DNA from: a virus
Strand: one strand, 5' to 3'
IMG/VR virus record: IMGVR_UViG_3300033149_003459
Span: 7,985-71,984 of that record
Length of the DNA stretch: 64,000 nt
Position numbers and translations under genes: made by a program
Shown here: one piece after another, positions 1-64,000 of the stretch
How the letters are laid out: each line of letters opens with the position of its first letter
Position numbering within the stretch: position 1 is the stretch's first letter
The notes under the pieces: generated by a model
The model's database searches: none
Seen by the model: the letters and a program-made list of their open reading frames with translations, nothing else
What the model was told of the DNA's origin: nothing

Positions 1-2
1 GC

Positions 3-671
3 AGGGGACCGGAGCTGCTCGACAAGCCCATCGAGGAGTTGCTGCCGATCTCGTTCGTCGGCGCGGCCGCGGTGTCAGCCTATCGGTCATGGATCAGGAA
101 ACTCGACAGCCTGCCGATGGCCGAGGAGCAGAAGCGGGAGACGCTCCGCGACGGCCAGAACGCGGGCAAGATGCTCCTGGCCATCGAGGCGCGGATCGGG
201 GAGCTGCTGCCGCGAGGTGATCGTGCGGGATGGATTCGAACGGAAGGATCTACAAAGAAAGCAACACGACTGAACTTGCCCATTGACGGGAAGCGAGCTC
301 ATGTGGCGAGACAGATATTCAACAACCCCGACGCCGTGGCCGAGGTCATCGCCGAGGCCGAGGAGAACGGGGACATACCCACCAAGACGGCCGTGCTGAA
401 CAAGGTGAGGGATCGGAGGAGGCGGGAACGGGCTCATGCCTATGCGAAGGATCGGGTTGAGGCTCCACCAGAGTTGTCGCGCTTCCTTGACGCATGCATC
501 ACGCGGCAACGGCAGACCAACATCGTGCTGAGCGACATCGTGCGGAACAAGGAGTACCTGCCTGAGAGCAAGCTTGAGGAGTTCGTTGGGGAGGTCGTCT
601 CCACCCTGCGGATACTGTCCACCGATAGATCGCTTAGGAGGATCATGCATGTTGACAGAGAGACAACTTGA
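3..671 (+). CDS. Hypothetical phage protein, 5'-truncated by the window edge
   Basis: Frame open to the window start; the LLAIEARIGELL segment resembles the helical N-terminal domain often fused to phage methyltransferases. Confidence 0.6.
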   Translation, partial: RGPELLDKPIEELLPISFVGAAAVSAYRSWIRKLDSLPMAEEQKRETLRDGQNAGKMLLAIEARIGELLPRGDRAGWIRTEGSTKKATRLNLPIDGKRAHVARQIFNNPDAVAEVIAEAEENGDIPTKTAVLNKVRDRRRRERAHAYAKDRVEAPPELSRFLDACITRQRQTNIVLSDIVRNKEYLPESKLEEFVGEVVSTLRILSTDRSLRRIMHVDRETT

Positions 672-1098
672 GCGGGTGCGCCAGCAGCTTCGATGTTCCG
701 TCGTTGAGGACGTGTTCTTTGACGGCAGGTACCCGAAGATGCAACTCCTATCGAAGGAGGACATCTATCGGGAGCTCGGCATCCCGTATGCTGACGGCGA
801 CTATTTCCAGATACGCGGGATTGACAGTGTCCTTGGTAGGGTACTGGCTGATCTTCGGAAACACCTTCACTTGCGCAACCTAAACTTCGTATCCATTAGG
901 GTGTCGCTGGAGGACGGGCATTCCTACGTTCTGTACGGGTTCACGAATGACGTCAACAAAATAGACGAATGCATATTGAGGTGGAAGAGGTTCTACTATT
1001 GTGGAAGGAGGAACGCCGAAAGGGTTGAACATGCCGGAGAGAAACAAAAGCGTCTTCTTCTCGCAGGGCAGGGGAAACTCCTCGGTTCGCAGCGATGA
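649..1098 (+). CDS. Hypothetical protein
   Basis: ATG at 649 after AGGAGG; lower-GC ORF with no recognised motif. Confidence 0.6.
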   Translation: MLTERQLERVRQQLRCSVVEDVFFDGRYPKMQLLSKEDIYRELGIPYADGDYFQIRGIDSVLGRVLADLRKHLHLRNLNFVSIRVSLEDGHSYVLYGFTNDVNKIDECILRWKRFYYCGRRNAERVEHAGEKQKRLLLAGQGKLLGSQR

Positions 1099-1195
1099 AT
1101 ATAGGGGGCGCTATTTGACGGTTTACGCTGGGCGGCATCTACAGGCGGGTGCCTTGATGGGCGCCTGTACAAAATCATTCTGAGGAGGCCAGGAG

Positions 1196-1810
1196 ATGGC
1201 TACGATCACGGTTCCGATGCTGAACGTTCAGGTCTGCAAGCTGCGCATCCGGGGCACCACACCCCTGATAGTGCACAGGTTCACCAAGAAGGCGCAGCAG
1301 CAGATCATCGACAAGCAGGGCGGCAAGGCCGCCAACAAGAAGGCGGCGAAGATAGCCGAGAAGGAGTTCGAGGACGCCAAGTACAAGCTGCCGGACGGGC
1401 GCGACGGGTTCCCGGCGGTGGCGTTCAAGACGGCCGCCGTGAGCGCGTGCCGCTACGTGGACGGGCTGAAGATGACGCACGTGCGCGGCGCGATGCACGT
1501 GATGGGCGAGGTGGTCGACGGCGTGCCGACCAACCTCGTGGCGCTCGACTGCGACGAGCCGGAGCTGCGCTCCGACCCGGTCACCATCAGCCTGGGGAAG
1601 AGGGACATCCGGCACCGGCCGCAGTACAACCGGTGGCAGACCACGCTGACCATCCATTACAACGCGAACGTCATCACGGTCGAGCAGATCGTGAACCTTT
1701 TCAACAACGCTGGTTTCGGCATCGGGGTCGGCGAGTGGCGGCCGTCGAGCCAAGGATCGTCACAGTTCGGCATGTTCGAGGTGGTCGGCTCTGACGAGGT
1801 TGCGTCGTGA
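1196..1810 (+). CDS. RAMP/Cas7-like protein, candidate effector of a GGY-NN repeat-guided (VIPR-like) system
   Basis: 204 aa, RBS AGGAG. N-terminal strand LRIRGTTPLIVH, the FPAVAFKTAAVSA helix (equivalent to RAMP IPGSSLKGA) and the C-terminal glycine-rich loop AGFGIGVGEWRP...FGMFEV are RAMP-like hallmarks; no other cas effector genes or CRISPR array present. Confidence 0.75.
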   Translation: MATITVPMLNVQVCKLRIRGTTPLIVHRFTKKAQQQIIDKQGGKAANKKAAKIAEKEFEDAKYKLPDGRDGFPAVAFKTAAVSACRYVDGLKMTHVRGAMHVMGEVVDGVPTNLVALDCDEPELRSDPVTISLGKRDIRHRPQYNRWQTTLTIHYNANVITVEQIVNLFNNAGFGIGVGEWRPSSQGSSQFGMFEVVGSDEVAS

Positions 1811-2340
1811 GCGCGGCGAGGGGTGAGAGGCCGACGTGGCGCGCCGGGTCGCGTTTCAGCGCGGACCCGGCCATGGTCGCGAGGGAGCTCAGGGTGCTTC
1901 ACCGGTTCACGTCCGTCCGCGACCAGGTGCGCCACCTCCGGGAGCACGAGGGGGAGTTCCCGACCCTGTGGGGGATACTCCCCACCGACGCGGACTCCGC
2001 GCTCTACGAGCTGCAGGTGGCGACGCTGCACCAGGTGTACACGTCGCTCGACCTTGAGGTCGACGTCACGGGCGGGGACGCTGGCAGCAGGACTATAACG
2101 GTTCGGGCGTTCCCGAGCAACCCGGACGGCCGGGGCTACGTGGAGATATCGCGCATCACGGAGGCCGACGACCGCAGGGGCTACATCGACAGCATCGAGC
2201 GCCGCATCAACGGCCTGCGCAGGGAGCTGTCCGACACGCAGGACTACTTCGAGCGGCGCGGGTACGAGTTCCCCGAGCGGTACGGCGCGCTGCGGCGCGA
2301 CCTTGAGCAGGCGCTGGTCTCGTGGGAGGGCGGCGCGTGA
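1807..2340 (+). CDS. Conserved-type phage protein coupled to the RAMP-like gene
   Basis: GTGA start/stop overlap with 1196..1810; ends 3 nt before the pentamer array; motifs WRAGSRFSADPAMVARELR and VRAF...GYVEI. Confidence 0.7.
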   Translation: MSAARGERPTWRAGSRFSADPAMVARELRVLHRFTSVRDQVRHLREHEGEFPTLWGILPTDADSALYELQVATLHQVYTSLDLEVDVTGGDAGSRTITVRAFPSNPDGRGYVEISRITEADDRRGYIDSIERRINGLRRELSDTQDYFERRGYEFPERYGALRRDLEQALVSWEGGA

Positions 2341-2343
2341 TGT

Positions 2344-2696
2344 GGCAGGCGGGGCGCGGTCAGGTAGGGTAAGGTACGGTGTGGCGCGGCGCGGCGCGGC
2401 TGGGCAGGCAAGGCTGGGTTCGGCGTGGCAAGGCGCGGCAGGGCAGGGCAAGGCGCGGCAGGCGCGGTTTGGCAGGCACGGCGAGGCATGGCAAGGCCGG
2501 GCGTGGCAAGGCAAGGCATGGCAGGCAGGGCGCGGAATGGTTAGGCTGGGCGTGGTTAGGCTGGGCGTGGCATGGCCCGGCAGGCGAGGTTTGGCTGGGC
2601 GTAGTTAGGCATGGTTCGGCAAGGCAAGGCATGGCAGGCAAGGCAAGGCGGGTCGGGGCGAAGCTTGGTTAGGCACGGCTTGGCATGGCTGGGTTT
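2344..2696 (+). repeat. Array of 65 GGY-NN pentamers punctuated by 7 GGCA tetramers; putative guide-RNA array
   Basis: Parsed by hand in register; 61 of 65 pentamers begin GGC or GGT with a variable dinucleotide; GGCA at 2344, 2403, 2457, 2471, 2520, 2579 and 2633; fills the intergenic space. Confidence 0.92.
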
Positions 2697-2703
2697 GTGA
2701 GGT

Positions 2704-3273
2704 GTGCAGGTGGGTGATCTGATACGGTGGTCCGAGATACACAGGCAGATAGTAGAGGCGCGCGACTTCGACACGATAGGGGCCATGCGCGGGAAGCTGG
2801 AGGTGCTCGACGTTGTCGCCAGGCAGCGGCACGAGAGCCTGCAGGTCCGCAACCGCATAGACCGCTACCACATAGAGCTGGCGTGGCGGGCGGCCGAGCT
2901 GTACAAGCAGCTCCCGGAGAGCCGCGGGCGCAGGAGGGCCGGGGATGGCGGGTCCACCTCGAAGCAGGACGCGCTCGACGGGCTCGGCGTGGCGAAGACG
3001 ACGATGTCCCGCTGGGTCGAGACGCTCGACATACCGTTCAAGCGGCGGAAGCTCGACACCTACGAGGCCCGGTGCGACGACGAGGACCGCCCGCTGACGT
3101 TCCAGGGGTTCCGCAAGTTCGCGCTCGACGGCGACGAGCGGCTGCGCGGCGTCAAGCGGCGCGTCACCATCATCATGCGCGGTGGGGAGCCGGTGGAGGT
3201 GCGGAACTGTCCGTCCTCCATCGAGATCGAGGTGTACGACGAGGACTTCGACGAGCGGAGGCTGCTCACGTGA
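2704..3273 (+). CDS. Hypothetical phage protein with HTH-like segment
   Basis: HIELAWRAAELYKQLP...LDGLGVAKTTMSRW; same general family as 3..671. Confidence 0.6.
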   Translation: MQVGDLIRWSEIHRQIVEARDFDTIGAMRGKLEVLDVVARQRHESLQVRNRIDRYHIELAWRAAELYKQLPESRGRRRAGDGGSTSKQDALDGLGVAKTTMSRWVETLDIPFKRRKLDTYEARCDDEDRPLTFQGFRKFALDGDERLRGVKRRVTIIMRGGEPVEVRNCPSSIEIEVYDEDFDERRLLT

Positions 3274-4403
3274 CCGGCATCGAGAAGTTCATGGCCGCCA
3301 TAAACGAGCGGTTCGGGGAGAACACGATACTGCGCGCGTCCGACCTCCCGACGCTCGGGCGCGTGTCCACCGGGTCGGTCGTCCTCGACTGGGGCATAGG
3401 CGGCGGCATAGCCATCGGCCGCATCACGGAGCTGTACGGCTACGAGTCGGTCGGCAAGACGCTCGTCGCGCTGAGGATAGTGCGCAACTTCCAGGAGGCG
3501 TTCCCCGAGCGCTCCGTGGCGTGGGTCGACACGGAGCAGTCGTGGGACGAGGAGTGGGTGCGCCGCGTGGGGGTGGACCCGGCCCGCGTCTGGATAGCGA
3601 AGCCGGACACGCTGAACCAGGCGTTCGACATAATGGACGTGTTCGCACGCACCGGCGACGTGTCGCTCGTGGTGCTGGACTCCCTCGGGGCGTCCGCCCC
3701 GCAGGAGGAGCTCGACGTGTCCATGGTCGACAAGAAGGCCGCCGGGCTCAAGGCGCGGACCGGGAACTGGGGCATGCGCAAGCTGCAGTCGGCGCTGAAC
3801 TACTCCCGTAGGATGGGCCATGAGTCGACCATCCTCGTGATAAACCACACCTACATGGGCCTGTCGGGGTTCCGCCCGACGAAGGAGACGCCCGGCGGCA
3901 AGGGCAAGGACTACGCGGACGCGCTGAAGGTGGAGCTGTTCGTCCGCAAGGAGCTGCGGTACCCGAAGGAGATCGACCCGAACGAGGACCAGTACGGCCA
4001 GCGCGTAGGGTTCTATGTCAAGAAGTCCAAGGTCGGCATCCCGCACAGGCGCGGGGAGTTCGAGGTGTTCATCCAGCCGTACCACGGCTACGACGTCGGG
4101 GACTTCTCACTGCTTGAGTACGTGCCGTTCCTCGTGAACGCTGGCATCCTGTCGAGGACCGGTGCGTGGTACACGCTGCCCGACGGCGGGCGCGTGCAGG
4201 GGGCGCAGGCCGTGGCTGACTGGCTTCGCGGGCTCGACAGTGTCGAGCTTGACACGATGAGGAGGGAGTGCCTTGAACGAGTTGCCGAGCTGGATGTACC
4301 GGACGAGCAAGGAGATGAGCCGGAGGCAGGAGACGCGGCTGGCGAGGGAGCTGGGCGGGACGGTGCAGCGGGGGTCGGGGAACCAGCCGACGAGACCGGG
4401 TGA
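3270..4403 (+). CDS. recA: RecA/UvsX-like recombinase
   Basis: STGSVVLDWGIGGG, GRITELYG, Walker A GYESVGKT, VDTE, Walker B LVVLDS, TPGG; GTG start overlapping the upstream stop. Confidence 0.93.
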   Translation: MTGIEKFMAAINERFGENTILRASDLPTLGRVSTGSVVLDWGIGGGIAIGRITELYGYESVGKTLVALRIVRNFQEAFPERSVAWVDTEQSWDEEWVRRVGVDPARVWIAKPDTLNQAFDIMDVFARTGDVSLVVLDSLGASAPQEELDVSMVDKKAAGLKARTGNWGMRKLQSALNYSRRMGHESTILVINHTYMGLSGFRPTKETPGGKGKDYADALKVELFVRKELRYPKEIDPNEDQYGQRVGFYVKKSKVGIPHRRGEFEVFIQPYHGYDVGDFSLLEYVPFLVNAGILSRTGAWYTLPDGGRVQGAQAVADWLRGLDSVELDTMRRECLERVAELDVPDEQGDEPEAGDAAGEGAGRDGAAGVGEPADETG

Positions 4404-4596
4404 TGTCCTGCTCGACGACTTCCTCGTCGAGGCTAAGATAACGAGGGCGTCGCAGTACACGCTGAGGGCCGCGTCGGTCGAGAAGATCGACAGGGAGGCG
4501 GCGAGCCAGAACCGTGACTGGGTCCTGGTCATAGAGATGGCCGGGCGGCGGCTCGCCGTGGTGTCGTACGACACGTTCAGGGAGGTGGTATGCTGA
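4294..4596 (+). CDS. Holliday-junction-resolvase-like PD-(D/E)xK nuclease
   Basis: QETRLARELGG...GSG...GDV...LVEAK. Confidence 0.75.
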   Translation: MYRTSKEMSRRQETRLARELGGTVQRGSGNQPTRPGDVLLDDFLVEAKITRASQYTLRAASVEKIDREAASQNRDWVLVIEMAGRRLAVVSYDTFREVVC

Positions 4597-5429
4597 AAGA
4601 CGTCATCAGGAACATCCGCTCCCAGGAGGGGGCGCTTGTTGACGAGCTCGACCACTGGCTGATGACCGGGTGCCAGGAGGAGCCGGACGCTGAGACCGTG
4701 GCGCGGCGCGCGCGGTACCTGCACCCCTCCGCGATGGGGAGGTGCTCCAGGGCCGTGGTGTACGAGAAGATCGGGGTGTCGTCCGGGCGCTCGGTGAGCG
4801 CGCAGCTGCAGCGGGTGTTCGACAACGGGCACTCGTTCCACCGGCGCATGCAGCGGTACTACGGCGCGATGGGCGTCCTGCACGGGACGTGGGCCTGCGA
4901 CGCCTGCGGCAAGCGGTGCCGCGTCCACGGCGCGCAGCCGGGGTGCCCTGAGCGTGCCGCACCGGCATGGGAGTACCTTGAGCCCAGGTTCAGGGACGAG
5001 GAAGAGCGCATATCCGGCCGGTGCGACGGCATCGTGTTCCACGGGGGCCGGAGGCTCGTGCTTGAGTTCAAGTCGATAAACAACAGGGGGTTCGTCTCGC
5101 TCTCCGGTCCGAGGCACGACCACATGGCCCAGGGGCAGCTGTACGCCCACGAGTTCCGAGCCGACGGGGTGGTGTACCAGTACGAGAACAAGGACACGCA
5201 GGCGATACGCGAGTACGTGATGCCGCGGGACGACATGCAGATACTGCTCCTGCTGGAGAAGGCCCGCGACATATGGAAGTGCATACTGACCGCCACGCTC
5301 CCGGCCCGCGTGTGTCCGTCGGTCGCTGACGCATACCGGTGCGACTACAAGGACGTGTGCTTCAACGAGTTCTTCGATCCAGCACCGTATTTTGAATCGT
5401 GGAGGGAACGATATGGCGCAGAGCTATGA
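4590..5429 (+). CDS. Cas4-like/RecB-family PD-(D/E)xK exonuclease
   Basis: HPSAMGRC, FDNGHSFH, GRCDG, LEFKS, QGQLY and a C-terminal Cys cluster. Confidence 0.85.
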   Translation: MLKDVIRNIRSQEGALVDELDHWLMTGCQEEPDAETVARRARYLHPSAMGRCSRAVVYEKIGVSSGRSVSAQLQRVFDNGHSFHRRMQRYYGAMGVLHGTWACDACGKRCRVHGAQPGCPERAAPAWEYLEPRFRDEEERISGRCDGIVFHGGRRLVLEFKSINNRGFVSLSGPRHDHMAQGQLYAHEFRADGVVYQYENKDTQAIREYVMPRDDMQILLLLEKARDIWKCILTATLPARVCPSVADAYRCDYKDVCFNEFFDPAPYFESWRERYGAEL

Positions 5430-5928
5430 CGAGAAGGTGACCGAGTACAAGGCCACGCGCGAGGGCATGGCGGCCGCACTGAGGAACGACCTGCCGACGC
5501 CGCGCAGGCTGGAGCAGCAGGAGATAGACTTCGCCAACGGGTTCATGTCGCAGAACGTGGCGACGCTCTCCGACGAGGTGCTCATGCGGTACTTCCACCT
5601 GTTCGTGGGGCTGCACGACTACGCCGGATGGGAGCTCGCCGCGTCGTCGGCCGACCTGGAGGCCGCGACGGAGGTGTACAACTTCACCGTCGCCACGGTG
5701 AAGCTCCAGGCTCCCGACGGCATGAAGCCGAGCCAGGCCGACGCCTGGGTGAAGACCCGGATGGAGATCCAGCGGCTGAACCAGGAGCGGCTGAACCAGC
5801 GGGCGCGGCACGAGCTGCTGAAGGCCCTGACGAAGGGCTACGAGGAGAAGTCCAAGCTCTGCAGCCGGGAGATGACCCGTCGCCTGAGCGCGGCGAACAT
5901 AAACTCCACGAAGCTGGGCGTCACGTGA
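5413..5928 (+). CDS. UvsY-like recombination mediator (tentative)
   Basis: Helical protein ending SREMTRR, within the RecA/nuclease module. Confidence 0.5.
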   Translation: MAQSYDEKVTEYKATREGMAAALRNDLPTPRRLEQQEIDFANGFMSQNVATLSDEVLMRYFHLFVGLHDYAGWELAASSADLEAATEVYNFTVATVKLQAPDGMKPSQADAWVKTRMEIQRLNQERLNQRARHELLKALTKGYEEKSKLCSREMTRRLSAANINSTKLGVT

Positions 5929-6605
5929 TCCCGGCGGTGTTCTCGTACGGCATGCCGAAGACCGGCACCACGCTCATGCTCAAGGCGTTCATGCGGTGCC
6001 GCGGGGTATACTACTGCCGCATCCGCGAGGGGTACTCGATACACCCGATGAACAGCGAGACGGGACTGTGCGACGTCGTGCGGTGGAACGGGGGCCACCC
6101 CATCGTGCTCGTGCGGACCTACCGGCACCCCGTCGACGTGATGGAGGCGCTGTTCAGGATTCACGCGGACTGGGGCGACGCTGAGCTCCGCAGGTTCGTC
6201 GGCTTCTACCGCGCGGAGTTCGAGAACACGGCGCGGTGCGTGCGCAGGATACTGCGCGGGGAGTGCAACAGCCCGCAGTACCCCACGCGGGTGGTGTTCG
6301 CCGAGATAGAGTTCGGGGGCATCGGCAGGGGGCCGATCCTGGAGGAGTTCCTGGCGCGGCTCGCGGGGCCGCTCAGCCCCATGGCGGTCGACGCCGTGCG
6401 GGGGTACCTGACAGGGACATGGGGCCGCAGGCCGTCGCGCGACGGCAGGCTGAGGCGGATCATCGAGGGGCGGCCGGTGCCCAATATCCTCAGCGACCGG
6501 CAGATCGACTACGTCGTCACGGAGCTGTCCGACGTGATAGCCGCCATGCGGTTGCGGTATAGCAACCGCCTCGACGGGTGGGAGGACGAGTATGGGAGAC
6601 GATAG
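5925..6605 (+). CDS. Sulfotransferase-like protein
   Basis: PAPS-binding loop YGMPKTGTT and 3'-PB-like RHPVDV. Confidence 0.7.
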   Translation: MIPAVFSYGMPKTGTTLMLKAFMRCRGVYYCRIREGYSIHPMNSETGLCDVVRWNGGHPIVLVRTYRHPVDVMEALFRIHADWGDAELRRFVGFYRAEFENTARCVRRILRGECNSPQYPTRVVFAEIEFGGIGRGPILEEFLARLAGPLSPMAVDAVRGYLTGTWGRRPSRDGRLRRIIEGRPVPNILSDRQIDYVVTELSDVIAAMRLRYSNRLDGWEDEYGRR

Positions 6606-7509
6606 GTGGAAGGGCTTCGAGCGCAAGGTGGCGGCCAGGTTCCGGGGACGGCGCGTGGTGCGGCCGGACTGGGGGAAGCCGGACCTCGACGTGGTGGCCG
6701 AGCCGTTCGGCATCGAGTGCAAGTACCGCAAGAGCTTCTCCTACGAGCGGGCACTTGCCGAGGCCGAGCATATTGTGGATACTGTTCCTGAGCGGTCCGG
6801 CCTGCTGCCGCTGGCGGTGTGCCAGCACCCGGGCGAGCGCGGGCGCGAGATGGTGGCCTTCCGCCTCGGCATGCTCGGCAGCGTGCTCGGCGTGGCGTTC
6901 GCGTCCAAGGCGTTCGACGAGGTGGCCGTGATGCCGCTGAAGTATTTCATGGCGTCAGGGAAGGCGATCAGGATCAGGTGCGAGGGGACGGAGGCGCTCC
7001 CGCTTGACGACCTCTGCGACCTACAGGGGACGCTGAAGGTGCTGACCGACGAGAACGCGGCGAAGCTGCGCGAGAGCATCCTGCGGTTCGGTTTCTCGTT
7101 TCCGGTGTTCGTGTGGGGCAGGGCCAAGCGTTACATCGTGGACGGGCACCAACGCGTCGAGGTCCTGAAGCGCCTGCGCGACGAGGGGTACGAGGTGCCG
7201 GACATACCGGTGGTCCCGATCCATGCTTCGTCGAAGGCCGAGGCGAGGAAGAAGCTCCTGACCGCCGTATCGCAATACGGCGACGTGTCGGTCACCGGGC
7301 TCGCCGACATGCTTGACGACATGGACGCCGCCAACATGGACCTGTCGTCCGTGGTGGCCATGCCGGGCATCGACCTGTCGGGGTTCTTCGAGTCCCTTGA
7401 GTCGGACGGCATCCCGGTCACTGATGGCGTTGCGCCGGTGGCCGAGGACACCGACATCGACACGCTCGCCACCAGCATGGAGTGCCCGAAGTGCGGGTAC
7501 CGGTGGTGA
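6592..7509 (+). CDS. Resolvase-like nuclease fused to a ParB/Srx-like domain
   Basis: N-terminal KGFERKVA...PDLD...IECK; C-terminal KLRESILRFGFSFPVFVW...IVDGHQR; terminal CPKCG. Confidence 0.7.
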   Translation: MGDDRWKGFERKVAARFRGRRVVRPDWGKPDLDVVAEPFGIECKYRKSFSYERALAEAEHIVDTVPERSGLLPLAVCQHPGERGREMVAFRLGMLGSVLGVAFASKAFDEVAVMPLKYFMASGKAIRIRCEGTEALPLDDLCDLQGTLKVLTDENAAKLRESILRFGFSFPVFVWGRAKRYIVDGHQRVEVLKRLRDEGYEVPDIPVVPIHASSKAEARKKLLTAVSQYGDVSVTGLADMLDDMDAANMDLSSVVAMPGIDLSGFFESLESDGIPVTDGVAPVAEDTDIDTLATSMECPKCGYRW

Positions 7510-7910
7510 GCACGGACCGTGACGCTCCGGTGGGAAGGAAGAGGTCGTACACGATGTCGCGGATACGCAGCAGCGGCACTCGGCCGGAGCTCATGGTCGA
7601 GTGGTTCCTGCACACCGTCGGCGCGTCGTTCGAGTGGCAGCCACGAATCCACGGTCGGCCGGACTTCCTCGTCGAGGGGCGGGTTGCCGTGTTCGTCGAC
7701 GGGTGCTTCTGGCATGGCTGCCCGGAGCACTACAGGGAGCCTAAGACGCGCGCGAGTTTCTGGCGGGCCAAGATATCAAGGAACAGGGGGCGCCGTGAGG
7801 AGGTGCTTCCGGTCCTGCGCCGCTCCGGGTACACTGTCATAAGCATATGGGAGCACGCCGTCAATGACGGATCGTACAAGGGCGAGCTTTGGCTGGCGAT
7901 GCCCCGGTAG
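7506..7910 (+). CDS. vsr: Very-short-patch repair endonuclease
   Basis: RSYTMSRIRSSGTRPE, PDF, FVDGCFWHGC, FWRAKISRN. Confidence 0.92.
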   Translation: MSTDRDAPVGRKRSYTMSRIRSSGTRPELMVEWFLHTVGASFEWQPRIHGRPDFLVEGRVAVFVDGCFWHGCPEHYREPKTRASFWRAKISRNRGRREEVLPVLRRSGYTVISIWEHAVNDGSYKGELWLAMPR

Positions 7911-7925
7911 ACCCATTAGACACAT

Positions 7926-8945
7926 ATGCAGTATGGAGATAGGATGCTGAGCAGGGTTCCGACTGTTATCTCAACGTTTGCCGGATGCGGTGGGTCATCG
8001 CTCGGTTACAGGTGGGCAGGTTTCAATGAGCTGCTCGCAGTGGACTTCAACGCCAACGTGGAGCGGTCGTTCAACGCCAACTTCCCAGACGTCCCGTTCT
8101 GGCGGCGCGATATCACCGAGGTCACGGCCGGGGAGGTCCTGTCCTTCTGCGGAATCGGGAAGGGTGACCTCGACGTTCTTGACGGGTCGCCACCGTGCCA
8201 GGGATTCTCGATAGCCGGAAAGCGCAACATACAGGACCCGAGGAACAGCCTGTTCGGCGACTTCGTGCGGCTTGTATCCGGGCTGCGCCCGAAGGTGTTC
8301 GTCATGGAGAACGTTCCGGGCATGGCTATAGGGACATACCGCGGTGTCTTCAACGAGGTGTTGACGGTCCTGCGGTCCACCGGCTACTCGGTGCTGTGCA
8401 GGCTGATGAACGCGGCGAACCATGGCGTCCCGCAGAGCAGGCGGCGTCTCATCTTCATAGGGGTGCGGCCTGACCTCGGAGTGCCACCGGTGTTCCCAGA
8501 CCCGCTCGGCGGCGTCATGACATCCGGCGACGCCATCGACGGGGTGGACAGCTCCGACGAGGAGCTTGCGTGGGCCAGGTGGCTGGCTGATGACCATGAC
8601 TGCGCGTCATCGAAAATTGTCAAGAGAGCATTTCTACTGATGAGACCCGGCGAGAATGGATCAAGATATTTTGATGGTAAATATTTTAACTATGTCAAAC
8701 TGCATCCTGACAGGCCGTCGCCGACCATACTGACGATGCCGACAGGGTACAGAAACCGTTACTTCCATTGGAGTGACGCGCGCAATATAACCGTGTCGGA
8801 ATGCAGGCGGCTCTGCTCGTTCCCGGATTCGTTCAGGCTGTCCGGCAGGCTCCATGAGCAGTGGACGCAGCTCGGCAACTCCGTGATGCCGCGCTTCATG
8901 GAGGCCGTGGCCGGGACCGTCAAGAGGGACATACTGGGGGTATGA
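7926..8945 (+). CDS. DNA cytosine-C5 methyltransferase
   Basis: FAGCGG (motif I), GSPPCQGFS (IV), ENV (VI), QSRRR (VIII), QLGNSV (X). Confidence 0.95.
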   Translation: MQYGDRMLSRVPTVISTFAGCGGSSLGYRWAGFNELLAVDFNANVERSFNANFPDVPFWRRDITEVTAGEVLSFCGIGKGDLDVLDGSPPCQGFSIAGKRNIQDPRNSLFGDFVRLVSGLRPKVFVMENVPGMAIGTYRGVFNEVLTVLRSTGYSVLCRLMNAANHGVPQSRRRLIFIGVRPDLGVPPVFPDPLGGVMTSGDAIDGVDSSDEELAWARWLADDHDCASSKIVKRAFLLMRPGENGSRYFDGKYFNYVKLHPDRPSPTILTMPTGYRNRYFHWSDARNITVSECRRLCSFPDSFRLSGRLHEQWTQLGNSVMPRFMEAVAGTVKRDILGV

Positions 8946-8946
8946 C

Positions 8947-9300
8947 ATGCCGAGGACTCTGAAGCAGATCGTGGCGAACTGGGAGCACTACGGGACGGTC
9001 GACGCGCAGGACCTCGCCGCGCTGGTCCGGGCCGTCAGGAAGCACGACCACACGGTCGCCGTGCTTGAGGGTAAGGTGCTGTCAGCCGAGTCGGACAGCA
9101 GGCGGCTGATGAGAGAGGTCGACGCGCTGCGCGACTACAAGGGAAGGACGCTCCACAGGCTGAAGAAGCTTGAGGAGGAGGTCCGGGAGCTGAGGAAGGC
9201 GGCCGCGATCCGCGGCCGGGAGACCGGGCAGGCCGGGGGCGGGGCGGTCTCCCTGGAGGGAGAGAACGATGAGGGACATGATCGAGAACATCGAGCTTGA
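8947..9300 (+). CDS. Hypothetical coiled-coil protein
   Basis: ORF in operon register. Confidence 0.5.
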   Translation: MPRTLKQIVANWEHYGTVDAQDLAALVRAVRKHDHTVAVLEGKVLSAESDSRRLMREVDALRDYKGRTLHRLKKLEEEVRELRKAAAIRGRETGQAGGGAVSLEGENDEGHDREHRA

Positions 9301-10006
9301 CCCGCCGAGTAGCAGGCTCGTGACCGTGAGCCACACGGTCATGGTCCTGGACCGCAGCGGGTCCATGCAGGCGATCCGCAGGCTGGCCGTCGACGGGGTG
9401 AACGAGCAGATCCAGGCGTGCAAGCGGGCCGAGACGACGTTCAAGAAGCGGTTCACGCTCGTGACGTTCAGCACGTTCGTGGACGACCCCGCGTTGCTGG
9501 CCGTCGACGTCGACGCCCTGTCGGGCACGTACCTGACGATGGAGGACTACCGCCCGGACGGCCTGACCGCGCTGTACGATGCGGTCGGCAAGACCATCAG
9601 GATGTTCGAGGAGCGCGACAGGGGCGGGTCCACGTTCCTGTTCTGCGTGCTGTCGGACGGGCAGGAGAACAACTCCGTGGAGTTCGACGGTCCGGGGCTC
9701 GCCGAGCTCATACAGGCGAAGACCGGAAAGGGCAACTGGACGTTCACCTACCAGGGCACGGGTGTGGACCTCTCGGTGATGCGGTCGCTGAACATTCCGG
9801 AGGACAACATCCAGGTGTACCGGGACTTCTCTGACCGGAGCTTCGCCACCCTGACGTCGGACAGGGCCGTGGGCACGCAGCTGTACTTCGCGTCGCTGTC
9901 GAACGGTGACATGTCATCGAGCGACTTCTACACGAGCTCTGGTGTAGAGGTCTACCCGAACCAGGAGGATGGCGATGCCCGGCGGCCGCAAGACGATACT
10001 GAATGA
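9269..10006 (+). CDS. von Willebrand factor A domain protein
   Basis: MIDAS motif VLDRSGSM, TALYDA, SDGQEN. Confidence 0.88.
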   Translation: MRDMIENIELDPPSSRLVTVSHTVMVLDRSGSMQAIRRLAVDGVNEQIQACKRAETTFKKRFTLVTFSTFVDDPALLAVDVDALSGTYLTMEDYRPDGLTALYDAVGKTIRMFEERDRGGSTFLFCVLSDGQENNSVEFDGPGLAELIQAKTGKGNWTFTYQGTGVDLSVMRSLNIPEDNIQVYRDFSDRSFATLTSDRAVGTQLYFASLSNGDMSSSDFYTSSGVEVYPNQEDGDARRPQDDTE

Positions 10007-10523
10007 GGAGCTCTCCAGGCAGTACTGCAACTACGTCAAGATCGGCATGACCGAGAAGGACGCGGCCGTGCTGTGCGGGGTGGACATCACCACCGTGATG
10101 CAGTGGAAGCGCAAGGGCCGCGCGGCGTACGACGACGACACCGTGGAGTTCGGCGAGAGCACGAACATGTACGTCGACTTCTTCCTTGAGGTCGACAAGG
10201 CCAAGCGCTTCGCCAAGCAGCTGTGCCTGCAGACGATAGTGCAGGCGCTGCCGAGCGACCCGAAGCTGTGCCTGACGTGGCTCGGGCGGAAGTACCCGGA
10301 TGAGTGGGGCCGCAAGGACTGGCCCCGGATGCAGCAGAACACGCTCGTGCTGCAGGAGACGGGGCTCATCGGGAAGGATGGGAGAATTGACGTCGACGGA
10401 ATCCGCGAGAGCATTGCTCGCGCACGGCGAACCTTCACTATCGACGATATTGGAGCTCAGGAGCGACTTGTGCCTGGAGATGGAGCGGCTGCTGACAATC
10501 CAGGAGCAGGCACGGCTTCCTGA
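9969..10523 (+). CDS. Terminase small subunit
   Basis: N-terminal HTH (GMTEKDAAVLCGVDITTVMQW), WLGRKYPDEWGRKD; directly upstream of TerL. Confidence 0.75.
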   Translation: MAMPGGRKTILNEELSRQYCNYVKIGMTEKDAAVLCGVDITTVMQWKRKGRAAYDDDTVEFGESTNMYVDFFLEVDKAKRFAKQLCLQTIVQALPSDPKLCLTWLGRKYPDEWGRKDWPRMQQNTLVLQETGLIGKDGRIDVDGIRESIARARRTFTIDDIGAQERLVPGDGAAADNPGAGTAS

Positions 10524-13041
10524 CGTCCAGGCGGACGCCGAGTACACGGAGGCGCTTGAACTCACCATAGTGGAGCTCGCGCAGTGCCTCGATGCCATCC
10601 AGGGCTCCGTCGAGCTGTACGACAGCACCCTCCGCTACGCCGAGGACCCGGTCCGGTTCATCAACAACGAGTGCTCCCTGTTCAACCCGGACAAGGAACC
10701 GGCCATAATGCCGTTCCACCTGTACGACTACCAGGCCGAGTTCATCGAGAGGCTGCACATTGCCTACAGGAACGACGAGTCGCTGCTCACCGAGAAGACC
10801 CGGCAGATGGGGATGTCGTGGCTCTACATGGCGTTCTTCCTGTGGGCGCTCCTCTACGACCCGGACTTCTCGGGCATCGTGCTGAGCTACAACATCCGGC
10901 TGGTCGACGACGGCGGGTCGGAGAGCAGCATCAACTCCCTGCTCGGCAAGCTGCGCTTCATGTACGACCTCCTGCGCGCGCCGCTGCGCGGGGTCCTCGC
11001 CGTGAAGTACCTGAACGTGCGCAACCTGCGCACGAGCGCCTACCTCGTCGGCGAGACGGCGCACCCGAACGCGGGGCGCGGCGGGTCGTACAAGATAGGG
11101 CTGTGGGACGAGACCGCGCTGTCGGTTAAGAGCGAGGAGGTGTTCAGCGCCTTCTACCAGGCCACGCGGTGCAGGTGCTACAACTCGACTCCGCGCGGCA
11201 AGGGCAACGTCTTCGCCCGCCTGCGGTTCGCGGCGGAGTCCACGGTGAACGTCGTGACGCTGCACTGGACGCTGCACCCGGAGAAGGGCGCGGGCGCGGT
11301 GCAGAACAAGGACGGCAGGTGGACGTCACCGTGGTACGAGCACGAGTGCCGGGACATGACCCCTGCGCAGATCGCGCAGGAGCTCGACATCGACTACGAG
11401 ACGTCGGTCGAGGGCAGGGTGTACGAGAAGTTCAGGAGCACGGTGCACGTGCTGAAGGAGGCCCCGGAGTTCCGGCCGGAGTTCGAGACCATCATAGCGT
11501 GGGACCTCGGCGTGGCCGACGACACGTTCGGGGTGGTGTTCCAGCGGGACCCGCAGGGGTCGCTCCTCGTGTTCGACGAGGTGGTCGGGACGGACGAGGA
11601 CATAAGGTTCTACATAGACCTCGTGTGCGGGGTGCGCCCGTCCGAGCTCGACTATGTGTTCGACAAGAAGCTGGAGGCGTACGAGCGGTTCCTCGGCAAC
11701 GCGCAGGAGCACGACTACGCGGGGTTCGTCCAGGTGGCCGGGCCGGACGCGGGCCAGCGCAGCATAAACAGCAAGACCTCCGTCCGCCAGCAGTTCACGA
11801 CGGCCGGGCAGATCGGCCGCGCCAGCGGCAGCTCAGACAGGCGGTACAGGGACATGCGGATGGTCGCCATGAGCGGGTACAAGATCCTCGACCGGATAGT
11901 CGCCACCAGGAAGGTGATGGACCCGGCGAGGCAGCGGTTCTACGTGTCCCCGGTGTGCGTGCACACCATAGAGCACCTGTCGAACTACGCATGGACGAAG
12001 ACGTCGGAGGGCATGAACAGGGAGGTGCCGGATCACAACTGGGCCTGCCTGCGCGGTGATGTCAGGGTGCGGACGCTCAACGGATGGGTTCCGATATCGG
12101 AGGTGTCCGCTGGGGACTTCGTGTGGGGGTACTCAGAAAAGGAGCGCCGCCTGGTTCCGGCTGAGGTCGGCAATGCCGGAAGGACGGGCGTCAATGCAAG
12201 GCTCCTTGAGGTCGGCATAGACAGCGGCCGGTCGCTGTTCTGCACGCCGGAGCACCGGCTCATGCTGAGGGACGGCTCGTACCGGCGCGCCGATGAGCTG
12301 GCCGTCGGTGACGGTCTGATGCCGTTCTACGAGAGACTGAACAGGAGCTACATCCGCGTTGACCTCAACGACGGGACGTTCGCCGATGAGCACAGGTTCG
12401 TGTACAGCCGGTTCAACGGTTCGCTTGGGGAGACCGGTCTCCACGTCGACCATATCAACCACAACAGGTTCGACAACAGGCCTGAGAACCTGCAGCTGCT
12501 GTCTGTGGATGACCACTGTCAGAAGACGTTCCGGGGGAAGAGCGCCGAGGAGAGGAGGCTGGTGGACGCCACACCTGAGCGTGATTTCTACAACTCACGG
12601 TCCGGCTACTTCAAGTGGTGCAAGAACTGCGGGGAGGAGTTCTTCGGGACGCACAAGCGGGCTTACTGCTCTCCGCGCTACCGTGATGAGTACAGGAAGA
12701 TGCGCGATAGGGCGCAACTCATTCCGAGCCGGTCCGACGAGGCCAGGCTTGAGAAGAACAGGAAGGCGGGGGAGAAATACCGCAGGAACGGGAAGAACCA
12801 CAAGGTCAGGTTCATACGCTCCGCGGCCTCCGCCGACGTGTACGACCTGTCCGTACCTGAGCTCGGAAACTTCGTCGCCGAGGGTGTGGTGGTCCACAAC
12901 TCGCACGGGGCTGACGCCGTCGGGTACGGCGTGCTGTACTTCTCAAGGAGGCGCGAGGTGAGGATGAAGCCGGACCTGCACGGGGACCGCGTGCGCCGGA
13001 CGACCCGGAACCTCGGCACGCCGATGAGGGTTGGAAGGTGA
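10378..13041 (+). CDS. Terminase large subunit containing an intein
   Basis: Q motif (LYDYQ), EKTRQMGMSW, WDE, STPRG, AWDLG, and the nuclease motif HNWA/SHGADA split by the intein; start may instead be 10480. Confidence 0.93.
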   Translation: MGELTSTESARALLAHGEPSLSTILELRSDLCLEMERLLTIQEQARLPDVQADAEYTEALELTIVELAQCLDAIQGSVELYDSTLRYAEDPVRFINNECSLFNPDKEPAIMPFHLYDYQAEFIERLHIAYRNDESLLTEKTRQMGMSWLYMAFFLWALLYDPDFSGIVLSYNIRLVDDGGSESSINSLLGKLRFMYDLLRAPLRGVLAVKYLNVRNLRTSAYLVGETAHPNAGRGGSYKIGLWDETALSVKSEEVFSAFYQATRCRCYNSTPRGKGNVFARLRFAAESTVNVVTLHWTLHPEKGAGAVQNKDGRWTSPWYEHECRDMTPAQIAQELDIDYETSVEGRVYEKFRSTVHVLKEAPEFRPEFETIIAWDLGVADDTFGVVFQRDPQGSLLVFDEVVGTDEDIRFYIDLVCGVRPSELDYVFDKKLEAYERFLGNAQEHDYAGFVQVAGPDAGQRSINSKTSVRQQFTTAGQIGRASGSSDRRYRDMRMVAMSGYKILDRIVATRKVMDPARQRFYVSPVCVHTIEHLSNYAWTKTSEGMNREVPDHNWACLRGDVRVRTLNGWVPISEVSAGDFVWGYSEKERRLVPAEVGNAGRTGVNARLLEVGIDSGRSLFCTPEHRLMLRDGSYRRADELAVGDGLMPFYERLNRSYIRVDLNDGTFADEHRFVYSRFNGSLGETGLHVDHINHNRFDNRPENLQLLSVDDHCQKTFRGKSAEERRLVDATPERDFYNSRSGYFKWCKNCGEEFFGTHKRAYCSPRYRDEYRKMRDRAQLIPSRSDEARLEKNRKAGEKYRRNGKNHKVRFIRSAASADVYDLSVPELGNFVAEGVVVHNSHGADAVGYGVLYFSRRREVRMKPDLHGDRVRRTTRNLGTPMRVGR
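12046..12900 (+). mobile_element. Intein with HNH homing endonuclease in TerL (285 aa)
   Basis: Starts CLRGDVRVRT; block B CTPEHRL; HVDHINHNRFDNRPENL; block F VYDLSV; ends VVHN before Ser. Confidence 0.93.
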
Positions 13042-13451
13042 TGGACCTCATAGACTTCATAGAGATAGGTGAGTACGCGGAGACGCGCCGCCTGCTGCGG
13101 GTGTTCGTGGAGTGCGGGCCGATGGAGCGCCCGTACGTCCTGTCGGTTGATGGTCTTGTGGCCGGGTCCGGACATGCGGGGGCAGGGTTCGAGCGCGCCG
13201 TGTTTTTCCGTGCGCGCGTCTTCGGCCTGAGGACGGACGTGGACCTGTCCGACATCTCCGACGAGTGGACGTTGAGGGTGTCGGCCACCACGGCGACCGG
13301 GAAGTTCCTGTCCCACACCATTCCCTCCAAGACGGTCCTGGGCAGCGTCATCATCCCGATCGTGCGTCTCACCTTCGATTACGGGTACACGCTGGGCGTG
13401 ACGATGCCCCGGGCCGATATTGCCCAGCGGTGGGGGGATGAGCATGAATAG
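13038..13451 (+). CDS. Hypothetical protein
   Basis: Overlaps the TerL stop codon. Confidence 0.55.
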   Translation: MMDLIDFIEIGEYAETRRLLRVFVECGPMERPYVLSVDGLVAGSGHAGAGFERAVFFRARVFGLRTDVDLSDISDEWTLRVSATTATGKFLSHTIPSKTVLGSVIIPIVRLTFDYGYTLGVTMPRADIAQRWGDEHE

Positions 13452-13465
13452 AGGATGCTCAGGGG

Positions 13466-13494
13466 TTTACTTTTATCAGATATTATCTTATTTT
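13466..13494 (+). promoter_or_regulatory. Sigma70-like promoter
   Basis: TTTACT-17 bp-TATTTT in an AT-rich island. Confidence 0.45.
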
Positions 13495-13649
13495 ATATAC
13501 ATGACAGGCGGAGGGGTCCGGGTGAGGTGTCCGGTGGCGTCGGTGCCAACACACCACGCCGCCGCACCTCGACCGTGCAGACACCACGCGGGAGCGGACG
13601 CGCCGTTAGTCCGGCCCGGTGCCCCGATGCCGTTTCAGGAGGTTAGGAC

Positions 13650-13919
13650 ATGAGGTTTTCGCTCTGCATCGGTGACCTTGAGGTCCGCATGAACCAGCGG
13701 GTTCATGCGCGCGAGATAGTGCGGTGGAGCGGGGGGAAGGACGGGAAGGCGTGCCGCGTGCTGGCGCTGTGGGAGGACTCGGAGAGCGGGCCTGAGCTCC
13801 GCTTCGTAGGCGGCAGGCCGTTCGACCAGGGTGTGGACACGCTCGTTTTCTGGCGTCTCGCGGCGGTGGGCCAGGCGGTGTTCACCCTATCCCACGAGAC
13901 GCTGACGGACGACGACTGA
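13650..13919 (+). CDS. Hypothetical protein
   Basis: ATG with upstream GGAGG/AGGA. Confidence 0.55.
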   Translation: MRFSLCIGDLEVRMNQRVHAREIVRWSGGKDGKACRVLALWEDSESGPELRFVGGRPFDQGVDTLVFWRLAAVGQAVFTLSHETLTDDD

Positions 13920-13928
13920 GGTGGCGGG

Positions 13929-14132
13929 ATGATAAAGCAGATACCGATCCTCGCCTCGCAGAAGCGGCTCGCCGCCAAGGTGCGGGAGCTGGTGGACGCG
14001 GTCAACCGCATAGAGAGGCGGCACGCGGAGACGGACGAGCTCGCGGCGCTACCGTACGACGGGCCGCCCGACCTGGTAGGTCCCGAGGGGGTGCTGCGCA
14101 GGATCGACCCGGACGACGATGGGGGTGCCTGA
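13929..14132 (+). CDS. Hypothetical protein
   Basis: Short coupled ORF. Confidence 0.5.
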   Translation: MIKQIPILASQKRLAAKVRELVDAVNRIERRHAETDELAALPYDGPPDLVGPEGVLRRIDPDDDGGA

Positions 14133-14458
14133 TGGTGCGCGTCGGTGAGCGCGTAGGCGCAGTGCTCAGCTCGACCGGGGACGAGGTGCTGTTCCTCGGG
14201 TACGGCGTGTACGAGGGGGACGCCGTGCCGCGCGAGGCGGTGGGCTTCATGGCCGATGCCTTGCGCGGTTATGGGCACAAGAACCCGTGCCTGCTCCTGG
14301 ACTCCGGGAAGCGCGTGTTCGGCTGCGAGTGCTGGTGGGGGTCGGAGGCGTGCGTGCGCGAGATGCTGGACGGTTATCGTGCCCTCGGCCGTAGCGTTGT
14401 CGAGACCGACATCGACAGCGCCCGCCAGGATTTCCTGAAGGGGGCAGAGGGCGCATGA
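14132..14458 (+). CDS. Hypothetical protein
   Basis: TGATG coupling; FLGYGVYEGD...NPCLLLDSG...GCECWW. Confidence 0.6.
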   Translation: MVRVGERVGAVLSSTGDEVLFLGYGVYEGDAVPREAVGFMADALRGYGHKNPCLLLDSGKRVFGCECWWGSEACVREMLDGYRALGRSVVETDIDSARQDFLKGAEGA

Positions 14459-14615
14459 ACCTCGCGATCCTCCGGTTCGTCGTGGGACTTGTCGCCGGTG
14501 GCCTCATCACCCTTGGCGTCATAAGCCTGGCCGAGGGTGCGGTCGTGGTCGGGATGACGGGCATGCTTACGAGCCTCCTCATGCTATGGGTTGTGGTCAG
14601 GGCGGGGCCGTCGAG

Positions 14616-14813
14616 GTGAGCGTCAAGGAGATCGTGGCAGCCTACCTGAGGGAGCACGGGTACGACGGGCTGTACTTCGATGAGTGCGGGTGCCGCGTCG
14701 ATGACCTGATGCCGTGCGGTGAGTGTTGCTCTCGGTGCCTGCCTGGATACCTGGTCCGCTGTGATGAGATGCTTGACGGGCTTTGCATCGGGCCGAAGGA
14801 GGGAGACGAATGA
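14616..14813 (+). CDS. Cys-rich hypothetical protein
   Basis: YLREHGYDGL..ECGC..DLMPCGE. Confidence 0.55.
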   Translation: MSVKEIVAAYLREHGYDGLYFDECGCRVDDLMPCGECCSRCLPGYLVRCDEMLDGLCIGPKEGDE

Positions 14814-15214
14814 ACCAAGATGTTGTATCAATGATAGTAAACGGTATGTCCAAAAAGGCCGAAGAGCGGAGATCGAAAACGCAGATGACTTTGGGGGATT
14901 TGATCAAGGAATTAGAAAATCTCCAACCTGAAGCGACGATACATGAGTGCGGACATCTCCACTCTTACCGAGGATATTATAGCGACCTATGTGTGCATTC
15001 GGAAGGCAACAACTCGGTCAAGCACTTTCTGGAAGAATGCAAGAATGCGCTCGGCGCCTGTTTCGAAGGCTGGAAGGGCGGCGAGTTCTGGATGACCGGC
15101 AATACCCCGATGTGGCATGCGCCGGAGGGTTGTTGTGGTCCGAGAATCATGTCACTGCGAACCGATGATGAGGGCGTCTACTTCGTCACCGAGGAGGAAT
15201 CACATGACGTTTGA
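14810..15214 (+). CDS. Hypothetical phage protein
   Basis: MTLGDLIKELE, HSYRGYYSDL, FEGWKGGEF. Confidence 0.65.
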   Translation: MNQDVVSMIVNGMSKKAEERRSKTQMTLGDLIKELENLQPEATIHECGHLHSYRGYYSDLCVHSEGNNSVKHFLEECKNALGACFEGWKGGEFWMTGNTPMWHAPEGCCGPRIMSLRTDDEGVYFVTEEESHDV

Positions 15215-15611
15215 CGAACTCATCGAGGGCACCACACCAGGTCCATGGAAGTGTGATCAAAGGGGTGGTCGTGTTGCTGTTTATCCAGCGAATGAAACAC
15301 ACAGCTGTCTTGCAGGGGCTCAGGATTGGGCAGTGCATCACAGCAATCGAGGAGCGAAATATGAGGACTACAAGCTTAACTGGAGCATGGATGCCGAGGC
15401 CAAGGCCAACGCCAGGCTCATTGCCGCTGCCCCAGATCTATTACGCCGACTCCGGAACTTGCTGAAGGTGGTAGGCGCGCCGGGTACGTGCAAAGGTTGC
15501 GGAGCTGCGATCCTGTGGGTAACAACGAAAAACGGGAAGGCCGCGCCCTACGATCCCGACGGCGAGACGCACTGGGCCACGTGTCCTAACGCAAAGAGGT
15601 TTAAGAAATGA
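15204..15611 (+). CDS. Hypothetical phage protein (TPGPW...ANARLIAAAPDL type) with C-terminal Zn-finger
   Basis: Common phage motif pair; CKGC...HWATC. Confidence 0.7.
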   Translation: MTFDELIEGTTPGPWKCDQRGGRVAVYPANETHSCLAGAQDWAVHHSNRGAKYEDYKLNWSMDAEAKANARLIAAAPDLLRRLRNLLKVVGAPGTCKGCGAAILWVTTKNGKAAPYDPDGETHWATCPNAKRFKK

Positions 15612-15835
15612 CGTTTGACGAACATGGCAATTCATGGCCGGGCGGCTACCGACATGCCTTATCGCAAGCTGAGCACGGGCGCTGGAATGCAACACACTAT
15701 CCTGGCACGCGGCAACTATGCAGCGAATGCGGGCAGCCGACTGAGCGGTGTGAAGCGGACGAGATAAGAGACGATGAGGGCAATCCGTTATGCGCTACGT
15801 GCGCCGCTGAATTGGGGGTATGGGGTGACGCTTGA
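15608..15835 (+). CDS. Small Zn-finger hypothetical protein
   Basis: CSECGQ...LCATC. Confidence 0.55.
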   Translation: MTFDEHGNSWPGGYRHALSQAEHGRWNATHYPGTRQLCSECGQPTERCEADEIRDDEGNPLCATCAAELGVWGDA

Positions 15836-16475
15836 CGAGATCCGCAAAGAAATCGAAACCAGATGGGGCGGGATCACCGAGTACGAGGAAGAATCGGTCA
15901 ATGCGTTGGAGAAACGCATCCTTGCTGATGCAGCAGGGGAAGACGAGATACGCGCCCGCGCTGATAGGATCGAGGAGTTGGAGAATCGTGAGAAGGAGCT
16001 CAGCTCCCAGTACCGTATCGACCTCGAAAAGAAAAAAGCCGCATATGACGAAGCATGCAAGCGCAAGGATCACCCCGAACACCCCACCTACTACACGCAC
16101 GACGTCAACGACAGCCAACCTCCGCACGATTACGCGCCCATGGACATGAAGCACGCGATCGAGCAGCGAAAGCGGGAGGAAAAGACGCAGTCTGGTTGCC
16201 CCGTGTGCCACTGGCCCCCCAATCCAGCAGGTTGGCATGCCCCCTGGTGCACACCTCGGATGCGCGAGGATCACGAGATCGCGGAGAGGGCGCGGTATCA
16301 ACTCCGCATCAGCTCAACGGCATCCCACACGTACCTTGTGGTCAACACCGACGAGCCGTACGCCGAGCAGGTGTTCGACCTGATTCACAGGCACGAGCAA
16401 GAGAAGGGCACCTGGGATGGCGCGGACGATTTCCAAGGTTTCTGCCAAGAGCTTAGAGATAGAACCGCACTATAA
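15825..16475 (+). CDS. Hypothetical protein, module-sharing paralog A
   Basis: Shares blocks with 16897..17499 and 17499..17903. Confidence 0.6.
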   Translation: MTLDEIRKEIETRWGGITEYEEESVNALEKRILADAAGEDEIRARADRIEELENREKELSSQYRIDLEKKKAAYDEACKRKDHPEHPTYYTHDVNDSQPPHDYAPMDMKHAIEQRKREEKTQSGCPVCHWPPNPAGWHAPWCTPRMREDHEIAERARYQLRISSTASHTYLVVNTDEPYAEQVFDLIHRHEQEKGTWDGADDFQGFCQELRDRTAL

Positions 16476-16489
16476 CGGAGGGAACGTTA

Positions 16490-16900
16490 ATGAGCACTGA
16501 CATTGCTACGACGAGGAACTTCACCGTGACGCAGTTCATGGGGGGCGAGGAGCGCGGGCTCAGCCTGCAGATCACGCCGCGCAACACGCCGCTGCTCCCG
16601 GAGCGCCCAACCGGTCCAGGCGGGAGCGTGACGCCGGGGGACATGCTGCAGGTGCAGACCTACGTCCAGCTCACGCGGGAGGACGTGGCCGAGCTCGTCC
16701 CGGTGCTGAGGCGGTGGCTCTGGAGGAGGCGCGTGAACGCTAAGCTGCTCCTCCAGGCCGCGGCCGGTGCCTGCGGGGCGGCGTTCGGCGTGGGCGTCGT
16801 CAGCATGCTCGGCGGTTTCGGTACCTACGGGGTGCTGCTCGCTGTCTCGGCGCTGCTGGCGTACGCCGTGGTCCTCGCCGTCATAAGGAGCCGCTCGTGA
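16490..16900 (+). CDS. Hypothetical membrane protein
   Basis: RBS GGAGG; two C-terminal hydrophobic segments. Confidence 0.55.
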   Translation: MSTDIATTRNFTVTQFMGGEERGLSLQITPRNTPLLPERPTGPGGSVTPGDMLQVQTYVQLTREDVAELVPVLRRWLWRRRVNAKLLLQAAAGACGAAFGVGVVSMLGGFGTYGVLLAVSALLAYAVVLAVIRSRS

Positions 16901-17499
16901 GCGAGGCGCTGACGTTCGACGAGATCCGCAAGGAGATAGAAACGAGGTGGAATGGTACCACCGAGTACGAGCGACGATACCGAGAGGCACTTGTTGGCCT
17001 GGTCAGCAGAGTAAGGATAAATACGCGCCGGACGATGGTCCATGATGACCGGTTCAAGGCCGAGAACGCCCAAGAGCGGCTCACCGAATTAGAGGACCGC
17101 GTCCAGGCGTTGGAGGACCAGGAGAGGAGGCACAGTGCTCATCCGGAGCACCCCGCTGACTATGCGTACGAGCCGTGCGGCGGGGTACCGGAGAGCCGTG
17201 AGGTGCTCCTCAAGACGGCGGAGGTCCGCGACGCGCCGGGTGAGGTGAGCCAGGCCGGTCTCGACGCCCTTGCCGACGCCAACGGCGAGGACGCCGCGCG
17301 GGAGCTCGGGGCGATACTCGCCACGCACGCCGTCGGCAGGCTGCGCCCCGCGCACATGCCCGTCCTGCAGAGGAGCCACGAGATAGCCGAGCGGGCGCGG
17401 GAGCAGCTGGAGTGGATCGGGAACGAGGAGGTCCCGGCATGGCCCGCCCACGCGGTGGTGCGCATGCTCCGCTACGTTCTTGACGGCGAGGAGGAGTGA
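16897..17499 (+). CDS. Hypothetical protein, module-sharing paralog B
   Basis: DEIRKEIETRW, HPEHP and HEIAERAR shared with paralog A. Confidence 0.6.
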   Translation: MSEALTFDEIRKEIETRWNGTTEYERRYREALVGLVSRVRINTRRTMVHDDRFKAENAQERLTELEDRVQALEDQERRHSAHPEHPADYAYEPCGGVPESREVLLKTAEVRDAPGEVSQAGLDALADANGEDAARELGAILATHAVGRLRPAHMPVLQRSHEIAERAREQLEWIGNEEVPAWPAHAVVRMLRYVLDGEEE

Positions 17500-17903
17500 T
17501 GCCCACCATCACGCATGCCAAGACAGCGTACGAAAGGTACAGGTGGTTCCTTATCTTGATGGGGTTGTGGCCCGAGCATCCGACGGATGCCAACGACAGT
17601 CGACCTCCGCACGATTACGCGCCCATGGACATGAAGCACGCGGTCGAGCAGCGAAGGCGGGAGGGAGAGGCCGTGGGCGTGTGTCCGGTGTGTGGATGGT
17701 TGCCGCAAATACCAGGTCCGACAGGCGTCCAAATCGGAGGACACGAGTACTGGTGTACCCCTCAGATGCGCGAGGATCACGAGATCGCAGAGAGGGCACG
17801 ATATCAGCTCAATATCAGCAGTGCTGAACGGGGTTTCCGTCAGTCGGCGGTGTCCATTCATGGCGTGGTGCGATACATCGTCAATGGTGAGGAGGAGAAA
17901 TGA
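17499..17903 (+). CDS. Hypothetical protein, module-sharing paralog C
   Basis: PPHDYAPMDMKHA, CPVC and MREDHEIAERARYQL shared with paralog A. Confidence 0.6.
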   Translation: MPTITHAKTAYERYRWFLILMGLWPEHPTDANDSRPPHDYAPMDMKHAVEQRRREGEAVGVCPVCGWLPQIPGPTGVQIGGHEYWCTPQMREDHEIAERARYQLNISSAERGFRQSAVSIHGVVRYIVNGEEEK

Positions 17904-18142
17904 AAGCACGGTTTGACAAAGACGGGGCTATAGAAATCGAAAGAGCGGGGCAGTGGAAAGGGCAATATTGCTATCATGGCATGGATGTCAGATGTAGCGA
18001 TGCCTGTCCGCTGCTTCTCGAATATACAACGAGGATGCCAGGCGAACTCCCGACGGTTACGCGGTACATCAATATCGGCTGCAGCCACATATCGCATGAC
18101 CTCGTTGGGGATATGAGGCCAATCACAGAGAGAGAAAAATGA
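17900..18142 (+). CDS. Hypothetical protein
   Basis: ATGA coupling, RBS GAGGAG. Confidence 0.55.
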   Translation: MKARFDKDGAIEIERAGQWKGQYCYHGMDVRCSDACPLLLEYTTRMPGELPTVTRYINIGCSHISHDLVGDMRPITEREK

Positions 18143-18372
18143 CACAAGAACAGCTCGATAGAGGAAACGAGATCCAGGAAAGACTTAAGGTTTTGCGGAG
18201 TTGTAGAGTGGCGCTGATCAAATCTATACGATCTCCCGAGAACAATAGGCTTTACCTCAGCGGAAGCGCACCACGGCTCCCTTTCATGTTGTCCGTCGAG
18301 CACAAACAAGCGCTATTGCCTCTGATCAAAACGGAGATTTCCGAGCTTGAAAACTCTATGGAACGCTTGTAG
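18139..18372 (+). CDS. Hypothetical protein
   Basis: ATGA coupling. Confidence 0.55.
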   Translation: MTQEQLDRGNEIQERLKVLRSCRVALIKSIRSPENNRLYLSGSAPRLPFMLSVEHKQALLPLIKTEISELENSMERL

Positions 18373-18380
18373 GAGGAATA

Positions 18381-18830
18381 ATGTGCAGGTCAAGGATTTC
18401 GTTGCTGGTATTCTCACTGGCGCTGCTCTCGCCGTCGTTGTGCTTCTCCTCTTCCCCGGTGCTGGGGAAGCTGAAGGAATTGAAGCAGAACTACGGGCAG
18501 CTCAGGACGCAGGTCGCCAAGCTGGAGAGGAGCTTGCAGGAGCGCGAGCGGAAATTGAGCGACTACGAGCGGCTTACAGCCGAGCAGAGGCGGACCGTGC
18601 TGAGCTTGAGAGCCGCCTTGCTGAGCAGCAGCGAGTCACTTCGGAGCTTAGAGCGCAGGCTGACGATGACCGAGCGACAATTGAAAGCATCGAGCGCATC
18701 GTTGGAAGCGGCGAGGGCATCATTGACGAGCTTATCGCGTTCTTTGAAGCGCGAGCGGATTAAGGCCGCCGCCATGGGGGGCGCCTCCGGCGTTGTGCTC
18801 GGGCTCCTTGCCGGGCTGGTGGTGAAGTGA
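18381..18830 (+). CDS. Signal peptide + coiled coil + C-terminal TM protein (spanin-like)
   Basis: AGGAGG RBS; hydrophobic N-terminus, heptad-rich centre, C-terminal GGASGVVLGLLAGLVVK. Confidence 0.6.
   Translation: MCRSRISLLVFSLALLSPSLCFSSSPVLGKLKELKQNYGQLRTQVAKLERSLQERERKLSDYERLTAEQRRTVLSLRAALLSSSESLRSLERRLTMTERQLKASSASLEAARASLTSLSRSLKRERIKAAAMGGASGVVLGLLAGLVVK
18383..18763 (+). CDS. N-terminal TM + coiled-coil protein nested in the previous gene (i-spanin-like)
   Basis: GTG 2 nt after the partner ATG, same RBS; FVAGILTGAALAVVVLLLF followed by a coiled coil. Confidence 0.5.
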   Translation: MQVKDFVAGILTGAALAVVVLLLFPGAGEAEGIEAELRAAQDAGRQAGEELAGARAEIERLRAAYSRAEADRAELESRLAEQQRVTSELRAQADDDRATIESIERIVGSGEGIIDELIAFFEARAD

Positions 18831-19051
18831 GCGACCCGCGGCTGTGCCCCGAGTGCGGCGCTGGGAGCCGCGTCATAGAGACGCGGCCCGCAAGCATGGG
18901 GACGCGCCGACGCCGGGTGTGCGTCGAGTGCGGGCACAGGTGGTCGACGCGGGAGACGGTCATGGGGGCGGAGCCGGACTGCCTGGCGGAGCGGGCGTTC
19001 GAGCTGGTGAGCAGGATGTGCCGCGTGTGCGAGCACAGAAATGGTACCTGA
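18827..19051 (+). CDS. NrdR-like N-terminal zinc-ribbon protein
   Basis: CPECG..SRVIETR...RRRRVCVECGHRWSTRE; lacks the ATP-cone. Confidence 0.7.
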   Translation: MSDPRLCPECGAGSRVIETRPASMGTRRRRVCVECGHRWSTRETVMGAEPDCLAERAFELVSRMCRVCEHRNGT

Positions 19052-19382
19052 TGTGTTCTATTTCCGGGACTGGGTCTACGAGCTGCTGAGCCGGTGGGGG
19101 CTGCTCGTGCTGCTGTTCGCGTTCACCGGCGTGTGGACCGGCGTGGTGGTCCTCGTTACGTGGCTCGCCGTGCACAGCAGCGAGCGGCGCAACGTCGTGC
19201 GCCACCTGGACGAGGCGGCCAGGCACGAGGTGGGGCTGCGCGACGATCGGATAGCCCTCCTGGAGGAGCGCCTGCGCGACGAGCGGCGGCGCGCCTCGGA
19301 CATGGCGGTCGGGCTTCGGGGCGTGAAGAACATAGTCGACGGGGTGCTGTACGCGCGGGCGATGGAGGAAAAGGATGGGTGA
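19041..19382 (+). CDS. Hypothetical membrane protein
   Basis: One TM segment plus coiled coil. Confidence 0.55.
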   Translation: MVPDVFYFRDWVYELLSRWGLLVLLFAFTGVWTGVVVLVTWLAVHSSERRNVVRHLDEAARHEVGLRDDRIALLEERLRDERRRASDMAVGLRGVKNIVDGVLYARAMEEKDG

Positions 19383-19758
19383 GGAGCACGGAAGGGGGCT
19401 GTGTCACCGGTGCGAGCACAGGGCGCGCGCGCTGGAGACGGGCGGCGGCCCGCGGTGGGAGTGTGGGAACTTCGGCGAGGCCGTGACGAGCTGCTACATG
19501 TACCTGCCGGTGCTTCCGGCGATCATGGAGAGGCACGAGAACGACGACCGGGAGATACGCTGGCCGGCGTTCGCGCGGGCGCGGAGCCGCTATGTCGGTG
19601 TGGTCGATACGGGGATGGTAAAGCCCGTGATCCAGCGTGTCGGCGGCGGGTACACGATACTGTGGGAGAAGGTGGGGGGCGCGGACCAGGCGCGCACGGC
19701 CTGGGATCGCCTCAAGGCCGCGCTTCGCAGGTATCTCATGCTCTGGAACGCCGGTTAG
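19375..19758 (+). CDS. Hypothetical protein
   Basis: LCHRCEHRA...PRWECG...SCYMY. Confidence 0.55.
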   Translation: MGEEHGRGLCHRCEHRARALETGGGPRWECGNFGEAVTSCYMYLPVLPAIMERHENDDREIRWPAFARARSRYVGVVDTGMVKPVIQRVGGGYTILWEKVGGADQARTAWDRLKAALRRYLMLWNAG

Positions 19759-19905
19759 GTATCGGAGGGGGCACATGACTGAGAAGGTTTCAAGGATGGT
19801 CGAGCTGATCACGGATGTCGGCTCGTACGCGCGCGAGTGCAGGGCGGACAGCAGCGACGTGAGCAAGACCATGCGGGCGCTCGTCGGCACCGAAGGGGGG
19901 CAGGA

Positions 19906-20172
19906 ATGACCGAGGGCGTGTTCACGGTCCTGGAGGCCGCCGAGAGGCTCGGGGCGGCCAGGCGGGCGGCCGTCGGCGGCGACACCTCCATGACGGGCCA
20001 GGAGGTGGGGGCGCTCGCCGACAGCCTGTCGAGGTCGTTCACCGGCATAAGCGGGGACGAGGCGTCCATGATCGACGACATCAGCACGGGGCTGCGGATG
20101 CTCTCCATGGCGCTGCGGCGCGTGCTGGCGAGCCTGAGCGCCGAGGAGGCCGGCGGTGCGGGGGAGAACTGA
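19906..20172 (+). CDS. Hypothetical protein
   Basis: ATGA-coupled ORF. Confidence 0.45.
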   Translation: MTEGVFTVLEAAERLGAARRAAVGGDTSMTGQEVGALADSLSRSFTGISGDEASMIDDISTGLRMLSMALRRVLASLSAEEAGGAGEN

Positions 20173-20427
20173 GGGCCGCGCGGGCAGGGACGCGCGGAGG
20201 AGGCTGAGGGGGCTCGGCCTCGGCGAGTGGACGCCCGGCATGTGCGCCGACTACTACTTCGACGGCAGGAGCATGCGCCGCAAGGCGCCGAAGGAGCGCA
20301 TGAGTAAGAAGGAGCGCCGCAGGCGCAGGGGCACCGACGGCCCGTCGATGCGGGCCATGGATAGGGGGGAATAGCGCATGATAGGCTATCATTCGAGGGG
20401 CTCGTCCAATTCGTCAACCGCGGTCCG

Positions 20428-21294
20428 GTGGCGGTCGTGAGGCCGCTGCTGCTGGTCACCCGCGCCAACCCGCCGGACGACGAGCTGGTCGCGTTCGTGG
20501 ACGGGTGCGTGTCCAGCGACCGGAAGGTCGTCATCGGCGTGGTGGAGTCCCAGGTGTCCGAGGAGACGCCGCTCGCGTGGTCCGTCGTTGTGAAGATGCT
20601 GCGGAAATGGTACACAGGCTACTCGGATACAGTGAGCGTCGTCCCGCTGCCGGACGTCGGGGCGGTGTCCGTCATGGACGGGGGCGGGCGCATAGTGGCC
20701 CCGGTGCCGTCCAGGCCGCCGCACGGCATCGCCAGCTCGTTCTGCTTCCAGTGCTTCGAGGAGCAGGCCGGGTTCGTGGTGTGGCTGACGGGGCTGCCGT
20801 CCTCCGGCAAGTCGACGATAGCCTCGCGGCTGTGGGGTTGGTTCAACCAGAATGGGATAACCACGCAGGTCCTCGACGGGGACACCCTCCGGGCCGGGGC
20901 GCACAGCTCGCTCGGGTTCAGCCGGGCCGGTCGCATTGAGAACATCAGGCGGGCCGGAAGGATCGCGCGCACGCTGCAGGCGTACCACGTCGGGGTCATA
21001 GCCGCGTTCATCACGCCGTACCGCGGGATGCGGGCTTCGCTGAGGCGCATGCTTGGCGACAACTACGTCGAGGTCTACGTCAGGGCGTCGCGCGATGAGT
21101 GCATCCGGCGCGACGTGAAGGGCCTGTGGGGGCGCGCGCTGCGCGGGGAGATAGAGAACTTCACGGGCGTCGGCGACAGGTACGAGGCTCCCCTGCACCC
21201 CGACCTCACGGTGGACACGGAGGTCCTTTCACACGTGAACTGCGTGAACCTCATCGTCGACCACCTGAAGATGAGGGGGGTGATACCGAAATGA
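20428..21294 (+). CDS. cysC: Adenylyl-sulfate (APS) kinase with an N-terminal extra domain
   Basis: VWLTGLPSSGKST, LDGD, LGFSRAGRIENIRR, RRDVKGL, NFTGV..YEAP; start uncertain (frame open to about 20365). Confidence 0.92.
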   Translation: MAVVRPLLLVTRANPPDDELVAFVDGCVSSDRKVVIGVVESQVSEETPLAWSVVVKMLRKWYTGYSDTVSVVPLPDVGAVSVMDGGGRIVAPVPSRPPHGIASSFCFQCFEEQAGFVVWLTGLPSSGKSTIASRLWGWFNQNGITTQVLDGDTLRAGAHSSLGFSRAGRIENIRRAGRIARTLQAYHVGVIAAFITPYRGMRASLRRMLGDNYVEVYVRASRDECIRRDVKGLWGRALRGEIENFTGVGDRYEAPLHPDLTVDTEVLSHVNCVNLIVDHLKMRGVIPK

Positions 21295-22181
21295 GGATAA
21301 GCGTCTACCATCGCGGGAGCGCCCATTTCCTGACGCCGCTGCTGGACCATTGGGAGGCGAACGGCTGGACCGTGGACAGGGAGCTGGGAGGGGCCGACGT
21401 CATCTGGGTCGAATGGGCCAACGAGCAGTCCGTCAGGGCGCTCTCCGATGCGCGGCGCAGGAACGTCGTGGTGCGCATGCTCGGCTCCGAGTACTGGCAG
21501 GAGTTCTGGAGGAAATGGGACCTGTCGAAGCTGCACACGGTCGTGCAGTCGAGCGGCGTCACGGTGATACCTGGCGTCCGGTGGGAGTGCATCCCGCCGG
21601 GCATCGACGCCAACTTCTGGATGTCCAACTACGACGGGGACAGGGACAACCGCCTGATAGTGGTCGGCAGCTTCACCTACACGAAGAACCACGTCGGGCT
21701 GCTGCGCGTCCTGGCGGACCGCCCGCTCGCGTTCGACGAGGTGATGTTCGTGGGGCCGCTCGACCGCGACGGGAGGCCAGGCCCGAGGATCGAGGCGAGG
21801 AAGATCGTGGACCTGTGCCGCCGGTACGCGGACCGCTACGGGATCAACCTCGTGATCCACGACAGGATGAGCAGGGAGTCGCTGCGCGACCTGTACTGCC
21901 GCTCGGCGCTGATGGTGTGCCCGGCCATAAACAGCTTCTCGGCGGTGGTGGGCGAGGCGATGGCCTGCGAGTGCAAGGTGCTGGTGGCCGACTGGCCGGG
22001 CTCCTGGGTGCACTGGCCCGAGCGGATCATATACTCCACCGAGCGCGAGTTCTGGAGCAAGTGGGACAACTACCCCATGCGGCAGTACGACCTGCGCAGA
22101 TGGGTGGTGGACAGGTTCCACACGGACGTGGTCTTCGAGAGGATAGACCGCGTCATCCGGGAGGCGGCGAGGGTGGTGTGA
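21291..22181 (+). CDS. GT-B (GT4-like) glycosyltransferase
   Basis: ADVIWVEWANE, IPPGID, KNH, SFSAVVGEAMACEC. Confidence 0.78.
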   Translation: MRISVYHRGSAHFLTPLLDHWEANGWTVDRELGGADVIWVEWANEQSVRALSDARRRNVVVRMLGSEYWQEFWRKWDLSKLHTVVQSSGVTVIPGVRWECIPPGIDANFWMSNYDGDRDNRLIVVGSFTYTKNHVGLLRVLADRPLAFDEVMFVGPLDRDGRPGPRIEARKIVDLCRRYADRYGINLVIHDRMSRESLRDLYCRSALMVCPAINSFSAVVGEAMACECKVLVADWPGSWVHWPERIIYSTEREFWSKWDNYPMRQYDLRRWVVDRFHTDVVFERIDRVIREAARVV

Positions 22182-22384
22182 CGCGGGTGTTGCGCCTGTC
22201 GCCGCATGGGGGTATGCTGAGCCATGAAGGAATGCCAGGTATGCAGGAAGTCGCTGACGAGCAGGGACCACTCGCTGCGCGTGACCGTGCAGCGGGACGT
22301 GTTCTTCGAGATGCACTTCTGGCTGTGCGAGAAGCACTACGAGGAGCTCCGGCAGTGGGCCGAGGGGAAGACGGTGCTGCACAG

Positions 22385-22639
22385 ATGAGCGGCGACGCCC
22401 CGTACCTGGCCGACGACGTGAAGCAGGACGTGCTCGACGCGCTCGCGCTGGTGCGGAAGGAGTTCTCCAAGCTCGGGGCCATCGCGGGGTTCTGCTGCGT
22501 GGCGGTGGGCAACCCGGACAGCGACGGGAGCGTGACGTTCAGCATGAGCTGGGACCGCGACGGCGACAACGCGCGCGTCATCAGCCTCGCGAGCCAGGGG
22601 GTCCGGCTGCTGAAGAACGGGGGGCGCTCTGGACCGTGA
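22385..22639 (+). CDS. Hypothetical protein
   Basis: Short ORF with genome-typical codon usage. Confidence 0.45.
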   Translation: MSGDAPYLADDVKQDVLDALALVRKEFSKLGAIAGFCCVAVGNPDSDGSVTFSMSWDRDGDNARVISLASQGVRLLKNGGRSGP

Positions 22640-22871
22640 AGGTCGTCTTTCGAGGGAGGACCGGCAGGCCGCAGCCACGGGTCGCGGACGTCGTCCGGCG
22701 CGGCCCGCAGCGCGCACGGTCCGGCGGCATCAGGACCACCGGCGTGGTGCGCAGGTGCGAGGTATGCGACGAGACGCGCCCGTGCGACCTGCGGCACGAC
22801 CCGTGGCAGGAGGCGGCGTACGGGAGGCGCGTCCTGAAGTGGTACTGCCGGGAGTGCTACGAGGCCGTGCG

Positions 22872-23222
22872 GTGACCGGGTGCTACGACTGCGGTCTCGA
22901 CTACGGCACCGATGGCTGGGTAGACGCCGTGGTGCCGGACGAGTTCTGGCTGGCTATCAGCCCCACGGGGCACGGAGGGGGCATCCTGTGCATCGACTGC
23001 ATGGCCCGCAGGCTGGCAAACCTGCGGCTGCGCGGCGTCCCGGTCCGGCTGGAGTCGGGGCCGTTCAGGCACGGCACGGATTGCCCCTCCCTGTGGCGCA
23101 GGCTGTTCTGGCGGATCACCAACCATCTGTTCATGCGGCAGCGCCTACGCAGGAGGCACCTGGACGTGGACTTCTACACAGACTGGGACGACGGGCACGG
23201 GAGGACGGCCATGAGAAAGTGA
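22872..23222 (+). CDS. Hypothetical Cys-motif protein
   Basis: CYDCG...VPDEFW...GGILCIDCMARRL. Confidence 0.55.
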   Translation: MTGCYDCGLDYGTDGWVDAVVPDEFWLAISPTGHGGGILCIDCMARRLANLRLRGVPVRLESGPFRHGTDCPSLWRRLFWRITNHLFMRQRLRRRHLDVDFYTDWDDGHGRTAMRK

Positions 23223-23240
23223 CCACGTAAGGGGGAGACC

Positions 23241-23426
23241 ATGGCCGTCATCAAGGACGCGAAGCGCCACCGGAAGGGCAAGTCCGGCACAAGCAAGTAC
23301 GGGCGCAACAAGGCGAAGTGCGAGCGCTACCGGGCTCGCGGCCAGCGGGAGCGGAACAAGGCGCGCAGGGCCGAGAGGCTGCGCAGGCACCTTGAGAGGT
23401 GCGCCGCCCGCAGGGCCGGTGGCTGA
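23241..23426 (+). CDS. Small very basic protein
   Basis: K/R-rich 61 aa, RBS GGGGAG. Confidence 0.55.
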   Translation: MAVIKDAKRHRKGKSGTSKYGRNKAKCERYRARGQRERNKARRAERLRRHLERCAARRAGG

Positions 23427-23433
23427 GGTTTAC

Positions 23434-23480
23434 CGCGAGCGCCTATTATAGTATATTATACATGATAATAGGCGCTTGCG
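23434..23480. promoter_or_regulatory. AT-cored palindrome, putative operator or promoter
   Basis: CGCGAGCGCCTATTAT-15 nt-ATAATAGGCGCTTGCG (15/16 complementary), upstream of an HTH gene. Confidence 0.55.
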
Positions 23481-23500
23481 CCGAAAAGGAGTACCCACAG

Positions 23501-23701
23501 ATGGAAAGGGAATGGACCATCAAGGAGATAGCGGACGAGCTCGGCATCACGCGGGACGCGGTCCTGAAGATCGCGCGCGGCAAGCTCGGGCTCGGCACTA
23601 AGGACGTCGGCATGTGGTGGTTCACCGCCGACGACGTCTCCAAGATCAAGGCCAACTGCCGGAAGTACCGGCTGGCCCAGCGCCGGCCCGCGAAGGTCTG
23701 A
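23501..23701 (+). CDS. Small HTH DNA-binding protein
   Basis: WTIKEIADELGITRDAV...WWFTADDV. Confidence 0.75.
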   Translation: MEREWTIKEIADELGITRDAVLKIARGKLGLGTKDVGMWWFTADDVSKIKANCRKYRLAQRRPAKV

Positions 23702-23712
23702 GGTCCTCCGGC

Positions 23713-24657
23713 ATGGGGGAACTGAAGGTCGGGCTGTTCGGCGTCGGCAGGATGGGGAGCAACCACCTGCGCGTGCTCAGCGGCATGGACGGGGTCGCCG
23801 TCAGGGCGTACGACCCGGGGGCGGCCTTCTGCCCGCGCGCGCCGTCGGCTGTGATGGTGCCCGGGGCGGGGGAGCTGATGAGGTGGGCCGACGCCGTGGT
23901 GGTGGCCACACCGATACCGGCTCACTACGGCATAGCGAAGAACGCGCTGCTGAATGGCAAGCCGGTCCTGTGCGAGAAGCCGGTGTGCGGTGACATAGAC
24001 CAGCTCCGGCACCTGATGGAGACGTCGAGGGCACGCAACGTCCTGCTGATGGGCGGCTACGTGGAGCGGTACAACCCGGCCGTCGGCGTGCTCTGCGACC
24101 GCGGACGTGCCAGCGTCGCCATGGTCGAGATGGAGCGCGTCGGGAACGTGCCGGAGGCCGACCGCGTGCCATGCGGCGTGGTGATGGACATAGCCGTGCA
24201 CGACTACGACCTGCTGTCGCGGGTGTTCCCCGGGTGCCGCATCCGCGTGGTGCACTCCTCGCTGCTGTTCGACGGCACCGTGGCGGTGCGGGCGGACGTG
24301 GTGCTCGGGATGCGCTGGGCCGGTAGGGACATACCGGTGCACGTGAGGACGAGCTGGGTCGGCCTGCGCAAGCGAAGGCTGATCGGCCTGCACTACCGGC
24401 AGTACACGTCCTTCGCCGACCTGGTCAACAGGCGGGTGTGGACCGTCAACAGGATGACGGGCAGGAGGCGGGTGCGCGACGTCAACGACGGCAGGACGCC
24501 CCTTGAGATAGAGCTGGACCGGTTCGTCGGGATGGTAAAGGACGGCTATCCGGGCGGTCCGGTCCACGTCGGCGAGGAGGCCGTGAGGATAGCGGAGGAG
24601 GCGTGCGGTGTCGGCGCGGCGGCACAGGGGCGGCGACCAGGACGCTGGTTCTGCTGA
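23713..24657 (+). CDS. Gfo/Idh/MocA oxidoreductase (WbpB-like)
   Basis: GVGRMG, ATP, CEKP, ERYNPA, DIAVHD. Confidence 0.9.
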   Translation: MGELKVGLFGVGRMGSNHLRVLSGMDGVAVRAYDPGAAFCPRAPSAVMVPGAGELMRWADAVVVATPIPAHYGIAKNALLNGKPVLCEKPVCGDIDQLRHLMETSRARNVLLMGGYVERYNPAVGVLCDRGRASVAMVEMERVGNVPEADRVPCGVVMDIAVHDYDLLSRVFPGCRIRVVHSSLLFDGTVAVRADVVLGMRWAGRDIPVHVRTSWVGLRKRRLIGLHYRQYTSFADLVNRRVWTVNRMTGRRRVRDVNDGRTPLEIELDRFVGMVKDGYPGGPVHVGEEAVRIAEEACGVGAAAQGRRPGRWFC

Positions 24658-24843
24658 CGTTATCCGTCCTCCTGGTGGCGCTGTCGCTGATCCTGTGACC
24701 GAGGACGGGCGGTCGCTGCTCCACAGCATCCTGCTGTTCCCGCCGGTCCTGCTGCTCACCATAGTCGGCATGCTGGTGATGGCGTGCAGGGGCGACCTCG
24801 TCTGCCTGTGGCGCGACATCATCGACCAGTACAGGAGCACGCG

Positions 24844-26133
24844 GTGAAGGACAGGGTGACGGTGATCGGACTCGGCCAGATCGGCATCCCGACGGCGCTC
24901 GCGTTCGCGCACGCAGGGATCAAGGTCACCGGGGTAGACAGCGACCCCGGGAGGCTGCGGCAGCTGAAGATGGGCGACTTCTGCGTGCCGGAGCACCTCG
25001 ACAACCGCGCTGACGACCTGCGGTCCATAGGCCTGTCGAGCAGCCTCGACAGCGTCCCGGACGCCGACGCCGTGGTCATCTGCATACCGCTGCTGATGTC
25101 CAGGTCGTCCCTGAGGAGGCCGGTCCCGCATTGGGGGCCGTTCGACAGCCTCGTCAGGCAGGTGGCGGAGCGGCTGACGGCGGGCACGCTGGTGTCCGTC
25201 GAGACGACAGTCGTGCCGGGAACCACACGCCACCGCGTGGCTCCGATGCTTGAGGAGGGCGGACTGTGCGTGGGTGAGGACGTGTGGCTCGTGCACGCGC
25301 CTGAGAGGCTGATGCCGGGCTCCGCCGTCAGGTCGTACAGGTCGACCGCCCGCGTGGTGGGCGGGTGCACGTCCGAGTGCGCGCTGTCCGGGCGGAGCCT
25401 GTACCGCCGGGTCGTGAACAGGGTGGTGCCGGACACGTGCGACATGGCCGAGATGTCGAAGCTCGTGGAGAACGCGCACAGGTACGTCAACATAGCGTTC
25501 GCCAACGAGGTGGCGGTGGCGTGCGACGACTACGGCATCAACGTGCACAGTCTGTACCAGCTCATGGACGCCGTGGCGGCTTCCAGGCGGTTCCTGCGCC
25601 ACGGTCCAGGCGTCGGCGGTTCGTGCCTCATGAAGGACACGCAGCTCCTCGCCCACGGCATGGGAGACCCGCAGCTGCTCGACGCGGCGATGCGGGTCAA
25701 CCTCCACATGCCGTGCCACGTCGCGGACCTGGTCGTCGAGGCGCTTAATAGCGCTGGCGTGGCGCGCGGGGACGCCGTGGTGGTGCTGCTTGGCACCGCG
25801 TACAGGCCCGGTGTGGCGCTGGACACGAACAGCCCGGCGCGGGTGGTCGGGGACGAGCTCGCGGACTACCATATCGGCGAGATTCGCCTGCACGACCCGC
25901 ACGTCTCCGCCAACAGCGGCAGCATCGCTGAGGCGCTGAGCGGCGCTGACTGCGCGGTGTTCCTTGTCAGGCACCCGGAGTACATGTGGGGGGAGATACC
26001 GGCTGACGTCATGAAGGCTATGATGCGGACGCCCATAATAGTCGATGCCTGTGACGCGACGAACCCCGGCATGTACGTGAAAGCCGGTTTCGCGCACGTG
26101 GGCGTCGGGACCGGGGTGCGTGGTGGCGCTTAG
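24844..26133 (+). CDS. UDP-N-acetylhexosamine 6-dehydrogenase family (WbpA/WecC-like)
   Basis: VIGLGQIG, ETTVVPGTT, PERLMPG, AEMSKLVEN..RYVNIAFANE, GPGVGGSC. Confidence 0.92.
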   Translation: MKDRVTVIGLGQIGIPTALAFAHAGIKVTGVDSDPGRLRQLKMGDFCVPEHLDNRADDLRSIGLSSSLDSVPDADAVVICIPLLMSRSSLRRPVPHWGPFDSLVRQVAERLTAGTLVSVETTVVPGTTRHRVAPMLEEGGLCVGEDVWLVHAPERLMPGSAVRSYRSTARVVGGCTSECALSGRSLYRRVVNRVVPDTCDMAEMSKLVENAHRYVNIAFANEVAVACDDYGINVHSLYQLMDAVAASRRFLRHGPGVGGSCLMKDTQLLAHGMGDPQLLDAAMRVNLHMPCHVADLVVEALNSAGVARGDAVVVLLGTAYRPGVALDTNSPARVVGDELADYHIGEIRLHDPHVSANSGSIAEALSGADCAVFLVRHPEYMWGEIPADVMKAMMRTPIIVDACDATNPGMYVKAGFAHVGVGTGVRGGA

Positions 26134-26431
26134 GTTCGTCCGGTGGGTGCACAGGGTCCGGCAGCGTCGCCGCGGGCTCACGCGCACGCGCGACCTCATA
26201 AACGCCTTGGAGGAGCTGCGCGGGGCGTATGCCAACTTCTACTGCGAGCTCACCGTCACGCACGGGCGCGGGGAGTGGGCCACGGCGTTCCGCCTCCGTG
26301 GCGAGATCCCGTGGAGGGAGCGCCGGTACACGTTGCGCAGCGACAGCTCGAAGGTCAGCCTCAGCGAGCACCTGGAGCGCACGGTCGCCATGCTGCGGGA
26401 GAAGGTGCTTGTGTTGCATAATCGCGTCTGA
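26120..26431 (+). CDS. Hypothetical protein
   Basis: Coupled ORF. Confidence 0.45.
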   Translation: MVALRFVRWVHRVRQRRRGLTRTRDLINALEELRGAYANFYCELTVTHGRGEWATAFRLRGEIPWRERRYTLRSDSSKVSLSEHLERTVAMLREKVLVLHNRV

Positions 26432-26442
26432 CGGCGTACTAT
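26414..26442 (+). promoter_or_regulatory. Sigma70-like promoter upstream of the head genes
   Basis: TTGCAT-17 bp-TACTAT. Confidence 0.45.
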
Positions 26443-26460
26443 CACGGTAGAGGTGCAGAG

Positions 26461-26712
26461 ATGAAGGGGATAGGAAAGCATAGCGAGTCCGGACCGGCGC
26501 CGAGGCGTATCATCCCCGTCGGGGACGACGTCCGGGAGGCGTCGCTCGACGACGGGCTGGACCGCAACTTCAGGTCCGACGGCGTGTCGGGCGTCGGGGC
26601 GGCCGCAGGCCTGCGCAGGACGGGGAAGAAGCCGCCGTTCAGCAGCGGGCACTTCCGCGGCGAGGAGCCGCTGGAGAACATCCGCGTGGAGGCCGCAGAT
26701 GACGAAGGCTGA
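26461..26712 (+). CDS. Hypothetical protein
   Basis: GAGGT RBS. Confidence 0.45.
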   Translation: MKGIGKHSESGPAPRRIIPVGDDVREASLDDGLDRNFRSDGVSGVGAAAGLRRTGKKPPFSSGHFRGEEPLENIRVEAADDEG

Positions 26713-26923
26713 GGTAGCGGACCAGCGCAAGTGGCAGGCCGAGGATGACGCGCGCGCCCTCGCAGCCGCCGAGCAGATAAAGGCCGACGCCGCAAGGATG
26801 GGCCGCGCGAGGGCGGCGGCCAGGAGGCTCCTCCGGGAGGAGGAGAAGCGCCTGAGCGGCCTGCGGAAGATAACGAAGCCGAAGTCCGCCCGCAAGGGAA
26901 CCAATTCCGGGGGCAAGAAATGA
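26699..26923 (+). CDS. Small basic hypothetical protein
   Basis: KWQAEDDARALAAAEQIKADAARM. Confidence 0.6.
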   Translation: MTKAEVADQRKWQAEDDARALAAAEQIKADAARMGRARAAARRLLREEEKRLSGLRKITKPKSARKGTNSGGKK

Positions 26924-27171
26924 GCGACATTACCGAGGGCCACAGCACATACCACGGATACGATCCGCGCGACGTCGAGCAGTTCGACACGTGGGAGGAG
27001 CAGATGGCGTTCGCCGAGAGACACGGCGATGCCGGCCTCGTGCAGTCCCTCCTGAGAAGGAAGCCGAGGCACTACACGGCGGTGCGCTCCGGCGGCATGC
27101 GCCTCCCTGACGAGGACCTTGGCACTGGCACGGACAAGCTGAACAGGCTCATGTCGGGAAAGCGGCAGTAA
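26920..27171 (+). CDS. Hypothetical protein
   Basis: ATGA coupling. Confidence 0.5.
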   Translation: MSDITEGHSTYHGYDPRDVEQFDTWEEQMAFAERHGDAGLVQSLLRRKPRHYTAVRSGGMRLPDEDLGTGTDKLNRLMSGKRQ

Positions 27172-27214
27172 GTCACTCGGACAGATCAAGTCCCACCACC
27201 ATTGGAGCGGACGG

Positions 27215-28861
27215 ATGTACTACCGCAACCGCGAGCAGGAGACAAGGAAGAAGAACTACGCCCGGTTCGAGCGGCTGACGCGGCACGGGTTCTCCATATC
27301 GACGGAGACGGCCGTGAGCGCGCTGTACGTCGTGAACGACGACCCCTTCGGGCGGAGCTACTACCAGAAGGCCATCGGCGAGACGGTGGTCAAGGACCCG
27401 GTCACGGGCCAGAACTACGTCCAGGAGGAGTGGGCCACCAAGGAGTTCATCGTCGACAACAAGACGCAGCTCGTGAACAAGGCGAGCGCGGACCTCCTGC
27501 TCGGCAGGAACCTCGCCATACGGTGGCCGGAGGGCGCGAGCACGACCGAGGAGCAGGCGCTGTGGCTGGAGGAGCTCCAGACCAGGAACTCCATGCTGAC
27601 GCTGCTGTACGAGTCGGCGATAAGGAACAGCTCGCTCGGCGACCAGTTCTACGAGATCACCATCAAAGACGGACGTATCAACATAGACTACGTCAACCCG
27701 TACTACGTGGACATCGAGCACGAGGGGCGCGACGTGAGGTACTACGAGCTGGCCTGGGAGAAGGTCGGACCGGAGGGGAAGCGCCGGATGCCGAGCTGGC
27801 TCATGCGCACGCGCAAGGAGGAGCGGCTCAAGAAGTTCGTCTACAAGAAGATCCACCACCCCGGCTACATCCTGCGCGAGCTGTGGGAGGAGAAGCGGCA
27901 GGAGTACTTCCCCGTGCCGCTCGTTCGCCTGCCCGAGTACGCGGGGCTCGTCGACAGGGCGCTCGCGGACCCCAACATGCGGACGTTCGTCAACTTCGAG
28001 GTGGGCGCGGAGACGGACAGCAGGGACTCGGTGTACTCCGTGGTGGAGTACACGGGCGTTGACGTCCCCCTCATCGTGCACTGGCCCAACTACCGCATGT
28101 TCGACATCTTCGGCGTCAGCGACGCGGGCATGATCGAGGGCCTGCAGAACGCGCTCAACAACAGGGGCACGCAGCTCAACGACGTCCTGGACAAGCACGC
28201 GGACCCGGCGATGTACGGGCCGGACAGCTACACCGACACCAACGGGAACCTCACCATGTCCGGTGGCGGTGGCAGGTACTTCCCCATGCCGCCCGACGCG
28301 GCCAACCCGCCGGGGTACCTGATATGGAACAGCCACCTGCCCGAGTGCCAGGTGGAGATCCTGCGCATCTACGAGTCGATCTGCGCCAACTCGGAGATAT
28401 CACCGGCGCTGATGGGCATGGACAAGGGCGGCATCGAGTCGGGGCGCGCCCTCATGTACAAGCTCATACGGTCGCTCGCCATGAAGACGCGCAAGCAGTC
28501 CTACATGTACCAGGCCATCCGCGACATCGTGGAGATAGCGCAGAAGCTGCAGGCGGCATGGCCCGACGAGAGCACGGTGGTCCAGCCCGAGCCGCGGACG
28601 GAGTGGCCGGAGTTGCTGGAGCCGACGATAGACACCCGCTCGTCGCTCCCGACGGACGTCACCGAGGCCGTGCAGCAGGTGGTCCCGCTGGTGACCAACG
28701 GCATACTCGACCGCAAGACGGCGCTCGCCATCCTCGACAAGTTCTTCGAGGAGATCGAGCCGGAGGAGGTCGAGAAGCGGCTCAGCGAGGAGGACGCGAG
28801 GAACGCCGAGGCCGAGAAGGCCAAGATGAACGAGCTGTTCCGCGGGGTGCCGGTTGAGTGA
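27215..28861 (+). CDS. Portal protein (SPP1 gp6/A118-like)
   Basis: 548 aa; GD.FY, FGVSD...LQNALN, DKHADP, YLIWNS, ESGRAL. Confidence 0.85.
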   Translation: MYYRNREQETRKKNYARFERLTRHGFSISTETAVSALYVVNDDPFGRSYYQKAIGETVVKDPVTGQNYVQEEWATKEFIVDNKTQLVNKASADLLLGRNLAIRWPEGASTTEEQALWLEELQTRNSMLTLLYESAIRNSSLGDQFYEITIKDGRINIDYVNPYYVDIEHEGRDVRYYELAWEKVGPEGKRRMPSWLMRTRKEERLKKFVYKKIHHPGYILRELWEEKRQEYFPVPLVRLPEYAGLVDRALADPNMRTFVNFEVGAETDSRDSVYSVVEYTGVDVPLIVHWPNYRMFDIFGVSDAGMIEGLQNALNNRGTQLNDVLDKHADPAMYGPDSYTDTNGNLTMSGGGGRYFPMPPDAANPPGYLIWNSHLPECQVEILRIYESICANSEISPALMGMDKGGIESGRALMYKLIRSLAMKTRKQSYMYQAIRDIVEIAQKLQAAWPDESTVVQPEPRTEWPELLEPTIDTRSSLPTDVTEAVQQVVPLVTNGILDRKTALAILDKFFEEIEPEEVEKRLSEEDARNAEAEKAKMNELFRGVPVE

Positions 28862-29247
28862 TGCCGGAGTCCGTCGTCAGGGTCCGCAGGCGCGAGCAGG
28901 AGGCGCGGTTCTTCAACACCGCGTACGCGCTGGTCAGGAGGGCCACCCGCATAGACCCCGTGCTTGAGGGGCGCAGGTTCGCCGAGGCGGTGGACCGGGT
29001 GATGTACTCGGACTTCGGCAGGCTCGCGGATGCCGACGAGGTGGACGCGAGGACCGCGCGCCTGGACGAGCTGACGGAGCGGTATCTGCGGCGGGCGCAG
29101 CGGTTCTTCACGCTGTTCCAGATGTACTGCTACCTGCGCGGGCGTCGCCGTGCGCTGCTTGAGGCCGGGGACTGGATGAAGGATGCGGAGAGGACGCTCT
29201 CCAGGGTGGAGGGCAGGCTGGGGGCCATGCTGGATGGTGAGAGCTGA
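28861..29247 (+). CDS. Hypothetical protein
   Basis: Coupled to the portal gene. Confidence 0.55.
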   Translation: MPESVVRVRRREQEARFFNTAYALVRRATRIDPVLEGRRFAEAVDRVMYSDFGRLADADEVDARTARLDELTERYLRRAQRFFTLFQMYCYLRGRRRALLEAGDWMKDAERTLSRVEGRLGAMLDGES

Positions 29248-29563
29248 ACTGACGGTGAGCAACGGCGTCGTGGATGGCGTCGACGTCAACGGCCACGCCC
29301 TCGACCCGAGGGTCTGCGCCGGTGCCACGCTTGCGGTCCGGGCGTACATGCGCGTCATAGAGCTCGTCCCCACCATCGTGGTGGATGAGGCCACCGACGG
29401 CCGCGGCTCGTTCCGCATACACATCCGAGAGTACCCGTGGGGGAGGGAGCCGTGGCTCCGCGGTGCCGGGGCCATGCTGGTGGAGTCGCTCCGCGACCTG
29501 CAGGCGATGTCCATCGGGGACCTTGAGCTCGTGATCAACGGCGCGCGGGTCCGCGGGGGCTGA
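29234..29563 (+). CDS. Prp-like (DUF464) cysteine protease
   Basis: VNGHA...VCAG His/Cys dyad signature, about 109 aa. Confidence 0.72.
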   Translation: MVRAELTVSNGVVDGVDVNGHALDPRVCAGATLAVRAYMRVIELVPTIVVDEATDGRGSFRIHIREYPWGREPWLRGAGAMLVESLRDLQAMSIGDLELVINGARVRGG

Positions 29564-29566
29564 CGG

Positions 29567-32500
29567 ATGCCGCGGCCGCCCGGATGGTACGTCAACGGAA
29601 TGAACGAGACGCTTGAGGACTCCATCAGGCGGATGAAGCGCTTCAACGCCCGGTACAACCGGGAGATGCACACGCTCTTCCAGGCCGAGGAGGCGTTCAG
29701 GAGGACGAACTGGGAGGCGATGAGCGTCCGCGATAAGAAGCAGATGGTCCGTAGGGCCATAGGCCACCGGGTCGACGACATGGGCAAGATCCACATCCTG
29801 TGCAAGGACGGCAAGACGCGGCGCTACGACGCCGACAAGTGGTCGGAGACCATGGCGCGCACGCGCAGCCGGGCGCTGCAGGAGGAGGGCCTGCACAACG
29901 AGATGGCCCGCCACGGGCTCGACCTCGTGATGGTCAGCGTCGGCGGGTCAGGCGACCCGTGCCGGTTCTGGGAGGGGAAGGTCCTGTCGATAGCCGGGAA
30001 GACGCCGGGCTACCAGACCGTGGCCGCGGCCCGCCGCGAGCACATCTTCCACCCCAACTGCGTGGTCGACGGGCAGGTTCCGGTCCACACGGTCGACGGG
30101 CTCGTTCCGATAAAAGAGGTGAGGGTCGGCGACCTTGTCCTCACACACCGAAGAAGGTACAAGAAGGTAGCCAGCACGATGACCCGCAGCGCGCTTGTCG
30201 GTGAGAAGTACGTGCGCATCAGATTTAACGGGTCGATAAGGTTCCCATCCGTGACGGGGGAGCACCCGGTCCTGACCGGTTCTGGCTGGAAGCGCGCCGT
30301 TGATGTAGAGCCTGGGGACAAAGTGTATGTTCTTCATGATCATGACTGCCCACAGTGCGGACGGCCAGTGTTCGTTGGCCACGAGTTTTGCGGCCTATCA
30401 TGTAAGAGCAGGTATCATATAATCAGGAATACCACTGCCGGAAGATATGATGACGCCCGGAAAAAGCATTCCAGGACAATGAAACGTCTATATAGAAGTG
30501 GGGCCATTACCGCAGCTACCGAGAAGGCGCATGAGGCCACACGTGCGCTCGTGAGGGAGGGGCGGCACCCCTTCCAGCGACCGGACAACCACCTCAAGGC
30601 GGCGAGGGCGCTCGGAAGCAGGGGCAAGACGTCGTTCATAGAGCGCAAGATATGCTGGCTGCTCGAACAGAAAGGCATGTCGTTTGAGGCTCAATACTGT
30701 TTTAACAGAAGGGTGTCGTTCAAGAACGGACAGCCGCGCAGGTATTTTATTGACGTCGCCATACCAGAATATAGGATAGCGATAGAGTGCGACGGCGCGT
30801 ACTGGCACGCTAACACGGATGAAGACGCGAAGCGGCAGCAGGAGATTGAGGATGCCGGATGGACGGTTGTTAGGTTCAGTGAAAAACAGATACGGAACGA
30901 CCTTCAATCGTGCGGCCGTGTCATAGACAGGCTGCTCAGGAACCACCGACGTGAATATCGGCTCATGGCGATTCCCGTCAGGGCGGTTGAGGTACGCGAG
31001 CTGAGGAGGAATCGGAAAGTTTACAACCTCTCCGTGGTTGAGGACGAGAGTTACCTGATCGGGAAATGCGGGTGGGCGGTCCATAATTGCGTGCACAGCA
31101 CGAGCCCGTTCATAGTCGGCGGGGGCGAGGAGCAGGAGATCATCGGGCGCGACGACCTGCCCGACGCCGCGAGGGAGCAGTTCCTTGGGAACCCAGACCT
31201 GCTGCCCCGCGCCACGGTGGCGCTGAACCGGCTCGGAGCGGTGGTGCACGAGGCCACGCGGGACGAGTTCACCGGGCTGCGGGAGCTCCTGCGGGAGTCG
31301 GACTCGCTGTCCGGCGTGCGGCTCGACGAGGACGCGCTTGAGCTCAGGGTGGGCGGGGGCTTCGACCCGAGCGACTCCAACATGCGCAGCCTGATAAGGG
31401 AGGCGAACAGGCACGACATACGGGTCCGGTTCCCGGAGGGGGACACCGGGAGGCTGCTGCAGGCGAGGATGCTGCGCGTCCTTGACGAGCCGTTCGCGTC
31501 GAAGGGGTTCTCCGGTCCGGGGTACGTGGCCGACATACGCAAGGTCTCCAGGCACCATTTCGCGTCAGGGGTGACGCGCGACAGCTACGCGGCGTTCGCG
31601 CACGACTACGCGGCCCTCCTCGACCGCTACCGGCAGTTCGGCGTCCCGCCGACCATGGTAAGCAGGATGCAGGCTGGCAGGGTGATGGAGTACTCCGAGC
31701 GGGCGGCGCAGCGGTACAGGTGGTCCACCACGGTCAAGGGCATCGACAGCCTGAGGATGACGCGCGTCCGCCTGGAGCCGAGGGCGTTCTTCTCGCAGAA
31801 CAGCGACGACGTCATAAGGGAGGTCCTCGGCGCCGGGCTGGACCCGAAGCACGCGATGACCGAGGTCCGGTTCACGGTCCCGCCGTCTGACGCGTACCAC
31901 GTGGCGAACCTCAACAGGCACCTCAGCGAGCTCGGCTACCTGCCCGACATGCGGCACTCCGACACGCTCGCGCGCATCAACACGGGCGACAAGCGCTTCG
32001 CCCGCCGCGCGCTGCGGGACTGGGACGCCAAGAACAAGAAGTACCGGCTGCTGTACAAGCGGCTCGGCATCGAGGGCGCGTTCGACAAGCTCATCGACCC
32101 GGAGATGAGCCTGCTGCGCGGGGAGATCGAGTCCGCGGTCGACAGCCTCCTCAACGCCCGGACGGTGGCCGCTAAGGGGCTGTCCGAGGGGATGGTCACC
32201 CCGTGGATGAGCCGGGCCGAGGCGAACAGGCTGTGCCCCGTTAGGGACGCGCAGAAAGTAGTGGACCTCGGGACCAACAGGCCTTCCTCCGGTCAGGCGG
32301 CGCTCGTGTGGGACGACATCAGATCGTGGAAGGGGTCGTCGACGGGGTACAGGATGCAGGAGCGGTTCCTGCTCGGCGACAGGTCGTACACCGGCGGGGA
32401 CAGGGGGCAGTTCTTCGACGAGGGGATACGCAGGCTGAACGCCTTCGTCGCCAACGGTCCTAAGTACCGCGGGATGATATCGCGCGGGATCGAGACGAGG

Positions 32501-32761
32501 GGCGAGCTCGCGCGCAGGCTCAAGGTGGGCGACATATGGGAGGAGTGGTCGCTGAGCAGCTACAGCCACGGCGCGTCACCGGCGTTCGGCTCGATGGACA
32601 CGATCCTGCGCGTGCCGAAGAGCACCAGGGGCGTGAACATCCAGCACGTCACGCCCCTGCACCACGGCGAGCGCGAGGTGCTGTACCCGCGCACGAGACT
32701 GAGAGTGAAAAAGATAGAAAGTTATTCCGGGCAAGATTATATTACATTCGAGGAGGTGTGA
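29567..32761 (+). CDS. MuF/minor head protein with an intein and a C-terminal ADP-ribosyltransferase-like domain
   Basis: DPCRFWEGKVLS...HPNC/VHS minor-capsid motif; C-terminal SRG, SSYS and EREVL (R-S-E ART-like). Confidence 0.82.
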   Translation: MPRPPGWYVNGMNETLEDSIRRMKRFNARYNREMHTLFQAEEAFRRTNWEAMSVRDKKQMVRRAIGHRVDDMGKIHILCKDGKTRRYDADKWSETMARTRSRALQEEGLHNEMARHGLDLVMVSVGGSGDPCRFWEGKVLSIAGKTPGYQTVAAARREHIFHPNCVVDGQVPVHTVDGLVPIKEVRVGDLVLTHRRRYKKVASTMTRSALVGEKYVRIRFNGSIRFPSVTGEHPVLTGSGWKRAVDVEPGDKVYVLHDHDCPQCGRPVFVGHEFCGLSCKSRYHIIRNTTAGRYDDARKKHSRTMKRLYRSGAITAATEKAHEATRALVREGRHPFQRPDNHLKAARALGSRGKTSFIERKICWLLEQKGMSFEAQYCFNRRVSFKNGQPRRYFIDVAIPEYRIAIECDGAYWHANTDEDAKRQQEIEDAGWTVVRFSEKQIRNDLQSCGRVIDRLLRNHRREYRLMAIPVRAVEVRELRRNRKVYNLSVVEDESYLIGKCGWAVHNCVHSTSPFIVGGGEEQEIIGRDDLPDAAREQFLGNPDLLPRATVALNRLGAVVHEATRDEFTGLRELLRESDSLSGVRLDEDALELRVGGGFDPSDSNMRSLIREANRHDIRVRFPEGDTGRLLQARMLRVLDEPFASKGFSGPGYVADIRKVSRHHFASGVTRDSYAAFAHDYAALLDRYRQFGVPPTMVSRMQAGRVMEYSERAAQRYRWSTTVKGIDSLRMTRVRLEPRAFFSQNSDDVIREVLGAGLDPKHAMTEVRFTVPPSDAYHVANLNRHLSELGYLPDMRHSDTLARINTGDKRFARRALRDWDAKNKKYRLLYKRLGIEGAFDKLIDPEMSLLRGEIESAVDSLLNARTVAAKGLSEGMVTPWMSRAEANRLCPVRDAQKVVDLGTNRPSSGQAALVWDDIRSWKGSSTGYRMQERFLLGDRSYTGGDRGQFFDEGIRRLNAFVANGPKYRGMISRGIETRGELARRLKVGDIWEEWSLSSYSHGASPAFGSMDTILRVPKSTRGVNIQHVTPLHHGEREVLYPRTRLRVKKIESYSGQDYITFEEV
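30059..31087 (+). mobile_element. Intein with DUF559/Vsr-like endonuclease (343 aa)
   Basis: Starts CVVDGQVPV; block B VTGEHPV; YFIDVAIPEYRIAIECDGAYWH; VYNLSV; ends VHN before Cys; lower GC than flanks. Confidence 0.9.
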
Positions 32762-32763
32762 CC

Positions 32764-33030
32764 GTGTCGAAGATGGACCCGGAGGCGGCCCGCATACTCA
32801 ACGAGGCGATGGGCAGGCCGCTCAGCGACAGGTCGGTCGACAGCTCGGACTACCACCCGCCCGTGAGGCGGCGCGGCGAGACGATGCGGCGCTTCGACAG
32901 GAGGCGGCTTGAGTACGACGCATGGTACCGCAAGCGCAAGTCGGTTGCGGCGTCGGCGAGGAAGAACGGGGTCCCACCGCTGATACCTGGGACGCCCGTG
33001 TACCCCGGAAGGGGGAGGAGGGCGCGGTGA
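32764..33030 (+). CDS. Small hypothetical protein directly after MuF-ART (possible immunity or partner)
   Basis: Position only. Confidence 0.45.
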   Translation: MSKMDPEAARILNEAMGRPLSDRSVDSSDYHPPVRRRGETMRRFDRRRLEYDAWYRKRKSVAASARKNGVPPLIPGTPVYPGRGRRAR

Positions 33031-33191
33031 TGCCCGTGCGGACAGGGAAGGACAGGAAGGGCTGCTACGCCAGGTGGGGCGGGCAGAAGAAGTACTACTA
33101 CAGGTGCGGCGACAGGGCCGCCCGCGAGCGGGCTAAGAGGAGGGCCGGGAAGCAGGGCGCGGCCGCGCACGCGGCGGGGTACAGGGGGTGA
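33030..33191 (+). CDS. Small basic protein
   Basis: MPVRTGKD..GCYARWG..KKYYY. Confidence 0.55.
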   Translation: MPVRTGKDRKGCYARWGGQKKYYYRCGDRAARERAKRRAGKQGAAAHAAGYRG

Positions 33192-33598
33192 TCCCGGAGC
33201 GGTTCGACATCGGCGGGCTGACGGTGACCGTCAGGTACGACCCGTCGCTCGCCTACGAAGAGGGCTCCACGGCCGAGGCGCGGTACCGCGACTGCGAGAT
33301 CGTGCTGCTCAAGAGCACGGAGGCGAGCAAGATCTCCGACCAGCGGGTCGAGATGGCGTTCTGGCACGAGGTAGTGCACTGGGTGCTGTTCATGCTCGAC
33401 AAGGACGACCTGCGGAACGACGAGCAGTTCGTGTCCCAGGTGTCGTGCCTGCTGCACCAGGTGGTCAGGACGTCGAGATGGGGGAAGCGGGGTGGCAAGG
33501 AAACGCAGGACGCCCAAGCGCGTCAAGGTGCAGGCCGAGCGCCTGAAGGGCAAGCGCGGTGTCAGGAACCCGCACGCGCTCGCGCGCTGGCAGTATGA
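33188..33598 (+). CDS. HExxH metallopeptidase-like phage protein
   Basis: AFWHEVVH...EQFV. Confidence 0.6.
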   Translation: MIPERFDIGGLTVTVRYDPSLAYEEGSTAEARYRDCEIVLLKSTEASKISDQRVEMAFWHEVVHWVLFMLDKDDLRNDEQFVSQVSCLLHQVVRTSRWGKRGGKETQDAQARQGAGRAPEGQARCQEPARARALAV

Positions 33599-33784
33599 AA
33601 AGGGCTACAACATCGGCGGGAAAAGGAAGAGAAAAGGGAGAAGGTGATGGCGAAGAAGCACAGGGCACCGATGCCCAAGACCGTGAAGCGGGGGGCCGCC
33701 GCGCGGAAGCGCCGGGGCTCCACGAACCCGTACGGCCAGGCGTTCCACGAGCTGCGCAGGAAGCAGAAGGGATCGGGCAAGTGA
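33492..33784 (+). CDS. Two coupled tiny basic ORFs (33492..33647, 51 aa; 33647..33784, 45 aa)
   Basis: Translated by hand: MARKRRTPKRVKVQAERLKGKRGVRNPHALARWQ and MAKKHRAPMPKTVKRG; TGATG coupling. Confidence 0.45.
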
Positions 33785-33964
33785 CCGCGCGGCTCAGGCA
33801 GGACTTCACGCTGCGCGCCGGTGTGGTGCTGACGCCGATGGCGACGATCAAGCCGCCTGAGCGCGGCACGCACGTGGCCGCCTTCCGCGTCGGTGACTCT
33901 GTCATACGCATGTGCGTGAGCGCGGAGGCGATCCGGGCACTGCCGGGGCTGTTCGAGGTGCGGT

Positions 33965-35158
33965 GTGCGGACTAACAGGATCTACCGGGGCGACGTGGTG
34001 GAGCAGCTCCGGTTGCTCGGAGACGGCTCCATCCATTGCGTCGTGACCTCCCCGCCATACTGGGGCCTGCGCGACTACGGTGTAGAGGGCCAGATCGGGC
34101 TTGAGCCGACCATGGACGAATACATCGAGAAGATGGTCGAGGTCTTCCGCGAGGTCCGGCGGGTGTTGAGGGATGACGGGACGTGCTGGGTGAACCTCGG
34201 TGATGCCTATGCCCAGTCCGGTGGCACGATGGCATCATCGGAACATGATGAGGCAAAGCGGCGCGCAAAGGAAAAGGGCTATCAAGGACATGGAGGTCGG
34301 GAGGGCCGGACCAGTCGAGCTGGTGGAACCGCTGGCGCTGGCCTCAAGCCCAAAGACTTGTGCGGCATCCCCTGGCGCGTGGCATTTGCGCTGCAGGCCG
34401 ATGGGTGGTACCTGCGGTCGGATATTGTGTGGACCAAGCCCAACCCGATGCCGGAGAGCGTGACCGACCGGCCGACCAAAAGCCACGAGTATCTGTTTCT
34501 GCTGACGAAGCTCCCTCGGTATTGGTACGACGCCGAGGCGATACGAGAGATTACGGGTAATGAAGCATCTATAGCACAATATGAAAAGGGCGACGGACAT
34601 AGAAAGCCTTCAGGAACATTAGCCCAAGGAGTAAATGCAGGATTTGGTGCGAAAAGGGATAGTTTCACGCATCCTGCAGGCCGAAACAAACGCGACGTGT
34701 GGGTCATACCGACGCAACCATATCCGGAGGCGCACTTCGCCACGTACCCGGAGGCGCTCGTCAAACCGTGCATCCTCGCCGGGTGCCCGCACAAGGTCTG
34801 TGAGGTCTGCGGTGCAGGGTGGGTGCGGGTGGTGGAGAAGGAAGGTGGGACCATTGGACACAGTTGGACTGACCACAAGAACGATATCGGAGCGGGAATG
34901 TCGCAGGTTAAAGTTTTATTGCAAAAGGTGGGCAGTGACGGGTCCTACACCAGATGGACCGTCGGCTGGCGCCCCACGTGCACCCACGACGCCGAGACCG
35001 TGCCAGGCACCGTGCTCGACCCGTTCCTCGGCTCCGGAACCACGGCGAAGGTCGCGCGCGACACCGGCAGGCGGTGGGTGGGCATAGAGCTCAGCAGCGA
35101 ATACGCTGAGCTCGCGTACCGCCGCATATACGGCAGGAAGAGGCGGGTGGTGGGATGA
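33965..35158 (+). CDS. DNA N4-cytosine/N6-adenine methyltransferase (beta class)
   Basis: VTSPPYW before HFAT and LDPFLGSGTT. Confidence 0.93.
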   Translation: MRTNRIYRGDVVEQLRLLGDGSIHCVVTSPPYWGLRDYGVEGQIGLEPTMDEYIEKMVEVFREVRRVLRDDGTCWVNLGDAYAQSGGTMASSEHDEAKRRAKEKGYQGHGGREGRTSRAGGTAGAGLKPKDLCGIPWRVAFALQADGWYLRSDIVWTKPNPMPESVTDRPTKSHEYLFLLTKLPRYWYDAEAIREITGNEASIAQYEKGDGHRKPSGTLAQGVNAGFGAKRDSFTHPAGRNKRDVWVIPTQPYPEAHFATYPEALVKPCILAGCPHKVCEVCGAGWVRVVEKEGGTIGHSWTDHKNDIGAGMSQVKVLLQKVGSDGSYTRWTVGWRPTCTHDAETVPGTVLDPFLGSGTTAKVARDTGRRWVGIELSSEYAELAYRRIYGRKRRVVG

Positions 35159-35952
35159 CGCCGAACGGCACGCCCGTGGTGATAAGCTTCGGCATCCCGC
35201 GCAGCGGCACGACGCTCGTCGAGCGCATGTTCGAGCGCGGGCGCGGGTACTACTACCAGAAGATGGCCGAGGGCGTGCGCATGCACCCCATGCAGCAGCC
35301 GTTCTACCTCACGCAGGTGGCGGGCCTGTTCAGGCGCAGCCCGCTCGCGTTCGTGCGGACCGTCCGACATCCGGTGGACGTGGCGGCGAGCTGGACCATC
35401 CTCGACCCGGGCATCACGGTCGACCGAGTCATCGAGTGCTTCCGCAGGGAGAGCGAGAACTACTGGGGCCAGCTCCCGCTCCTCGGCGGGCTCCGGCGCG
35501 GGGGAGCGCTCGTGAGCGCCGTCATCCGGTTCGAGGACCTCGGGGACCCGGTGGCGAGGAACAGGCTGTTCAGGAGCCTGACCGACGTGGTGCCAGCGGC
35601 GAACGTCGGGGTGTGGGCCGGGTTCCTCGACGAGGTGTGGAACCGGCGGCCGGTCCGCGACGGCAGGATGGCGCGCGGGCTCGACGGCGAGCAGTCCATA
35701 CCCGATGAGTGGGTGGAGCGGATACTCTCCGAGCTCGGCGACGTTATAGAGGCCGAGGGGCTCTCCGGGCAGAGCCGCATCCTAAGACTCAGGGAAGGAG
35801 GCAGTGGTGCCGGTCATGCTACGCAGGAAGAGGACGAAGATAGACAGGGGGCTAAACAGGCTGCCGTCGGCCGCGTTCGTAGAGTGGGGCGTGGACGGCG
35901 GCGAGGAGCTGTCCCGCTGCATCGACCATGTGATAAGGGAGGACCGCGGTGA
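35155..35952 (+). CDS. Sulfotransferase-like protein, paralog of 5925..6605
   Basis: FGIPRSGTT, RHPVDV, RFEDL, WNRRPVRDGR. Confidence 0.72.
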   Translation: MTPNGTPVVISFGIPRSGTTLVERMFERGRGYYYQKMAEGVRMHPMQQPFYLTQVAGLFRRSPLAFVRTVRHPVDVAASWTILDPGITVDRVIECFRRESENYWGQLPLLGGLRRGGALVSAVIRFEDLGDPVARNRLFRSLTDVVPAANVGVWAGFLDEVWNRRPVRDGRMARGLDGEQSIPDEWVERILSELGDVIEAEGLSGQSRILRLREGGSGAGHATQEEDEDRQGAKQAAVGRVRRVGRGRRRGAVPLHRPCDKGGPR

Positions 35953-36245
35953 GTACTGACAACGGTGTGATCGTTCGGGAGGCGCTCCTCGCCGCCGTGG
36001 AGAAGACCGACAGGCTGCTCAAGCCACCGATGGTCGTGCCGGTCGGGAACGACGCGAGGCTGCTCGACCACCTCGACAGCCTCGGGCTCGTCTCCCTCGT
36101 GGGGGCGTTCGAGCTTGAGCTTGAGGCGCGGCTCGGGCGGCCCGTGTCGCTGGCTACGGAGAGGGCGTTCGCCAACGAGCGGAACCCGTTCCGCACCCTG
36201 GACACGCTGCGGGAGTACGCGGAGGAGGTCATCGGTGGAGAATAG
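35949..36245 (+). CDS. Acyl carrier protein
   Basis: LDSLGLV phosphopantetheine site; NPFRTLDTL. Confidence 0.85.
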   Translation: MSTDNGVIVREALLAAVEKTDRLLKPPMVVPVGNDARLLDHLDSLGLVSLVGAFELELEARLGRPVSLATERAFANERNPFRTLDTLREYAEEVIGGE

Positions 36246-36924
36246 GGTCATGCTCGTCACCGGGGCGAGCTCCGGCATAGGGATGCGCCTGGCATCGTGG
36301 TACAGGGAGGGCGGATGGACGGTCATAGGCTGCTCGCGCCGCCGCGCCGCAGGCCTGGACGCGCACCATTGCGTCGACCTGACCGACGACGCCGACATAG
36401 ACAGCATGTTCTACGAGATAGGAAAGGAGTACGGTCGCGTGGACGCCGTCATAAACGCGGCCGGCATGGCGCGGATGAACCACATGATGACCGTCACTGT
36501 GCGCGGGCTCCGCGCGATGATGGACGTCAACTACGTGGCGGCGTTCCACGTGATCCAGCGGGCCGCAAGGATCATGCCGGACGGCAGGGGCCGGATAGTG
36601 AACGTGTCTTCCGTGGCCGCGCACCTGCACCTGGGGGGCGAGCTCGGCTACGCGGCGAGCAAGGCCGCCGTTGAGGAGATGACGCGCGTCGCGGCCATGG
36701 AGCTCGGGCCGCGCGGGATCACGGTCAACGCCGTCGCGCCGAACCCGGTCAGGACGCCGCTGACCGACGGCGTGCCGGAGGAGAAGATGCGGGCCATAAT
36801 CGACCGCCAGGCCATCCGGCGCTGGGGAAGGGCGGCCGACGTGAAGAACGTCGTCGACTTCTTTCTCAGCCCCGATAGCGGGCTCGTCACCGGGCAGGTC
36901 ATAGTCCTCGGGGGGCCGACATGA
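36235..36924 (+). CDS. SDR family 3-oxoacyl-ACP reductase-like
   Basis: TGASSGIG, NAAG, SS, YAASK. Confidence 0.92.
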   Translation: MENRVMLVTGASSGIGMRLASWYREGGWTVIGCSRRRAAGLDAHHCVDLTDDADIDSMFYEIGKEYGRVDAVINAAGMARMNHMMTVTVRGLRAMMDVNYVAAFHVIQRAARIMPDGRGRIVNVSSVAAHLHLGGELGYAASKAAVEEMTRVAAMELGPRGITVNAVAPNPVRTPLTDGVPEEKMRAIIDRQAIRRWGRAADVKNVVDFFLSPDSGLVTGQVIVLGGPT

Positions 36925-38225
36925 GGCGCGCGCTGCTTGAGGGGTACGGGGAGGCCACGTACCTGCTGGGCGACAGCGGCAGGCACACGTACGCGGAGCT
37001 GTGCGACGGCGTGGAGACGGCGCGCCGCCAGTTCAGGGAGCAGGGCGTCAGGCGGGGCGACGTCATAGCCATGCGCGGGGACTTCGACCACGACTCCATC
37101 CGGACGCTGCTCGCGCTCATGCGGGCTGGCTGCATCGTCGTGCCGATACGCTACGGCGTGCTTGGCAGCGACTTCTACCGTGACGCGCACGTCGAGAAGA
37201 TATTCGATCCCGAGGACGGGGTCGCGCACACGCTGAAGGCGCGGGACCGGAAAGCTCCTAAGCTTTACCGGCACCTGCGCCGACGCCGCCTGCCGGGGCT
37301 CGTCCTCACGTCCTCCGGCTCGTCCGGGAAGCCGAAGGTCGTCGTGCACGACGGCCGCAGGTTCCTCGCGAAATACGGGCCGGACGGGAAGCGCCTCCGC
37401 ACGCTGGCGTACCTGATGTTCGACCACGTCGGTGGGCTCAACACGCTCTTCTACACGCTGGCCGCGGGCGGGACGCTCATAGTGCCGCGGAGCAGGCGCC
37501 CGTCCGTGGTGATGGAGGAGGTGTCCAGGTACGGGGTCGAGCTGCTGCCGGTGACGCCGACGTTCCTTAACATGGCGCTCGTGGACGGCGGTTATGAGGG
37601 GCTCGACATGTCGAGCCTGCGGTGCATAAGCTACGGGACGGAGCCGATGCCGCCGAGCGTGCTCGACAGGCTCGGGAAGGCGTTCCCCGGCGTGCGCCTG
37701 AAGCAGACGTACGGTCTGTCCGAGACCGGCATACTGTCCACCAGGTCGGAGTCGGACGCCTCGCTGCGCATGCGCCTCGACCCGAGGCAGTACAAGGTGG
37801 TCGACGGCACGCTCAGGCTCAGGACGCGCACGAGCATGCTTGGGTACCTTAACGCGCCGAGCCCGTTCGACCGGCAGGGGTACTTCGACACGCAGGACCG
37901 CGTCACGGTAGAGGGCGGGTACGTCCGCGTGCTCGGCAAGGACAGCGACACGATAAACGTCGGCGGGCTCAAGGTCTCGCCCGTGGAGGTCGAGTCCGTG
38001 CTGCTGGCCTGCCCACTGGTGGAGGACTGCGTCGTGTACGGCGAGAGGAGCGCGCTCACCGGGCAGGTGGTGTGCGCCGACGTCACGCCGAAGGACGTCG
38101 ACGCGGTGGACGTGCAGCTGTGGTGCATGGAGCGGCTCAGGCCGTTCGCGGTGCCGAGGAAGCTGCGGGCCGTGCGGAGCATCCCGTACACCGAGCGGCT
38201 GAAGAAGGCGCGGCCGAATGGGTGA
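36921..38225 (+). CDS. AMP-binding (ANL) acyl-ACP/CoA ligase
   Basis: TSSGSSGKPK, YGLSETG, INVGGLKVSPVEVE, KK. Confidence 0.9.
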   Translation: MRRALLEGYGEATYLLGDSGRHTYAELCDGVETARRQFREQGVRRGDVIAMRGDFDHDSIRTLLALMRAGCIVVPIRYGVLGSDFYRDAHVEKIFDPEDGVAHTLKARDRKAPKLYRHLRRRRLPGLVLTSSGSSGKPKVVVHDGRRFLAKYGPDGKRLRTLAYLMFDHVGGLNTLFYTLAAGGTLIVPRSRRPSVVMEEVSRYGVELLPVTPTFLNMALVDGGYEGLDMSSLRCISYGTEPMPPSVLDRLGKAFPGVRLKQTYGLSETGILSTRSESDASLRMRLDPRQYKVVDGTLRLRTRTSMLGYLNAPSPFDRQGYFDTQDRVTVEGGYVRVLGKDSDTINVGGLKVSPVEVESVLLACPLVEDCVVYGERSALTGQVVCADVTPKDVDAVDVQLWCMERLRPFAVPRKLRAVRSIPYTERLKKARPNG

Positions 38226-38913
38226 CTATGTGGTCCATGGCGACGTGACCGTGGGTGATGGCTCCACCATCGAGCCGTACTGCGTGCTCGGTTCCGACCA
38301 CGGGCCGCTGAGCATCGGGTACGACGCCACGATACGCAGCCACACCGTCATATACGGGGACAGCGTGATAGGAGACGGCCTGACGACCGGGCACCACGTC
38401 GTCATACGCGGGCGCTCGGTGATCGGGAACTGGTTCCGCATAGGGACGTTTTCCATCGTCGAGGGCCACGTCAGGATCGGGGACTGCGTGAGGACGCAGT
38501 CCGGCTGCCAGCTGTCGCCGGGCGCGGTCATAGGGGACTTCGTGTGGCTGTTCCCGAACGTGCAGTTCACCAACGACCCGATGCCCCCGTCCGGGACCGT
38601 GGACGGGGTTCGCGTCGACGACCTCGCCGTCGTGTGCACCAACGTGCTGCTCCATCCCGGGGTGCGCGTGGGCTTCGCCGCGTTCGTGGCGGCGAACAGC
38701 GTGGTCAAGGAGGACGTGCCGCCGTGCGTGGTGGCGGCGGGAGACCCGGCGAGGGTTGTGTGCCGGGCGGACAAGATGTTCAAGGACGGCGTGCCTTGGA
38801 CAGGATGGACGGAGAAGTACCGCCAGACGTACCCCGAGGGCCTTCGGGGCCGGTTCGATGAATTGGTTCTCAGGAGGAACCAGCACTTGACAAACATCGC
38901 TCCGGGGCTGTAG
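38218..38913 (+). CDS. Hexapeptide-repeat sugar N-acyltransferase (WbpD/FdtC-like)
   Basis: Left-handed beta-helix repeats, FTNDPMPPS, VKEDVP..VAAGDPAR. Confidence 0.85.
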   Translation: MGDYVVHGDVTVGDGSTIEPYCVLGSDHGPLSIGYDATIRSHTVIYGDSVIGDGLTTGHHVVIRGRSVIGNWFRIGTFSIVEGHVRIGDCVRTQSGCQLSPGAVIGDFVWLFPNVQFTNDPMPPSGTVDGVRVDDLAVVCTNVLLHPGVRVGFAAFVAANSVVKEDVPPCVVAAGDPARVVCRADKMFKDGVPWTGWTEKYRQTYPEGLRGRFDELVLRRNQHLTNIAPGL

Positions 38914-38916
38914 AGT
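38887..38916 (+). promoter_or_regulatory. Promoter for scaffold and capsid genes
   Basis: TTGACA-18 bp-TAGAGT. Confidence 0.45.
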
Positions 38917-38935
38917 TCTCAATAGGGGGAAGCGC

Positions 38936-39703
38936 ATGCTTGCGAACGAAGGGCGGCTGTGGCCGCTTCTTGACCTGGGGTGGTTCTCGGATTCCGATAA
39001 GGGCGGAGAGCCGCCTGATGAGGGGGGCGCTGAAGAAGCGTCCAATCCGGAAGAGATCGAGGATGAGGAAGTCGAACAGGCTCTTGTGACCGAGGAGATA
39101 AACGTCGACGACGTCGACGACCCCGCGGAGCTCAAGAGCATCATCAAGCAGATAGACGACGAGAACCGTCAGCTGTCGTCGTCAAACAAGAAGCTCGCGA
39201 GCCTCGCCCGCGAGAGGCTCCATGAGATCATGGAGAAGAAGAACAAGCTGAAGGCGCTGCAGGACGAGCAGGACGAGAAGAAGCTCGCCGAGCTGAAGGA
39301 GAAGGAGCAGTACAAGGCCGCGCTGGACAGGATCGAGCCCCAGTACGAGGTGCTCAAGTCAGACGCAGCCAAGACCGTGGCCTTCTTCGAGGAGGAGTTC
39401 TCCGAGCTGAAGGAGGAGCTCCCAGAGGAGTACCACCACCTGATACCTGACGGGGACATCCGCCAGCGCATCGCGTGGATACGGAAGTTCAAGAAGACTG
39501 TTGTTGAGAAGGCGGCTCCGAGCGTGGAGACGCCCGCACCGGCACCTGGAAAGAAGAGAAGCGTTGGCGGCGCGGACACACCGCCGGAGAAACCGCCGGG
39601 CACGCGCCCGGACGTCGAGAAGATCGAGCAGGCGATCCAGAATGCGAGCTCCCCTGCGGAGCTTGAGGCTATCGTCAGCGGGGTGCAGAGCGCAGTCCGG
39701 TGA
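38936..39703 (+). CDS. Capsid scaffolding protein
   Basis: Acidic coiled coil immediately before the capsid gene; N-terminal LDLGWF/S motif. Confidence 0.78.
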   Translation: MLANEGRLWPLLDLGWFSDSDKGGEPPDEGGAEEASNPEEIEDEEVEQALVTEEINVDDVDDPAELKSIIKQIDDENRQLSSSNKKLASLARERLHEIMEKKNKLKALQDEQDEKKLAELKEKEQYKAALDRIEPQYEVLKSDAAKTVAFFEEEFSELKEELPEEYHHLIPDGDIRQRIAWIRKFKKTVVEKAAPSVETPAPAPGKKRSVGGADTPPEKPPGTRPDVEKIEQAIQNASSPAELEAIVSGVQSAVR

Positions 39704-39732
39704 CACCGATACCAATCGAAGGATAAGCTATC

Positions 39733-40677
39733 ATGGCTATCACTGACACTGGGACGTTGACGGGCCTGGTACGGACCGCCTACTCCAAGGCCGTGGAGTT
39801 CAGCTTCCAGCCCCAGCTTTACTTCTCGCAGTTCGCGCAGACGAAAAGGTGGGACATCAACCAGGGCGACCCCATGCCGGGGAACGTCGTCACGTTCACG
39901 ATCTTCAACGCGCTCACGGAGGCAACCGGGGCGCTGACCGAGACTGCCGATCCTACTCCGGAGACGCTGGGCAAGACCCAGAAGTCCGTCACCCTGTACG
40001 AGTACGGCAAGCTCATCACCACCTCGCGCAAGCTGCGCACGCTCAGCTTCGCGAACATCGACCTGGCCGTTGGCCGCGTGGTCGGCGACAACATGGGCCG
40101 GTCCGTGGACCTCATCGCCCGCGGGGCGTTCGACAGCCAGACCGGGTCCACCTACGTGCTGTACGCGAGCGGCACGAGCGCGACGGACATCGTCGCCAGC
40201 TCCACCCTCGCGGCATCGGACGTCCGCTACGCCAGGAACAGGCTCGCGCGGAACAACGTCCCGAAGATCGACGGCAGGTTCTATGTCGCCATCGCGCACC
40301 CTGACGTCATCCATGACCTCCGGGCCGAGACCGGCTCCGGCGCATGGAGAGCCCCGAAGGAGTACGTGGACCCGGAAGAGGTCTACAACGGGGAGATCGG
40401 GGAGTTCGAGGGGTTCCGGTTCGTGGAGACAACGAACGCGGCCCTCACCTCTGACGGCGCGTCCGGAAGCGTCGACCTGTACACCACGTACTTCGTTGGC
40501 TTCCAGGCCATGGCGTACGCCGAGGGCATCCCGCCCGCCATGGGAATCTCGGGACCCTTCGACGCGATGCAGCGCCTGATGCACGTGTACTGGTACGGGC
40601 TCTTCGGCTTCGGGGAGCTTCGGCCGGAAGCGCTGTTCAAGGTTTACAGCGCGAGCTCCGTCGGCGCGAACAGCTAA
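39733..40677 (+). CDS. Major capsid protein (N4-gp56-like family)
   Basis: G..VTFT, LTE..DP, VTLYEYG, AIAHPDVIHDL, GEIGEFEGFRFVET. Confidence 0.9.
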   Translation: MAITDTGTLTGLVRTAYSKAVEFSFQPQLYFSQFAQTKRWDINQGDPMPGNVVTFTIFNALTEATGALTETADPTPETLGKTQKSVTLYEYGKLITTSRKLRTLSFANIDLAVGRVVGDNMGRSVDLIARGAFDSQTGSTYVLYASGTSATDIVASSTLAASDVRYARNRLARNNVPKIDGRFYVAIAHPDVIHDLRAETGSGAWRAPKEYVDPEEVYNGEIGEFEGFRFVETTNAALTSDGASGSVDLYTTYFVGFQAMAYAEGIPPAMGISGPFDAMQRLMHVYWYGLFGFGELRPEALFKVYSASSVGANS

Positions 40678-40708
40678 GAGGCTGCGCGTGCCTGATAGTG
40701 CCAACATT

Positions 40709-40742
40709 GGGGGCCGGTCCGCATGGGCTGGCCCCCTTTTGT
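40709..40742 (+). terminator. Rho-independent terminator after the capsid gene
   Basis: GGGGGCCGGTCC-GCAT-GGGCTGGCCCCC followed by TTTTGT. Confidence 0.8.
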
Positions 40743-40887
40743 CTGGAGGTCACCGTGTCCTGGTTCGGGGACGGTGAGCGCCACAGCCGCGCCCGCCACA
40801 AGGGCGTGGCCCGCCGGGTCGAGCGGCTGCTCAGGGAGAGGCCCGTCAGGCCCGGCAAGGTCAGGATGGATATAAGGAGAGAGGGAG

Positions 40888-43047
40888 ATGCCCGAAGAGA
40901 GCCGCGCGACGGTTAGCGTTGCCATGATCGTGAAGAACGAGGCCGAGACAATCGAGCTGTGCCTGCAGTCGGTGCGGTCGCAGGTGGACGAGATCGTATG
41001 CCTGGTGGACGACACCACCACGGACAACACGTTCGAGCTGGCGAGGGAGTACGCCGACGTGGTGGACTACTTCCACTGGGAGGACAACTTCTCCAAGGCG
41101 CGGAACGACGCCATCGACATGTGCACGAAGGACTTCGTGTGGGTGCTCGACGGGCATGAGGTGCTGCACCCCGGCTCGCGGCAGGTGCTCGACGACCTGC
41201 TGCGCAGGCTGAAGCGCGGCGGCGACCTCGACGACACGGACGTCATCAGCGCGAACATCTACATGAACCCGGAGAACACCGGCGACCTGAGCAAGATGAC
41301 GCCGAACATATGCTTCCTGCAGCCGAGGATGTTCCGCAACGTTCCGGAGCTCCGGTACAGGGGCCGCGTTCACAACTGGCTCGACACGGATGCCGCCAAT
41401 GGGCTGAAGCGCCCGGTGTTCGAGTTCGTGATCATCCACCAGCGCACCTCCGAAAATGCCGAGGCCCGGGTGCAACAGCGGCGGGAGATGAACATCGACC
41501 TGCTGAAGCTCGACATCGAGGAGAACCCGGAGGAACCGAGGGCCTACTTCTACCTCGCGCAGACGTACATGGAGCTGGACGAGGTCGACTCGGCGCTTGA
41601 GTGGTACGGGAGGTACGTCGAGCTGTCGAAGTGGAACGCCGAGAAGGCGCAGGCCATGCTCCAGATGGCGCACCTGCGCGCCCGGAAGGGGGACCCCGAC
41701 GGTGCGCGGGCGACCCTGCTCGACGCCATGAAGCTCGACTGGGAGAGGGCCGAGATATACATCCTGCTCGGCGACCTCGCCTTCCAGAAAGAGCAGTGGT
41801 ACGAGGCCGAGCACTGGTACCTCATGGCGAAGGACATGCGGCTGCCTATCAGCGGGATGTTCCTGCACGGTCCCGCGTACTCGTACCTGCCGTACGCCAA
41901 GCTCGCCGGCGTCTACTCGCAGGTGCAGGAGTGGTTCGAGGCCGTGAAGAACGGGGAGAAGTCCATCGAGCTCGGGAACACGAACGAGGAGCTGGTACAG
42001 AAGCTGCACACGTGGTACGAGCTGATAGGCATAGAGCGCGATCGGAAGAACATAATCATCTATGACAACACGCTGCGGTTCACGTTCATAAAGGACCTGC
42101 GCGAGCGCATGAACGAGCGGTACAACACGGCCATCGGCCTGTCGTGGAACAAGCAGGGGCTCTACGACCCGGAGTACAGCCAGTGGGCCGACATCATATG
42201 GATGGAGTGGCTCTCTGACGACGCGGTGCGCATGACGAAGTTCCCGAAGCCGGAGCACCAGGTGTGGATCGTCAGGCTGCACGGCTACGAGCTGTGGCGG
42301 CCGCACAGGATGCTGAACATCGACTTCAGGAAGGTCGACTGCCTCGTGTTCGTCGCCGAGCACACGCGCAGGCACTTCATGAGCCTGTACGGCGGGTCGC
42401 TGCCGCAGGGGTTCAGGACCGAGGTCATACACAACGGCGTCAACGTCGACCAGTTCGCGTTCGCCAGGCGGGAGCACAGCACCAAGAAGAACATCGGCGT
42501 CATAGGCGTGTTCACATCGAAGAAGGGCGTGGAGCGGCTCGCCATGGTCATACGGCACTTCGCCAAGCACCGGCCGGAGTACAGGTTCCTGCTCCGCATC
42601 GACGTGCCGGAGGTCACGGGGATGGAGTACTTCTCCTTCCAGCACGACCTCGGCGGCGTGGGCAACTGGGAGGTCGTCCCGCGGGTCGAGTCCATGGACG
42701 GCTGGATGGAGGACCTGAAGTTCGTCCTGTCCACGAGCAACATAGAGTCGTTCAGCTACGTGGTCGCCGAGGGCATGGCGAAGGGCATCAAGCCGCTGAT
42801 CTACGACTGGTACGGCGCGCGCGACCTGTGGCCGGACGACCTCATATGGGGCGACTTCGAGGAGCTTGAGGCGCTGGTGGACGGCCCGTACGAGAGCGGG
42901 CGGTACAGGAAGTGGGTCGAGGACCGCTACAGCCTGGACATCCAGGCGGAGCGGACGTTCGAGCTGTTCGAGGGGCTGTCTACCGGGAGGGCGGCGAAGG
43001 TCGCCGCCGACACGGCCGTCCTCGTCGAAGAGAAGGACGCGCCATGA
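40888..43047 (+). CDS. GT2 + TPR + GT4 multidomain glycosyltransferase
   Basis: MIVKNEA, FSKARN, LDGHE, TPR (PRAYFYLAQTY), IHNGV, ESFSYVVAEGMAKG. Confidence 0.88.
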   Translation: MPEESRATVSVAMIVKNEAETIELCLQSVRSQVDEIVCLVDDTTTDNTFELAREYADVVDYFHWEDNFSKARNDAIDMCTKDFVWVLDGHEVLHPGSRQVLDDLLRRLKRGGDLDDTDVISANIYMNPENTGDLSKMTPNICFLQPRMFRNVPELRYRGRVHNWLDTDAANGLKRPVFEFVIIHQRTSENAEARVQQRREMNIDLLKLDIEENPEEPRAYFYLAQTYMELDEVDSALEWYGRYVELSKWNAEKAQAMLQMAHLRARKGDPDGARATLLDAMKLDWERAEIYILLGDLAFQKEQWYEAEHWYLMAKDMRLPISGMFLHGPAYSYLPYAKLAGVYSQVQEWFEAVKNGEKSIELGNTNEELVQKLHTWYELIGIERDRKNIIIYDNTLRFTFIKDLRERMNERYNTAIGLSWNKQGLYDPEYSQWADIIWMEWLSDDAVRMTKFPKPEHQVWIVRLHGYELWRPHRMLNIDFRKVDCLVFVAEHTRRHFMSLYGGSLPQGFRTEVIHNGVNVDQFAFARREHSTKKNIGVIGVFTSKKGVERLAMVIRHFAKHRPEYRFLLRIDVPEVTGMEYFSFQHDLGGVGNWEVVPRVESMDGWMEDLKFVLSTSNIESFSYVVAEGMAKGIKPLIYDWYGARDLWPDDLIWGDFEELEALVDGPYESGRYRKWVEDRYSLDIQAERTFELFEGLSTGRAAKVAADTAVLVEEKDAP

Positions 43048-43958
43048 GCGGGCTCATCACCATAGCCGTGCCGGTGTACAACGAGCGGGCCGACCTGCTG
43101 GCGCAGGCGCTCGACTCGTTCGAGGCGCAGACGTACCCGGACGTGGAGGTCATCGTCGTCGACGACGGCTCCACCGACGAGGGGACGCTCGGGGTCATCG
43201 AGGAGCACAGCGCGCACGACCGCGTGCGGGTGTTCCGGCGCGAGCGCGACTCCGCGTTCCGGTCCGTCAGCCAGGCCGTCAACGTCGCGCTTGAGAACGC
43301 CCGAGGGTCATGGTGGCACCACGACGCGGCCGACTGCTGGCTTGAGCCGACGTGGGCGGCCGACGTGATGGAGTTCATCGCTGGCCGCGAGGACTCGGTC
43401 GGCGGGGTGCACACCGACTTCGTGACGCACCATTTCGACGGGCACGAGACGCACCATAGGGTGCGGAACGTCTACGACCCGAAGCTCTCGACGTTCGAGA
43501 ACTACCGCAGGCACGAGTCGCTCGGCGGCTGGCTGTTCAGGATGGAGAACGCGCGCAGGGCCGGGCCGTGGGACGAGCGGTTCCCACGCAAGCAGACGCG
43601 CGAGTGGACGCTTCGGGTGCTGCAGCTCGCCGACCTCGTGTACCTGCCGAGGGAGGAGTGGCACTTCATCTTCCACGAGGCCGACCAGATGAAGCGCAAC
43701 GCCTCGATCAAGTACCGCGTGCTCGGCGACCTGAAGAACGGGTGGCCGCTGAAGGAGAACATGTCGTGGGCGCTGTCTGACAGGAAGATGACGCTCGCCA
43801 TGGTCGAGGCGTTCCGGGAGTTCTTCCAGGACGCGCAGTGGTCCCACGAGCGGGAGCACTCCTACCACGCGCTTGAGGTGGCAAGGATAAGAGAGGTCAC
43901 TGACGGGGAGGCGTCAGAGGACTGGGACTCCCCAGCACCGGTGGAAAAGAACGAGTAG
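43044..43958 (+). CDS. GT2 glycosyltransferase
   Basis: VPVYN, VVDDGSTD, DAAD. Confidence 0.88.
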   Translation: MSGLITIAVPVYNERADLLAQALDSFEAQTYPDVEVIVVDDGSTDEGTLGVIEEHSAHDRVRVFRRERDSAFRSVSQAVNVALENARGSWWHHDAADCWLEPTWAADVMEFIAGREDSVGGVHTDFVTHHFDGHETHHRVRNVYDPKLSTFENYRRHESLGGWLFRMENARRAGPWDERFPRKQTREWTLRVLQLADLVYLPREEWHFIFHEADQMKRNASIKYRVLGDLKNGWPLKENMSWALSDRKMTLAMVEAFREFFQDAQWSHEREHSYHALEVARIREVTDGEASEDWDSPAPVEKNE

Positions 43959-43995
43959 GGGGCGTGTTTTGCGCGCACCAATAATCGGAATCCAC

Positions 43996-44211
43996 ATGGG
44001 CGTGATCGCCCGCGCGCGGGGGAGCAAGTACGTGCCGTACAGCTCCCGCGTCACCGTCAAGGGTGAGCCGGGCGGTCCGTACCCGCCCGCCAAGAAGCGG
44101 AGGAAGAAGGGCAAGGGCCGTGGCTGGCATGGGGACAGCGCCGGGCACCGGGCCGCGGCGCAGAAGCGGAAGATGGGCCGCAGGGCCAGGCGCATGATGA
44201 GGAGGCGATGA
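43996..44211 (+). CDS. Small very basic protein
   Basis: KKRRKKGKGRGWHGDSAGH. Confidence 0.5.
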   Translation: MGVIARARGSKYVPYSSRVTVKGEPGGPYPPAKKRRKKGKGRGWHGDSAGHRAAAQKRKMGRRARRMMRRR

Positions 44212-44212
44212 C

Positions 44213-44641
44213 ATGGCATGGCCGCAGACGCACCTGAGCACGGTTGACGAGCTGAAGCGGGACCTCCCCGCGGTGGTGGACGCCTCGATAGACGAGGCGC
44301 TGTTGCAGGCGAACATCGAGGACGCGCAGGACGAGGTGTACGATGACCTGTCCAAGTACGTAGACTGGGAGAAGATAGAGGACCTCGACGAGATCCCGCG
44401 CGTGCTGAACCGCCTGTGCCGGTACCGGGCGGCGTACCTGACCATCATCAGGCAGTGGCGCAACGACGACTCTGCGCTGCTGAACGACGAGCTCGGGAAC
44501 AGCATCCTAAAGCACTTCGGCGACCGGTACGACGCGCTGCTGGACAAGATAGCCACGGGGGCGATAGTCATCCTCGACAGCTCGCATGACTCGCTTGAGA
44601 TGGACGAGGTGCGCGAGCTCGGCCCGGGGAGGATCGTGTGA
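44213..44641 (+). CDS. Head-tail adaptor (Mu gp36-like)
   Basis: IEDAQDEV...IPRVL...RYDALLDKIATG; position after the head genes. Confidence 0.65.
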   Translation: MAWPQTHLSTVDELKRDLPAVVDASIDEALLQANIEDAQDEVYDDLSKYVDWEKIEDLDEIPRVLNRLCRYRAAYLTIIRQWRNDDSALLNDELGNSILKHFGDRYDALLDKIATGAIVILDSSHDSLEMDEVRELGPGRIV

Positions 44642-45123
44642 TAAGCGTCGATATAGACCTCCGGGAGTGGGAGGGGGTGTCCGGCAGGCTGTCGGACATA
44701 TCCGCCCACCCGGAGAAGTACAAGCTGTTCAGCGGCATGGCGAACCTGCTGCTGCGCTCGTGGTGGGCCGAGACCTTCCGGCTCGGCGGCGCGCGGAGGG
44801 GGCACCAGGCGTGGGTCCCGCTGAATCCGGACTACCTGGAGTGGAAGATGCGGCAGGGCAAGGCCAAGACTATCATGCAGTACACGGGGGACCTGCTCGG
44901 GAGCATCAACTCGGGCGACCCGAGCACCGGCGGGATCATCGATCGGGGCACGTCGTGGCTCGTGTGGGGGACGCAGATACCGTACGCGCGCCACCACCAG
45001 GAGGGCGGCACCGTGCAGGGGCGGCCGCCCAAGCGCGAGCTGCTGTTCATCACGGGCGAGGACCGCGACGAGATGCAGCGGTTCACGGCGAGCTTCATTG
45101 ACCGCGAGCTCGGAACTGCGTAG
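44638..45123 (+). CDS. Virion morphogenesis/tail completion protein (Mu gpG-like)
   Basis: WVPL, TGDLLGSI, GTQIPYARHHQEGG, PKRELL. Confidence 0.8.
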   Translation: MISVDIDLREWEGVSGRLSDISAHPEKYKLFSGMANLLLRSWWAETFRLGGARRGHQAWVPLNPDYLEWKMRQGKAKTIMQYTGDLLGSINSGDPSTGGIIDRGTSWLVWGTQIPYARHHQEGGTVQGRPPKRELLFITGEDRDEMQRFTASFIDRELGTA

Positions 45124-45132
45124 GATGTAGGC

Positions 45133-45615
45133 ATGGCGGCACCGACACGGCAGTACATGGAGGACGCGCTGGACGAGGTCAAGGACTACCTCGACAGCAA
45201 CCTCGCCACGTACCTCACCACGGTGAGGACGAACCGGAGCGACACGGACACGCCCGACCCGGCCCTTATCTGCGTCGGGCACAGCGCCAAGAACCTGTAC
45301 CCGAAGATGGAGCTGCTGCCGGAGAGCACGCCGCACGACTACGGGCCGGACGCCGCGCCGCTGGTCCGCCCGTGGCTGACGCACAACATCATAGTCAGGG
45401 TGACGCACCGGTCGACGGCGGCGCAGCTTGTGGAAAAGGCGTTATTGCGATACAGTGAGGCGATGAACCGCCTGCAGGAGGCGGACGACACGTTCGGGGG
45501 CGTGTTCGCGTGGATACAGATCGGCGAGGAGGACTACTCGCCGATGATGGAGAACCAGGAGAACAGGGAGGCGCTTCAGGTGCTTCTCGTGCCCCTCGTG
45601 TGCAGGACGTTATGA
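45133..45615 (+). CDS. Putative tail terminator
   Basis: Position and size. Confidence 0.5.
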   Translation: MAAPTRQYMEDALDEVKDYLDSNLATYLTTVRTNRSDTDTPDPALICVGHSAKNLYPKMELLPESTPHDYGPDAAPLVRPWLTHNIIVRVTHRSTAAQLVEKALLRYSEAMNRLQEADDTFGGVFAWIQIGEEDYSPMMENQENREALQVLLVPLVCRTL

Positions 45616-45699
45616 GGAAGAGGTACCCGCGCGGTACGAACACCGATCCAGGACGGGACGGCGACACAAACGTAAACTCCATCTAAGGAGAGGCACAAA

Positions 45700-46986
45700 A
45701 TGCCAAGCGTAAACAATATCAAGCTGTCCGTCGGGTTGGAGGCAACGGCCGGGACCGCCGTCAGCATGACGAATGTGGTCCCGATCTCCGGCGTGGTCGC
45801 CCTCGACAGGGTGGCTAACACGGGTCCCGACCCCGCCATAGTCGGAAGCAACATGAGCACAGGCGACTACCTGCTGTTCGCGGACGTGGCCGGTGACATC
45901 CCGCTGGCCGTACGACCGGTAGGGGGGATGGCGGTCCTCATCAAGTCCCTGCTCGGGACCGAAAACACCGTGCAGCAGGTCGGCGCGTGCATGCGCCTGC
46001 GGTATAGCGGCTCAAGCGCGTCGGCGAAGATCGAGGCCGACTCGACGCTGGACGAGCTGCGCTCGTCGGTCGGCGCGAAGGGCTCGGAATCCGCCGACAA
46101 CAACTTCGGCAACGTGGGCGTCATTGACCTGAGCGCGGCATCCTACGACTCGCTCGGCGAGCTGAAGACCGAGATAGACGCGTACGCGGACTACTCCGCC
46201 GAGATCATCTTCGGCGCGACGGACTTCGACGTCTCCACCACGGTCATCTCCGCCACCAAGCAGGGAAAGAACAACTGGGTCTACGTGTGGTTCGACTCCG
46301 CGTCGAGCGGCGTCTACCGGCACGAGTTCGTCGTCGACCTCAGCAACACCGAGCGCCCGACGCTCACCATGCAGAAGGACGGATACCAGGACAACTTCCT
46401 GTACGCCGGGTGCGTGGTGGACTCCATGAGCCTGTCCGGCGCGCTGAAGGCGATAGTCGAGGGCTCGGCCAGCGTCCTCGGGTTCACCGAGACCGGCGGC
46501 AAGAGCGCCATCAGCCTGACGCTTGAGGAGTACGACCCGCTGATCTTCTACAAGGGCGACTTCGCGCTGGGCGGGAACAACTACAACTACACGCGGAACT
46601 TCGACCTGTCGATGACCAACCAGCACAACCCGGACGGGTACGGCGGCGGCTCCGTCGACCGGCAGTACCACCAGAAGGGCATGTTCGAGTCCACAGGCAC
46701 CATGCAGGTGAGGCTCGACGCCACGAGCTTCGCCGAGCGGGCGAAGATGTTCGCCGACACGCAGGTGGCGATCACCCTTGAGCTTGAGGGCAAGGTCATA
46801 TCCGGCGTCATACCGGAGTTCATGCTCATCGAGCTTCCGTACTGCTCGATAACGGGCTACGAGTTCACCGAGAACACGGGGGTCTTCGACGCGAACATCG
46901 CCTTCAAGGCGATATCGCCGAAGGGCACGAGCTACAACGACCCCGTGACCATCACGCTCATCAACGAGGACAGCTCGTCCTACTGA
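45700..46986 (+). CDS. Major tail tube protein
   Basis: GLEATAGTAV, YAGCVVDSMSLS; upstream of chaperone and tape measure. Confidence 0.78.
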   Translation: MPSVNNIKLSVGLEATAGTAVSMTNVVPISGVVALDRVANTGPDPAIVGSNMSTGDYLLFADVAGDIPLAVRPVGGMAVLIKSLLGTENTVQQVGACMRLRYSGSSASAKIEADSTLDELRSSVGAKGSESADNNFGNVGVIDLSAASYDSLGELKTEIDAYADYSAEIIFGATDFDVSTTVISATKQGKNNWVYVWFDSASSGVYRHEFVVDLSNTERPTLTMQKDGYQDNFLYAGCVVDSMSLSGALKAIVEGSASVLGFTETGGKSAISLTLEEYDPLIFYKGDFALGGNNYNYTRNFDLSMTNQHNPDGYGGGSVDRQYHQKGMFESTGTMQVRLDATSFAERAKMFADTQVAITLELEGKVISGVIPEFMLIELPYCSITGYEFTENTGVFDANIAFKAISPKGTSYNDPVTITLINEDSSSY

Positions 46987-47012
46987 TAGGGCATCAGGAG
47001 GAGCAGGACCAT

Positions 47013-47498
47013 ATGGACAAGTGGGAGACGGCCGCGAGGAAGATCCAGCGGCAGGACAGCTGCGAGCTTGAGTCCCTCCCCGGGGCGCGGATCGTGCGGC
47101 GGAAGTTCACGGTCGAGGCGCAGGAGGGGCTTCTCGGCCAGCGCCAGGGCATAGAGCTTGACGAGTCGGGCGTGCCGGTCAACATACAGGAAGGCGAGCT
47201 GAGGGCGTTCCACCAGCACGTCATCGTGAACGGGCTCCTGGAGATGTGGTACAAGGACCCGGACGATGGCGACGCCACCGAGGAGCGCGTCGACATATCG
47301 GCGGAGGACTTCTTCGACAAGATATCCGCGTACGCGGACATCGAGTCGGAGATGTTCTCGCGCATCCTGGAGTACAACCGCCCTTTAGCGGAGACGAGCG
47401 ACTCGCCATCGAGGAGTGCACCAAATGGGTCGAGGACGGAGCCAGGTTCCGACCAGGAGAAACCCTCCCCGACGGGAGAGAGCCGCACGCAGAGCTGA
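47013..47498 (+). CDS. Tail assembly chaperone (gpG-like)
   Basis: Between tube and tape measure; slippery heptamer CCCTTTA at 47381. Confidence 0.72.
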   Translation: MDKWETAARKIQRQDSCELESLPGARIVRRKFTVEAQEGLLGQRQGIELDESGVPVNIQEGELRAFHQHVIVNGLLEMWYKDPDDGDATEERVDISAEDFFDKISAYADIESEMFSRILEYNRPLAETSDSPSRSAPNGSRTEPGSDQEKPSPTGESRTQS

Positions 47499-47743
47499 AG
47501 CGCTGGGCACCGTTCATCGTCGACTGCCTCACCTTCCTGGACGGGGACGGAGCGTTCCGCCACTGGAAGTACCCCGGCTCCTACTCGGAGCAGCCATGGC
47601 TCGACATACAGATCTACCAGGTCGTGCGCTCGAAGCACGTCGACATACAGAACAGGCGGCTGAAGGACCGCGTCGGAAAGATGAAAAAACCGGCGCGCCC
47701 GGCCGCGCGCCGACCACCACGTCACCACTACCGCAGGAGGTGA
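47381..47743 (+). CDS. -1 frameshift extension of the tail chaperone (gpGT-like)
   Basis: The -1 frame from C-CCT-TTA is open to 47743 and contains PGSYSEQPW. Confidence 0.72.
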   Translation, partial: PFSGDERLAIEECTKWVEDGARFRPGETLPDGREPHAELKRWAPFIVDCLTFLDGDGAFRHWKYPGSYSEQPWLDIQIYQVVRSKHVDIQNRRLKDRVGKMKKPARPAARRPPRHHYRRR

Positions 47744-47746
47744 CCC

Positions 47747-50722
47747 ATGCCGCGTGACGTCAACGTGGGGGTCATCCTCCGCGGCAAGGACCGGGCGTCC
47801 GACGACGTCAGGAAGGTGGACAAGTCCTTCGGAAGCCTGAACAAGACGGTGGTCAGCGGCGTAAAGAAGTACCTCGCCATAGGGACGGCCATATACGGGG
47901 TGAAGAAGGCCATCTCGATGGCCCTTGACAACGCATCCTACGCTGCGAACGTGCAGCAGGTCAGGATGTCGTTCGAGTCCATCGCGGAGCAGGCCGGGAA
48001 CTCCGCCGATGCCATCCTGAAGAGCATGCGGGAGATGTCCGGCGGCACCATAACGGAGCTGGACATGATGCTCGCCGCTAACCGCGCGGCGCTGCTCGGG
48101 CTGCCGGTCGACAAGCTCGACCAGCTCATGCAGATAGCGCGGGCGTCCGCCACGGCCACGGGCGAGTCCGTGCAGCAGATGTTCAACGACATCGTCACCG
48201 GCATCGGCCGGACCAGCCCGATGATCCTGGACAACCTCGGCATCACGGTCAAGATAGGCGAGGCCACCAAGGCGTACGGGGAGCAGATAGGCAAGGCGGC
48301 GAACCAGCTCACCGGAGCGGAGAAGCAGCAGGCACTCCTCAACGCCGTCCTCGCGCAGGGCGAGACCATCATGCGCAGGGTCGGTGAGGCGGGCCAGCAG
48401 ATAACGGCCGCCGAGCGGCCGCAGATGCTCACGGCCGCGTGGGCCGACCTGCGGGCCGAGCTCGGGAAGCGCCTCCTCCCTGTCTACGTCAAGCTCAGCG
48501 AGTGGGGCACGAAGATAGTACGCGGCCTCCTGCCGTACGTGTCGCAGATGCCCGCCGTATTCAAGGCGGTCGGGGAGATCGTGCAGCGCATCATGAAGCT
48601 GACATTCTCGGGCAAGGTGATAGCGAACGCCATAGACTCCATGGCCAAGCGCGTCGTTGACGCCATGGCGCTGGCCGCCGAGTTCATACCCAAGATTTTC
48701 CTTGAGGCGTTCGCCGTGATAGCCGAGGAGGGGCCGGGGTTGCTGTGGGCCGCGATAAAGCAGGGGTTCCTCGACAGGCTGTCCACGGCGTGGAACGAGT
48801 TCACGAAGATATGGAAGATAGATACCAAGGCGGTTGAGTCTCCTGACATGGTCTCCGACCAATGGAAGAAGGCGCTGGAGGATGCCGCCCCGCGGTTCAA
48901 GTCCATCGTCGACAACTTCCTGCAGTACATGAAGCAGACCATCGTCGCCACAGGGGAGATGGCGTCGAGCATGGTGGAGCCGTTCAAGGATGACGCGCTG
49001 CTGAACGAGCTGATAGACAAGCTCAAGGCGCTCGGTGAGGAGGCCGAGGAGGTCGGGGAGGAGATCGGAAGCAACCTGCGCACCGGCATAGAGAACGGCC
49101 TGAAGGACCTGACGCTGCCCGCCGAGATCAAGAAGCTGTGGGACCAGACCGAGGAGGCCGCGCTGCTTAAGCTTGAGGCGTCGCTTGATGGCGTGGTCAA
49201 GCAGGTCGGGCTCGTTAACGAGGAGCTCAACAACATACTCGCACTCGACGCCAAGCTCAGCGCAGCGGACGAGGAGACGGTGGCGAACTACAGGGAGCAG
49301 CTCCGGCAGTTGAACGCCGTCAAGGACGTGCTGTGGGGCAAGATACTTGCCATAAAGATGCGGCAGAACGAGGAGGACAACCGCCACATCAAGGAGTGGG
49401 CACGTCTGCAACGCAGTGCCTACGAGAACGAGATAGCGGACATCCGGGAGAGGGCCGCCGAGTTCGTAAGCGCCGGTGTGTCGTACCTGGAGGTGGAGAA
49501 GTGGCGCGAGGGCGCCATCGACGCCGTCAACAAGAAGCGGGAGGAGGAGCTCGCGCTTCTTGAGGCGCAGCGGAACGAGGCAGAGCGCCTGGCCACCATC
49601 GAGGAGACGCGCACCGCGCTTGGACCGGCGATAGGGGCGGCCGAGGCGTTCGCCGGGACGGAGGTGGGCAAGGCGACCGGCACGGCCGAGGCGCTCGGAA
49701 CCGGGCTGACCGTCGGGTTCGACGAGCAGCTCCTGACCGGGCTCGCCGACTTCGCGCTGAACATGGACGTGGTGAACGCCATCCTGAACCCGGTGAGCGC
49801 CGGGCTCGGCCTCCTGCAGCAGGCCATCGGCTGGCTGGTGGCGCAGATCAGCGGCGCGCTGACCGAGACCGAGACGTGGAAGGTGTTCCAGGAGGGCATC
49901 AAGACGTTCTTCTCGCAGATAGTCGTCCCGCTCGCCACGGCGATACAGCCGCTGCTCGTGTTCTTCCAGCAGCTCCTCTCGGCCATCGCGCCGTACCTCG
50001 TTGCCGCGTTCAACATGCTCGGCGAGCTCATGAAGAGGCTCCAGCCGCTGTGGGACGCGCTGGCGCTCGTGCTTGAGTCGGTGTTCAAGCTGTTCCTGTC
50101 CATACTGCCTGTCATCTTCACGTTCATATCTATAATAGGCAACATCCTCGCTCCGATCTTCGCGGCGCTCGCACCGGTGATCGACGCCATAGGCAGGATA
50201 TTCGAGGCGCTGTCTCCGGTGATCAACACCGTGATGTCTGTGCTGGGCGTGTTCGGTACGCTGATCGGGGGCGTGGCGGCAACGCTCGGCTGGCTCGCCA
50301 CGAAGATACTCGCCCTCGGCGAGGTCATCCTGTACGCCATCACCTTCCAGTGGAAGAAGATCGAGGACGTAGACTGGGGCGAGTCGTTCAGCGAGGCGCT
50401 GGACGAGATCGTGGTCGAGTCCGTCGAGAATGTGGCGTTCGACGTTGCTGGGGCCGGGTTCACCGACTTCGGTCCGAGCGGCGACCTGTTCGGACCCGGT
50501 GCCGAGGACTTCGCGCCGTTCGGGGAGGAGCCAGCCCCCACCATCGTCGGCGGGGAGACGACGATACAGCGCGCGCCGGAGTTCCACATATACCAGACCT
50601 TCGAGGGTCCGATAGTCGGGGCGTCCGGCATGGCCGAGGTCGGCGAGTTCATGGTCGAGGCCGTAGAGGACTACCTCGGTCAGGGCGGCGTGGTAGAGTG
50701 GCTGGAGGCGCCCGCGACATGA
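47747..50722 (+). CDS. Tape measure protein
   Basis: 991 aa, helical; ILDNLGI motif; amphipathic repeats. Confidence 0.9.
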   Translation: MPRDVNVGVILRGKDRASDDVRKVDKSFGSLNKTVVSGVKKYLAIGTAIYGVKKAISMALDNASYAANVQQVRMSFESIAEQAGNSADAILKSMREMSGGTITELDMMLAANRAALLGLPVDKLDQLMQIARASATATGESVQQMFNDIVTGIGRTSPMILDNLGITVKIGEATKAYGEQIGKAANQLTGAEKQQALLNAVLAQGETIMRRVGEAGQQITAAERPQMLTAAWADLRAELGKRLLPVYVKLSEWGTKIVRGLLPYVSQMPAVFKAVGEIVQRIMKLTFSGKVIANAIDSMAKRVVDAMALAAEFIPKIFLEAFAVIAEEGPGLLWAAIKQGFLDRLSTAWNEFTKIWKIDTKAVESPDMVSDQWKKALEDAAPRFKSIVDNFLQYMKQTIVATGEMASSMVEPFKDDALLNELIDKLKALGEEAEEVGEEIGSNLRTGIENGLKDLTLPAEIKKLWDQTEEAALLKLEASLDGVVKQVGLVNEELNNILALDAKLSAADEETVANYREQLRQLNAVKDVLWGKILAIKMRQNEEDNRHIKEWARLQRSAYENEIADIRERAAEFVSAGVSYLEVEKWREGAIDAVNKKREEELALLEAQRNEAERLATIEETRTALGPAIGAAEAFAGTEVGKATGTAEALGTGLTVGFDEQLLTGLADFALNMDVVNAILNPVSAGLGLLQQAIGWLVAQISGALTETETWKVFQEGIKTFFSQIVVPLATAIQPLLVFFQQLLSAIAPYLVAAFNMLGELMKRLQPLWDALALVLESVFKLFLSILPVIFTFISIIGNILAPIFAALAPVIDAIGRIFEALSPVINTVMSVLGVFGTLIGGVAATLGWLATKILALGEVILYAITFQWKKIEDVDWGESFSEALDEIVVESVENVAFDVAGAGFTDFGPSGDLFGPGAEDFAPFGEEPAPTIVGGETTIQRAPEFHIYQTFEGPIVGASGMAEVGEFMVEAVEDYLGQGGVVEWLEAPAT

Positions 50723-53700
50723 CGTACTTCGTTCCCGCGTCCAGCGGGTTCCAGGCGGCCGTGCAGGACAACACCGAGCCGCGCACGTGGAAGATCCTCA
50801 TAGACACCAACGATGACGACACCCTCGACGACGTCACGCAGTACCTCTACGGCAACAGCGTCAACGTCAGCGGGACCGGCGGAAGCTTCCACTCGAAGGC
50901 CATGTCGAGCAGCGCCCAGGTGCTGCTCCGCAACTCCGGCGGCTGGTTCGACGAGGGCGACCACGCCGGGGCCAAGGCGGCCATAGAGGTGACTGTCGGC
51001 ACCGGGAACGAGTACATACGTATCTTCACCGGCTACGTGGACGAGAAGGGCGCGCAGCGGAAGAGGCGCGCGATCAGCGAGGACGTAGTGCAGTTCACGT
51101 TCGTAGACGCCACGAAGATGCGCGGCATGCGGGCGAGGCTGGACCCGGCCATCTACGTCGGGTACAGCCTGTTCGACCCCAGCGCGACCGGGACGTCGCT
51201 CATGCACAAGTTCGCCAAGACCCTTGGCGTGACGGCGGGCTCCATCGTCGGCACGGCCGTCAACCACACGAAGGACTACATGCCCGTCAGGGGCGACACC
51301 GAGGCGTGGCGCGAGATGCAGAAGATACAGGCTGCGTACCTCGCGCACATGGGCTTTCGGTACGACGGCAAGCTCGTCTTCGACAGCTACTTCGCCACCG
51401 GGTGGTCGTCGCCGTCGAGCGAGTGGACGCTCGACACGGACAACATCCACTCGTGGTCCGGCTCGTACAGCAAGGTCCGGTGCAACAGGGCGCGGCTTGA
51501 GTTCTCCGGGTACGAGCAGCTGCCGACGCAGGTCATCTACAAGAACACCACTAACTACGACACGACGTACAACCGCATCAGCATCAGGCTCGCGAACAAC
51601 GAGTACTGGCCCGGCCCTAACCAGGACGACGTGGCGCAGCTCAAGTACAAGCTCCCGACCAGCTCGGAGGAGATCCCCATCGGCCTCAGCATACAGACGC
51701 CTACCATAGGCGCGTACAGCTCCGGAAGCGACATAGAGGCCACCGGGGCGGGCACGCCGACCATCATCAGCTTCAACGGCTCGACCGACGCGACGCAGCA
51801 GAACCCGGACAGCTCGGAGATCATACTCCAGAACCAGTCCGGCGGCCACATAACGATCACCAAGCTAACCGTCCAGGGGATACCCGTCAGGGTGTCTGAG
51901 AGCAACACCATCGAGCACACAGACGCGACCGTATCCGACGAGTGGGACTACGTGGACAAGTCGGTGGACGGCACGTACGCCGCGAGCGTATCGCAGGCCG
52001 AGACCACCGTCCAGCGGTGGGTCGAGTTCGGGAAGGACCCGAGGAAGGTGTTCAGCGTCATCACCGACTTCCTCCCGCAGGTGCAGCCGGGCGCGGTCGT
52101 CCAGTTCAACCCGGAGGCCGGGATCAACCTCGCATGCTGGGTCGAGAGCTTCAAGCACACGGCACGCGGGCCGATGGGGAGGTGGAAGACCTCCCTCGGG
52201 CTCATCGAGAAGGACAGCTTCACGGCCACGGGCTCCCCGATAAGGTACGCCAAGCACAGGTCGAGCAGCAGGACCGTGGACCACGAGTTCGAGGCGCGGC
52301 CCACGGACGAGCAGATGATACTGTACGGGGAGGACCTTGAGGTCCACCTGCCGTTCGACCACGGCTCCGGGCTGCGCGCCGTGGACACCTCTGGCAACGA
52401 CAACCACGCCACGCTGTCCGACGAGGCATGGGCCGCGGGCCTGGCCGGGTACGCGCTGGACTGCGACGCCACCGACCACGCGGACCTCGGAAGTGTCATC
52501 AGCCCTATGACGCAGATCAGCGTCTCGTGCTGGGTCAAGGGCTGCGACGGTAGCTACGATCAGGCATTCGTGAATAACCATGGGTCGGGCGGCACTGATC
52601 AGTTCTTCGTATTCGGGACGACATCCACGTTCTCCTACCACCTGTATCTTACCTTGGATGACGGGACCACCGCCGAGTCGAAGGATGGCGGAGCCGCGAT
52701 CCCTGATTCGGGCTGGCATCATGTCGGGTTCTCATACGACGCATCGTCAAAAGCCTGGGTGATCTATCTCGACGGGCAGAAAGTCGCCAACGGAACATAT
52801 GGCGGTGGCACTGTCGATCTGACCGAGCGGACGATCAGGATCGGCGCCAGACGCAGCGACGCATCCTTGAAGACGCAAGGTCGGATCGACGAGGTGCTCA
52901 TCTACAGCCGGATACTGTCCGACGGCGAGTTCCGGGCGCTGTACGTGAACCCGACCGGGGTGCCGACCACAGAGATCGTCGAGGCCAACGTCGGTGACGA
53001 CGCCGTCACCGCGCGGTCCGTGAACGCCAACGACTTCGTCCGGGCCGTGGACTTCTCCGACCTGGCGCTGTACCACAGCTTCGACCACGAGACCGGCAAG
53101 CACGGGGGTTGCTACCATTTCGACGGCTCCAGCGGCACGTTCTACATAGGCGACCACGCCGACATCGACTTCGGCACAGGCGCATTCACGATCCTCTTCT
53201 GGTACAAGCCGGACGACACGCCCGGCGCGAACGAGCAGCTGTTCAAGAAGCGCGCGTCAGGGGCGGGCTACACCTGTGAGGTGTACACGTCGCTGAAGCT
53301 CCTATGGTACATCAACGACGGTACCGCGCACAGTTTCGTGACCGACCTCACGGTCACCGTCGGGCAATGGAACCACCTCGCGTTCGTTCGGGACTCATCC
53401 GGCAACATGTACGCATGGATCAACGGGGTGAAGGACACGGGAACCGCCGTCGCCACGGGCAGCGTCACGAACGCTCAGGACCTGCACTTCTTCTCCGACA
53501 ACGGCGCTTCGCAGTACGTGGACGGCTCCATCGACGAGCTGTGGATTTTTGGCCGGGCGCTGAGCGAGGCCGAGATCAAGTTCATGATGACCAACCCCGG
53601 CGGGATGGTGCCGAACACCGTCGGGGCCGAGCAGGTGGTGTACGAGGCGCTGAGGGCGGCGCACGTCGAGGCGTCCGAGTGGATCAGGAACGAGAGCGAT

Positions 53701-53724
53701 GAAGGACGTAGCCCCGACGCATGA
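50719..53724 (+). CDS. Tail tip/hub protein with LamG (ConA-like) domains
   Basis: Follows the tape measure; WHHVG, GRIDEVLIYSRILS, GSIDELWIFGRALS. Confidence 0.75.
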   Translation: MTYFVPASSGFQAAVQDNTEPRTWKILIDTNDDDTLDDVTQYLYGNSVNVSGTGGSFHSKAMSSSAQVLLRNSGGWFDEGDHAGAKAAIEVTVGTGNEYIRIFTGYVDEKGAQRKRRAISEDVVQFTFVDATKMRGMRARLDPAIYVGYSLFDPSATGTSLMHKFAKTLGVTAGSIVGTAVNHTKDYMPVRGDTEAWREMQKIQAAYLAHMGFRYDGKLVFDSYFATGWSSPSSEWTLDTDNIHSWSGSYSKVRCNRARLEFSGYEQLPTQVIYKNTTNYDTTYNRISIRLANNEYWPGPNQDDVAQLKYKLPTSSEEIPIGLSIQTPTIGAYSSGSDIEATGAGTPTIISFNGSTDATQQNPDSSEIILQNQSGGHITITKLTVQGIPVRVSESNTIEHTDATVSDEWDYVDKSVDGTYAASVSQAETTVQRWVEFGKDPRKVFSVITDFLPQVQPGAVVQFNPEAGINLACWVESFKHTARGPMGRWKTSLGLIEKDSFTATGSPIRYAKHRSSSRTVDHEFEARPTDEQMILYGEDLEVHLPFDHGSGLRAVDTSGNDNHATLSDEAWAAGLAGYALDCDATDHADLGSVISPMTQISVSCWVKGCDGSYDQAFVNNHGSGGTDQFFVFGTTSTFSYHLYLTLDDGTTAESKDGGAAIPDSGWHHVGFSYDASSKAWVIYLDGQKVANGTYGGGTVDLTERTIRIGARRSDASLKTQGRIDEVLIYSRILSDGEFRALYVNPTGVPTTEIVEANVGDDAVTARSVNANDFVRAVDFSDLALYHSFDHETGKHGGCYHFDGSSGTFYIGDHADIDFGTGAFTILFWYKPDDTPGANEQLFKKRASGAGYTCEVYTSLKLLWYINDGTAHSFVTDLTVTVGQWNHLAFVRDSSGNMYAWINGVKDTGTAVATGSVTNAQDLHFFSDNGASQYVDGSIDELWIFGRALSEAEIKFMMTNPGGMVPNTVGAEQVVYEALRAAHVEASEWIRNESDEGRSPDA

Positions 53725-56700
53725 GGCAGGCCGCGTGGGGAACGCCTATCACTTCGACGGCTCGTCGCAGTACATGACCATCCCGCACCACGCAGACTTC
53801 AACTTTGGCACTGGAGATTTTAGTATCGCGCTATGGGTGTATCTCGATGACACTCCTACAGCTAACGAAACGTTTGTCTATAAGTGGAATACGGGTGAAG
53901 GGGCGATCAAGATTCGTACGGACAGTGGCCTTAACCTGCGCGCCTACGTCGGGACCGCAGCTTCATACACCGGACTTGTAGACACTGAGGCCATGTCGAC
54001 CGGAACCTGGTATTTCGTCACGCTGGTCCGCGAAAGCGGGGCAATACGGCTGTACAAGAATGCTGTTCTTGTGGACTCGGATTCAGATAGCGGCGACGTC
54101 AATACAAGCACCGACCTGAACATCGCACGCGGTGCCGGTGGGGCGGAGCTGTTTGATGGCCTCATCGACGAGCTGTGGATTTTTGACCGGGCGCTGAGCG
54201 CGGCGGAGGTGAAGAGCTTGTACACAGCTCCGCTGTCCTTCACCTCCTACATGGTGGACTCCGCGCAGCTCAGGGCCGACCAGATCAAGAGCGAACACAT
54301 AGACGTCTCCTCGTTCCTGTCGGTCCCGAGCGATGAGGACCTGAAGCTCTACTACAGCTTTGACGACGACGGGCTCGCGGACGGGGACACCGTGAAGGAC
54401 CAGTCGCCCGCCGAGAACGACGGGACGCTGACGCTCGGTGCCGGTGGCGGCTTCACAGACGGGAAGGCCAACGCGGCCATGGACTTCGGGGGCTCCCAGG
54501 ACACCTACGTCACCGTGATGTCGGACGGCAGCGGCTCGGACTTCGCGGTCCAGTCGTTCTCGATAGCGTGCTGGATATACATAACGTCAATCGAGAATTA
54601 CGCGATCATTTGGAGCTACGACTACACGTCACACGCCACCCCGTACTATGCGCAGCATCTCCGGGTGGAGGAAAGTGGCGGTCAGGGAAGGGTCATTTTC
54701 TATTGGAATGATGGCAGCGCGGCTCAAAATGTGTCGTCAGATTATGGAACCATCTCGCAGGACACTTGGCACCATGTCTGTGTGACGTTCACCTCCGGCT
54801 CGCAGGAGATATGGATCGACGGAGTCCTGGCTGAGTCGAAGACCAACACGGACACCATCACCTACTACGCACAGGAGATATGGGTCGGCCGGGCCAACTT
54901 TTCTGTCACAGATGAGCTGATCCTCGACGAGCTCAGGTTCTACGACAGGGTGCTGACTCAGAAAGAGATCCGCTCGCTGTACCTGAATCCGGGCGGCATG
55001 GTCCACGGGATGGTGGCAACCAGGCACCTGGTGGCCGACCTGATAACGGCGAACGAGATAGCCGCCGACGCGGTCGAGGCAGACAAGATCAAGGCCGAGG
55101 CCGTGCTGGTGGAGAAGCTGAACGTCCTCGCCCGCGACCTGGTGAACAACGTCACGTATTCAGGGCATCTCGGCGGGTGGGGGCAGCACGACGATGATGG
55201 GACGAACAACGGCACCACAGCGCTGAGCGTCGTACCCTTAGTCTATGGGAGCCAGACGGTCTACGCGGTCCGGCTCTCCGATGACGGGACGTGGGCGGCC
55301 AGGCTGAAGAGCTTCGAGGTCAGCCACGGGAAGGTATACAAGGTAACCTTCGCCGGGAAGGTGTCGAGTGCTGCGTACTCCGGATACGTCAACGTGCTCG
55401 CCTACAGCTCGTTGCAGGAGGGGGCTGAGTCGGACGGCAGCCTGCACACAGGTAACTACAACGTCACACCGTATGACAGCAGTCGGACTGCGGGTACACC
55501 AGCAGCCACGGACGTCGAACTGAGTAGAGACAAGAGCACGTCGTTCGTCGAGCACACGGCCTACATAATCGGCTACGGGCGCAGCATCGACGATTGCCCT
55601 GCTGTCAGCAACACGGATGATAAGTTCATATACCTGTCCGACTCACGCACGAAGTACGTCAGCTTGGAGATGCACGCCGCGTTCTCGGGGTCCGGGACGT
55701 TCGACATAGTCAACATGTCGGTGGTCGAGCTCGGCACCGGGCAGATCGTTGCCGAGAACATCGTCGCCGAGACGATCACCGCCGACGAGATCGCCAGCAG
55801 CACGCTCACGTCGAGGACGCTCCTCATCGGCAAGGACAACAACATCTACGACTACGGCGACGACATAGGTGACAGCGACGAGTTGTTCCTGCACGACCTG
55901 ACCTGCCTGAGCTCCAAGGGGCGCGTGCCGGAGGAGAAGTCGATCACCCCGGCACCCCGTGCGAGCTACGACAGCGACAACACCGAATACGAGAACCCCG
56001 AGGCGATGATGTGGGACGACATCGCCGGGGACCCGCGGGCCGACGGGATAGGCTTCTGGCGCTCGACGACCAACATGATCGACGAGCCGTTCGACTACGC
56101 GGCCGCCTTCACGGAAAGTAATATGTACACGATCACGGAGGCGACGTTCAGGTTCCAGAACCACACGTTCTGGACGTTCATGGCGAACAGCACGTCCACC
56201 TCCTCGGCGTCCCACTACTTCACGTTCAGCAGCAGTGACGTCGCAGTAAGGATGATCATACGGAAGGGCCAGGTGTCCGGCACGACGAACGTCAGGATGT
56301 ACCGCACCACCGGGGCGCTGAAGGCCGGGGTGAACATCACGTGGACCTCCGACACGGTGGCCCTTGTCACGCCGACCACCTACACGTGCGAGATCATCGA
56401 CGCGATCTGGCACGAGAGCGGCGAGCTGGTGGAGATCGCGCTCAAGTTCGGCAGCATCACGACAGGCGACGGGACGGTCAGGCTGATCATCTACCCGGAC
56501 AGCTCCGAGGCGGACGGCGACTACGTCGAGGTGGCGGCGGTCCAGGTCGAGGAGCAGCCCCACCCGACCCCGTACACGCCGTCAAACCGAGATGTGTCGG
56601 CACTGTGGTACAGGTACGAGTGGGCGCAGGCGGGCTCCATCGAGCTGCGGGTGCGGATGCGCTGCAACTATGACGGTGTCGGGAACCAATACATAGTGAG

Positions 56701-57766
56701 CGACTATGACTCTGTCAACAACTACTCCGGGCAGACGTACGCGCTGATCCTGCGCTACGCCGGGTCCGCGCACAAGTTCCAGTTCGTGATCCGCGGAAGC
56801 ACCACAACCGTGACGCTGACAGCCGGATGCAACGGGTCCGGGGTGTGGGCCTCAGGCAACACGTTCGCCGACAACACGTACCTGCACGACTGGATACACA
56901 TCAAGATCACGTGGGACATCAGCAACGACAACTACTACCTCGACATCAACGGTACCAACATCGACAGCGAGACCGCTACCGACGTCGGAACGGTTGTCTT
57001 CAACCCGAACCTCTCAGTGGGCTCGATCCCGCTCTATTCCGCCCCCTCCAACTTCACTATAGACGGCGAGATATGCGACATGCTGATACTCGCCACGGCC
57101 GACAGGACGCTCACGCACGGGGCGGCGACCCTCCCGTGGGTGCAGAAGACGCTGGCGAACACCGGCCGGGGCGTCGCCATCGACGAGAACGCCATCAGGC
57201 TGCTGAGGGCGGAGATCGCGCAGCTCGACAAGAAGATGCGGTTCATCGACGTGGGGACGCAGGGCATCCGCGCGGTGGACCGCGCCGGTCACGTCATCCA
57301 CGACATAGTCGACCAGGCGATGCTCGCCGGCCATGAGTACCTCGGGCACCTGTACTTCTTCAACACCGACAGCGGCACCACCACCGACTACCGGATCTAC
57401 AACGGCACGCCCACCATCGGTTCTTGGACACCGTGCGGCGTCGTCACGCTCGGGATCGAGAACGTCAAGGGGGTCTACTTCAAGGTCTACATAGACATCG
57501 TCGAGGCTACCGCTGGGACGGTATCAGGCATGCACATAGCGTTCAGGCCGAAGGGATCGAGCTGGGGGTACCTTACCAGCGAGCTATCCCCGATGGTCCA
57601 CGTGTACGCGGACATGACCTCCGCCACGATTGACGGGCTGCGAATGGTCGGAGAGGTGATCTGCCCGGTGGGCACCGACGATGAGGTGGAGTTCCGGGCC
57701 GGGACGTCGACCTCCGGGTCCGACACCATCACCGTTGCCATCACGCAGATGGGGGTCTTCGCATGA
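53699..57766 (+). CDS. Tail fibre/receptor-binding protein with LamG domains (possibly the continuation of the previous gene)
   Basis: GLIDELWIFDRALS, ILDELRFYDRVLT, ITANEIAADAV trimer-like repeats, QVEE..PTPY. Confidence 0.75.
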   Translation: MKDVAPTHEAGRVGNAYHFDGSSQYMTIPHHADFNFGTGDFSIALWVYLDDTPTANETFVYKWNTGEGAIKIRTDSGLNLRAYVGTAASYTGLVDTEAMSTGTWYFVTLVRESGAIRLYKNAVLVDSDSDSGDVNTSTDLNIARGAGGAELFDGLIDELWIFDRALSAAEVKSLYTAPLSFTSYMVDSAQLRADQIKSEHIDVSSFLSVPSDEDLKLYYSFDDDGLADGDTVKDQSPAENDGTLTLGAGGGFTDGKANAAMDFGGSQDTYVTVMSDGSGSDFAVQSFSIACWIYITSIENYAIIWSYDYTSHATPYYAQHLRVEESGGQGRVIFYWNDGSAAQNVSSDYGTISQDTWHHVCVTFTSGSQEIWIDGVLAESKTNTDTITYYAQEIWVGRANFSVTDELILDELRFYDRVLTQKEIRSLYLNPGGMVHGMVATRHLVADLITANEIAADAVEADKIKAEAVLVEKLNVLARDLVNNVTYSGHLGGWGQHDDDGTNNGTTALSVVPLVYGSQTVYAVRLSDDGTWAARLKSFEVSHGKVYKVTFAGKVSSAAYSGYVNVLAYSSLQEGAESDGSLHTGNYNVTPYDSSRTAGTPAATDVELSRDKSTSFVEHTAYIIGYGRSIDDCPAVSNTDDKFIYLSDSRTKYVSLEMHAAFSGSGTFDIVNMSVVELGTGQIVAENIVAETITADEIASSTLTSRTLLIGKDNNIYDYGDDIGDSDELFLHDLTCLSSKGRVPEEKSITPAPRASYDSDNTEYENPEAMMWDDIAGDPRADGIGFWRSTTNMIDEPFDYAAAFTESNMYTITEATFRFQNHTFWTFMANSTSTSSASHYFTFSSSDVAVRMIIRKGQVSGTTNVRMYRTTGALKAGVNITWTSDTVALVTPTTYTCEIIDAIWHESGELVEIALKFGSITTGDGTVRLIIYPDSSEADGDYVEVAAVQVEEQPHPTPYTPSNRDVSALWYRYEWAQAGSIELRVRMRCNYDGVGNQYIVSDYDSVNNYSGQTYALILRYAGSAHKFQFVIRGSTTTVTLTAGCNGSGVWASGNTFADNTYLHDWIHIKITWDISNDNYYLDINGTNIDSETATDVGTVVFNPNLSVGSIPLYSAPSNFTIDGEICDMLILATADRTLTHGAATLPWVQKTLANTGRGVAIDENAIRLLRAEIAQLDKKMRFIDVGTQGIRAVDRAGHVIHDIVDQAMLAGHEYLGHLYFFNTDSGTTTDYRIYNGTPTIGSWTPCGVVTLGIENVKGVYFKVYIDIVEATAGTVSGMHIAFRPKGSSWGYLTSELSPMVHVYADMTSATIDGLRMVGEVICPVGTDDEVEFRAGTSTSGSDTITVAITQMGVFA

Positions 57767-58136
57767 TCTACGAGCTGCAGACCCGGACCATCGACGGCGT
57801 TGATTACTACTGCGGGACGGTCATCAAGCGCGAGACCGGGACGCCCGACTCGCGAACCTACAGTACGTCCTTACCGACAACCCGGACTATGACCCGGAAG
57901 CAGGCCCGTCGAGGGAGAACCGTCCGTATCTGATAGCGCTGCGGCCGCAGGCACCGGCGAAGGAGCGGGTCGACGCGAGGAATGAGGCGCGGCAGGCGAG
58001 GTCCATCGCGAACGCCGTTCCGTACGCCCGGCTCGTGCGGGCGGTGTGCGACCTCGCGGGCGGAGACTCGACGGAAATCGACCTCATACGGGCTGAAATA
58101 GACAGGATCGTTATTGAAGTGGAAAATACTTTGTGA
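57763..58136 (+). pseudogene. Small gene after the tail fibre with an apparent 1-nt frameshift near 57849
   Basis: MIYELQTRTIDG...GTPD continues in another frame as ANLQYVLTDNPDYDP...IEVENTL*. Confidence 0.5.
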
Positions 58137-58173
58137 GAAAACGCGGTATTATATACGTAGGGGGATAAATGAT

Positions 58174-58635
58174 ATGATCAGACTGTGGTTCATCGTGCTG
58201 ACGTTCGCGCTTGAGCTCGGCGTGTCTTCCGAGCAGTCCGCCGTGTACACCGACGCCGCGATACCGGATGAGGTGGCCGTCAGGGGCAACATCAACCTGA
58301 ACTCGCTGCTGAAGAACCGCGAGTTCGTGTCGTTCAAGTCCGGGTACGCGCTGCTTGAGGCGGACGTGTGGCTGTGGGACATGGTGTACATGGGCGGCGG
58401 CGTCAAGACGTCGTTCATGAGCCTCCCTGAAGCGGGAGAAAGGAGCTGGCTGGGGATCGGGTTCAATCCCCTGGATGCGTCGTACATGGTACGGGCAGGT
58501 GCCAAGTTCGGAGCGATTGACATAGGGTTCAGGCATGTATGCCTGCACCCGGCCGCGCCGTATTTCTACGACACCCTGCCGTCGTTCGCGTTCGACGCCG
58601 GGTTCGAGGAGCTGTACATCCGCATCGAGGGGTAG
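58174..58635 (+). CDS. Exported beta-rich (outer-membrane-like) protein
   Basis: Hydrophobic N-terminus, alternating beta strands, GFRHVCLHP, terminal ELYIRIEG. Confidence 0.55.
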   Translation: MIRLWFIVLTFALELGVSSEQSAVYTDAAIPDEVAVRGNINLNSLLKNREFVSFKSGYALLEADVWLWDMVYMGGGVKTSFMSLPEAGERSWLGIGFNPLDASYMVRAGAKFGAIDIGFRHVCLHPAAPYFYDTLPSFAFDAGFEELYIRIEG

Positions 58636-58640
58636 GGTTT

Positions 58641-59012
58641 ATGGACGGAAAATCTCAGGATTCCCCGGATTGCGTTCCGACCATGTTCAGCGCAGTATGC
58701 CAACCGTACATGGACGGGATGAAGAGGGACATCATCGACTCCGTGGCTGGCCTACGCGAGGAGAGCCGCATATCGAGCGAGGCCTCACGCGACGCGATAG
58801 CTGAGGTGCACAACAGGATCGACAGGATGCTTGAGGTGCACATAATTCCGATGGCGAACAAGGTCCACAACGGGTTCGGCGACGAGATATCGAGTGTGAG
58901 CAGGCGGCTCGACCGGGTGGACCGGCGCGTGTGGTGGCTCGTGGGCACGATGTTCACGCTGCTGCTGACGGCAGTCGGCATACTCGCCGCCGTGCTGAGG
59001 GGGGCCAGATGA
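58641..59012 (+). CDS. Coiled-coil protein with a C-terminal TM (XhlA-like lysis accessory)
   Basis: RLDRVDRRVWWLVGTMFTLLL. Confidence 0.55.
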   Translation: MDGKSQDSPDCVPTMFSAVCQPYMDGMKRDIIDSVAGLREESRISSEASRDAIAEVHNRIDRMLEVHIIPMANKVHNGFGDEISSVSRRLDRVDRRVWWLVGTMFTLLLTAVGILAAVLRGAR

Positions 59013-59350
59013 AACCGACGCCGAAGCAACTCCAGGAGCGACGGGCGAGGTGGCTCATGCTGCGGTGGCAGCACGCCCGCCTGTGGGCGGTCAGCACGGT
59101 CGGTGCGGCGCTGACCGTGCTCCTGCCGGGGCTGAGGGACGGCGTGGCCGGAGTGACGCTGCGCGTGCCGACGGCGCTTGAGTGCGCGGGCGCGCTCGCG
59201 ATCACGTTCGTCGCGCTGCTGCTCGACGAGGGGTGGGGCGGGAACAGGCTCACGAGGAACCCGCAGGTGTGGCGGAGGAAGATGAAGCACGCGCTCCTCA
59301 CCGGGATCGCGGCCGAGTCCATGGTAACAAGACTGATAGGCGGAGGCTGA
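59009..59350 (+). CDS. Putative holin-like membrane protein
   Basis: Two to three hydrophobic segments in the lysis region. Confidence 0.45.
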   Translation: MKPTPKQLQERRARWLMLRWQHARLWAVSTVGAALTVLLPGLRDGVAGVTLRVPTALECAGALAITFVALLLDEGWGGNRLTRNPQVWRRKMKHALLTGIAAESMVTRLIGGG

Positions 59351-59351
59351 C

Positions 59352-59843
59352 ATGCGCAGCTACGACATGGCAAAACAGACGAACCCGGACCACCTTGAGC
59401 CCATACGAACAGACGGGTGCCTGTTCATGAGCCTGGCGTCCATCGCGGTCGACTACGCCGACACGATGCTATACCCGGAGGACATCAACGAGCTGTTCTG
59501 GTACGTGACGCCGTGGCACATGCGCGACGGCCTGCACGCCAGGGAGGACCGGTGCCTCGTGCTCGACCATCCGGCGATCATACGGGCGGCGCTCAGGATG
59601 CTCCTGACCCCCAACGAGATGCCCGTCGTGGAGTACGTGTTCCGCGACGATGAGGACGCCTCGAAGTGCTTCGGTGACGTCCGGGACAAGGAGCGGTGCA
59701 CGGCGTTCATCACCGAGGTCCAGATGACCGGCTACACGCATTTCTTCCGCAGCGACAAGGACTGCAACGTGGTGTACAATCCCGGCAGGTCGTGGAGCAG
59801 GGAGATAGTCTCCTACAGAGGATACTATCTGGGGGTTGAGTGA
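59352..59843 (+). CDS. DUF261-like Cys/His protein, putative endolysin or peptidase
   Basis: KQT...IRTDGCLFMSL...IN...HF...YNP; flanked by membrane proteins. Confidence 0.55.
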   Translation: MRSYDMAKQTNPDHLEPIRTDGCLFMSLASIAVDYADTMLYPEDINELFWYVTPWHMRDGLHAREDRCLVLDHPAIIRAALRMLLTPNEMPVVEYVFRDDEDASKCFGDVRDKERCTAFITEVQMTGYTHFFRSDKDCNVVYNPGRSWSREIVSYRGYYLGVE

Positions 59844-60085
59844 TGGTCGGTTTCCTTGAGGAGGCCGAGGGCGTCCGCAGCGCCGGTAGGCTCATATCAC
59901 TCATGGCCGCGGCACTCGGCATCGTCATAGTGCTGTTCGCGCTGGTGCTGATAGCCGTGGACTTCGCCGGTGACGCCGCGCAGGTCGGGCAGCTCATCGG
60001 GCTCGTCGCCCTCGGCATAGGCGTGTTCGGCTCCGGCGAGGCGCTGAAGGCGACGCAGAAGATGACCGAGAGGAGGGACCGATGA
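59840..60085 (+). CDS. Two-TM holin-like protein
   Basis: GFLEEAEGVRSAGRL, two TM segments, KATQK. Confidence 0.6.
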   Translation: MMVGFLEEAEGVRSAGRLISLMAAALGIVIVLFALVLIAVDFAGDAAQVGQLIGLVALGIGVFGSGEALKATQKMTERRDR

Positions 60086-60918
60086 GCGGCCGACCGTTCA
60101 GGCTGACGGTGAAGCGGCCGCGCGACAGCTCGCAGGGCTACTCGCTCGCAATCATCGAGTACGGCGAGCGGGCGTTCCCGCTCGCGGCCATAGGCGACAT
60201 GCACTGGGGCGCGCCGACCTTCGACCAGCGGGCGCTTGAGTCGACGCGCAAGTGGATAGCCGACAACGACAGCGCGTGGGTCGGGATGGGGGACTGGATC
60301 GAGAACGCGAACAGCCGGAGCGTCGGAGCCGGATGGGCTGAGCAGGTGTCCCCGCCGCAGACGCAGATGCGGGAGGTCGCAGAGTTCCTTGAGCCGATAG
60401 CGCACCTGTGCGTCGGCGCTGTCAGGGGTAACCACGAAATCCGGACCTGGAAGGACTGCGGGATCGATCCCATGTCCTGGATCTGCGGCGAGCTTGAGAT
60501 ACCGTACTTCACCGAGGAGTTCTACGGCATGTTCTCCGCGCCGCGCCTCGGGGCGGTGTCCCTGTACGCGGCGCACTCCACGACGGCGAGCAAGACCCCA
60601 GGCCTGTCGATGAACGTCCTGGAGCGGGACGTCGCGAAGTGGGCGCACACCGACATCATAGCCAAGGCGCACTCGCACGACACGGACTACCAGGTGCGCG
60701 AGTGGATAGAGGTGGACAAAGGGAACCACAACGTCAGGCGCGTCAGGGGGTACTACTGGCTCACGGGCCACTACCTCGGCCGACCGGATAGCTATATCGC
60801 CAGAAGGATGGCCGGACCGAAGCCGCTGGGCACCGTCGCGCTGCGCGTGAAGATCCTGGGCCACAGGATGACGCACGTGGTGCCGGAGTATATAATGGAG
60901 AACGGAGGCAGGCAATGA
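60082..60918 (+). CDS. Calcineurin-like metallophosphoesterase
   Basis: GDMHWG, GD, GNHE, AHSH. Confidence 0.85.
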   Translation: MSGRPFRLTVKRPRDSSQGYSLAIIEYGERAFPLAAIGDMHWGAPTFDQRALESTRKWIADNDSAWVGMGDWIENANSRSVGAGWAEQVSPPQTQMREVAEFLEPIAHLCVGAVRGNHEIRTWKDCGIDPMSWICGELEIPYFTEEFYGMFSAPRLGAVSLYAAHSTTASKTPGLSMNVLERDVAKWAHTDIIAKAHSHDTDYQVREWIEVDKGNHNVRRVRGYYWLTGHYLGRPDSYIARRMAGPKPLGTVALRVKILGHRMTHVVPEYIMENGGRQ

Positions 60919-61364
60919 AACGGCTGCTAACAGTGGCCGCGCTGGCCGCGCTGTGTGCGTTCGTATGGGCGGTGCCAGCCGGTTTCGAGGACGTGAACGT
61001 CAACGACGGGAAGTGGGACTACTACGCGCTCGTGTGGGGGACCACCGAGCCGGGGACGCGCGTCGCCTTCATAGGGTCGGTCCAGGACGTCCAGCCGAAC
61101 GCGGAGGAGGGCGTGTGGGCCGTGTTTATCGGGACCACGCACTGGGTGCCCGAGCGGCTGATGTACACGAAGTCCACGGTAGTAGTCGAGTTCGCTGAAC
61201 GCCCGCGGGGCGTCCGTGACGGTGACAGGGTCATAGTGTACGCGCTGTACCGGATGGTGGTCATCTTCAACGGCTACCCGATCCCGCTCATGGACGGCGT
61301 GGAGATGGCGCACAGGAGGGTTCCGGGAACTGGGACGAGCAATGCCGCAGAGACGGGGATGTGA
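60915..61364 (+). CDS. Secreted hypothetical protein (OB-fold-like)
   Basis: Signal peptide MKRLLTVAALAAL; DGDRVIVYA. Confidence 0.55.
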   Translation: MKRLLTVAALAALCAFVWAVPAGFEDVNVNDGKWDYYALVWGTTEPGTRVAFIGSVQDVQPNAEEGVWAVFIGTTHWVPERLMYTKSTVVVEFAERPRGVRDGDRVIVYALYRMVVIFNGYPIPLMDGVEMAHRRVPGTGTSNAAETGM

Positions 61365-61608
61365 CCATGAACACGAACATCGGAACCGCCATCCACCAAT
61401 CCCCGCAACACCGGATGGACGATCTTGATAAGCTCCAGAAGCCCGTCGCGGTAAGGTGCGCGGTCAATGGCAGATGAACGAGTGACCGTGCTGTCGGCGG
61501 TGAGCATGGACGCGGTGGTCAGCTCGCCAGTCGAGCCCACCCTTTCTGTCTCGTCACCCGTGACGACCGCGCAGCAGGTCGACACCAAGATCGCGGAGGA
61601 CTACGTAG

Positions 61609-61911
61609 ATGAGTAGCATATACGTCGGGCAGACGGCGCTCACGTTCCAGGTGCGCACGGGCATCCCGCTGACGAACCTGAACACCGGGTACCTCGTGTA
61701 CGGCAAGCCGTCGGGAGCGACCGGCGCCTGGCAGTGCTCAGTGAGCGACGTGACGAACGGATACCTGACCTACGGCGTGCGGTCGTCCACGGACCTCGAC
61801 GAGCCGGGCAAGTGGGCCATGTGGAGCCGCTGCGTGTTCAACGACGGCACGCGGGCGCTCGGGGACGTGGACGAGGTGTACGTCAAGCCCAAGCCCACCG
61901 GGCCGCGCTGA
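61609..61911 (+). CDS. BppU-N-like virion protein
   Basis: IYVGQT, KPSG..G.W, DLDEPGKW. Confidence 0.55.
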   Translation: MSSIYVGQTALTFQVRTGIPLTNLNTGYLVYGKPSGATGAWQCSVSDVTNGYLTYGVRSSTDLDEPGKWAMWSRCVFNDGTRALGDVDEVYVKPKPTGPR

Positions 61912-62064
61912 CGGCCTAATTCGGCCACATAGGGTACGATTTTCCGCCACCCTGGCGGGCGGCTGAGAAAAAATCTTCCACATTTCGGGCCGATTTCCAG
62001 CTAAATCCTTACCATACAAGCAATTATCTTTCGTAGAAATATCGAAAAAAAGTGAATAATTTTC

Positions 62065-62093
62065 TTGACTACTGGGTAATATAGATGTATACT
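62065..62093 (+). promoter_or_regulatory. Strong sigma70 early promoter
   Basis: TTGACT-17 bp-TATACT with an A-rich upstream element. Confidence 0.8.
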
Positions 62094-62120
62094 GTAAGCA
62101 AGTAAATAAGAAAAAGTAAT

Positions 62121-62132
62121 TGTTCATTGACA
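62121..62132 (+). promoter_or_regulatory. boxA-like antitermination site
   Basis: TGTTCATTGACA shortly after the predicted start site; resembles boxA TGCTCTTTAACA. Confidence 0.5.
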
Positions 62133-62463
62133 TACAGAGCAGCTGCAGCAGACCTTAGCCGGGGGAACGGCTATCGGGGAGACGGACACGATACTTCGAT
62201 CCGAGGACGGTCGGATGGTGGCTGCCAGAGAGAAGGAGATGACAGGGAAGCAGGCGGGATGCCTGCCGGGAAGCGTCGGCCAGCGGCCGACAGCACGAGT
62301 ACCGAATGAGGGCGAAGCGAAAGCCCGGAGGAAGGTTCCCTGTTCCGAAACCTCAAAATGGGACGGTCGGCTGCTGCCGACCGGTGACTGCGGGCGACCG
62401 CAGTCCTGCTTCCGGGCGACCGGAAGCGCGGCGCGGACTTCGAGGGCCGCGCAAGGGTCAAAC

Positions 62464-62532
62464 GGTCGTGGATGCTGGCAAGGGCGGCCGGGCTGAGGCC
62501 CGGCGATGCGGGTGCAAATCCCGCTCACGATC
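62464..62532 (+). ncRNA. tRNA-like element 1 (acceptor stem and T-arm, non-canonical core)
   Basis: GGTCGTG/CACGATC stem; T-arm GCGGG-TGCAAAT-CCCGC; internal GCCGGGC-TGAG-GCCCGGC hairpin. Confidence 0.45.
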
Positions 62533-62536
62533 TTAT

Positions 62537-62626
62537 CGCACCGAAGGCGTGGGAAGAACGGTCAAAAAGCCTACACGCTTAGGCGGCACACCGAGAGGTG
62601 GCCCGGTTCGAGTCCGGGCGGTGCGG
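62537..62626 (+). ncRNA. tRNA-like element 2
   Basis: Perfect 7-bp CGCACCG/CGGTGCG acceptor, T-arm CCCGG-TTCGAGT-CCGGG, CACC-GAGA-GGTG arm, GCCTA/TAGGC arm with a 6-nt loop; no canonical D-arm or CCA. Confidence 0.5.
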
Positions 62627-62656
62627 CTACCCCAGCTCATCATAGAGGAGGATGCC

Positions 62657-62842
62657 ATGATGAGACAGCATTTCGTAACCGCTTCCGAATCCGACTTCAG
62701 CGTCCGACCGGTACTGGTCGAGGACGCGAAGTCAGACCTGGTGCTCGTGCGCTACATGGCGCACGACAGCGACGGCAAGCCGGTCGTCGACACCGGGAAG
62801 ACCGAGTGGGTCGAGCACAACAGGATGCTCACCAACTCCTGA
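62657..62842 (+). CDS. Early hypothetical protein
   Basis: RBS GAGGAGG. Confidence 0.6.
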   Translation: MMRQHFVTASESDFSVRPVLVEDAKSDLVLVRYMAHDSDGKPVVDTGKTEWVEHNRMLTNS

Positions 62843-62900
62843 CCCGACGGGTGCCGGGCCGCTCCGGCACCCCATACCCCATTATATAGGAGATGAAACG

Positions 62901-63086
62901 ATGACAGCAGTAAGAACGACAGCTAAGCGCACCATTGCTATGACTCGTGACAAAGAGGACGCTTGGAAATTCGCGTCGGCGATGATCGGCGCACTGTCCG
63001 GCGGGCGAAAACGGTTCTGGAGGAAGGTCCGATGGGACGTCACCGAGAACTACGCCACGATAGTGAGGTCGCTCAGCGATCAGTAG
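62901..63086 (+). CDS. Early hypothetical protein
   Basis: RBS AGGAG. Confidence 0.6.
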   Translation: MTAVRTTAKRTIAMTRDKEDAWKFASAMIGALSGGRKRFWRKVRWDVTENYATIVRSLSDQ

Positions 63087-63091
63087 AGCGA

Positions 63092-63139
63092 CAGACCCAG
63101 CCGGGCTGAGGCCCGGCAGACCCCAGTTTTTCGAGGAGG
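63092..63139 (+). repeat. 48-bp intergenic repeat, copy 1 (hairpin + T-tract + RBS)
   Basis: 44/48 identical to 63501..63548. Confidence 0.85.
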
Positions 63140-63144
63140 ATGAC

Positions 63145-63495
63145 ATGAAGCACTACAGGATCGAGGGCAAGGTCGACGGAACCGACTGCGGCGTGTACGA
63201 CGGCGAGACGGCCGAGGATGCCGTCAAGGCGATGCTCAAGGATGCCGGTTCGAAAGCGGAAGAACCGAAAATGGGCCACTGGATAGTCACCGAGACCACC
63301 GTCTACGGCCCTCTCGACGAGTACTACGGGGTGTGGCCTGACGCCTGGCTGACCATCGAGCAGCTCCGTGCAGCCTACGATTACATGGGCTGGGAGCACG
63401 ATTTCCGTGAGGAGCCTGCAGGGACTTTCGGACCTCAAGCCTGCATCGTGGACTACCTCAGGGACCGCGCCGTGGTGGCGGTTGCTGTCGAGTAG
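63145..63495 (+). CDS. Early hypothetical protein
   Basis: RBS GAGGAGG; GVYDGETAEDAV. Confidence 0.65.
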   Translation: MKHYRIEGKVDGTDCGVYDGETAEDAVKAMLKDAGSKAEEPKMGHWIVTETTVYGPLDEYYGVWPDAWLTIEQLRAAYDYMGWEHDFREEPAGTFGPQACIVDYLRDRAVVAVAVE

Positions 63496-63500
63496 CTAAC

Positions 63501-63548
63501 CAGACCCGGCCGGGCTGAGGCCCGGCGTATCCCAGTTTTTCGAGGAGG
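63501..63548 (+). repeat. 48-bp intergenic repeat, copy 2
   Basis: CAGACCCGGCCGGGCTGAGGCCCGGCGTATCCCAGTTTTTCGAGGAGG. Confidence 0.85.
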
Positions 63549-63556
63549 GTAAACGG

Positions 63557-64000
63557 ATGACGAAAGAGGAAAGGCACGAGGCAATCAAGGCGGCGGTAGC
63601 GAGGTTCAGATCGGACGGTGTCTATACCCCGTCGGGCAATGATGGTGTCGTGCACTTCCAGGACCTGGTGATGCAGCAGACCACGGAGGAGCTCGCGGAG
63701 TTCGAGGCGGGGCTTGACAGCGGCGAGAGGGACGACTTCCTGTGGGCCGCCGTCCAGACGCTCAGCATGGACACGTTCAGCATGATCGTCAGCATGGCCG
63801 CGTCAAGGATGGCAAGGGCCGAGGTAGAGCACGCCACCGGCGAGCTGGAGAAGGCACTGGAAGTGATCGACGAACTGAAGCGCAAAAGGGACCTGTGGAA
63901 GGAGCAGGCCCAGGACCGCGAGAGCAGGCTCAGCACGCAGTCGAAAGAGGTCAGGATGCTGAAGGATTCGCTGAAGGAGCTCCAGGACTGGTACGACCAG
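63557..64000 (+). CDS. Hypothetical coiled-coil protein, 3'-truncated by the window edge
   Basis: ATG after GAGGAGG; frame open to the window end. Confidence 0.6.
   Translation, partial: MTKEERHEAIKAAVARFRSDGVYTPSGNDGVVHFQDLVMQQTTEELAEFEAGLDSGERDDFLWAAVQTLSMDTFSMIVSMAASRMARAEVEHATGELEKALEVIDELKRKRDLWKEQAQDRESRLSTQSKEVRMLKDSLKELQDWYDQ

What the first reader, a model, noticed from the sequence alone, without database searches (positions are those of the whole stretch)
1196..2696. Stand-alone RAMP/Cas7-like gene, partner gene and GGY-NN pentamer array: candidate programmable RNA-guided system
Seen: a 204-aa protein with RAMP hallmarks (first strand LRIRGTTPL, PAVAFK helix, G-rich loop GFGIGVGEWRP..FG.F), a coupled 177-aa gene, then 353 bp of non-coding DNA made of a constant GGY triplet alternating with a variable NN dinucleotide. 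There is no CRISPR repeat-spacer array and no cas1/2/5/6/8. Established: Cas7-type RAMPs polymerise along guide RNA with a fixed per-subunit footprint. Inference: one subunit binds each 5-nt unit through GGY, and the exposed NN pairs together spell a non-contiguous target, giving a minimal phage-encoded RNA-guided DNA-binding system, plausibly used against competing phages/MGEs or host promoters. The layout matches my recollection of the recently reported VIPR (viral interference programmable repeat) systems; I could not verify that here.
Basis: partly seen in the sequence, partly recalled or inferred. Interest (0 to 1): 0.97.

Follow-up and report, generated by a model that had tools for sequence, protein, structure and literature searches.

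The report
Phage VIPR RNA-guided silencing locus
A 72-kb high-GC phage carries a VIPR system (a small Cas7-like protein, an accessory gene and a pentamer-repeat guide-RNA array), a kind of RNA-guided DNA-binding system first described in 2026 preprints, so this is a new member of a known kind and not a new kind.

Summary
Window 1196-1810 encodes a 204-aa protein, 1807-2340 a coupled 177-aa protein, and 2344-2696 is a GGY-NN pentamer array. A five-unit GGY-NN pattern matches 30 times, all in the array, against 0.03 expected.

The protein folds as a RAMP: top match Csm3, Z 10.3, and ranks 1-45 are all CRISPR RAMPs. It belongs to phrog_4652, the family of the characterised SUSP1 Vipr. It keeps that protein's GGY-contact residues.

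In 90 of 141 usable related loci, an array of the same kind lies just downstream on the same strand; 2 have one on the opposite strand.

The array is of the "staggered" type. Four-nucleotide GGCA junctions split it into blocks of 9-11 full units plus two short ones. Relatives show the same junction spacing.

The accessory protein is an orphan, with only weak profile similarity to the clade's usual partner.

No natural target, transcript or RNA-protein complex could be shown.

Verdict: a new member of a known kind, of moderate-to-low interest.

The parts
1196..1810 (+). vipr: 204-aa stand-alone RAMP (Vipr family, phrog_4652)
   Evidence: ORF; GC3 0.93; phrog_4652 E 7.7e-28; AF2 pLDDT 86.6; Csm3 Z 10.3; hhalign to SUSP1 Vipr prob 97.8
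1807..2340 (+). 177-aa accessory gene in the vap position, translationally coupled (GTGA overlap); an orphan sequence
   Evidence: GC3 0.94; no homolog other than itself; hhalign to the clade's usual second gene prob 70, E 4.1e-5 over 128 columns; no similarity to SUSP1 vap1
2344..2696 (+). staggered vrRNA array: about 70 GGY-NN units with 4-nt GGCA junctions
   Evidence: same kind of array, strand and position in 90 of 141 related loci
2348..2407 (+). guide block g1: 11 full units plus the shared GGCA(G) junction unit
   Evidence: Parse, checked against the sequence
2407..2461 (+). guide block g2: 10 units plus junction unit
2461..2475 (+). short block g3: 2 units plus junction unit (a remnant, or the 5' part of g4)
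2475..2524 (+). guide block g4: 9 units plus junction unit
2524..2583 (+). guide block g5: 11 units (one degenerate, GGAAT) plus junction unit; contains a 15-nt internal duplication
2583..2637 (+). guide block g6: 10 units (one degenerate, AGTTA) plus junction unit
2637..2696 (+). 3' end of the array: short block g7 (2 units, GGCG junction at 2647), a 6-nt unit at 2651, then g8 (8 units from 2657, one degenerate)
   Evidence: no significant fold (z -1.8); no Rfam match

Best explanation
This is a VIPR (Viral Interference Programmable Repeat) locus of a tailed phage. It has three parts: vipr (1196-1810), an accessory gene in the vap position (1807-2340), and a staggered vrRNA array (2344-2696).

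Inferred mechanism, by homology to the SUSP1 and P. fulva systems:
- The operon is transcribed through the array.
- Vipr protomers bind one per 5-nt unit. Each GGY is clamped between neighbouring protomers by the thumb arginine (R141 here) and the G-loop E-W-R (180-182).
- The two variable bases of each unit are left exposed.
- The resulting filament of about 10-12 protomers reads double-stranded DNA with a gapped code: two paired bases, then one skipped base.
- It sits on the target and blocks transcription of a competing phage, satellite or prophage.

My own inference concerns the GGCA junctions. There the last G of one unit is also the first G of the next. This breaks the 5-nt register, so it ends one filament and starts the next. 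That would yield six guides of about 50-60 nt plus two short remnants, without the 3' pseudoknot tail that type II vrRNAs carry.

Shown here: the fold, the family membership, the conserved contact residues, the array grammar, the co-occurrence of arrays in relatives, and the phage context.

Inferred: transcription, processing, RNA-protein complex formation, DNA binding, and the identity of the targets.
For: - Fold. The AF2 model has pLDDT 86.6 and pTM 0.82. Foldseek's top hits are Csm3 chains (8do6_E, E 6.2e-6, TM 0.48; 73 hits at E<=0.001). In the VIA-align wide search the best match is 9g9a_D (Csm3): Z 10.3, rmsd 4.3, 149 residues aligned. Ranks 1-45 of the 50 shown are all CRISPR RAMPs.
- Family. 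The window protein hits phrog_4652 at E 7.7e-28. SUSP1 agp039, the Vipr that I located in NC_028808.2 with profile A1, hits the same PHROG at E 1.4e-96. hhalign of A1 against SUSP1 Vipr gives prob 97.8, E 1.3e-12.
- Contact residues. The structure preprint (sections 5 and 6 read) names R138, D177, W178 and R179 as GGY contacts. These align to window R141, E180, W181 and R182. In alignment A1 they are kept in 36, 35, 33 and 36 of 36 sequences. Nine of the ten residue numbers named in the preprint fit my SUSP1 translation.
- Array. The pattern test gives 30 matches against 0.03 expected. The array is on the gene strand only.
- Co-occurrence. Of 160 related loci, 141 hold at least 1200 nt downstream of the gene. 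Of these, 90 have a + strand array of 8 or more units starting 0-2600 nt downstream, 6 have one upstream, 1 elsewhere, and 2 have any minus-strand array. The detector also finds SUSP1's own arrays, as a positive control.
- NN is locus-specific. No relative's in-phase run shares more than 15 of 22 NN bases with a window guide.
- Junction grammar is shared. In relatives' arrays of 20 or more units, 259 of 2956 spacings are 4 nt. At least 161 of those 259 read GGCAGGY. Of 197 internal runs between junctions, 95 are 10-12 units long. This fits the legend of fig. S18 ('staggered vrRNA arrays', 1-nt overlaps).
- Phage context. The record encodes a portal, a terminase, a tape measure protein, a minor tail protein and a UvsX-like recombinase. 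It is a virus record with CheckV completeness 86.
- No self-target was found, as the discovery preprint reports for its own systems.
Against: - No RNA data exist for this phage, so transcription, processing and binding are untested.
- No convincing natural target was found.
- The second gene has no detectable homolog. It is unrelated to SUSP1 vap1.
- There is no conserved 3' tail or other significant RNA structure (z -1.4 and -1.8). There is no ribozyme or other Rfam match in the array. The end-defining mechanism is therefore my conjecture.
- Three units have degenerate scaffolds and two blocks are only 2 full units long.
- hhalign aligned only the C-terminal 62 columns to SUSP1 Vipr. The H17 equivalent (H27) rests on a motif match alone.
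- 51 of the 141 usable relatives showed no downstream array with my GGY-only detector.
Confidence: 0.88

Rival explanations
1. It is a VIPR locus by descent but is decaying or no longer targets anything. The array drifts by duplication, and the accessory gene has diverged beyond recognition.
For: Three units have degenerate scaffolds and two blocks hold only 2 full units. Blocks g4 to g6 look like diverged copies of one another (TRF period 49, 2.9 copies, 76% matches; a 15-nt unit repeated 2.2 times at 100%). The accessory protein is an orphan. No target was found.
Against: Both ORFs are intact with GC3 0.93 and 0.94, like the phage's other genes. All four aligned GGY-contact residues are kept. 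60 of 63 parsed units keep GGY. The discovery preprint notes frequent internal degeneracy in working vrRNAs (section 20). My target searches required exact matches in collections that may not hold the host's other mobile elements.
Confidence: 0.08
2. The pentamer tract acts as DNA and not as guide RNA. It could be a G-rich recombination or replication element, or a binding-site array for the neighbouring proteins.
For: No transcript evidence is available. The tract is G-rich on one strand.
Against: The same tract with the same strand bias follows the RAMP gene in 90 of 141 usable relatives, and only 2 carry one on the other strand. A symmetric double-stranded DNA site would not need that bias. 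The protein family is experimentally an RNA-binding filament former (preprint sections read). The contact residues for GGY in RNA are conserved.
Confidence: 0.03
3. The tract is protein-coding, with the ORFs at 2303-2608 or 2379-2672 encoding a repetitive Gly/Arg/Ala-rich peptide.
For: ORFs of 97-101 aa run through it. Equivalent tracts are annotated as CDS in two named phage records.
Against: The period is 5 nt with -1 slips, which cannot keep a codon register. Open frames exist in several frames and on both strands, simply because GGYNN rarely makes stop codons. Conservation falls on GGY and not on any reading frame.
Confidence: 0.01

Closest known systems
Type II VIPR of Escherichia phage SUSP1 (Vipr = agp039, vap1 = agp038, four vrRNAs; bioRxiv 10.64898/2026.04.26.720920 and 10.64898/2026.04.26.720927)
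   Same: Same PHROG family for the RAMP (phrog_4652). Same order on one strand: vipr, second gene, array. Same GGY/NN units. Thumb Arg and G-loop D/E-W-R are conserved. Both lie in tailed phages.
   Different: The proteins are related only at profile level; tblastn of the window protein against the phage collection did not return SUSP1. The accessory proteins are unrelated (phrog_5926 versus an orphan). SUSP1 vrRNAs are separate RNAs of about 100 nt, each with a 3' pseudoknot tail, and one lies upstream of vipr. Here a single 353-nt uninterrupted array has 4-nt junctions and no tail.
'Staggered vrRNA arrays' of the VIPR discovery preprint (legend of fig. S18; passage seen)
   Same: Successive vrRNAs overlap by 1 nt, so the end of one marks the start of the next. 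That is exactly what the GGCA|GGC junctions here amount to.
   Different: I saw only the legend. The figure, the VIPR type it belongs to and the example locus are not available (supplements closed). I therefore cannot say whether this clade is the one shown, or which of types I-VII it is.
Vipr homologs with adjacent arrays in cultured actinobacteriophages (Mycobacterium phage Donkeykong gp49, Gordonia phages Pipp gp42 and Ecliptus gp19) and Cyanophage Cy-LDV1 g34
   Same: 34-40% identity over about 90-96% of the window protein. Same-strand GGY-NN arrays of 15-68 units lie beside the gene in 4 of the 4 records I opened.
   Different: In Donkeykong the array lies upstream of the gene, inside the immunity and early region. 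Two of the arrays are annotated as hypothetical-protein CDS (Donkeykong gp48, Pipp gp43). These are temperate phages of Actinomycetota, whereas the host of the window's phage is unknown.
Cas7-family backbone subunits of type III CRISPR effectors (Csm3/Cmr4)
   Same: Best structural match (Z 10.3). RRM core, thumb and glycine-rich loop. By homology to Vipr, one subunit binds per fixed step of guide RNA.
   Different: There is no repeat-spacer array and no Cas1. It is a single small RAMP without Cas10, Cas5 or Cas6 partners nearby. The guide is a 5-nt unit code with gapped pairing, instead of a 6-nt step on a contiguous spacer (preprints).

Membership tests
VIPR system | Vipr protein: a small single-RRM RAMP with thumb and glycine-rich loop | tested here: met
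   AF2 pLDDT 86.6. Csm3 Z 10.3, and ranks 1-45 are all CRISPR RAMPs. Foldseek's top hits are Csm3. Beta-hairpin thumb at about 114-156, and a G-loop GFGIGVGEWRP at 173-183.
VIPR system | Sequence relationship to an experimentally characterised Vipr | tested here: met
   phrog_4652: window E 7.7e-28, SUSP1 Vipr E 1.4e-96. hhalign prob 97.8, E 1.3e-12 over 62 columns.
VIPR system | Residues that hold GGY (SUSP1 H17, R138, D177, W178, R179) | tested here: met
   R141, E180, W181 and R182 align to R138, D177, W178 and R179. They are kept in 33-36 of 36 relatives. H27 matches H17 only through the G-x-x-P-x-x-x-H motif and is not aligned by hhalign, so that one residue is inconclusive.
VIPR system | Tandem GGY/NN (YNNGG) units, at least 4, beside vipr on its strand | tested here: met
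   About 70 units at 2344-2696 on the + strand. 30 pattern matches against 0.03 expected.
VIPR system | GGY conserved while NN is variable between related loci | tested here: met
   Arrays occur in 90 of 141 usable relatives. The best NN sharing with any of 251 in-phase runs from relatives is 15 of 22. No close strain pair (above 90% identity) of the window itself was available.
VIPR system | Guide length of 9-16 units per vrRNA | tested here: met
   Blocks between junctions hold 11, 10, 9, 11 and 10 full units. There is also an 8-unit terminal block (g8) and two short blocks of 2 units. In relatives the mode is 10-12 units. The block ends are inferred from sequence and not from RNA ends.
VIPR system | Invariant structured 3' tail after each repeat tract (a type II feature) | tested here: not met
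   There is no constant tail between blocks and no significant fold (z -1.4 and -1.8). The preprint lists tail-less staggered and ribozyme-separated architectures as other VIPR forms. So this argues against type II membership and not against VIPR membership.
VIPR system | A vap accessory gene next to vipr | tested here: inconclusive
   A coupled 177-aa gene sits in the vap position. It is unrelated to vap1. It shows weak similarity to the clade's usual second gene, phrog_15946 (prob 70, E 4.1e-5). The sequences of vap2-6 were not available to me.
VIPR system | Mostly viral or proviral location, without a CRISPR array or adaptation genes | tested here: met
   Phage structural genes. Virus record. 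No repeated 20-mers. No Cas1.
VIPR system | vrRNAs are expressed and co-purify with Vipr | not testable with these tools
   No RNA run is listed for this sequence.
VIPR system | Natural targets that obey the 1-nt skip rule, typically in competing mobile elements | tested here: inconclusive
   See Tried and rejected. There were exact hits for g4 (1 hit) and g2 (9 hits), but no second guide converges on any of those contigs, and the genes hit look cellular.
Class 1 CRISPR-Cas | Repeat-spacer array and a multi-subunit cas operon (Cas5, Cas7, large subunit; Cas1/Cas2 for adaptation) | tested here: not met
   No CRISPR-type repeats. No Cas1. PADLOC gave nothing for the RAMP or its neighbours, apart from a weak Cas4-like nuclease-domain hit 1.9 kb downstream.

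The most novel reading that the evidence does not exclude
In this clade the guide ends are written into the array itself. The 4-nt GGCA junction, a 1-nt overlap of two units, breaks the 5-nt register. It acts as a ruler that terminates one Vipr filament and nucleates the next. Guides of about 55 nt would then be defined by protein phasing and trimming, with no tail, ribozyme or Cas6-like cut. In this reading the orphan 177-aa protein is a seventh, undescribed vap type adapted to this phage.
Probability: 0.3. Interest if true: 0.5.

Novelty: new member of a known kind. Interest (0 to 1): 0.3.

Why it matters
The result confirms that a tool-less reading of raw sequence recognised a VIPR locus correctly. 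It adds a well-delimited example of the less studied staggered array form, from an uncultured high-GC phage.

Two points may be useful to people working on VIPR:
- The junction grammar (GGCA|GGY every 10-12 units) is shared across more than 40 related loci. It is a concrete, testable candidate for how tail-less vrRNAs are measured out.
- Cultured Mycobacterium and Gordonia phages carry relatives at 34-40% identity, with arrays that are annotated as hypothetical proteins or left unannotated. These offer a tractable model and an annotation fix.

Nothing here changes the published picture of what VIPR is.

Tried and rejected
Target search with the published 1-nt skip rule:
- On the phage's own record, with the array masked, the best NN matches were 12-18 and lay within the range of 200 shuffled guides. 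No skip length from 0 to 3 stood out.
- The 160 related loci (1.37 Mb) gave the same result.
- Exact gapped patterns scanned against IMG/VR gave 0 hits for g5, g2, g6 and g1.
- g4 (18 specified bases) gave 1 hit, L164. It lies in a 508-aa open frame with the skipped base on the wobble position.
- I do not accept that hit as a target. The flanking units do not match. No other guide scores above its null on that 26-kb contig. By my own estimate, not a tool output, about one chance hit is expected for 18 fixed bases in a collection of this size. A control pattern with the unit order reversed gave 0 hits.
- g2 scanned against the metagenome contigs gave 9 hits.
  - Six fall at one site of a 1232-aa protein, 87-99% identical among the six contigs, that looks to me like a cellular alpha-amylase-family enzyme. 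That name is my reading of the sequence; no family search was run.
  - Two fall in a small unrelated protein, 52% identical between its two copies.
  - One follows a stop codon.
- The shared peptide at these sites is forced by the pattern itself. No other guide converges on the held parts of those contigs. I count this as about three independent hits, within the range of chance, and not as a target.

Expression:
- No RNA holder is listed.
- The single DNA run, with a small share of the words, gave one 213-nt contig identical to 2692-2904 and short, poorly matching pieces inside the array. I take nothing from this.

Accessory protein:
- There was no hit in Pfam, PHROGs, PADLOC or NCBIfam at the thresholds used.
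- The only homolog found was the protein itself.
- The ESM Atlas search gave no usable hit.
- The single-sequence AF2 model had pLDDT 51.9 and was not used for a fold search.
- The PDB sequence search with the clade's accessory profile gave nothing below E 0.5.

Other checks:
- Megablast of window 1-20000 against named phages gave no match.
- The portal protein finds only relatives at 27-29% identity, in Bacillota phages, so the host remains unknown.
- The sigma-70 promoter and terminator scans of 600-3400 found nothing that bears on the locus.
- Rfam gave two sub-threshold hits outside the array.
- I could not assign a VIPR type (I-VII). The figures and supplements that define the types were not visible.
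- Whether this very protein is among the discovery preprint's 2,664 sequences could not be checked.
Full report
**What is in the sequence.** Window 1196..1810 (+) is a 204-aa ORF preceded by an AGGAGG-type site. ORF 1807..2340 (+) encodes 177 aa, and its GTG start overlaps the first gene's stop. Both have GC3 of 0.93-0.94, like the other confident genes of this 64.5% GC record. Three bases after the second stop codon, a tract runs from 2344 to 2696 in which GGY recurs every 5 nt. The pattern (GGYNN)x4+GGY matches 30 times in the 64-kb window, all on the + strand within 2348-2694. Dinucleotide-preserving shuffles give 0.03 matches on average, and none of 100 reached 30. A chain detector that I wrote finds no other such tract on either strand.

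**Array grammar.** The tract is not strictly periodic. Four-nucleotide units break the phase by -1: GGCA at 2344, 2403, 2457, 2471, 2520, 2579 and 2633, and GGCG at 2647. Read another way, a GGCAG unit shares its last G with the first G of the next unit. Between junctions lie blocks of 11, 10, 2, 9, 11, 10 and 2 full units, followed by a final 8-unit block. Three units have a degenerate scaffold. Blocks g4 to g6 look like diverged duplicates of one another (TRF period 49, 2.9 copies, 76% matches). The variable dinucleotides are AT-rich (33% and 41% GC). C is nearly absent from the first variable position (3 of 63). The base make-up of the second variable position resembles that of codon position 2 in this phage. 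That would fit targets read with the skipped base on the wobble position, but it is only a consistency.

**The protein.**
- Neither Pfam, NCBIfam nor PADLOC names it.
- PHROGs places it in phrog_4652 (E 7.7e-28).
- It has 247 relatives in the word-indexed search; the best non-self relative is 67% identical and most are 43-52%.
- It has 3460 50%-identity cluster representatives at E<=0.001 in the exhaustive search.
- An AF2 model built from a 36-sequence alignment is confident (pLDDT 86.6, pTM 0.82).
- Foldseek against the PDB returns Csm3 chains first (E 6.2e-6).
- The search that does not rely on Foldseek gives Csm3 at Z 10.3 (rmsd 4.3, 149 residues aligned). Ranks 1-45 of the 50 rows shown are all CRISPR RAMPs.

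**Link to the literature.** Full-text searches found four 2026 bioRxiv preprints.
- Discovery paper, 10.64898/2026.04.26.720920. I read the abstract, the Results, methods sections 18, 20, 26 and 27, and passages of the figure legends.
- Structure paper, 10.64898/2026.04.26.720927. I read the abstract, sections 5 and 6, and passages.
- Phage-satellite paper, 10.64898/2026.10.15.759431. I read the abstract, the introduction, methods section 17, and passages.
- Language-model survey, 10.64898/2026.10.21.760802. I read passages only.

No supplements or figures were visible.

These preprints define VIPR as follows. A stand-alone RAMP (Vipr) sits with an accessory gene (vap). The vrRNAs consist of 9-16 GGY/NN units. 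One protomer binds per unit, and GGY is held by the thumb and the G-loop. The NN pairs read double-stranded DNA with one base skipped per unit. The outcome is transcriptional silencing of competing phages and satellites. Seven types are reported, including 'staggered arrays' whose vrRNAs overlap by 1 nt.

**Membership tests.**
- I located the characterised SUSP1 Vipr in NC_028808.2 with my profile. It is in the same phrog_4652 (E 1.4e-96).
- It aligns to my profile with hhalign probability 97.8 (E 1.3e-12) over the thumb-to-G-loop part.
- The GGY contacts named in the structure paper, R138, D177, W178 and R179, correspond to window R141, E180, W181 and R182. These are kept in 36, 35, 33 and 36 of 36 relatives.
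- H17 matches H27 only through a shared motif.
- SUSP1 has the same layout on one strand: vipr, second gene, array. My detector finds its arrays.

**Co-occurrence in relatives.** From 80 viral and 80 genome loci that encode relatives, 141 hold at least 1200 nt downstream of the gene. Of these:
- 90 carry a same-strand array of 8 or more units starting within 2.6 kb downstream;
- 6 carry one upstream;
- 1 carries one elsewhere;
- 2 carry any array on the opposite strand.

The distance from gene to array is bimodal, either under 300 nt or about 420-700 nt. The second mode corresponds to an intervening gene of about 160 aa, as in the window. No guide of the window is shared with any of 251 in-phase runs from relatives (best 15 of 22), so NN content differs between loci. 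In relatives' long arrays, 259 of 2956 spacings are 4 nt and at least 161 of those read GGCAGGY. Of 197 internal runs between junctions, 95 are 10-12 units long. Some near-identical loci and overlapping chains are counted more than once in these figures. The junction grammar of the window is therefore a clade feature, and it fits the published description of staggered arrays.

**The accessory gene.** 84 loci have a + strand ORF of at least 80 aa starting next to vipr. In 71 of them the product falls in one BLASTP cluster, which corresponds to phrog_15946, of unknown function. The window's 177-aa protein is not in that cluster. It has no homolog except itself in 5.8 billion proteins. It is unrelated to SUSP1 vap1. 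A profile of 36 clade accessory proteins does align with it collinearly over 128 columns (hhalign prob 70, E 4.1e-5). It is most likely a strongly diverged member of that family, but this is not settled. Its single-sequence model was too poor to use.

**Genomic context.** The record is a linear virus record of 71,984 nt with CheckV completeness 86. Nearly all genes lie on one strand. They include a portal, a terminase large subunit with an HNH insert, a tape measure protein, a minor tail protein, a UvsX-like recombinase and a Cas4-domain exonuclease. It has no close named relative. It has no CRISPR-type repeats and no Cas1.

**What could not be shown.**
- No RNA data exist for this phage.
- The array shows no significant fold and no Rfam family.
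- The target searches with the 1-nt skip rule gave no self-target and nothing in the related loci.
- Four guides gave no exact hit in IMG/VR.
- g4 gave one exact hit and g2 gave nine exact metagenome hits. I judge these to lie within chance. No second guide converges on any of those contigs, and the peptide the hits share is forced by the pattern. The genes hit also do not look mobile: one looks cellular to me, one is a small unrelated protein, and one site is non-coding.

**Verdict.** This is a VIPR locus with a staggered array and an orphan accessory gene, and so a new member of a known kind (confidence 0.88). [quoted passage not shown] The one idea of my own is that the GGCA junction is a register break that sets filament and guide ends; it is a testable conjecture. 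I put the interest at moderate to low, because the kind, its code, its structure and even the staggered form are already in print.

Noticed in passing
L176:1995-2344 (Mycobacterium phage Donkeykong, NC_051648.1) and L177:3119-3347 (Gordonia phage Pipp, MN234179.1): GGY-NN arrays of 68 and 41 units lie beside Vipr homologs (gp49, gp42). They are annotated as hypothetical-protein genes (Donkeykong gp48 at locus 1980-2366; Pipp gp43 at 3117-3386). Gordonia phage Ecliptus and Cyanophage Cy-LDV1 have arrays in unannotated gaps. All 4 of the 4 named records opened had one. A full-text search for the VIPR name together with 'mycobacteriophage' found no paper.
   Followed up: partly
window 2704-3273 (+): The 189-aa ORF that starts 8 nt after the array has a weak helix-turn-helix-like match (NCBIfam RacA N-terminus, E 2e-4, far below the cut-off). 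It has no tblastn match in the 160 related loci. Whether it belongs to the VIPR locus is open.
   Followed up: partly
window 671-1195: A stretch of about 525 nt upstream of vipr has no ORF that passes my GC3 filter. A 174-aa ORF (574-1098) runs through it and matches no family. SUSP1 also has a long upstream intergenic region, which holds a vrRNA, but no GGY-NN chain is found here.
   Followed up: partly
window 2470-2637: Guide blocks g4, g5 and g6 resemble each other (TRF period 49, 2.9 copies, 76% matches; both g4 and g6 end ...AA AA AT). g5 holds an exact 15-nt internal duplication. This suggests that the array grows by duplication of blocks followed by change at the NN positions.
   Followed up: no
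window 2348-2696: C is nearly absent from the first variable position (3 of 63 units). The second variable position has a base make-up close to that of codon position 2 of this phage.
   Followed up: no
window 3303-5429: A UvsX/RecA-like recombinase and a Cas4-domain (PD-(D/E)XK) exonuclease lie just downstream of the locus. This looks like a phage recombination module and not a CRISPR remnant.
   Followed up: no
window 10300-13041: A 913-aa ORF combines a terminase-large-subunit match (aa 114-277) with HNH endonuclease matches (aa 681-836). This may be a fusion or an inserted homing nuclease.
   Followed up: no
L047 (IMG/VR locus), array at 4565-4957: One relative's guide shares 15 of 22 NN bases with block g1, above the shuffled-guide maximum of 13. 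g1 is GC-repetitive, so this may be a composition effect.
   Followed up: no

What the first reader, a model, noticed from the sequence alone, without database searches (positions are those of the whole stretch)
2344..2696. Array grammar: GGCA tetramers split the array into guide-sized blocks
The 5-nt register slips by one base only at GGCA (2344, 2403, 2457, 2471, 2520, 2579, 2633), giving blocks of 11, 10, 2, 9, 11, 10 and 12 pentamers. NN strings: (1) GG GC CA AG AA AC GT GC GC GC TG; (2) AA TG TC GT AA GC AG AG AA GC; (3) GC TT; (4) AC GA AT AA CG GT AA AA AT; (5) AG GC AT TA TG GT TA TG GT AT CC; (6) GA TT TG GT TA AT TC AA AA AT; (7) AA AA GG GG GA TT TA AC TT AT TG TT. Six blocks of 45-60 nt, each with 18-24 variable bases, look like separate guides with a processing or filament-capping signal. 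Local duplications (GGTTA GGCTG GGCGT twice at 2539-2568; GGCAA GGCAA GGCAT GGCA at 2505 and 2618) suggest diversification by slippage or recombination rather than spacer integration.
Basis: partly seen in the sequence, partly recalled or inferred. Interest (0 to 1): 0.85.

Follow-up and report, generated by a model that had tools for sequence, protein, structure and literature searches.

The report
Staggered VIPR guide-RNA array in phage
This is the guide-RNA array of a phage VIPR system, a recently described RNA-guided DNA-silencing system related to CRISPR, and its GGCA one-base slips mark the borders between separate guides, an arrangement already named in a 2026 preprint but not yet tested by experiment.

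Summary
Window 2344-2696 holds 65 GGYNN pentamers. The only register slips are seven GGCA tetramers at the stated positions, giving blocks of 11, 10, 2, 9, 11, 10 and 12.

It is a VIPR vrRNA array. The gene 534 nt upstream (1196-1810) is a Vipr protein: its profile matches the solved SUSP1 Vipr at E=4.9e-17, it has a Cas7/Csm3-like fold, and its GGY-reading residues are conserved.

The GGCA grammar recurs in unrelated loci. In 22 viral arrays, 75% of 114 GGCA-to-GGCA blocks hold 8-14 pentamers, against 25% for random placement. Sixty-four bacterial-genome loci show the same main mode. Published vrRNAs hold 9-16 repeats.

The discovery preprint (10.64898/2026.04.26.720920) describes "staggered arrays" of vrRNAs that overlap by 1 nt, which is this architecture, and says it did not confirm them by RNA sequencing.

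So this is a new member of a known kind. No target above chance was found for the window's guides.

New details: GGCA is the dominant slip, arrays often end with 2-unit stubs, and staggered arrays are linked to one Vipr clade and one accessory-gene family.

The parts
1196..1810 (+). vipr gene: Vipr protein, a minimal RAMP/Cas7-like subunit of 204 aa
   Evidence: A profile of 29 homologues matches PDB 36pp_D 'SUSP1 Vipr protein' at E=4.9e-17 over nearly its full length. The AF2 model has pLDDT 91.9. The top Foldseek hits are Csm3/Cas7 chains, e.g. 6xn3_F at E=8.8e-7. H27, R141, E180, W181 and R182 align to the GGY-binding H17, R138, D177, W178 and R179 of SUSP1 Vipr. It matches phrog_4652 at E=7.7e-28.
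1807..2340 (+). Accessory ORF between vipr and the array. It is probably a divergent member of the small accessory family found at this position in related loci. Its true start may be the ATG at 1873.
   Evidence: hhalign against a 78-sequence profile of the positional family gives 79.8% probability and E=1.5e-5, over 53 C-terminal columns only. The control ORF 2704-3273 gives 0.4%. It has no Pfam family. Beyond itself it has one real homologue among 1.84 billion representatives, and that homologue aligns from residue 26.
2344..2696 (+). Staggered vrRNA array: 65 GGYNN pentamers and 7 GGCA boundary tetramers, at 2344, 2403, 2457, 2471, 2520, 2579 and 2633
   Evidence: It lies on the same strand as vipr, as do the arrays in all 30 of 30 related loci with a near-full-length Vipr. 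It has no significant RNA structure (z=-0.88). The window has no Rfam family.
2348..2402 (+). Block 1: 11 pentamers, putative guide
   Evidence: Exact 1-nt-skip target scans found 0 hits in viral and metagenome contigs.
2407..2456 (+). Block 2: 10 pentamers, putative guide
   Evidence: The exact target scan found 0 hits.
2461..2470 (+). Block 3: a 2-pentamer stub between two GGCA, too short to be a guide. It resembles the 2-unit stub that ends many related arrays.
   Evidence: Nineteen of 95 related arrays stop exactly 2 units after their last GGCA. Blocks of 0-2 units make up 14% of 378 blocks in the genome set.
2475..2519 (+). Block 4: 9 pentamers, putative guide
   Evidence: There is one exact 18-of-18 match, in L129, but the backwards control pattern also gave one match. 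The match is therefore what chance gives.
2524..2578 (+). Block 5: 11 pentamers, putative guide, holding a perfect tandem duplication of three units
   Evidence: Exact target scans found 0 hits.
2583..2632 (+). Block 6: 10 pentamers, putative guide
   Evidence: The exact target scan found 0 hits.
2637..2696 (+). Block 7: 12 pentamers with two degenerate units and no closing GGCA. The last three units may be a degenerate boundary plus a 2-unit stub (inference).
   Evidence: An exact target scan with the first 10 units found 0 hits.
2704..3273 (+). Downstream ORF of 189 aa with no known family. It is not shown to belong to the system.
   Evidence: It has no Pfam or PHROG family and no homologue in 120 array-bearing viral loci. 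hhalign to the accessory family gives 0.4%.

Best explanation
The region is the guide array of a phage-encoded VIPR system of the 'staggered' architecture.

The locus reads vipr (1196-1810), a small accessory gene (to 2340), then the array (2344-2696), all on one strand and probably in one transcript.

Published work on other VIPR systems establishes the following. Each GGYNN pentamer binds one Vipr protomer. The GGY bases are held by protein. The NN pairs are exposed and pair with double-stranded DNA that carries the same dinucleotides with one skipped base between them. The result is silencing of a competing mobile element.

In this array the guides have no structured 3' tail. Each guide is instead a run of 9-12 pentamers bounded on both sides by GGCA. 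That is a unit one base short, or equally a pentamer GGCAG that shares its last G with the next unit.

My inferred mechanism is as follows. Two neighbouring protomers share each GGY, so the missing base breaks the 5-nt register of the Vipr filament. Each block then assembles its own filament of 9-12 protomers, and the junction is where the transcript is cut or trimmed. This yields six guides and one 2-unit stub.

New guides seem to arise by duplication and divergence of units and blocks, not by Cas1-type insertion (weakly supported).

Shown here: the grammar, its conservation and spacing, the Vipr protein and its residues. Taken from the literature: pentamer-per-protomer binding and the 1-nt-skip pairing. 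Inferred: cutting at GGCA, the phase-break, and the origin of guides.
For: Vipr identity: profile match to the solved SUSP1 Vipr at E=4.9e-17, a confident Cas7/Csm3-like model and conserved GGY-contact residues.

Linkage:
- 81 of these 120 loci, and 64 of 120 genome loci, encode a Vipr by profile search within the stretch fetched.
- In 30 of 30 loci with a near-full-length Vipr, an array lies on the same strand within about 720 nt.

Grammar:
- GGCA accounts for 156 of 330 4-nt units in the viral set and 526 of 710 in the genome set.
- Viral-set blocks between GGCA (22 loci, 114 blocks) have a median of 10 pentamers. 75% fall in 8-14, against a mean of 25% and a maximum of 39% in 2000 random placements.
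- After dropping the longest block of each locus, 74% of 92 blocks still fall in 8-14.
- NN entropy stays at 3.4-3.9 of 4 bits at every position of a block, so there is no fixed handle besides GGCA.
- Arrays tend to start 1-3 units before the first GGCA (26 of 95) and stop 2-3 units after the last (29 of 95).

Clade: on a FastTree of 134 Vipr rows, the window lies in a supported set of 45 rows, of which 36 have staggered arrays. The label needs 20 changes against about 44 when shuffled, and 0 of 500 shuffles were as low.

Literature: 9-16 repeats per vrRNA, the 1-nt-skip rule, and staggered arrays overlapping by 1 nt. One protomer binds per repeat, neighbouring protomers share a GGY, and vrRNA length sets filament length.

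Anecdotal support from other staggered arrays: the best 1-nt-skip matches of GGCA-delimited blocks lie in frame in ORFs with the skipped base at the wobble position. These are L017 to L109 (19 of 20), and L171 to L098 and L021 (17 of 18 each). Matching falls to chance level just outside the block: 1 of 12 flanking variable bases for L017, and 5 of 14 for L171.
Against: - There are no RNA data, so the ends at GGCA are untested. The preprint itself says staggered arrays were not among the architectures it confirmed by small-RNA sequencing.
- No target above chance was found for any of the window's six guide-sized blocks. Exact scans of viral contigs gave 0 hits for five blocks. Block 4 gave 1 hit, equalled by its backwards control. 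Two metagenome scans gave 0 hits.
- In the local test of 246 blocks against 3.9 Mb, the 1-nt-skip rule gave only a slight excess over the controls. After dropping the circular window-to-L129 hit, best matches with at most 1 mismatch numbered 2 under skip 1, against 0, 1 and 0 for skips 0, 2 and 3.
- Block 3 is too short to be a guide, and block 7 lacks a closing GGCA.
- Some related arrays run for more than 140 units with no slip at all, e.g. L021. A slip is therefore not a universal delimiter.
- The accessory ORF is only a partial, weak match to the family seen in relatives.
- Both locus sets were chosen with patterns that require one long uninterrupted run. This biases one block per locus upward, and the loci are related to each other.
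Confidence: 0.8

Rival explanations
1. The blocks are separate guides, but GGCA is not a signal. It is a scar of how guides are added or duplicated, for example a junction left by unequal recombination between units. Processing would be set by something else, such as a ruler from the transcript end or host RNases at filament gaps.
For: There is an excess of local duplications. The internal 2-unit stub looks like an array end followed by a new array start. Long arrays with no slip exist.
Against: A scar would not be expected to keep one sequence across many phyla: GGCA is 526 of 710 4-nt units in the genome set. Nor would it be followed by GGC in 89% of cases, against about 70% in block interiors. 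Terminal guides are still closed by a GGCA plus 2 units, which looks like a requirement rather than a by-product.
Confidence: 0.1
2. The whole array is one very long vrRNA that forms one long or irregular Vipr filament, and the GGCA units are tolerated imperfections.
For: The structural preprint states that natural vrRNAs reach up to 30 repeats and that RNA length sets filament length. No promoter, terminator or structured element divides the array.
Against: Slip spacing is far from random and matches known guide lengths. All 7 of 7 slips have the same sequence. In the few target matches found for other arrays, matching stops at the GGCA borders.
Confidence: 0.07
3. The element acts as DNA rather than as a guide RNA. 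It could be a protein-binding or G-quadruplex-prone tract serving recombination, replication or packaging next to the RecA-like gene.
For: The tract is G-rich with GG every 5 nt and lies upstream of a RecA/UvsX-like recombinase and a Cas4-like exonuclease.
Against: Across 30 of 30 loci the array travels with vipr and on its strand, not with recombination genes. tblastn with the window's RecA-like protein hit 1 of 120 loci. Published work shows such arrays are transcribed and bound by Vipr.
Confidence: 0.03

Closest known systems
VIPR 'staggered vrRNA arrays' (bioRxiv 10.64898/2026.04.26.720920, main text and legend of fig. S18)
   Same: A Vipr gene sits beside a continuous GGY/NN pentamer array with no tails. 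Neighbouring guides meet at positions that overlap by 1 nt, which at sequence level is the GGCA-then-GG junction seen here. The system is phage-borne.
   Different: The preprint's main text never gives the junction sequence: 'GGCA' has 0 occurrences. I could not see the figure or the supplementary data. It says it did not confirm this architecture by RNA sequencing. The VIPR type (I-VII) of this locus could not be assigned.
Type II VIPR of coliphage SUSP1 and a Pseudomonas fulva prophage (same preprint; structures in 10.64898/2026.04.26.720927)
   Same: The Vipr is homologous, with the same GGY-contact residues. The repeat is GGYNN, guides hold 9-16 repeats, and a small accessory gene lies next to vipr.
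   Different: [quoted passage not shown] Here no tail or structure exists (z=-0.88) and guides abut. The window's Vipr matched that protein through a profile, not by close identity.
Class 1 CRISPR crRNA with Cas7 backbone filaments
   Same: The subunit has a RAMP fold: the top structural matches are Csm3 chains. One subunit binds per fixed number of guide bases, with periodic bases kept from pairing.
   Different: The period is 5 nt with 3 bases sequestered, against 6 nt with 1. There are no repeat-spacer units, and no cas1, cas2 or cas6 family appeared among the 10 window ORFs scanned. According to the preprints, the target is read with a skipped base.

Membership tests
VIPR system | A Vipr protein (minimal RAMP with RRM core, G-loop and thumb) encoded at the locus | tested here: met
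   Profile match to PDB 36pp_D 'SUSP1 Vipr protein' at E=4.9e-17, covering 180 of 195 profile positions. AF2 pLDDT is 91.9. The best Foldseek matches are Csm3/Cas7 chains, at E down to 8.8e-7.
VIPR system | The residues that hold G1, G2 and Y3 of each repeat (SUSP1 H17, R138, D177, W178, R179) | tested here: met
   Window H27, R141, E180, W181 and R182 stand in the aligned columns, with D to E the only change. H27, R141, E180 and R182 are invariant in the 8-sequence alignment A3. The residues are named in the structural preprint.
VIPR system | An adjacent array of GGY/NN pentamers on the strand of vipr | tested here: met
   There are 65 pentamers, of which 61 are GGY, with 15 of 16 NN types. 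The array lies 534 nt downstream of vipr on the + strand. The same arrangement holds in 30 of 30 related loci.
VIPR system | Guides of 9-16 repeats | tested here: inconclusive
   If GGCA marks the borders, the six long blocks hold 9-12 repeats. The true RNA ends are unknown.
VIPR system | vrRNAs are expressed and bound by Vipr | not testable with these tools
   No RNA holder was listed for the locus.
VIPR system | Natural targets that fit the 1-nt-skip rule | tested here: inconclusive
   Exact scans for six blocks in viral contigs and two blocks in metagenome contigs gave 0 hits, apart from one 18-of-18 hit. A backwards control pattern also gave one hit. There is no self-target: the best match in the phage's own genome is 13-16 matched bases, at most 70% of positions, under the 1-nt-skip rule, and no better than under the other skip rules. 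Only exact matches could be searched in the large collections.
VIPR system | An accessory (vap) gene beside vipr | tested here: inconclusive
   An ORF sits in the right place. It matches the positional accessory family of relatives only over its C-terminal 53 columns (79.8%, E=1.5e-5). That family's model (pLDDT 94.2) has no significant PDB fold match: the best E is 0.32.
VIPR, staggered array architecture | Guides abut and meet at positions overlapping by 1 nt, with no tail or ribozyme between them | tested here: met
   There are seven junctions of GGCA followed by GG. The window has no Rfam family, so no hammerhead. There is no significant fold. This holds at the sequence level only.
VIPR, type II (SUSP1-like) vrRNA | A conserved structured 3' tail (pseudoknot) after each repeat tract | tested here: not met
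   Blocks are contiguous with no spacer sequence. The RNA fold z-score is -0.88.
CRISPR-Cas | A repeat-spacer array with cas1/cas2 adaptation genes | tested here: not met
   The period is 5 nt. No direct repeats of CRISPR size were found. No cas1 or cas2 family appeared among the 10 ORFs scanned. The only Cas-like hit is a Cas4-type PD-(D/E)XK exonuclease at 4590-5429.

The most novel reading that the evidence does not exclude
In this VIPR clade the guide border is written purely as a reading-register shift. A unit one base short stops the Vipr filament and sets the cutting site, replacing the pseudoknot cap of SUSP1-type vrRNAs. The signal needs repeat units on both sides, which would explain the 1-3 leader units and the 2-unit trailer stubs. 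The arrays would grow by duplicating and fusing blocks or whole arrays, with the internal stub at 2457-2470 marking the seam of such a fusion. That would be a tail-less, self-delimiting guide array with a way of making new guides that needs no integrase.
Probability: 0.35. Interest if true: 0.6.

Novelty: new member of a known kind. Interest (0 to 1): 0.4.

Why it matters
VIPR was described only in 2026 preprints, and its experiments cover tail-bearing, ribozyme-spaced and single-guide forms. The staggered form, which this window shows clearly, is stated there but not tested.

The comparative data here make that form concrete and testable. The border is GGCA followed by GGC. Guides are mostly 8-12 repeats. 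Arrays need short leader and trailer units. The architecture goes with one Vipr clade and one accessory family.

If a one-base slip alone sets filament length and processing, it would be the simplest known way to punctuate a guide-RNA array. It would also be useful for building multiplexed VIPR guides.

For this window the practical result is an annotation: a marine phage carries a VIPR locus with six likely guides against unknown competitors.

Tried and rejected
- RNA evidence: one search for sequencing runs listed no RNA holder. It listed only one DNA run, holding 8% of the sampled words.
- Targets in large collections: exact 1-nt-skip patterns for blocks 1, 2, 4, 5, 6 and 7 in viral contigs, and for blocks 5 and 1 in metagenome contigs. 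There were no hits except L129 for block 4. That hit is in frame in a 508-aa ORF that I did not scan against any family library. A backwards control pattern also gave 1 hit, so it is chance.
- Targets locally, allowing mismatches: the window's own genome gave nothing. The 246 blocks against 3.9 Mb of fetched loci gave only a slight excess for the 1-nt-skip rule.
- Consensus promoters and terminators in 900-3400: none found.
- Rfam and tRNA scans of the window: none found.
- Megablast of window 1-12000 against deposited phages: no match.
- The search for related loci with Vipr alignments A1 and A3 in genome contigs failed twice because the alignments were not conserved enough. I used a DNA pattern scan instead.
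- Fold of the accessory family: a confident model, but no significant PDB match. There are only weak winged-helix-like resemblances at E of 0.3 or more.
- Early ideas dropped: a TRAP-like ring-binding site, a centromere or packaging site, and coding repeats. I dropped them once the Vipr link and the literature were found.

Full report
**Observation.** The region 2341-2700 is intergenic. It lies between an ORF ending at 2340 and an ORF starting at 2704, and all convincing genes of the window lie on the + strand.

A parse that allows units of 4, 5 or 6 nt finds one array in the window, on the + strand only. All seven of its non-5-nt units are GGCA, at 2344, 2403, 2457, 2471, 2520, 2579 and 2633. 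The blocks hold 11, 10, 2, 9, 11, 10 and 12 pentamers.
- Of the 65 pentamers, 61 are GGY, and 15 of the 16 NN types occur.
- All seven slips are followed by GGC.
- Only 32% of pentamers begin GGCA, so seven of seven has a chance of about 4e-4.
- The periodic pattern occurs 14 times forward in the 71,984-bp virus record, all inside the array. It occurs 0 times in reverse or in the control.
- The two local duplications exist and exceed shuffled expectation modestly (P about 0.01-0.02).
- TRF's 49-nt period is not evidence of duplication. My estimate is that the fixed GGY alone makes any two blocks about 70% alike.

**Context.** The window is part of a linear IMG/VR virus record that CheckV puts at 86% complete. 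It is a tailed phage, with a portal, a large terminase carrying an intein, and a minor head protein carrying an intein. A RecA/UvsX-like recombinase, a Cas4-like exonuclease and a ParB-like protein follow the array. No Rfam family, tRNA, consensus promoter or terminator was found near the array. The array RNA has no significant fold (z=-0.88).

**What it is.** Many hits show the same grammar, including GGCA slips.

The 204-aa ORF at 1196-1810 has homologues in 49 of these 120 loci by tblastn. By profile search it has homologues in 81 of the 120 viral loci and in 64 of 120 genome loci. In 30 of 30 loci with a near-full-length copy, an array lies on the same strand within about 720 nt.

A literature search then found the explanation. 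This is the VIPR system (bioRxiv 10.64898/2026.04.26.720920), in which a small RAMP protein, Vipr, binds vrRNAs made of 9-16 GGY/NN pentamers. The NN pairs read double-stranded DNA with one skipped base. I read that paper's Results, Discussion, two Methods sections and figure legends, but no figures or supplements.

Membership of the window's protein was tested directly:
- A 29-sequence profile hits the solved SUSP1 Vipr (PDB 36pp) at E=4.9e-17 over nearly its whole length.
- The AF2 model is confident (pLDDT 91.9).
- The best structural matches are Csm3/Cas7 subunits.
- The residues that the structural preprint (10.64898/2026.04.26.720927; abstract, section 5 and passages read) names as holding G1, G2 and Y3 are conserved. 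H27, R141, E180, W181 and R182 align with H17, R138, D177, W178 and R179.

**The GGCA grammar.** The discovery preprint states that, besides tail-bearing arrays, there are "staggered arrays with overlapping vrRNAs". Its fig. S18 legend says the vrRNAs come from positions overlapping by 1 nt, so that the end of one marks the start of the next. It also says that only the ribozyme-spaced and single-guide forms were confirmed by small-RNA sequencing. The string GGCA does not occur in the preprint's main text. "Staggered" has 0 occurrences in each of the other three VIPR-related preprints I searched.

- In the viral set, which was chosen without reference to GGCA, GGCA accounts for 156 of 330 4-nt units.
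- Twenty-two loci have an array with at least three GGCA. Their 114 internal blocks have a median of 10 pentamers.
- 75% of those blocks lie in 8-14, against a mean of 25% and a maximum of 39% in 2000 random placements.
- The selection pattern forces one long run per locus. After dropping the longest block of each locus, 74% of 92 blocks still lie in 8-14.
- A second set came from bacterial genome contigs of many phyla. It was chosen with GGCA plus eight units, so it is also biased for one block per locus. It gives 64 loci and 378 blocks with a median of 9. There is a main mode at 8-12 and a minor mode at 0-2 units, which holds 14% of blocks.
- The window's odd 2-unit block therefore belongs to a recurrent minor class.
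- NN entropy is 3.4-3.9 of 4 bits at every block position. Nothing but GGCA, and the GGC after it (89% against about 70% in block interiors), is fixed.
- Arrays often begin 1-3 units before the first GGCA (26 of 95) and stop exactly 2 units (19 of 95) or 3 units (10 of 95) after the last.

**Links.** Staggered arrays go with one part of the Vipr tree. On a FastTree of 134 rows, the window sits in a supported set of 45 rows, 36 of them staggered. The label needs 20 changes against about 44 when shuffled, and 0 of 500 shuffles were as low. Near relatives inflate this clustering.

Staggered arrays also go with a small accessory gene family that lies between vipr and the array. It is present in 14 of 22 staggered viral loci against 9 of 98 others (Fisher P=2e-7, not corrected for relatedness).

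The window's ORF at that position matches the family only in its C-terminal 53 columns (79.8%, E=1.5e-5; control ORF 0.4%). It has just one real homologue among 1.84 billion representatives. The family folds confidently but matches no solved fold significantly.

**Function and mechanism.** No RNA run holds the locus, so the RNA ends are untested.

No target above chance was found for the window's guides. Exact 1-nt-skip scans gave nothing except one 18-of-18 hit, equalled by a backwards control. There is no self-target.

For other staggered arrays, the best local matches lie in frame with the skipped base at the wobble position, and stop at the GGCA borders. These are L017 to L109 (19 of 20), and L171 to L098 and L021 (17 of 18 each). 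The excess over the other skip rules is slight.

My inferred mechanism rests on the published geometry, in which one protomer binds per pentamer and neighbouring protomers share each GGY. A unit one base short cannot be bridged in register. Each block would then carry its own filament of 9-12 protomers, and the junction would be cut or trimmed. The leader and trailer units suggest the signal needs repeat units on both sides.

The internal stub at 2457-2470 resembles an array end followed by a new start, which hints at fusion of two arrays. The last three units of the array resemble a degenerate GGCA plus a 2-unit trailer. Both points are inference.

**Verdict.** This is a correct observation and a largely correct interpretation of an element whose kind was published in 2026. 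The window is a new member, from a marine phage, of the staggered VIPR architecture. What is missing is RNA-level proof and a target.

Noticed in passing
window 10300-13041 and 29564-32761: Two phage structural or packaging genes appear to carry inteins. The large terminase has an Intein_splicing plus HNH_3 insert. The minor head protein has weak Hint-domain matches plus a DUF559/REase-type endonuclease domain.
   Followed up: no
window 3270-7509: A recombination module lies directly downstream of the VIPR locus: a RecA/UvsX-like recombinase (PF00154, E=5e-41), a Cas4-like PD-(D/E)XK exonuclease and a ParB-like protein. Among the 120 array-bearing viral loci, tblastn with the RecA-like protein hit 1 locus (L118), and the Cas4-like and ParB-like queries hit none.
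   Followed up: partly
window, 13 large ORFs: Codon use is unusual for a 64% G+C phage. ATA is 147 of 371 Ile codons and AGG is 183 of 611 Arg codons. The host is unknown. The one listed DNA run is labelled marine metagenome.
   Followed up: no
L021:6311-7021 (+); also L051: Some Vipr-type arrays run for 142 units or more with no 4-nt slip and no visible spacer. How guides are delimited there is unexplained.
   Followed up: partly
L009:3968-4577 (+): This is an example of the other architecture. Blocks of about 12-29 pentamers are separated by a repeated spacer of about 50 nt that ends in a conserved motif, next to a Vipr gene. It looks like tail-bearing vrRNAs.
   Followed up: no
genome-set loci L130-L249: Blocks of 0-2 units between two GGCA, often GGCA directly followed by GGCA, make up 14% of 378 blocks. 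Their role is unexplained. They could be double borders, array seams or parsing ambiguity.
   Followed up: partly
L109 (- strand, position 332); L098 (- strand, 564); L021 (+ strand, 4700): These are candidate natural targets of staggered-array guides from other loci. L017 matches L109 at 19 of 20. L171 matches L098 and L021 at 17 of 18 each, in a conserved ORF. All lie in frame with the skipped base at the wobble position. L098 and L021 themselves carry pentamer arrays.
   Followed up: partly

Follow-up and report, generated by a model that had tools for sequence, protein, structure and literature searches.

VIPR (Viral Interference Programmable Repeat) systems are RNA-guided phage gene-silencing systems, first described in 2026 (bioRxiv 10.64898/2026.04.26.720920). 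As presented in the preprints on Escherichia phage SUSP1 and on a Pseudomonas prophage, the protein Vipr, a minimal RAMP with an RRM core, a G-loop, and a thumb, forms polymers along an RNA of 9-16 GGY-NN pentamers, in which the GGY bases are buried and the NN bases are presented; the NN pairs bind double-stranded DNA in the form NN-x, i.e., with one base skipped after each pair (10.64898/2026.04.26.720920, 10.64898/2026.04.26.720927). The skipped base is usually the wobble position of a codon, and the genes silenced are those of rival phages and satellites (10.64898/2026.04.26.720920). This code, a one-nucleotide skip placed at wobble positions, is reported as experimentally established (PMC13142463). 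The cut-off given for a target is 80% of the NN bases (10.64898/2026.04.26.720920), and targeting of the vipr gene has been reported for SUSP1 relatives (10.64898/2026.10.15.759431).

Seven VIPR types and several array forms have been distinguished. A 'staggered vrRNA array', according to the legend of fig. S18, is one with one-nucleotide overlaps, and the array forms that the text of the preprint gives as confirmed by sRNA-seq do not include it (bioRxiv 10.64898/2026.04.26.720920). VIPR with a staggered array was already known, and the gapped reading of VIPR guides had been published with experiments, months before the present analysis.

The backbone of class 1 CRISPR systems (Cas7/Csm3 on crRNA) has the same RAMP fold. 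By analogy, one protomer would cover a fixed number of guide bases in both systems, and a thumb would interrupt the duplex of guide and target at regular intervals. The differences lie in the guide, since the CRISPR backbone offers five read bases and one flipped base, while the guide considered here is gapped, with two bases read and three hidden, and in the genetic context, which here is a phage and comprises neither repeat-spacer units nor cas1/cas2 nor an adaptation module.

Another protein that reads a regularly spaced RNA is TRAP, the trp attenuation protein of Bacillus, which binds GAG/UAG triplets spaced by 2-3 nt. The likeness is that of a protein oligomer reading an RNA of about 11 units, in which one invariant triplet recurs at 5-nt intervals; in TRAP, however, the spacers are devoid of information and there is no second nucleic acid as a target, and the proteins are unrelated. 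A TRAP-like ring protein reading RNA triplets was the first working idea for the present locus, and was dropped on the Vipr match.

The window, i.e., the whole stretch of 64,000 nucleotides analysed here (positions 7,985 to 71,984 of IMG/VR record IMGVR_UViG_3300033149_003459), contains a repeat tract that, with a probability of about 0.9, provides the guide-RNA array for a VIPR system of the staggered type carried by the phage. This identification is made because of the homology and fold of the neighbouring Vipr, its residues opposite the GGY contacts, the repeat grammar, the co-occurrence of array and vipr in relatives, the junctions between blocks, a check of the code within the clade, and the lack of self-targets.

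The repeat tract and its parsing

The tract occupies a 363-base gap (window 2341-2703) between two + strand genes of a tailed-phage genome. Positions 2348-2696 resolve into 65 GGY-NN pentamers with 130 NN bases, arranged on the + strand in seven blocks: block 1 (2348-2402, 11 units), block 2 (2407-2456, 10 units), block 3 (2461-2470, 2 units), block 4 (2475-2519, 9 units), block 5 (2524-2578, 11 units), block 6 (2583-2632, 10 units), and block 7 (2637-2696, 12 units, two of which have degenerate scaffolds). The scaffold is GGC or GGT in 61 of the 65 units, the exceptions being GGA, AGT, GTC, and AGC, and the NN positions hold 15 different dinucleotides. For block 4, the reparse returned the very reading proposed in the original prediction (AC GA AT AA CG GT AA AA AT). 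The 71,984-base genome holds no second array of this kind, whichever strand is read.

A 4-nt step, in which GGC comes after GGCA, links each block to the next. This GGCAGGC junction occurs seven times, at 2344, 2403, 2457, 2471, 2520, 2579, and 2633, so that the array with its junctions spans 2344-2696 (+ strand). A 4-nt step between 5-nt units implies an overlap of one nucleotide and a slip of the register by one at each boundary, as in staggered arrays, and the junction would correspond to that overlap. The 9-12-unit blocks that these junctions delimit would be individual guides, six of them usable, while block 3 is probably a remnant, too short to serve as a guide given the published range of 9-16 units. 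The guide ends are thus putative, taken from the reading of the junctions and from one validated relative, with no structured 3' tail to mark them.

Like the staggered VIPRs, the locus has a RAMP gene for Vipr with a small gene beside it, pentamers of the form GGY-NN, and one base common to adjacent guides (seven times here), a likeness drawn from the legend text of fig. S18. With type II VIPR, represented by SUSP1 and the Pseudomonas fulva prophage, it shares a homologous Vipr, the GGY contacts, the one-nucleotide skip, and the lack of self-targeting, and its six blocks of 9-12 units lie within the 9-16 units per guide published for that type. The two differ at the guide ends: each SUSP1 vrRNA is described as closing with a structured tail that does not vary and contains a pseudoknot, whereas the present blocks are tailless and abut through the 4-nt junction, without an invariant spacer.

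GenBank annotators have assumed for some actinophage tracts that such repeats are coding, which here would yield a Gly/Ala/Arg-rich repeat protein. Open reading frames of 97 and 101 aa do cross the tract, and homologous tracts are entered as 'hypothetical protein' in Mycobacterium phage Donkeykong (gp48) and Gordonia phage Pipp (gp43), but every frame is interrupted (5, 1, and 2 stops per frame) and the 4-nt junctions shift the frame from block to block. GC3 in the tract frames is 0.69-0.72, versus about 0.89 in the genes of the phage, and the periodicity is five rather than three, with an autocorrelation of 0.59 at lag 5 versus 0.21 at lag 3. Conservation of GGY with variability of NN is, moreover, explained by no codon frame. 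The tract is intergenic, and a coding role is extremely unlikely.

Searches for other features gave negative results. No stable RNA fold was found in the tract (z -1.06, with 18 of 100 shuffles folding as well), and the Rfam and tRNA scans of the window returned no match. A scan limited to the sigma-70 consensus revealed no promoter- or terminator-like site near the array. CRISPR array features are absent, as only 5-nt units are present, without cas1/cas2, and the sole Cas-like match is a Cas4-family exonuclease belonging to a recombination module.

The vipr gene and its surroundings

The vipr gene (P0001) lies at window 1196-1810 on the + strand and encodes a 204-aa, Cas7-like RAMP, as judged from a PDB profile match and a predicted fold. 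A profile built from 33 homologues matches PDB entry 36pp_D, 'SUSP1 Vipr protein', with an E-value of 3.5e-9, and this is the sole solved structure matched; P0001 as a single sequence matches SUSP1 Vipr at E 1.3e-4. The AF2 model has a pLDDT of 89.4, and its best Foldseek matches are Csm3/Cas7 chains (E 1.6e-6, probability 1.0). As for family assignments, P0001 belongs to PHROG 4652 (function unknown) and has no Pfam family.

The sequence similarity between P0001 and SUSP1 Vipr is restricted to the C-terminal third (residues 128-184), in which the G-loop GVGEWRP of P0001 stands opposite GVGDWRP of SUSP1. The GGY contacts described for SUSP1 Vipr are R138, D177, W178, and R179 (10.64898/2026.04.26.720927); in the HMMER alignment, whose aligned part leaves out H17 and K33, these residues face R141, E180 (a D to E change), W181, and R182 of P0001. 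R141, R182, and P183 are invariant among the 33 homologues, and E180 and W181 nearly so. P0001 is, by sequence and predicted fold, a Vipr and, as such, the predicted vrRNA-binding filament subunit.

A side observation concerns the thumb region. At window 1370-1640 (residues about 60-150), an insertion of eight residues and a diverged motif, RSDPVTISLG versus REDMVRVGMG, set apart the Vipr of the window together with P0005, to which it is most closely related (67% identity). The site is the target of a type of guide found in a related locus and described below.

The array starts 534 nt past the vipr stop, on the same strand, with one small gene in between. This gene, P0002 (1807-2340, + strand), stands in the position of a vap (vipr-accessory) gene, and begins with a GTG that shares bases with the stop codon of vipr (GTGA, 1807-1810). 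Its match to PHROG 15946 is weak, with two colinear HMM segments (hhalign probability 46%, E 2e-4); a single real homologue, P0244 (44% identity), was found among 1.84 billion representatives, and no similarity to any named vap was detected. P0002 is equivalent in place to the accessory gene of the clade, and its homology to that gene is doubtful. Downstream of the array, P0003 is a 189-aa ORF (2704-3273, + strand) from the ORF list, without a Pfam or PHROG family, and none of the 164 related loci encodes a homologue. The next gene (3270-4403) is RecA/UvsX-like, as recognized by its RecA domain match, and P0003 is joined to it by the same GTGA start/stop overlap (3270-3273). These overlaps suggest that a single operon may run through the array.

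A mechanism can be proposed on the model of the published work on SUSP1 and P. fulva. The array would be transcribed on the + strand, probably together with vipr (1196-1810) and the small gene at 1807-2340. Vipr protomers would then polymerise on the RNA, one per pentamer, holding GGY and presenting NN, and the resulting filament would form an R-loop, which would silence transcription in a competitor, be it a phage, a satellite, or a prophage.

The genome record comprises 71,984 bases, and its recognisable genes, among which are terminase, portal, capsid, tail tube, and tape measure, all lie on one strand. Several other features were observed. Window 10300-13041 and 29567-32761 hold a large terminase gene that carries an intein with an HNH endonuclease (Intein_splicing, E 2.3e-18), as well as a minor head protein gene with a Hint-like segment and a DUF559/endonuclease insert. 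At window 7482-8945, a gene for a Vsr-type mismatch endonuclease stands directly 5' of one for a C-5 cytosine methyltransferase. Two blocks of sugar/sulfate metabolism genes lie amid the structural genes (window 20428-26133 and 35155-43955). They encode an APS kinase, glycosyltransferases, an oxidoreductase, a UDP-sugar dehydrogenase, a FabG-like reductase, an AMP-binding enzyme, and a hexapeptide transferase, and include a weak sulfotransferase match, below the cut-off of Pfam. Relatives of the UDP-sugar dehydrogenase were considered for host inference, and none exceeded 37% identity among the 120 matches listed.

Relatives, the gapped code, and target searches

When window 1-6000 was compared by distant blastn with 50,697 phage records, the repeat tract alone was matched, at about 70% identity in 30 records (26 Mycobacterium, 3 Gordonia, and 1 cyanophage). 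A tblastn search with P0001 matched 33 records (27 Mycobacterium, 5 Gordonia, and 1 cyanophage), tallies nearly identical to those of the array. The tracts of Donkeykong, Pipp, Cy-LDV1, and Ecliptus show the same grammar, with GGCAGG[C/T] junctions, each beside a homologue of P0001. In viral_contigs, a scan with the single protein P0001 found no relative, and a scan with the Vipr profile did: relatives are encoded in 570 of the 596 matched stretches, of which the best 80 of the 570 were used, and in 80 of the 131 stretches matched in genome_contigs, all 80 of which were used. These 160 fetched loci, four GenBank loci, and the window make up the clade set of 165 sources.

In this set, the order vipr - small gene - array, found in the window, is the commonest (83 loci), and the small gene of the clade belongs to the PHROG 15946 family in all 19 members scanned. 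GGCAGGC is the commonest 4-nt step in the relatives (591 of 1,153), and the block length peaks at 9-11 units. Arrays lie on the vipr strand in 152 of the 165 sources and on the other strand in two, i.e., 10,133 versus 29 units.

These data bear on whether the tract could be a functionless pentanucleotide microsatellite, neutral or driven by slippage. Tandem Repeats Finder does report arrays of period 5, 10, 15, 20, and 49 in the tract, and blocks 4-6 are interrelated in the manner of duplicates (period 49, 76% matches). The grammar of fixed GGY, free NN, and GGCAGGC is, however, retained in phages of actinobacteria, of a cyanobacterium, and of many other phyla, at 30-70% GC, and the arrays keep to the same protein gene and to its strand, so that the probability of this explanation is close to negligible.

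In GenBank, the actinophage vipr genes are hypothetical proteins, as are the arrays of Donkeykong (gp48, L001 3982-4368) and Pipp (gp43, L002 3995-4264), and some actinophage arrays are unannotated. In the Donkeykong locus, a C/A-rich leader follows the array (L001 4340-5081), and the vipr gene there, in contrast to the genes beside it, has almost no G or T as the third base of its codons.

The gapped code could be checked within the clade. All 620 unique guides of at least eight units were compared with all loci, arrays being masked, at skips of 0-3 and each along with a shuffled guide. A perfect best match was obtained for no guide at skip 0, two at skip 1, none at skip 2, and one at skip 3, the last of which looks like an unmasked array copy; the shuffled guides gave no perfect match at any skip (0/620). 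One of the two skip-1 guides belongs to L072 and matches L061. The other, in L033 (an IMG/VR contig, positions 3553-3654), consists of eight units between two GGCAGGC junctions and spells the conserved Vipr motif EDMVRVGM; no other skip gave a guide with perfect in-frame matches in many loci. It is perfect in 63 loci and has one mismatch in 29 more of the 165 sequences searched; all its matches are on the vipr sense strand, and they start in frame in the two examined by hand. The vipr gene of L033 itself agrees with its own guide at only 13 of 16 positions, having AGG for Arg, and Ile and Leu in place of Val and Met. Owner and target, thus, differ at three read positions, one of which is a synonymous Arg codon switch (CGN-to-AGG).

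The L033 guide supports both the one-nucleotide skip and the junction-to-junction boundaries of guides in the clade. Its targeting of vipr is the behaviour reported in SUSP1 relatives (10.64898/2026.10.15.759431). The NN-x reading with one skipped base, insensitive to codon wobble, that the original prediction had advanced from the sequence is the published VIPR code, and through this guide it is seen at work in the clade. The Vipr of the window is strongly diverged at the EDMVRVGM site, where it reads SDPVTISL, and possibly represents an escape variant.

A gene of rival phages spelled in frame by an NN tract is also not what would be predicted if the tract acted as DNA, whether as an array of iterons bound by a protein, as an origin of replication, or as an element prone to form G-quadruplexes next to recombination genes. 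Such a role would suit the richness in G of one strand (180 of the 363 bases of the gap), the GG runs every 5 nt, and the location immediately upstream of genes for a RecA-like protein, a resolvase, and a Cas4-like exonuclease. In the relatives, however, the array accompanies vipr, in the same orientation, and not replication genes: it lies between tail genes in Gordonia phage Ecliptus and beside the immunity region in Donkeykong. A role as DNA is, therefore, very unlikely, and the reading as a VIPR guide array is retained.

Targets were then sought for the six guides of the window. When both strands of the 71,984-base genome were scanned with contiguous, NN-x, NN-xx, and NN-xxx patterns, with 100 shuffles for each guide, no self-target rose above the shuffles, save for a trivial self-match at skip 3. 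The best own-genome matches at skip 1 cover 64-72% of the NN bases, below the 80% cut-off, and are unchanged when the junction unit is added; the impression, gained by eye from the sequence, that there is no convincing self-target, therefore, holds. Against the 164 related VIPR loci, neither the whole guides nor their eight-unit halves, 5' or 3', gave anything above 60 shuffles. The idea that the blocks encode gapped targets, detectable by pattern searches against shuffled controls, has, thus, been followed on the own genome, the 164 related loci, and the contig of locus L165 (see below): the code stands, while the six guides show no excess of matches in these sequences.

The scans of viral_contigs and metagenome_contigs were for exact NN-x matches, without a shuffled control. 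In viral_contigs, blocks 1, 2, 5, 6, and 7 had no such match. Block 4 had one, the sole exact match at a one-nucleotide skip found there, at L165 1014-1039 (- strand), which runs in the sense direction and in the reading frame of the peptide TEMNRVNNI. The ORF concerned shows weak DHH/DHHA1 similarity, below the cut-offs of Pfam, and the contig is viral, 26 kb long, with 58% GC; the other guides of the window have no match in it. For an 18-base pattern, about one chance match is expected by a rough estimate (the size of the collection is not given), which places the L165 match at about chance level, as a lead only. In metagenome_contigs, block 4 matches 75 loci. Among them, 23 share one identical 26-mer with stops nearby, seven fall in one family of open frames of about 1,000 aa with a hydrophobic, signal-like N-terminus, and three in another protein family, and other matches lie in unrelated open frames. 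None resembles the L165 ORF in translated context, compared by eye rather than by alignment, and the 75 matches are read as chance level.

Composition of the guide bases

The NN bases comprise 44 A, 17 C, 34 G, and 35 T. The recount confirms to the base the original figure of 79 A/T among 130 (60.8%), and the flanking genes are GC-rich as had been stated (67% GC, with 64.5% for the genome). Relative to the AT content of the genome (35.5%), this proportion is highly unexpected (binomial p = 6e-9). A wobble-skipping guide, however, omits the GC-rich third positions of codons, and an NN tract is, therefore, expected to be AT-rich beside its flanks. In the 35 confident ORFs of the window, the AT content is 47.2% at codon positions 1 and 2 and 11.3% at position 3; against the 47.2%, the 79 of 130 still deviate (p = 0.002). 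Wobble skipping, thus, accounts for part of the AT-richness.

What remains is confined to one of the two guide bases. In this window, the composition of N5 is that of codon position 2 (chi2 0.03, p 0.9985), whereas that of N4 departs from codon position 1 (chi2 22.8, p 4e-5), C being present there in only 3 of 65 units. The remaining AT excess lies wholly at this first N and arises from C depletion. Across the clade, the NN tracts have a mean AT content of 0.578 (151 loci), which goes from 0.65 in loci below 45% GC to 0.53 in those above 65%. AT-richness is a property of the system and no pointer to AT-rich targets. The proposal that the NN composition indicates targets in AT-rich DNA, such as promoters or a lower-GC competitor, consequently finds no support, as tracts are AT-rich throughout the clade whatever the GC content and the excess is at N4 only.

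The depletion of C varies with the scaffold. In the window and the related arrays, C occupies N4 in 8.8% of the units after GGC (4,300 units) and in 18.2% after GGT (1,774 units). The choice of pyrimidine in the scaffold could tentatively be regarded as coupled to the first guide base, a rule that would go beyond 'GGY fixed, NN free' and that we consider possible rather than probable. Searches by term in the available text of the three VIPR preprints gave no mention of a bias at N4. Avoidance of GGCC restriction sites was considered as a cause of the depletion and rejected, the observed/expected ratio of GGCC in the phage genome being 1.01.

VIPR having been described only in 2026, a correctly parsed natural locus is of some practical value, and the present one adds a 72-kb, high-GC phage to the group with staggered arrays. 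Arrays have gone unrecognised in the well-studied Cheoctovirus mycobacteriophages (the genus of Donkeykong) and in Gordonia phages, for which culturable hosts and large collections exist, so that targets and processing could be tested there. As for composition, the lesson is that a guide code that skips wobble bases, together with a scaffold constraint, has AT-richness as its signature. If the coupling is real, staggered-array VIPRs would not be free to read codons beginning with C (Leu, Pro, His, Gln, and Arg) unless the scaffold changes to GGT. This would bias the genes that can be targeted and would offer rivals an escape route, such as the CGN-to-AGG switch of an Arg codon seen in the vipr gene of L033.
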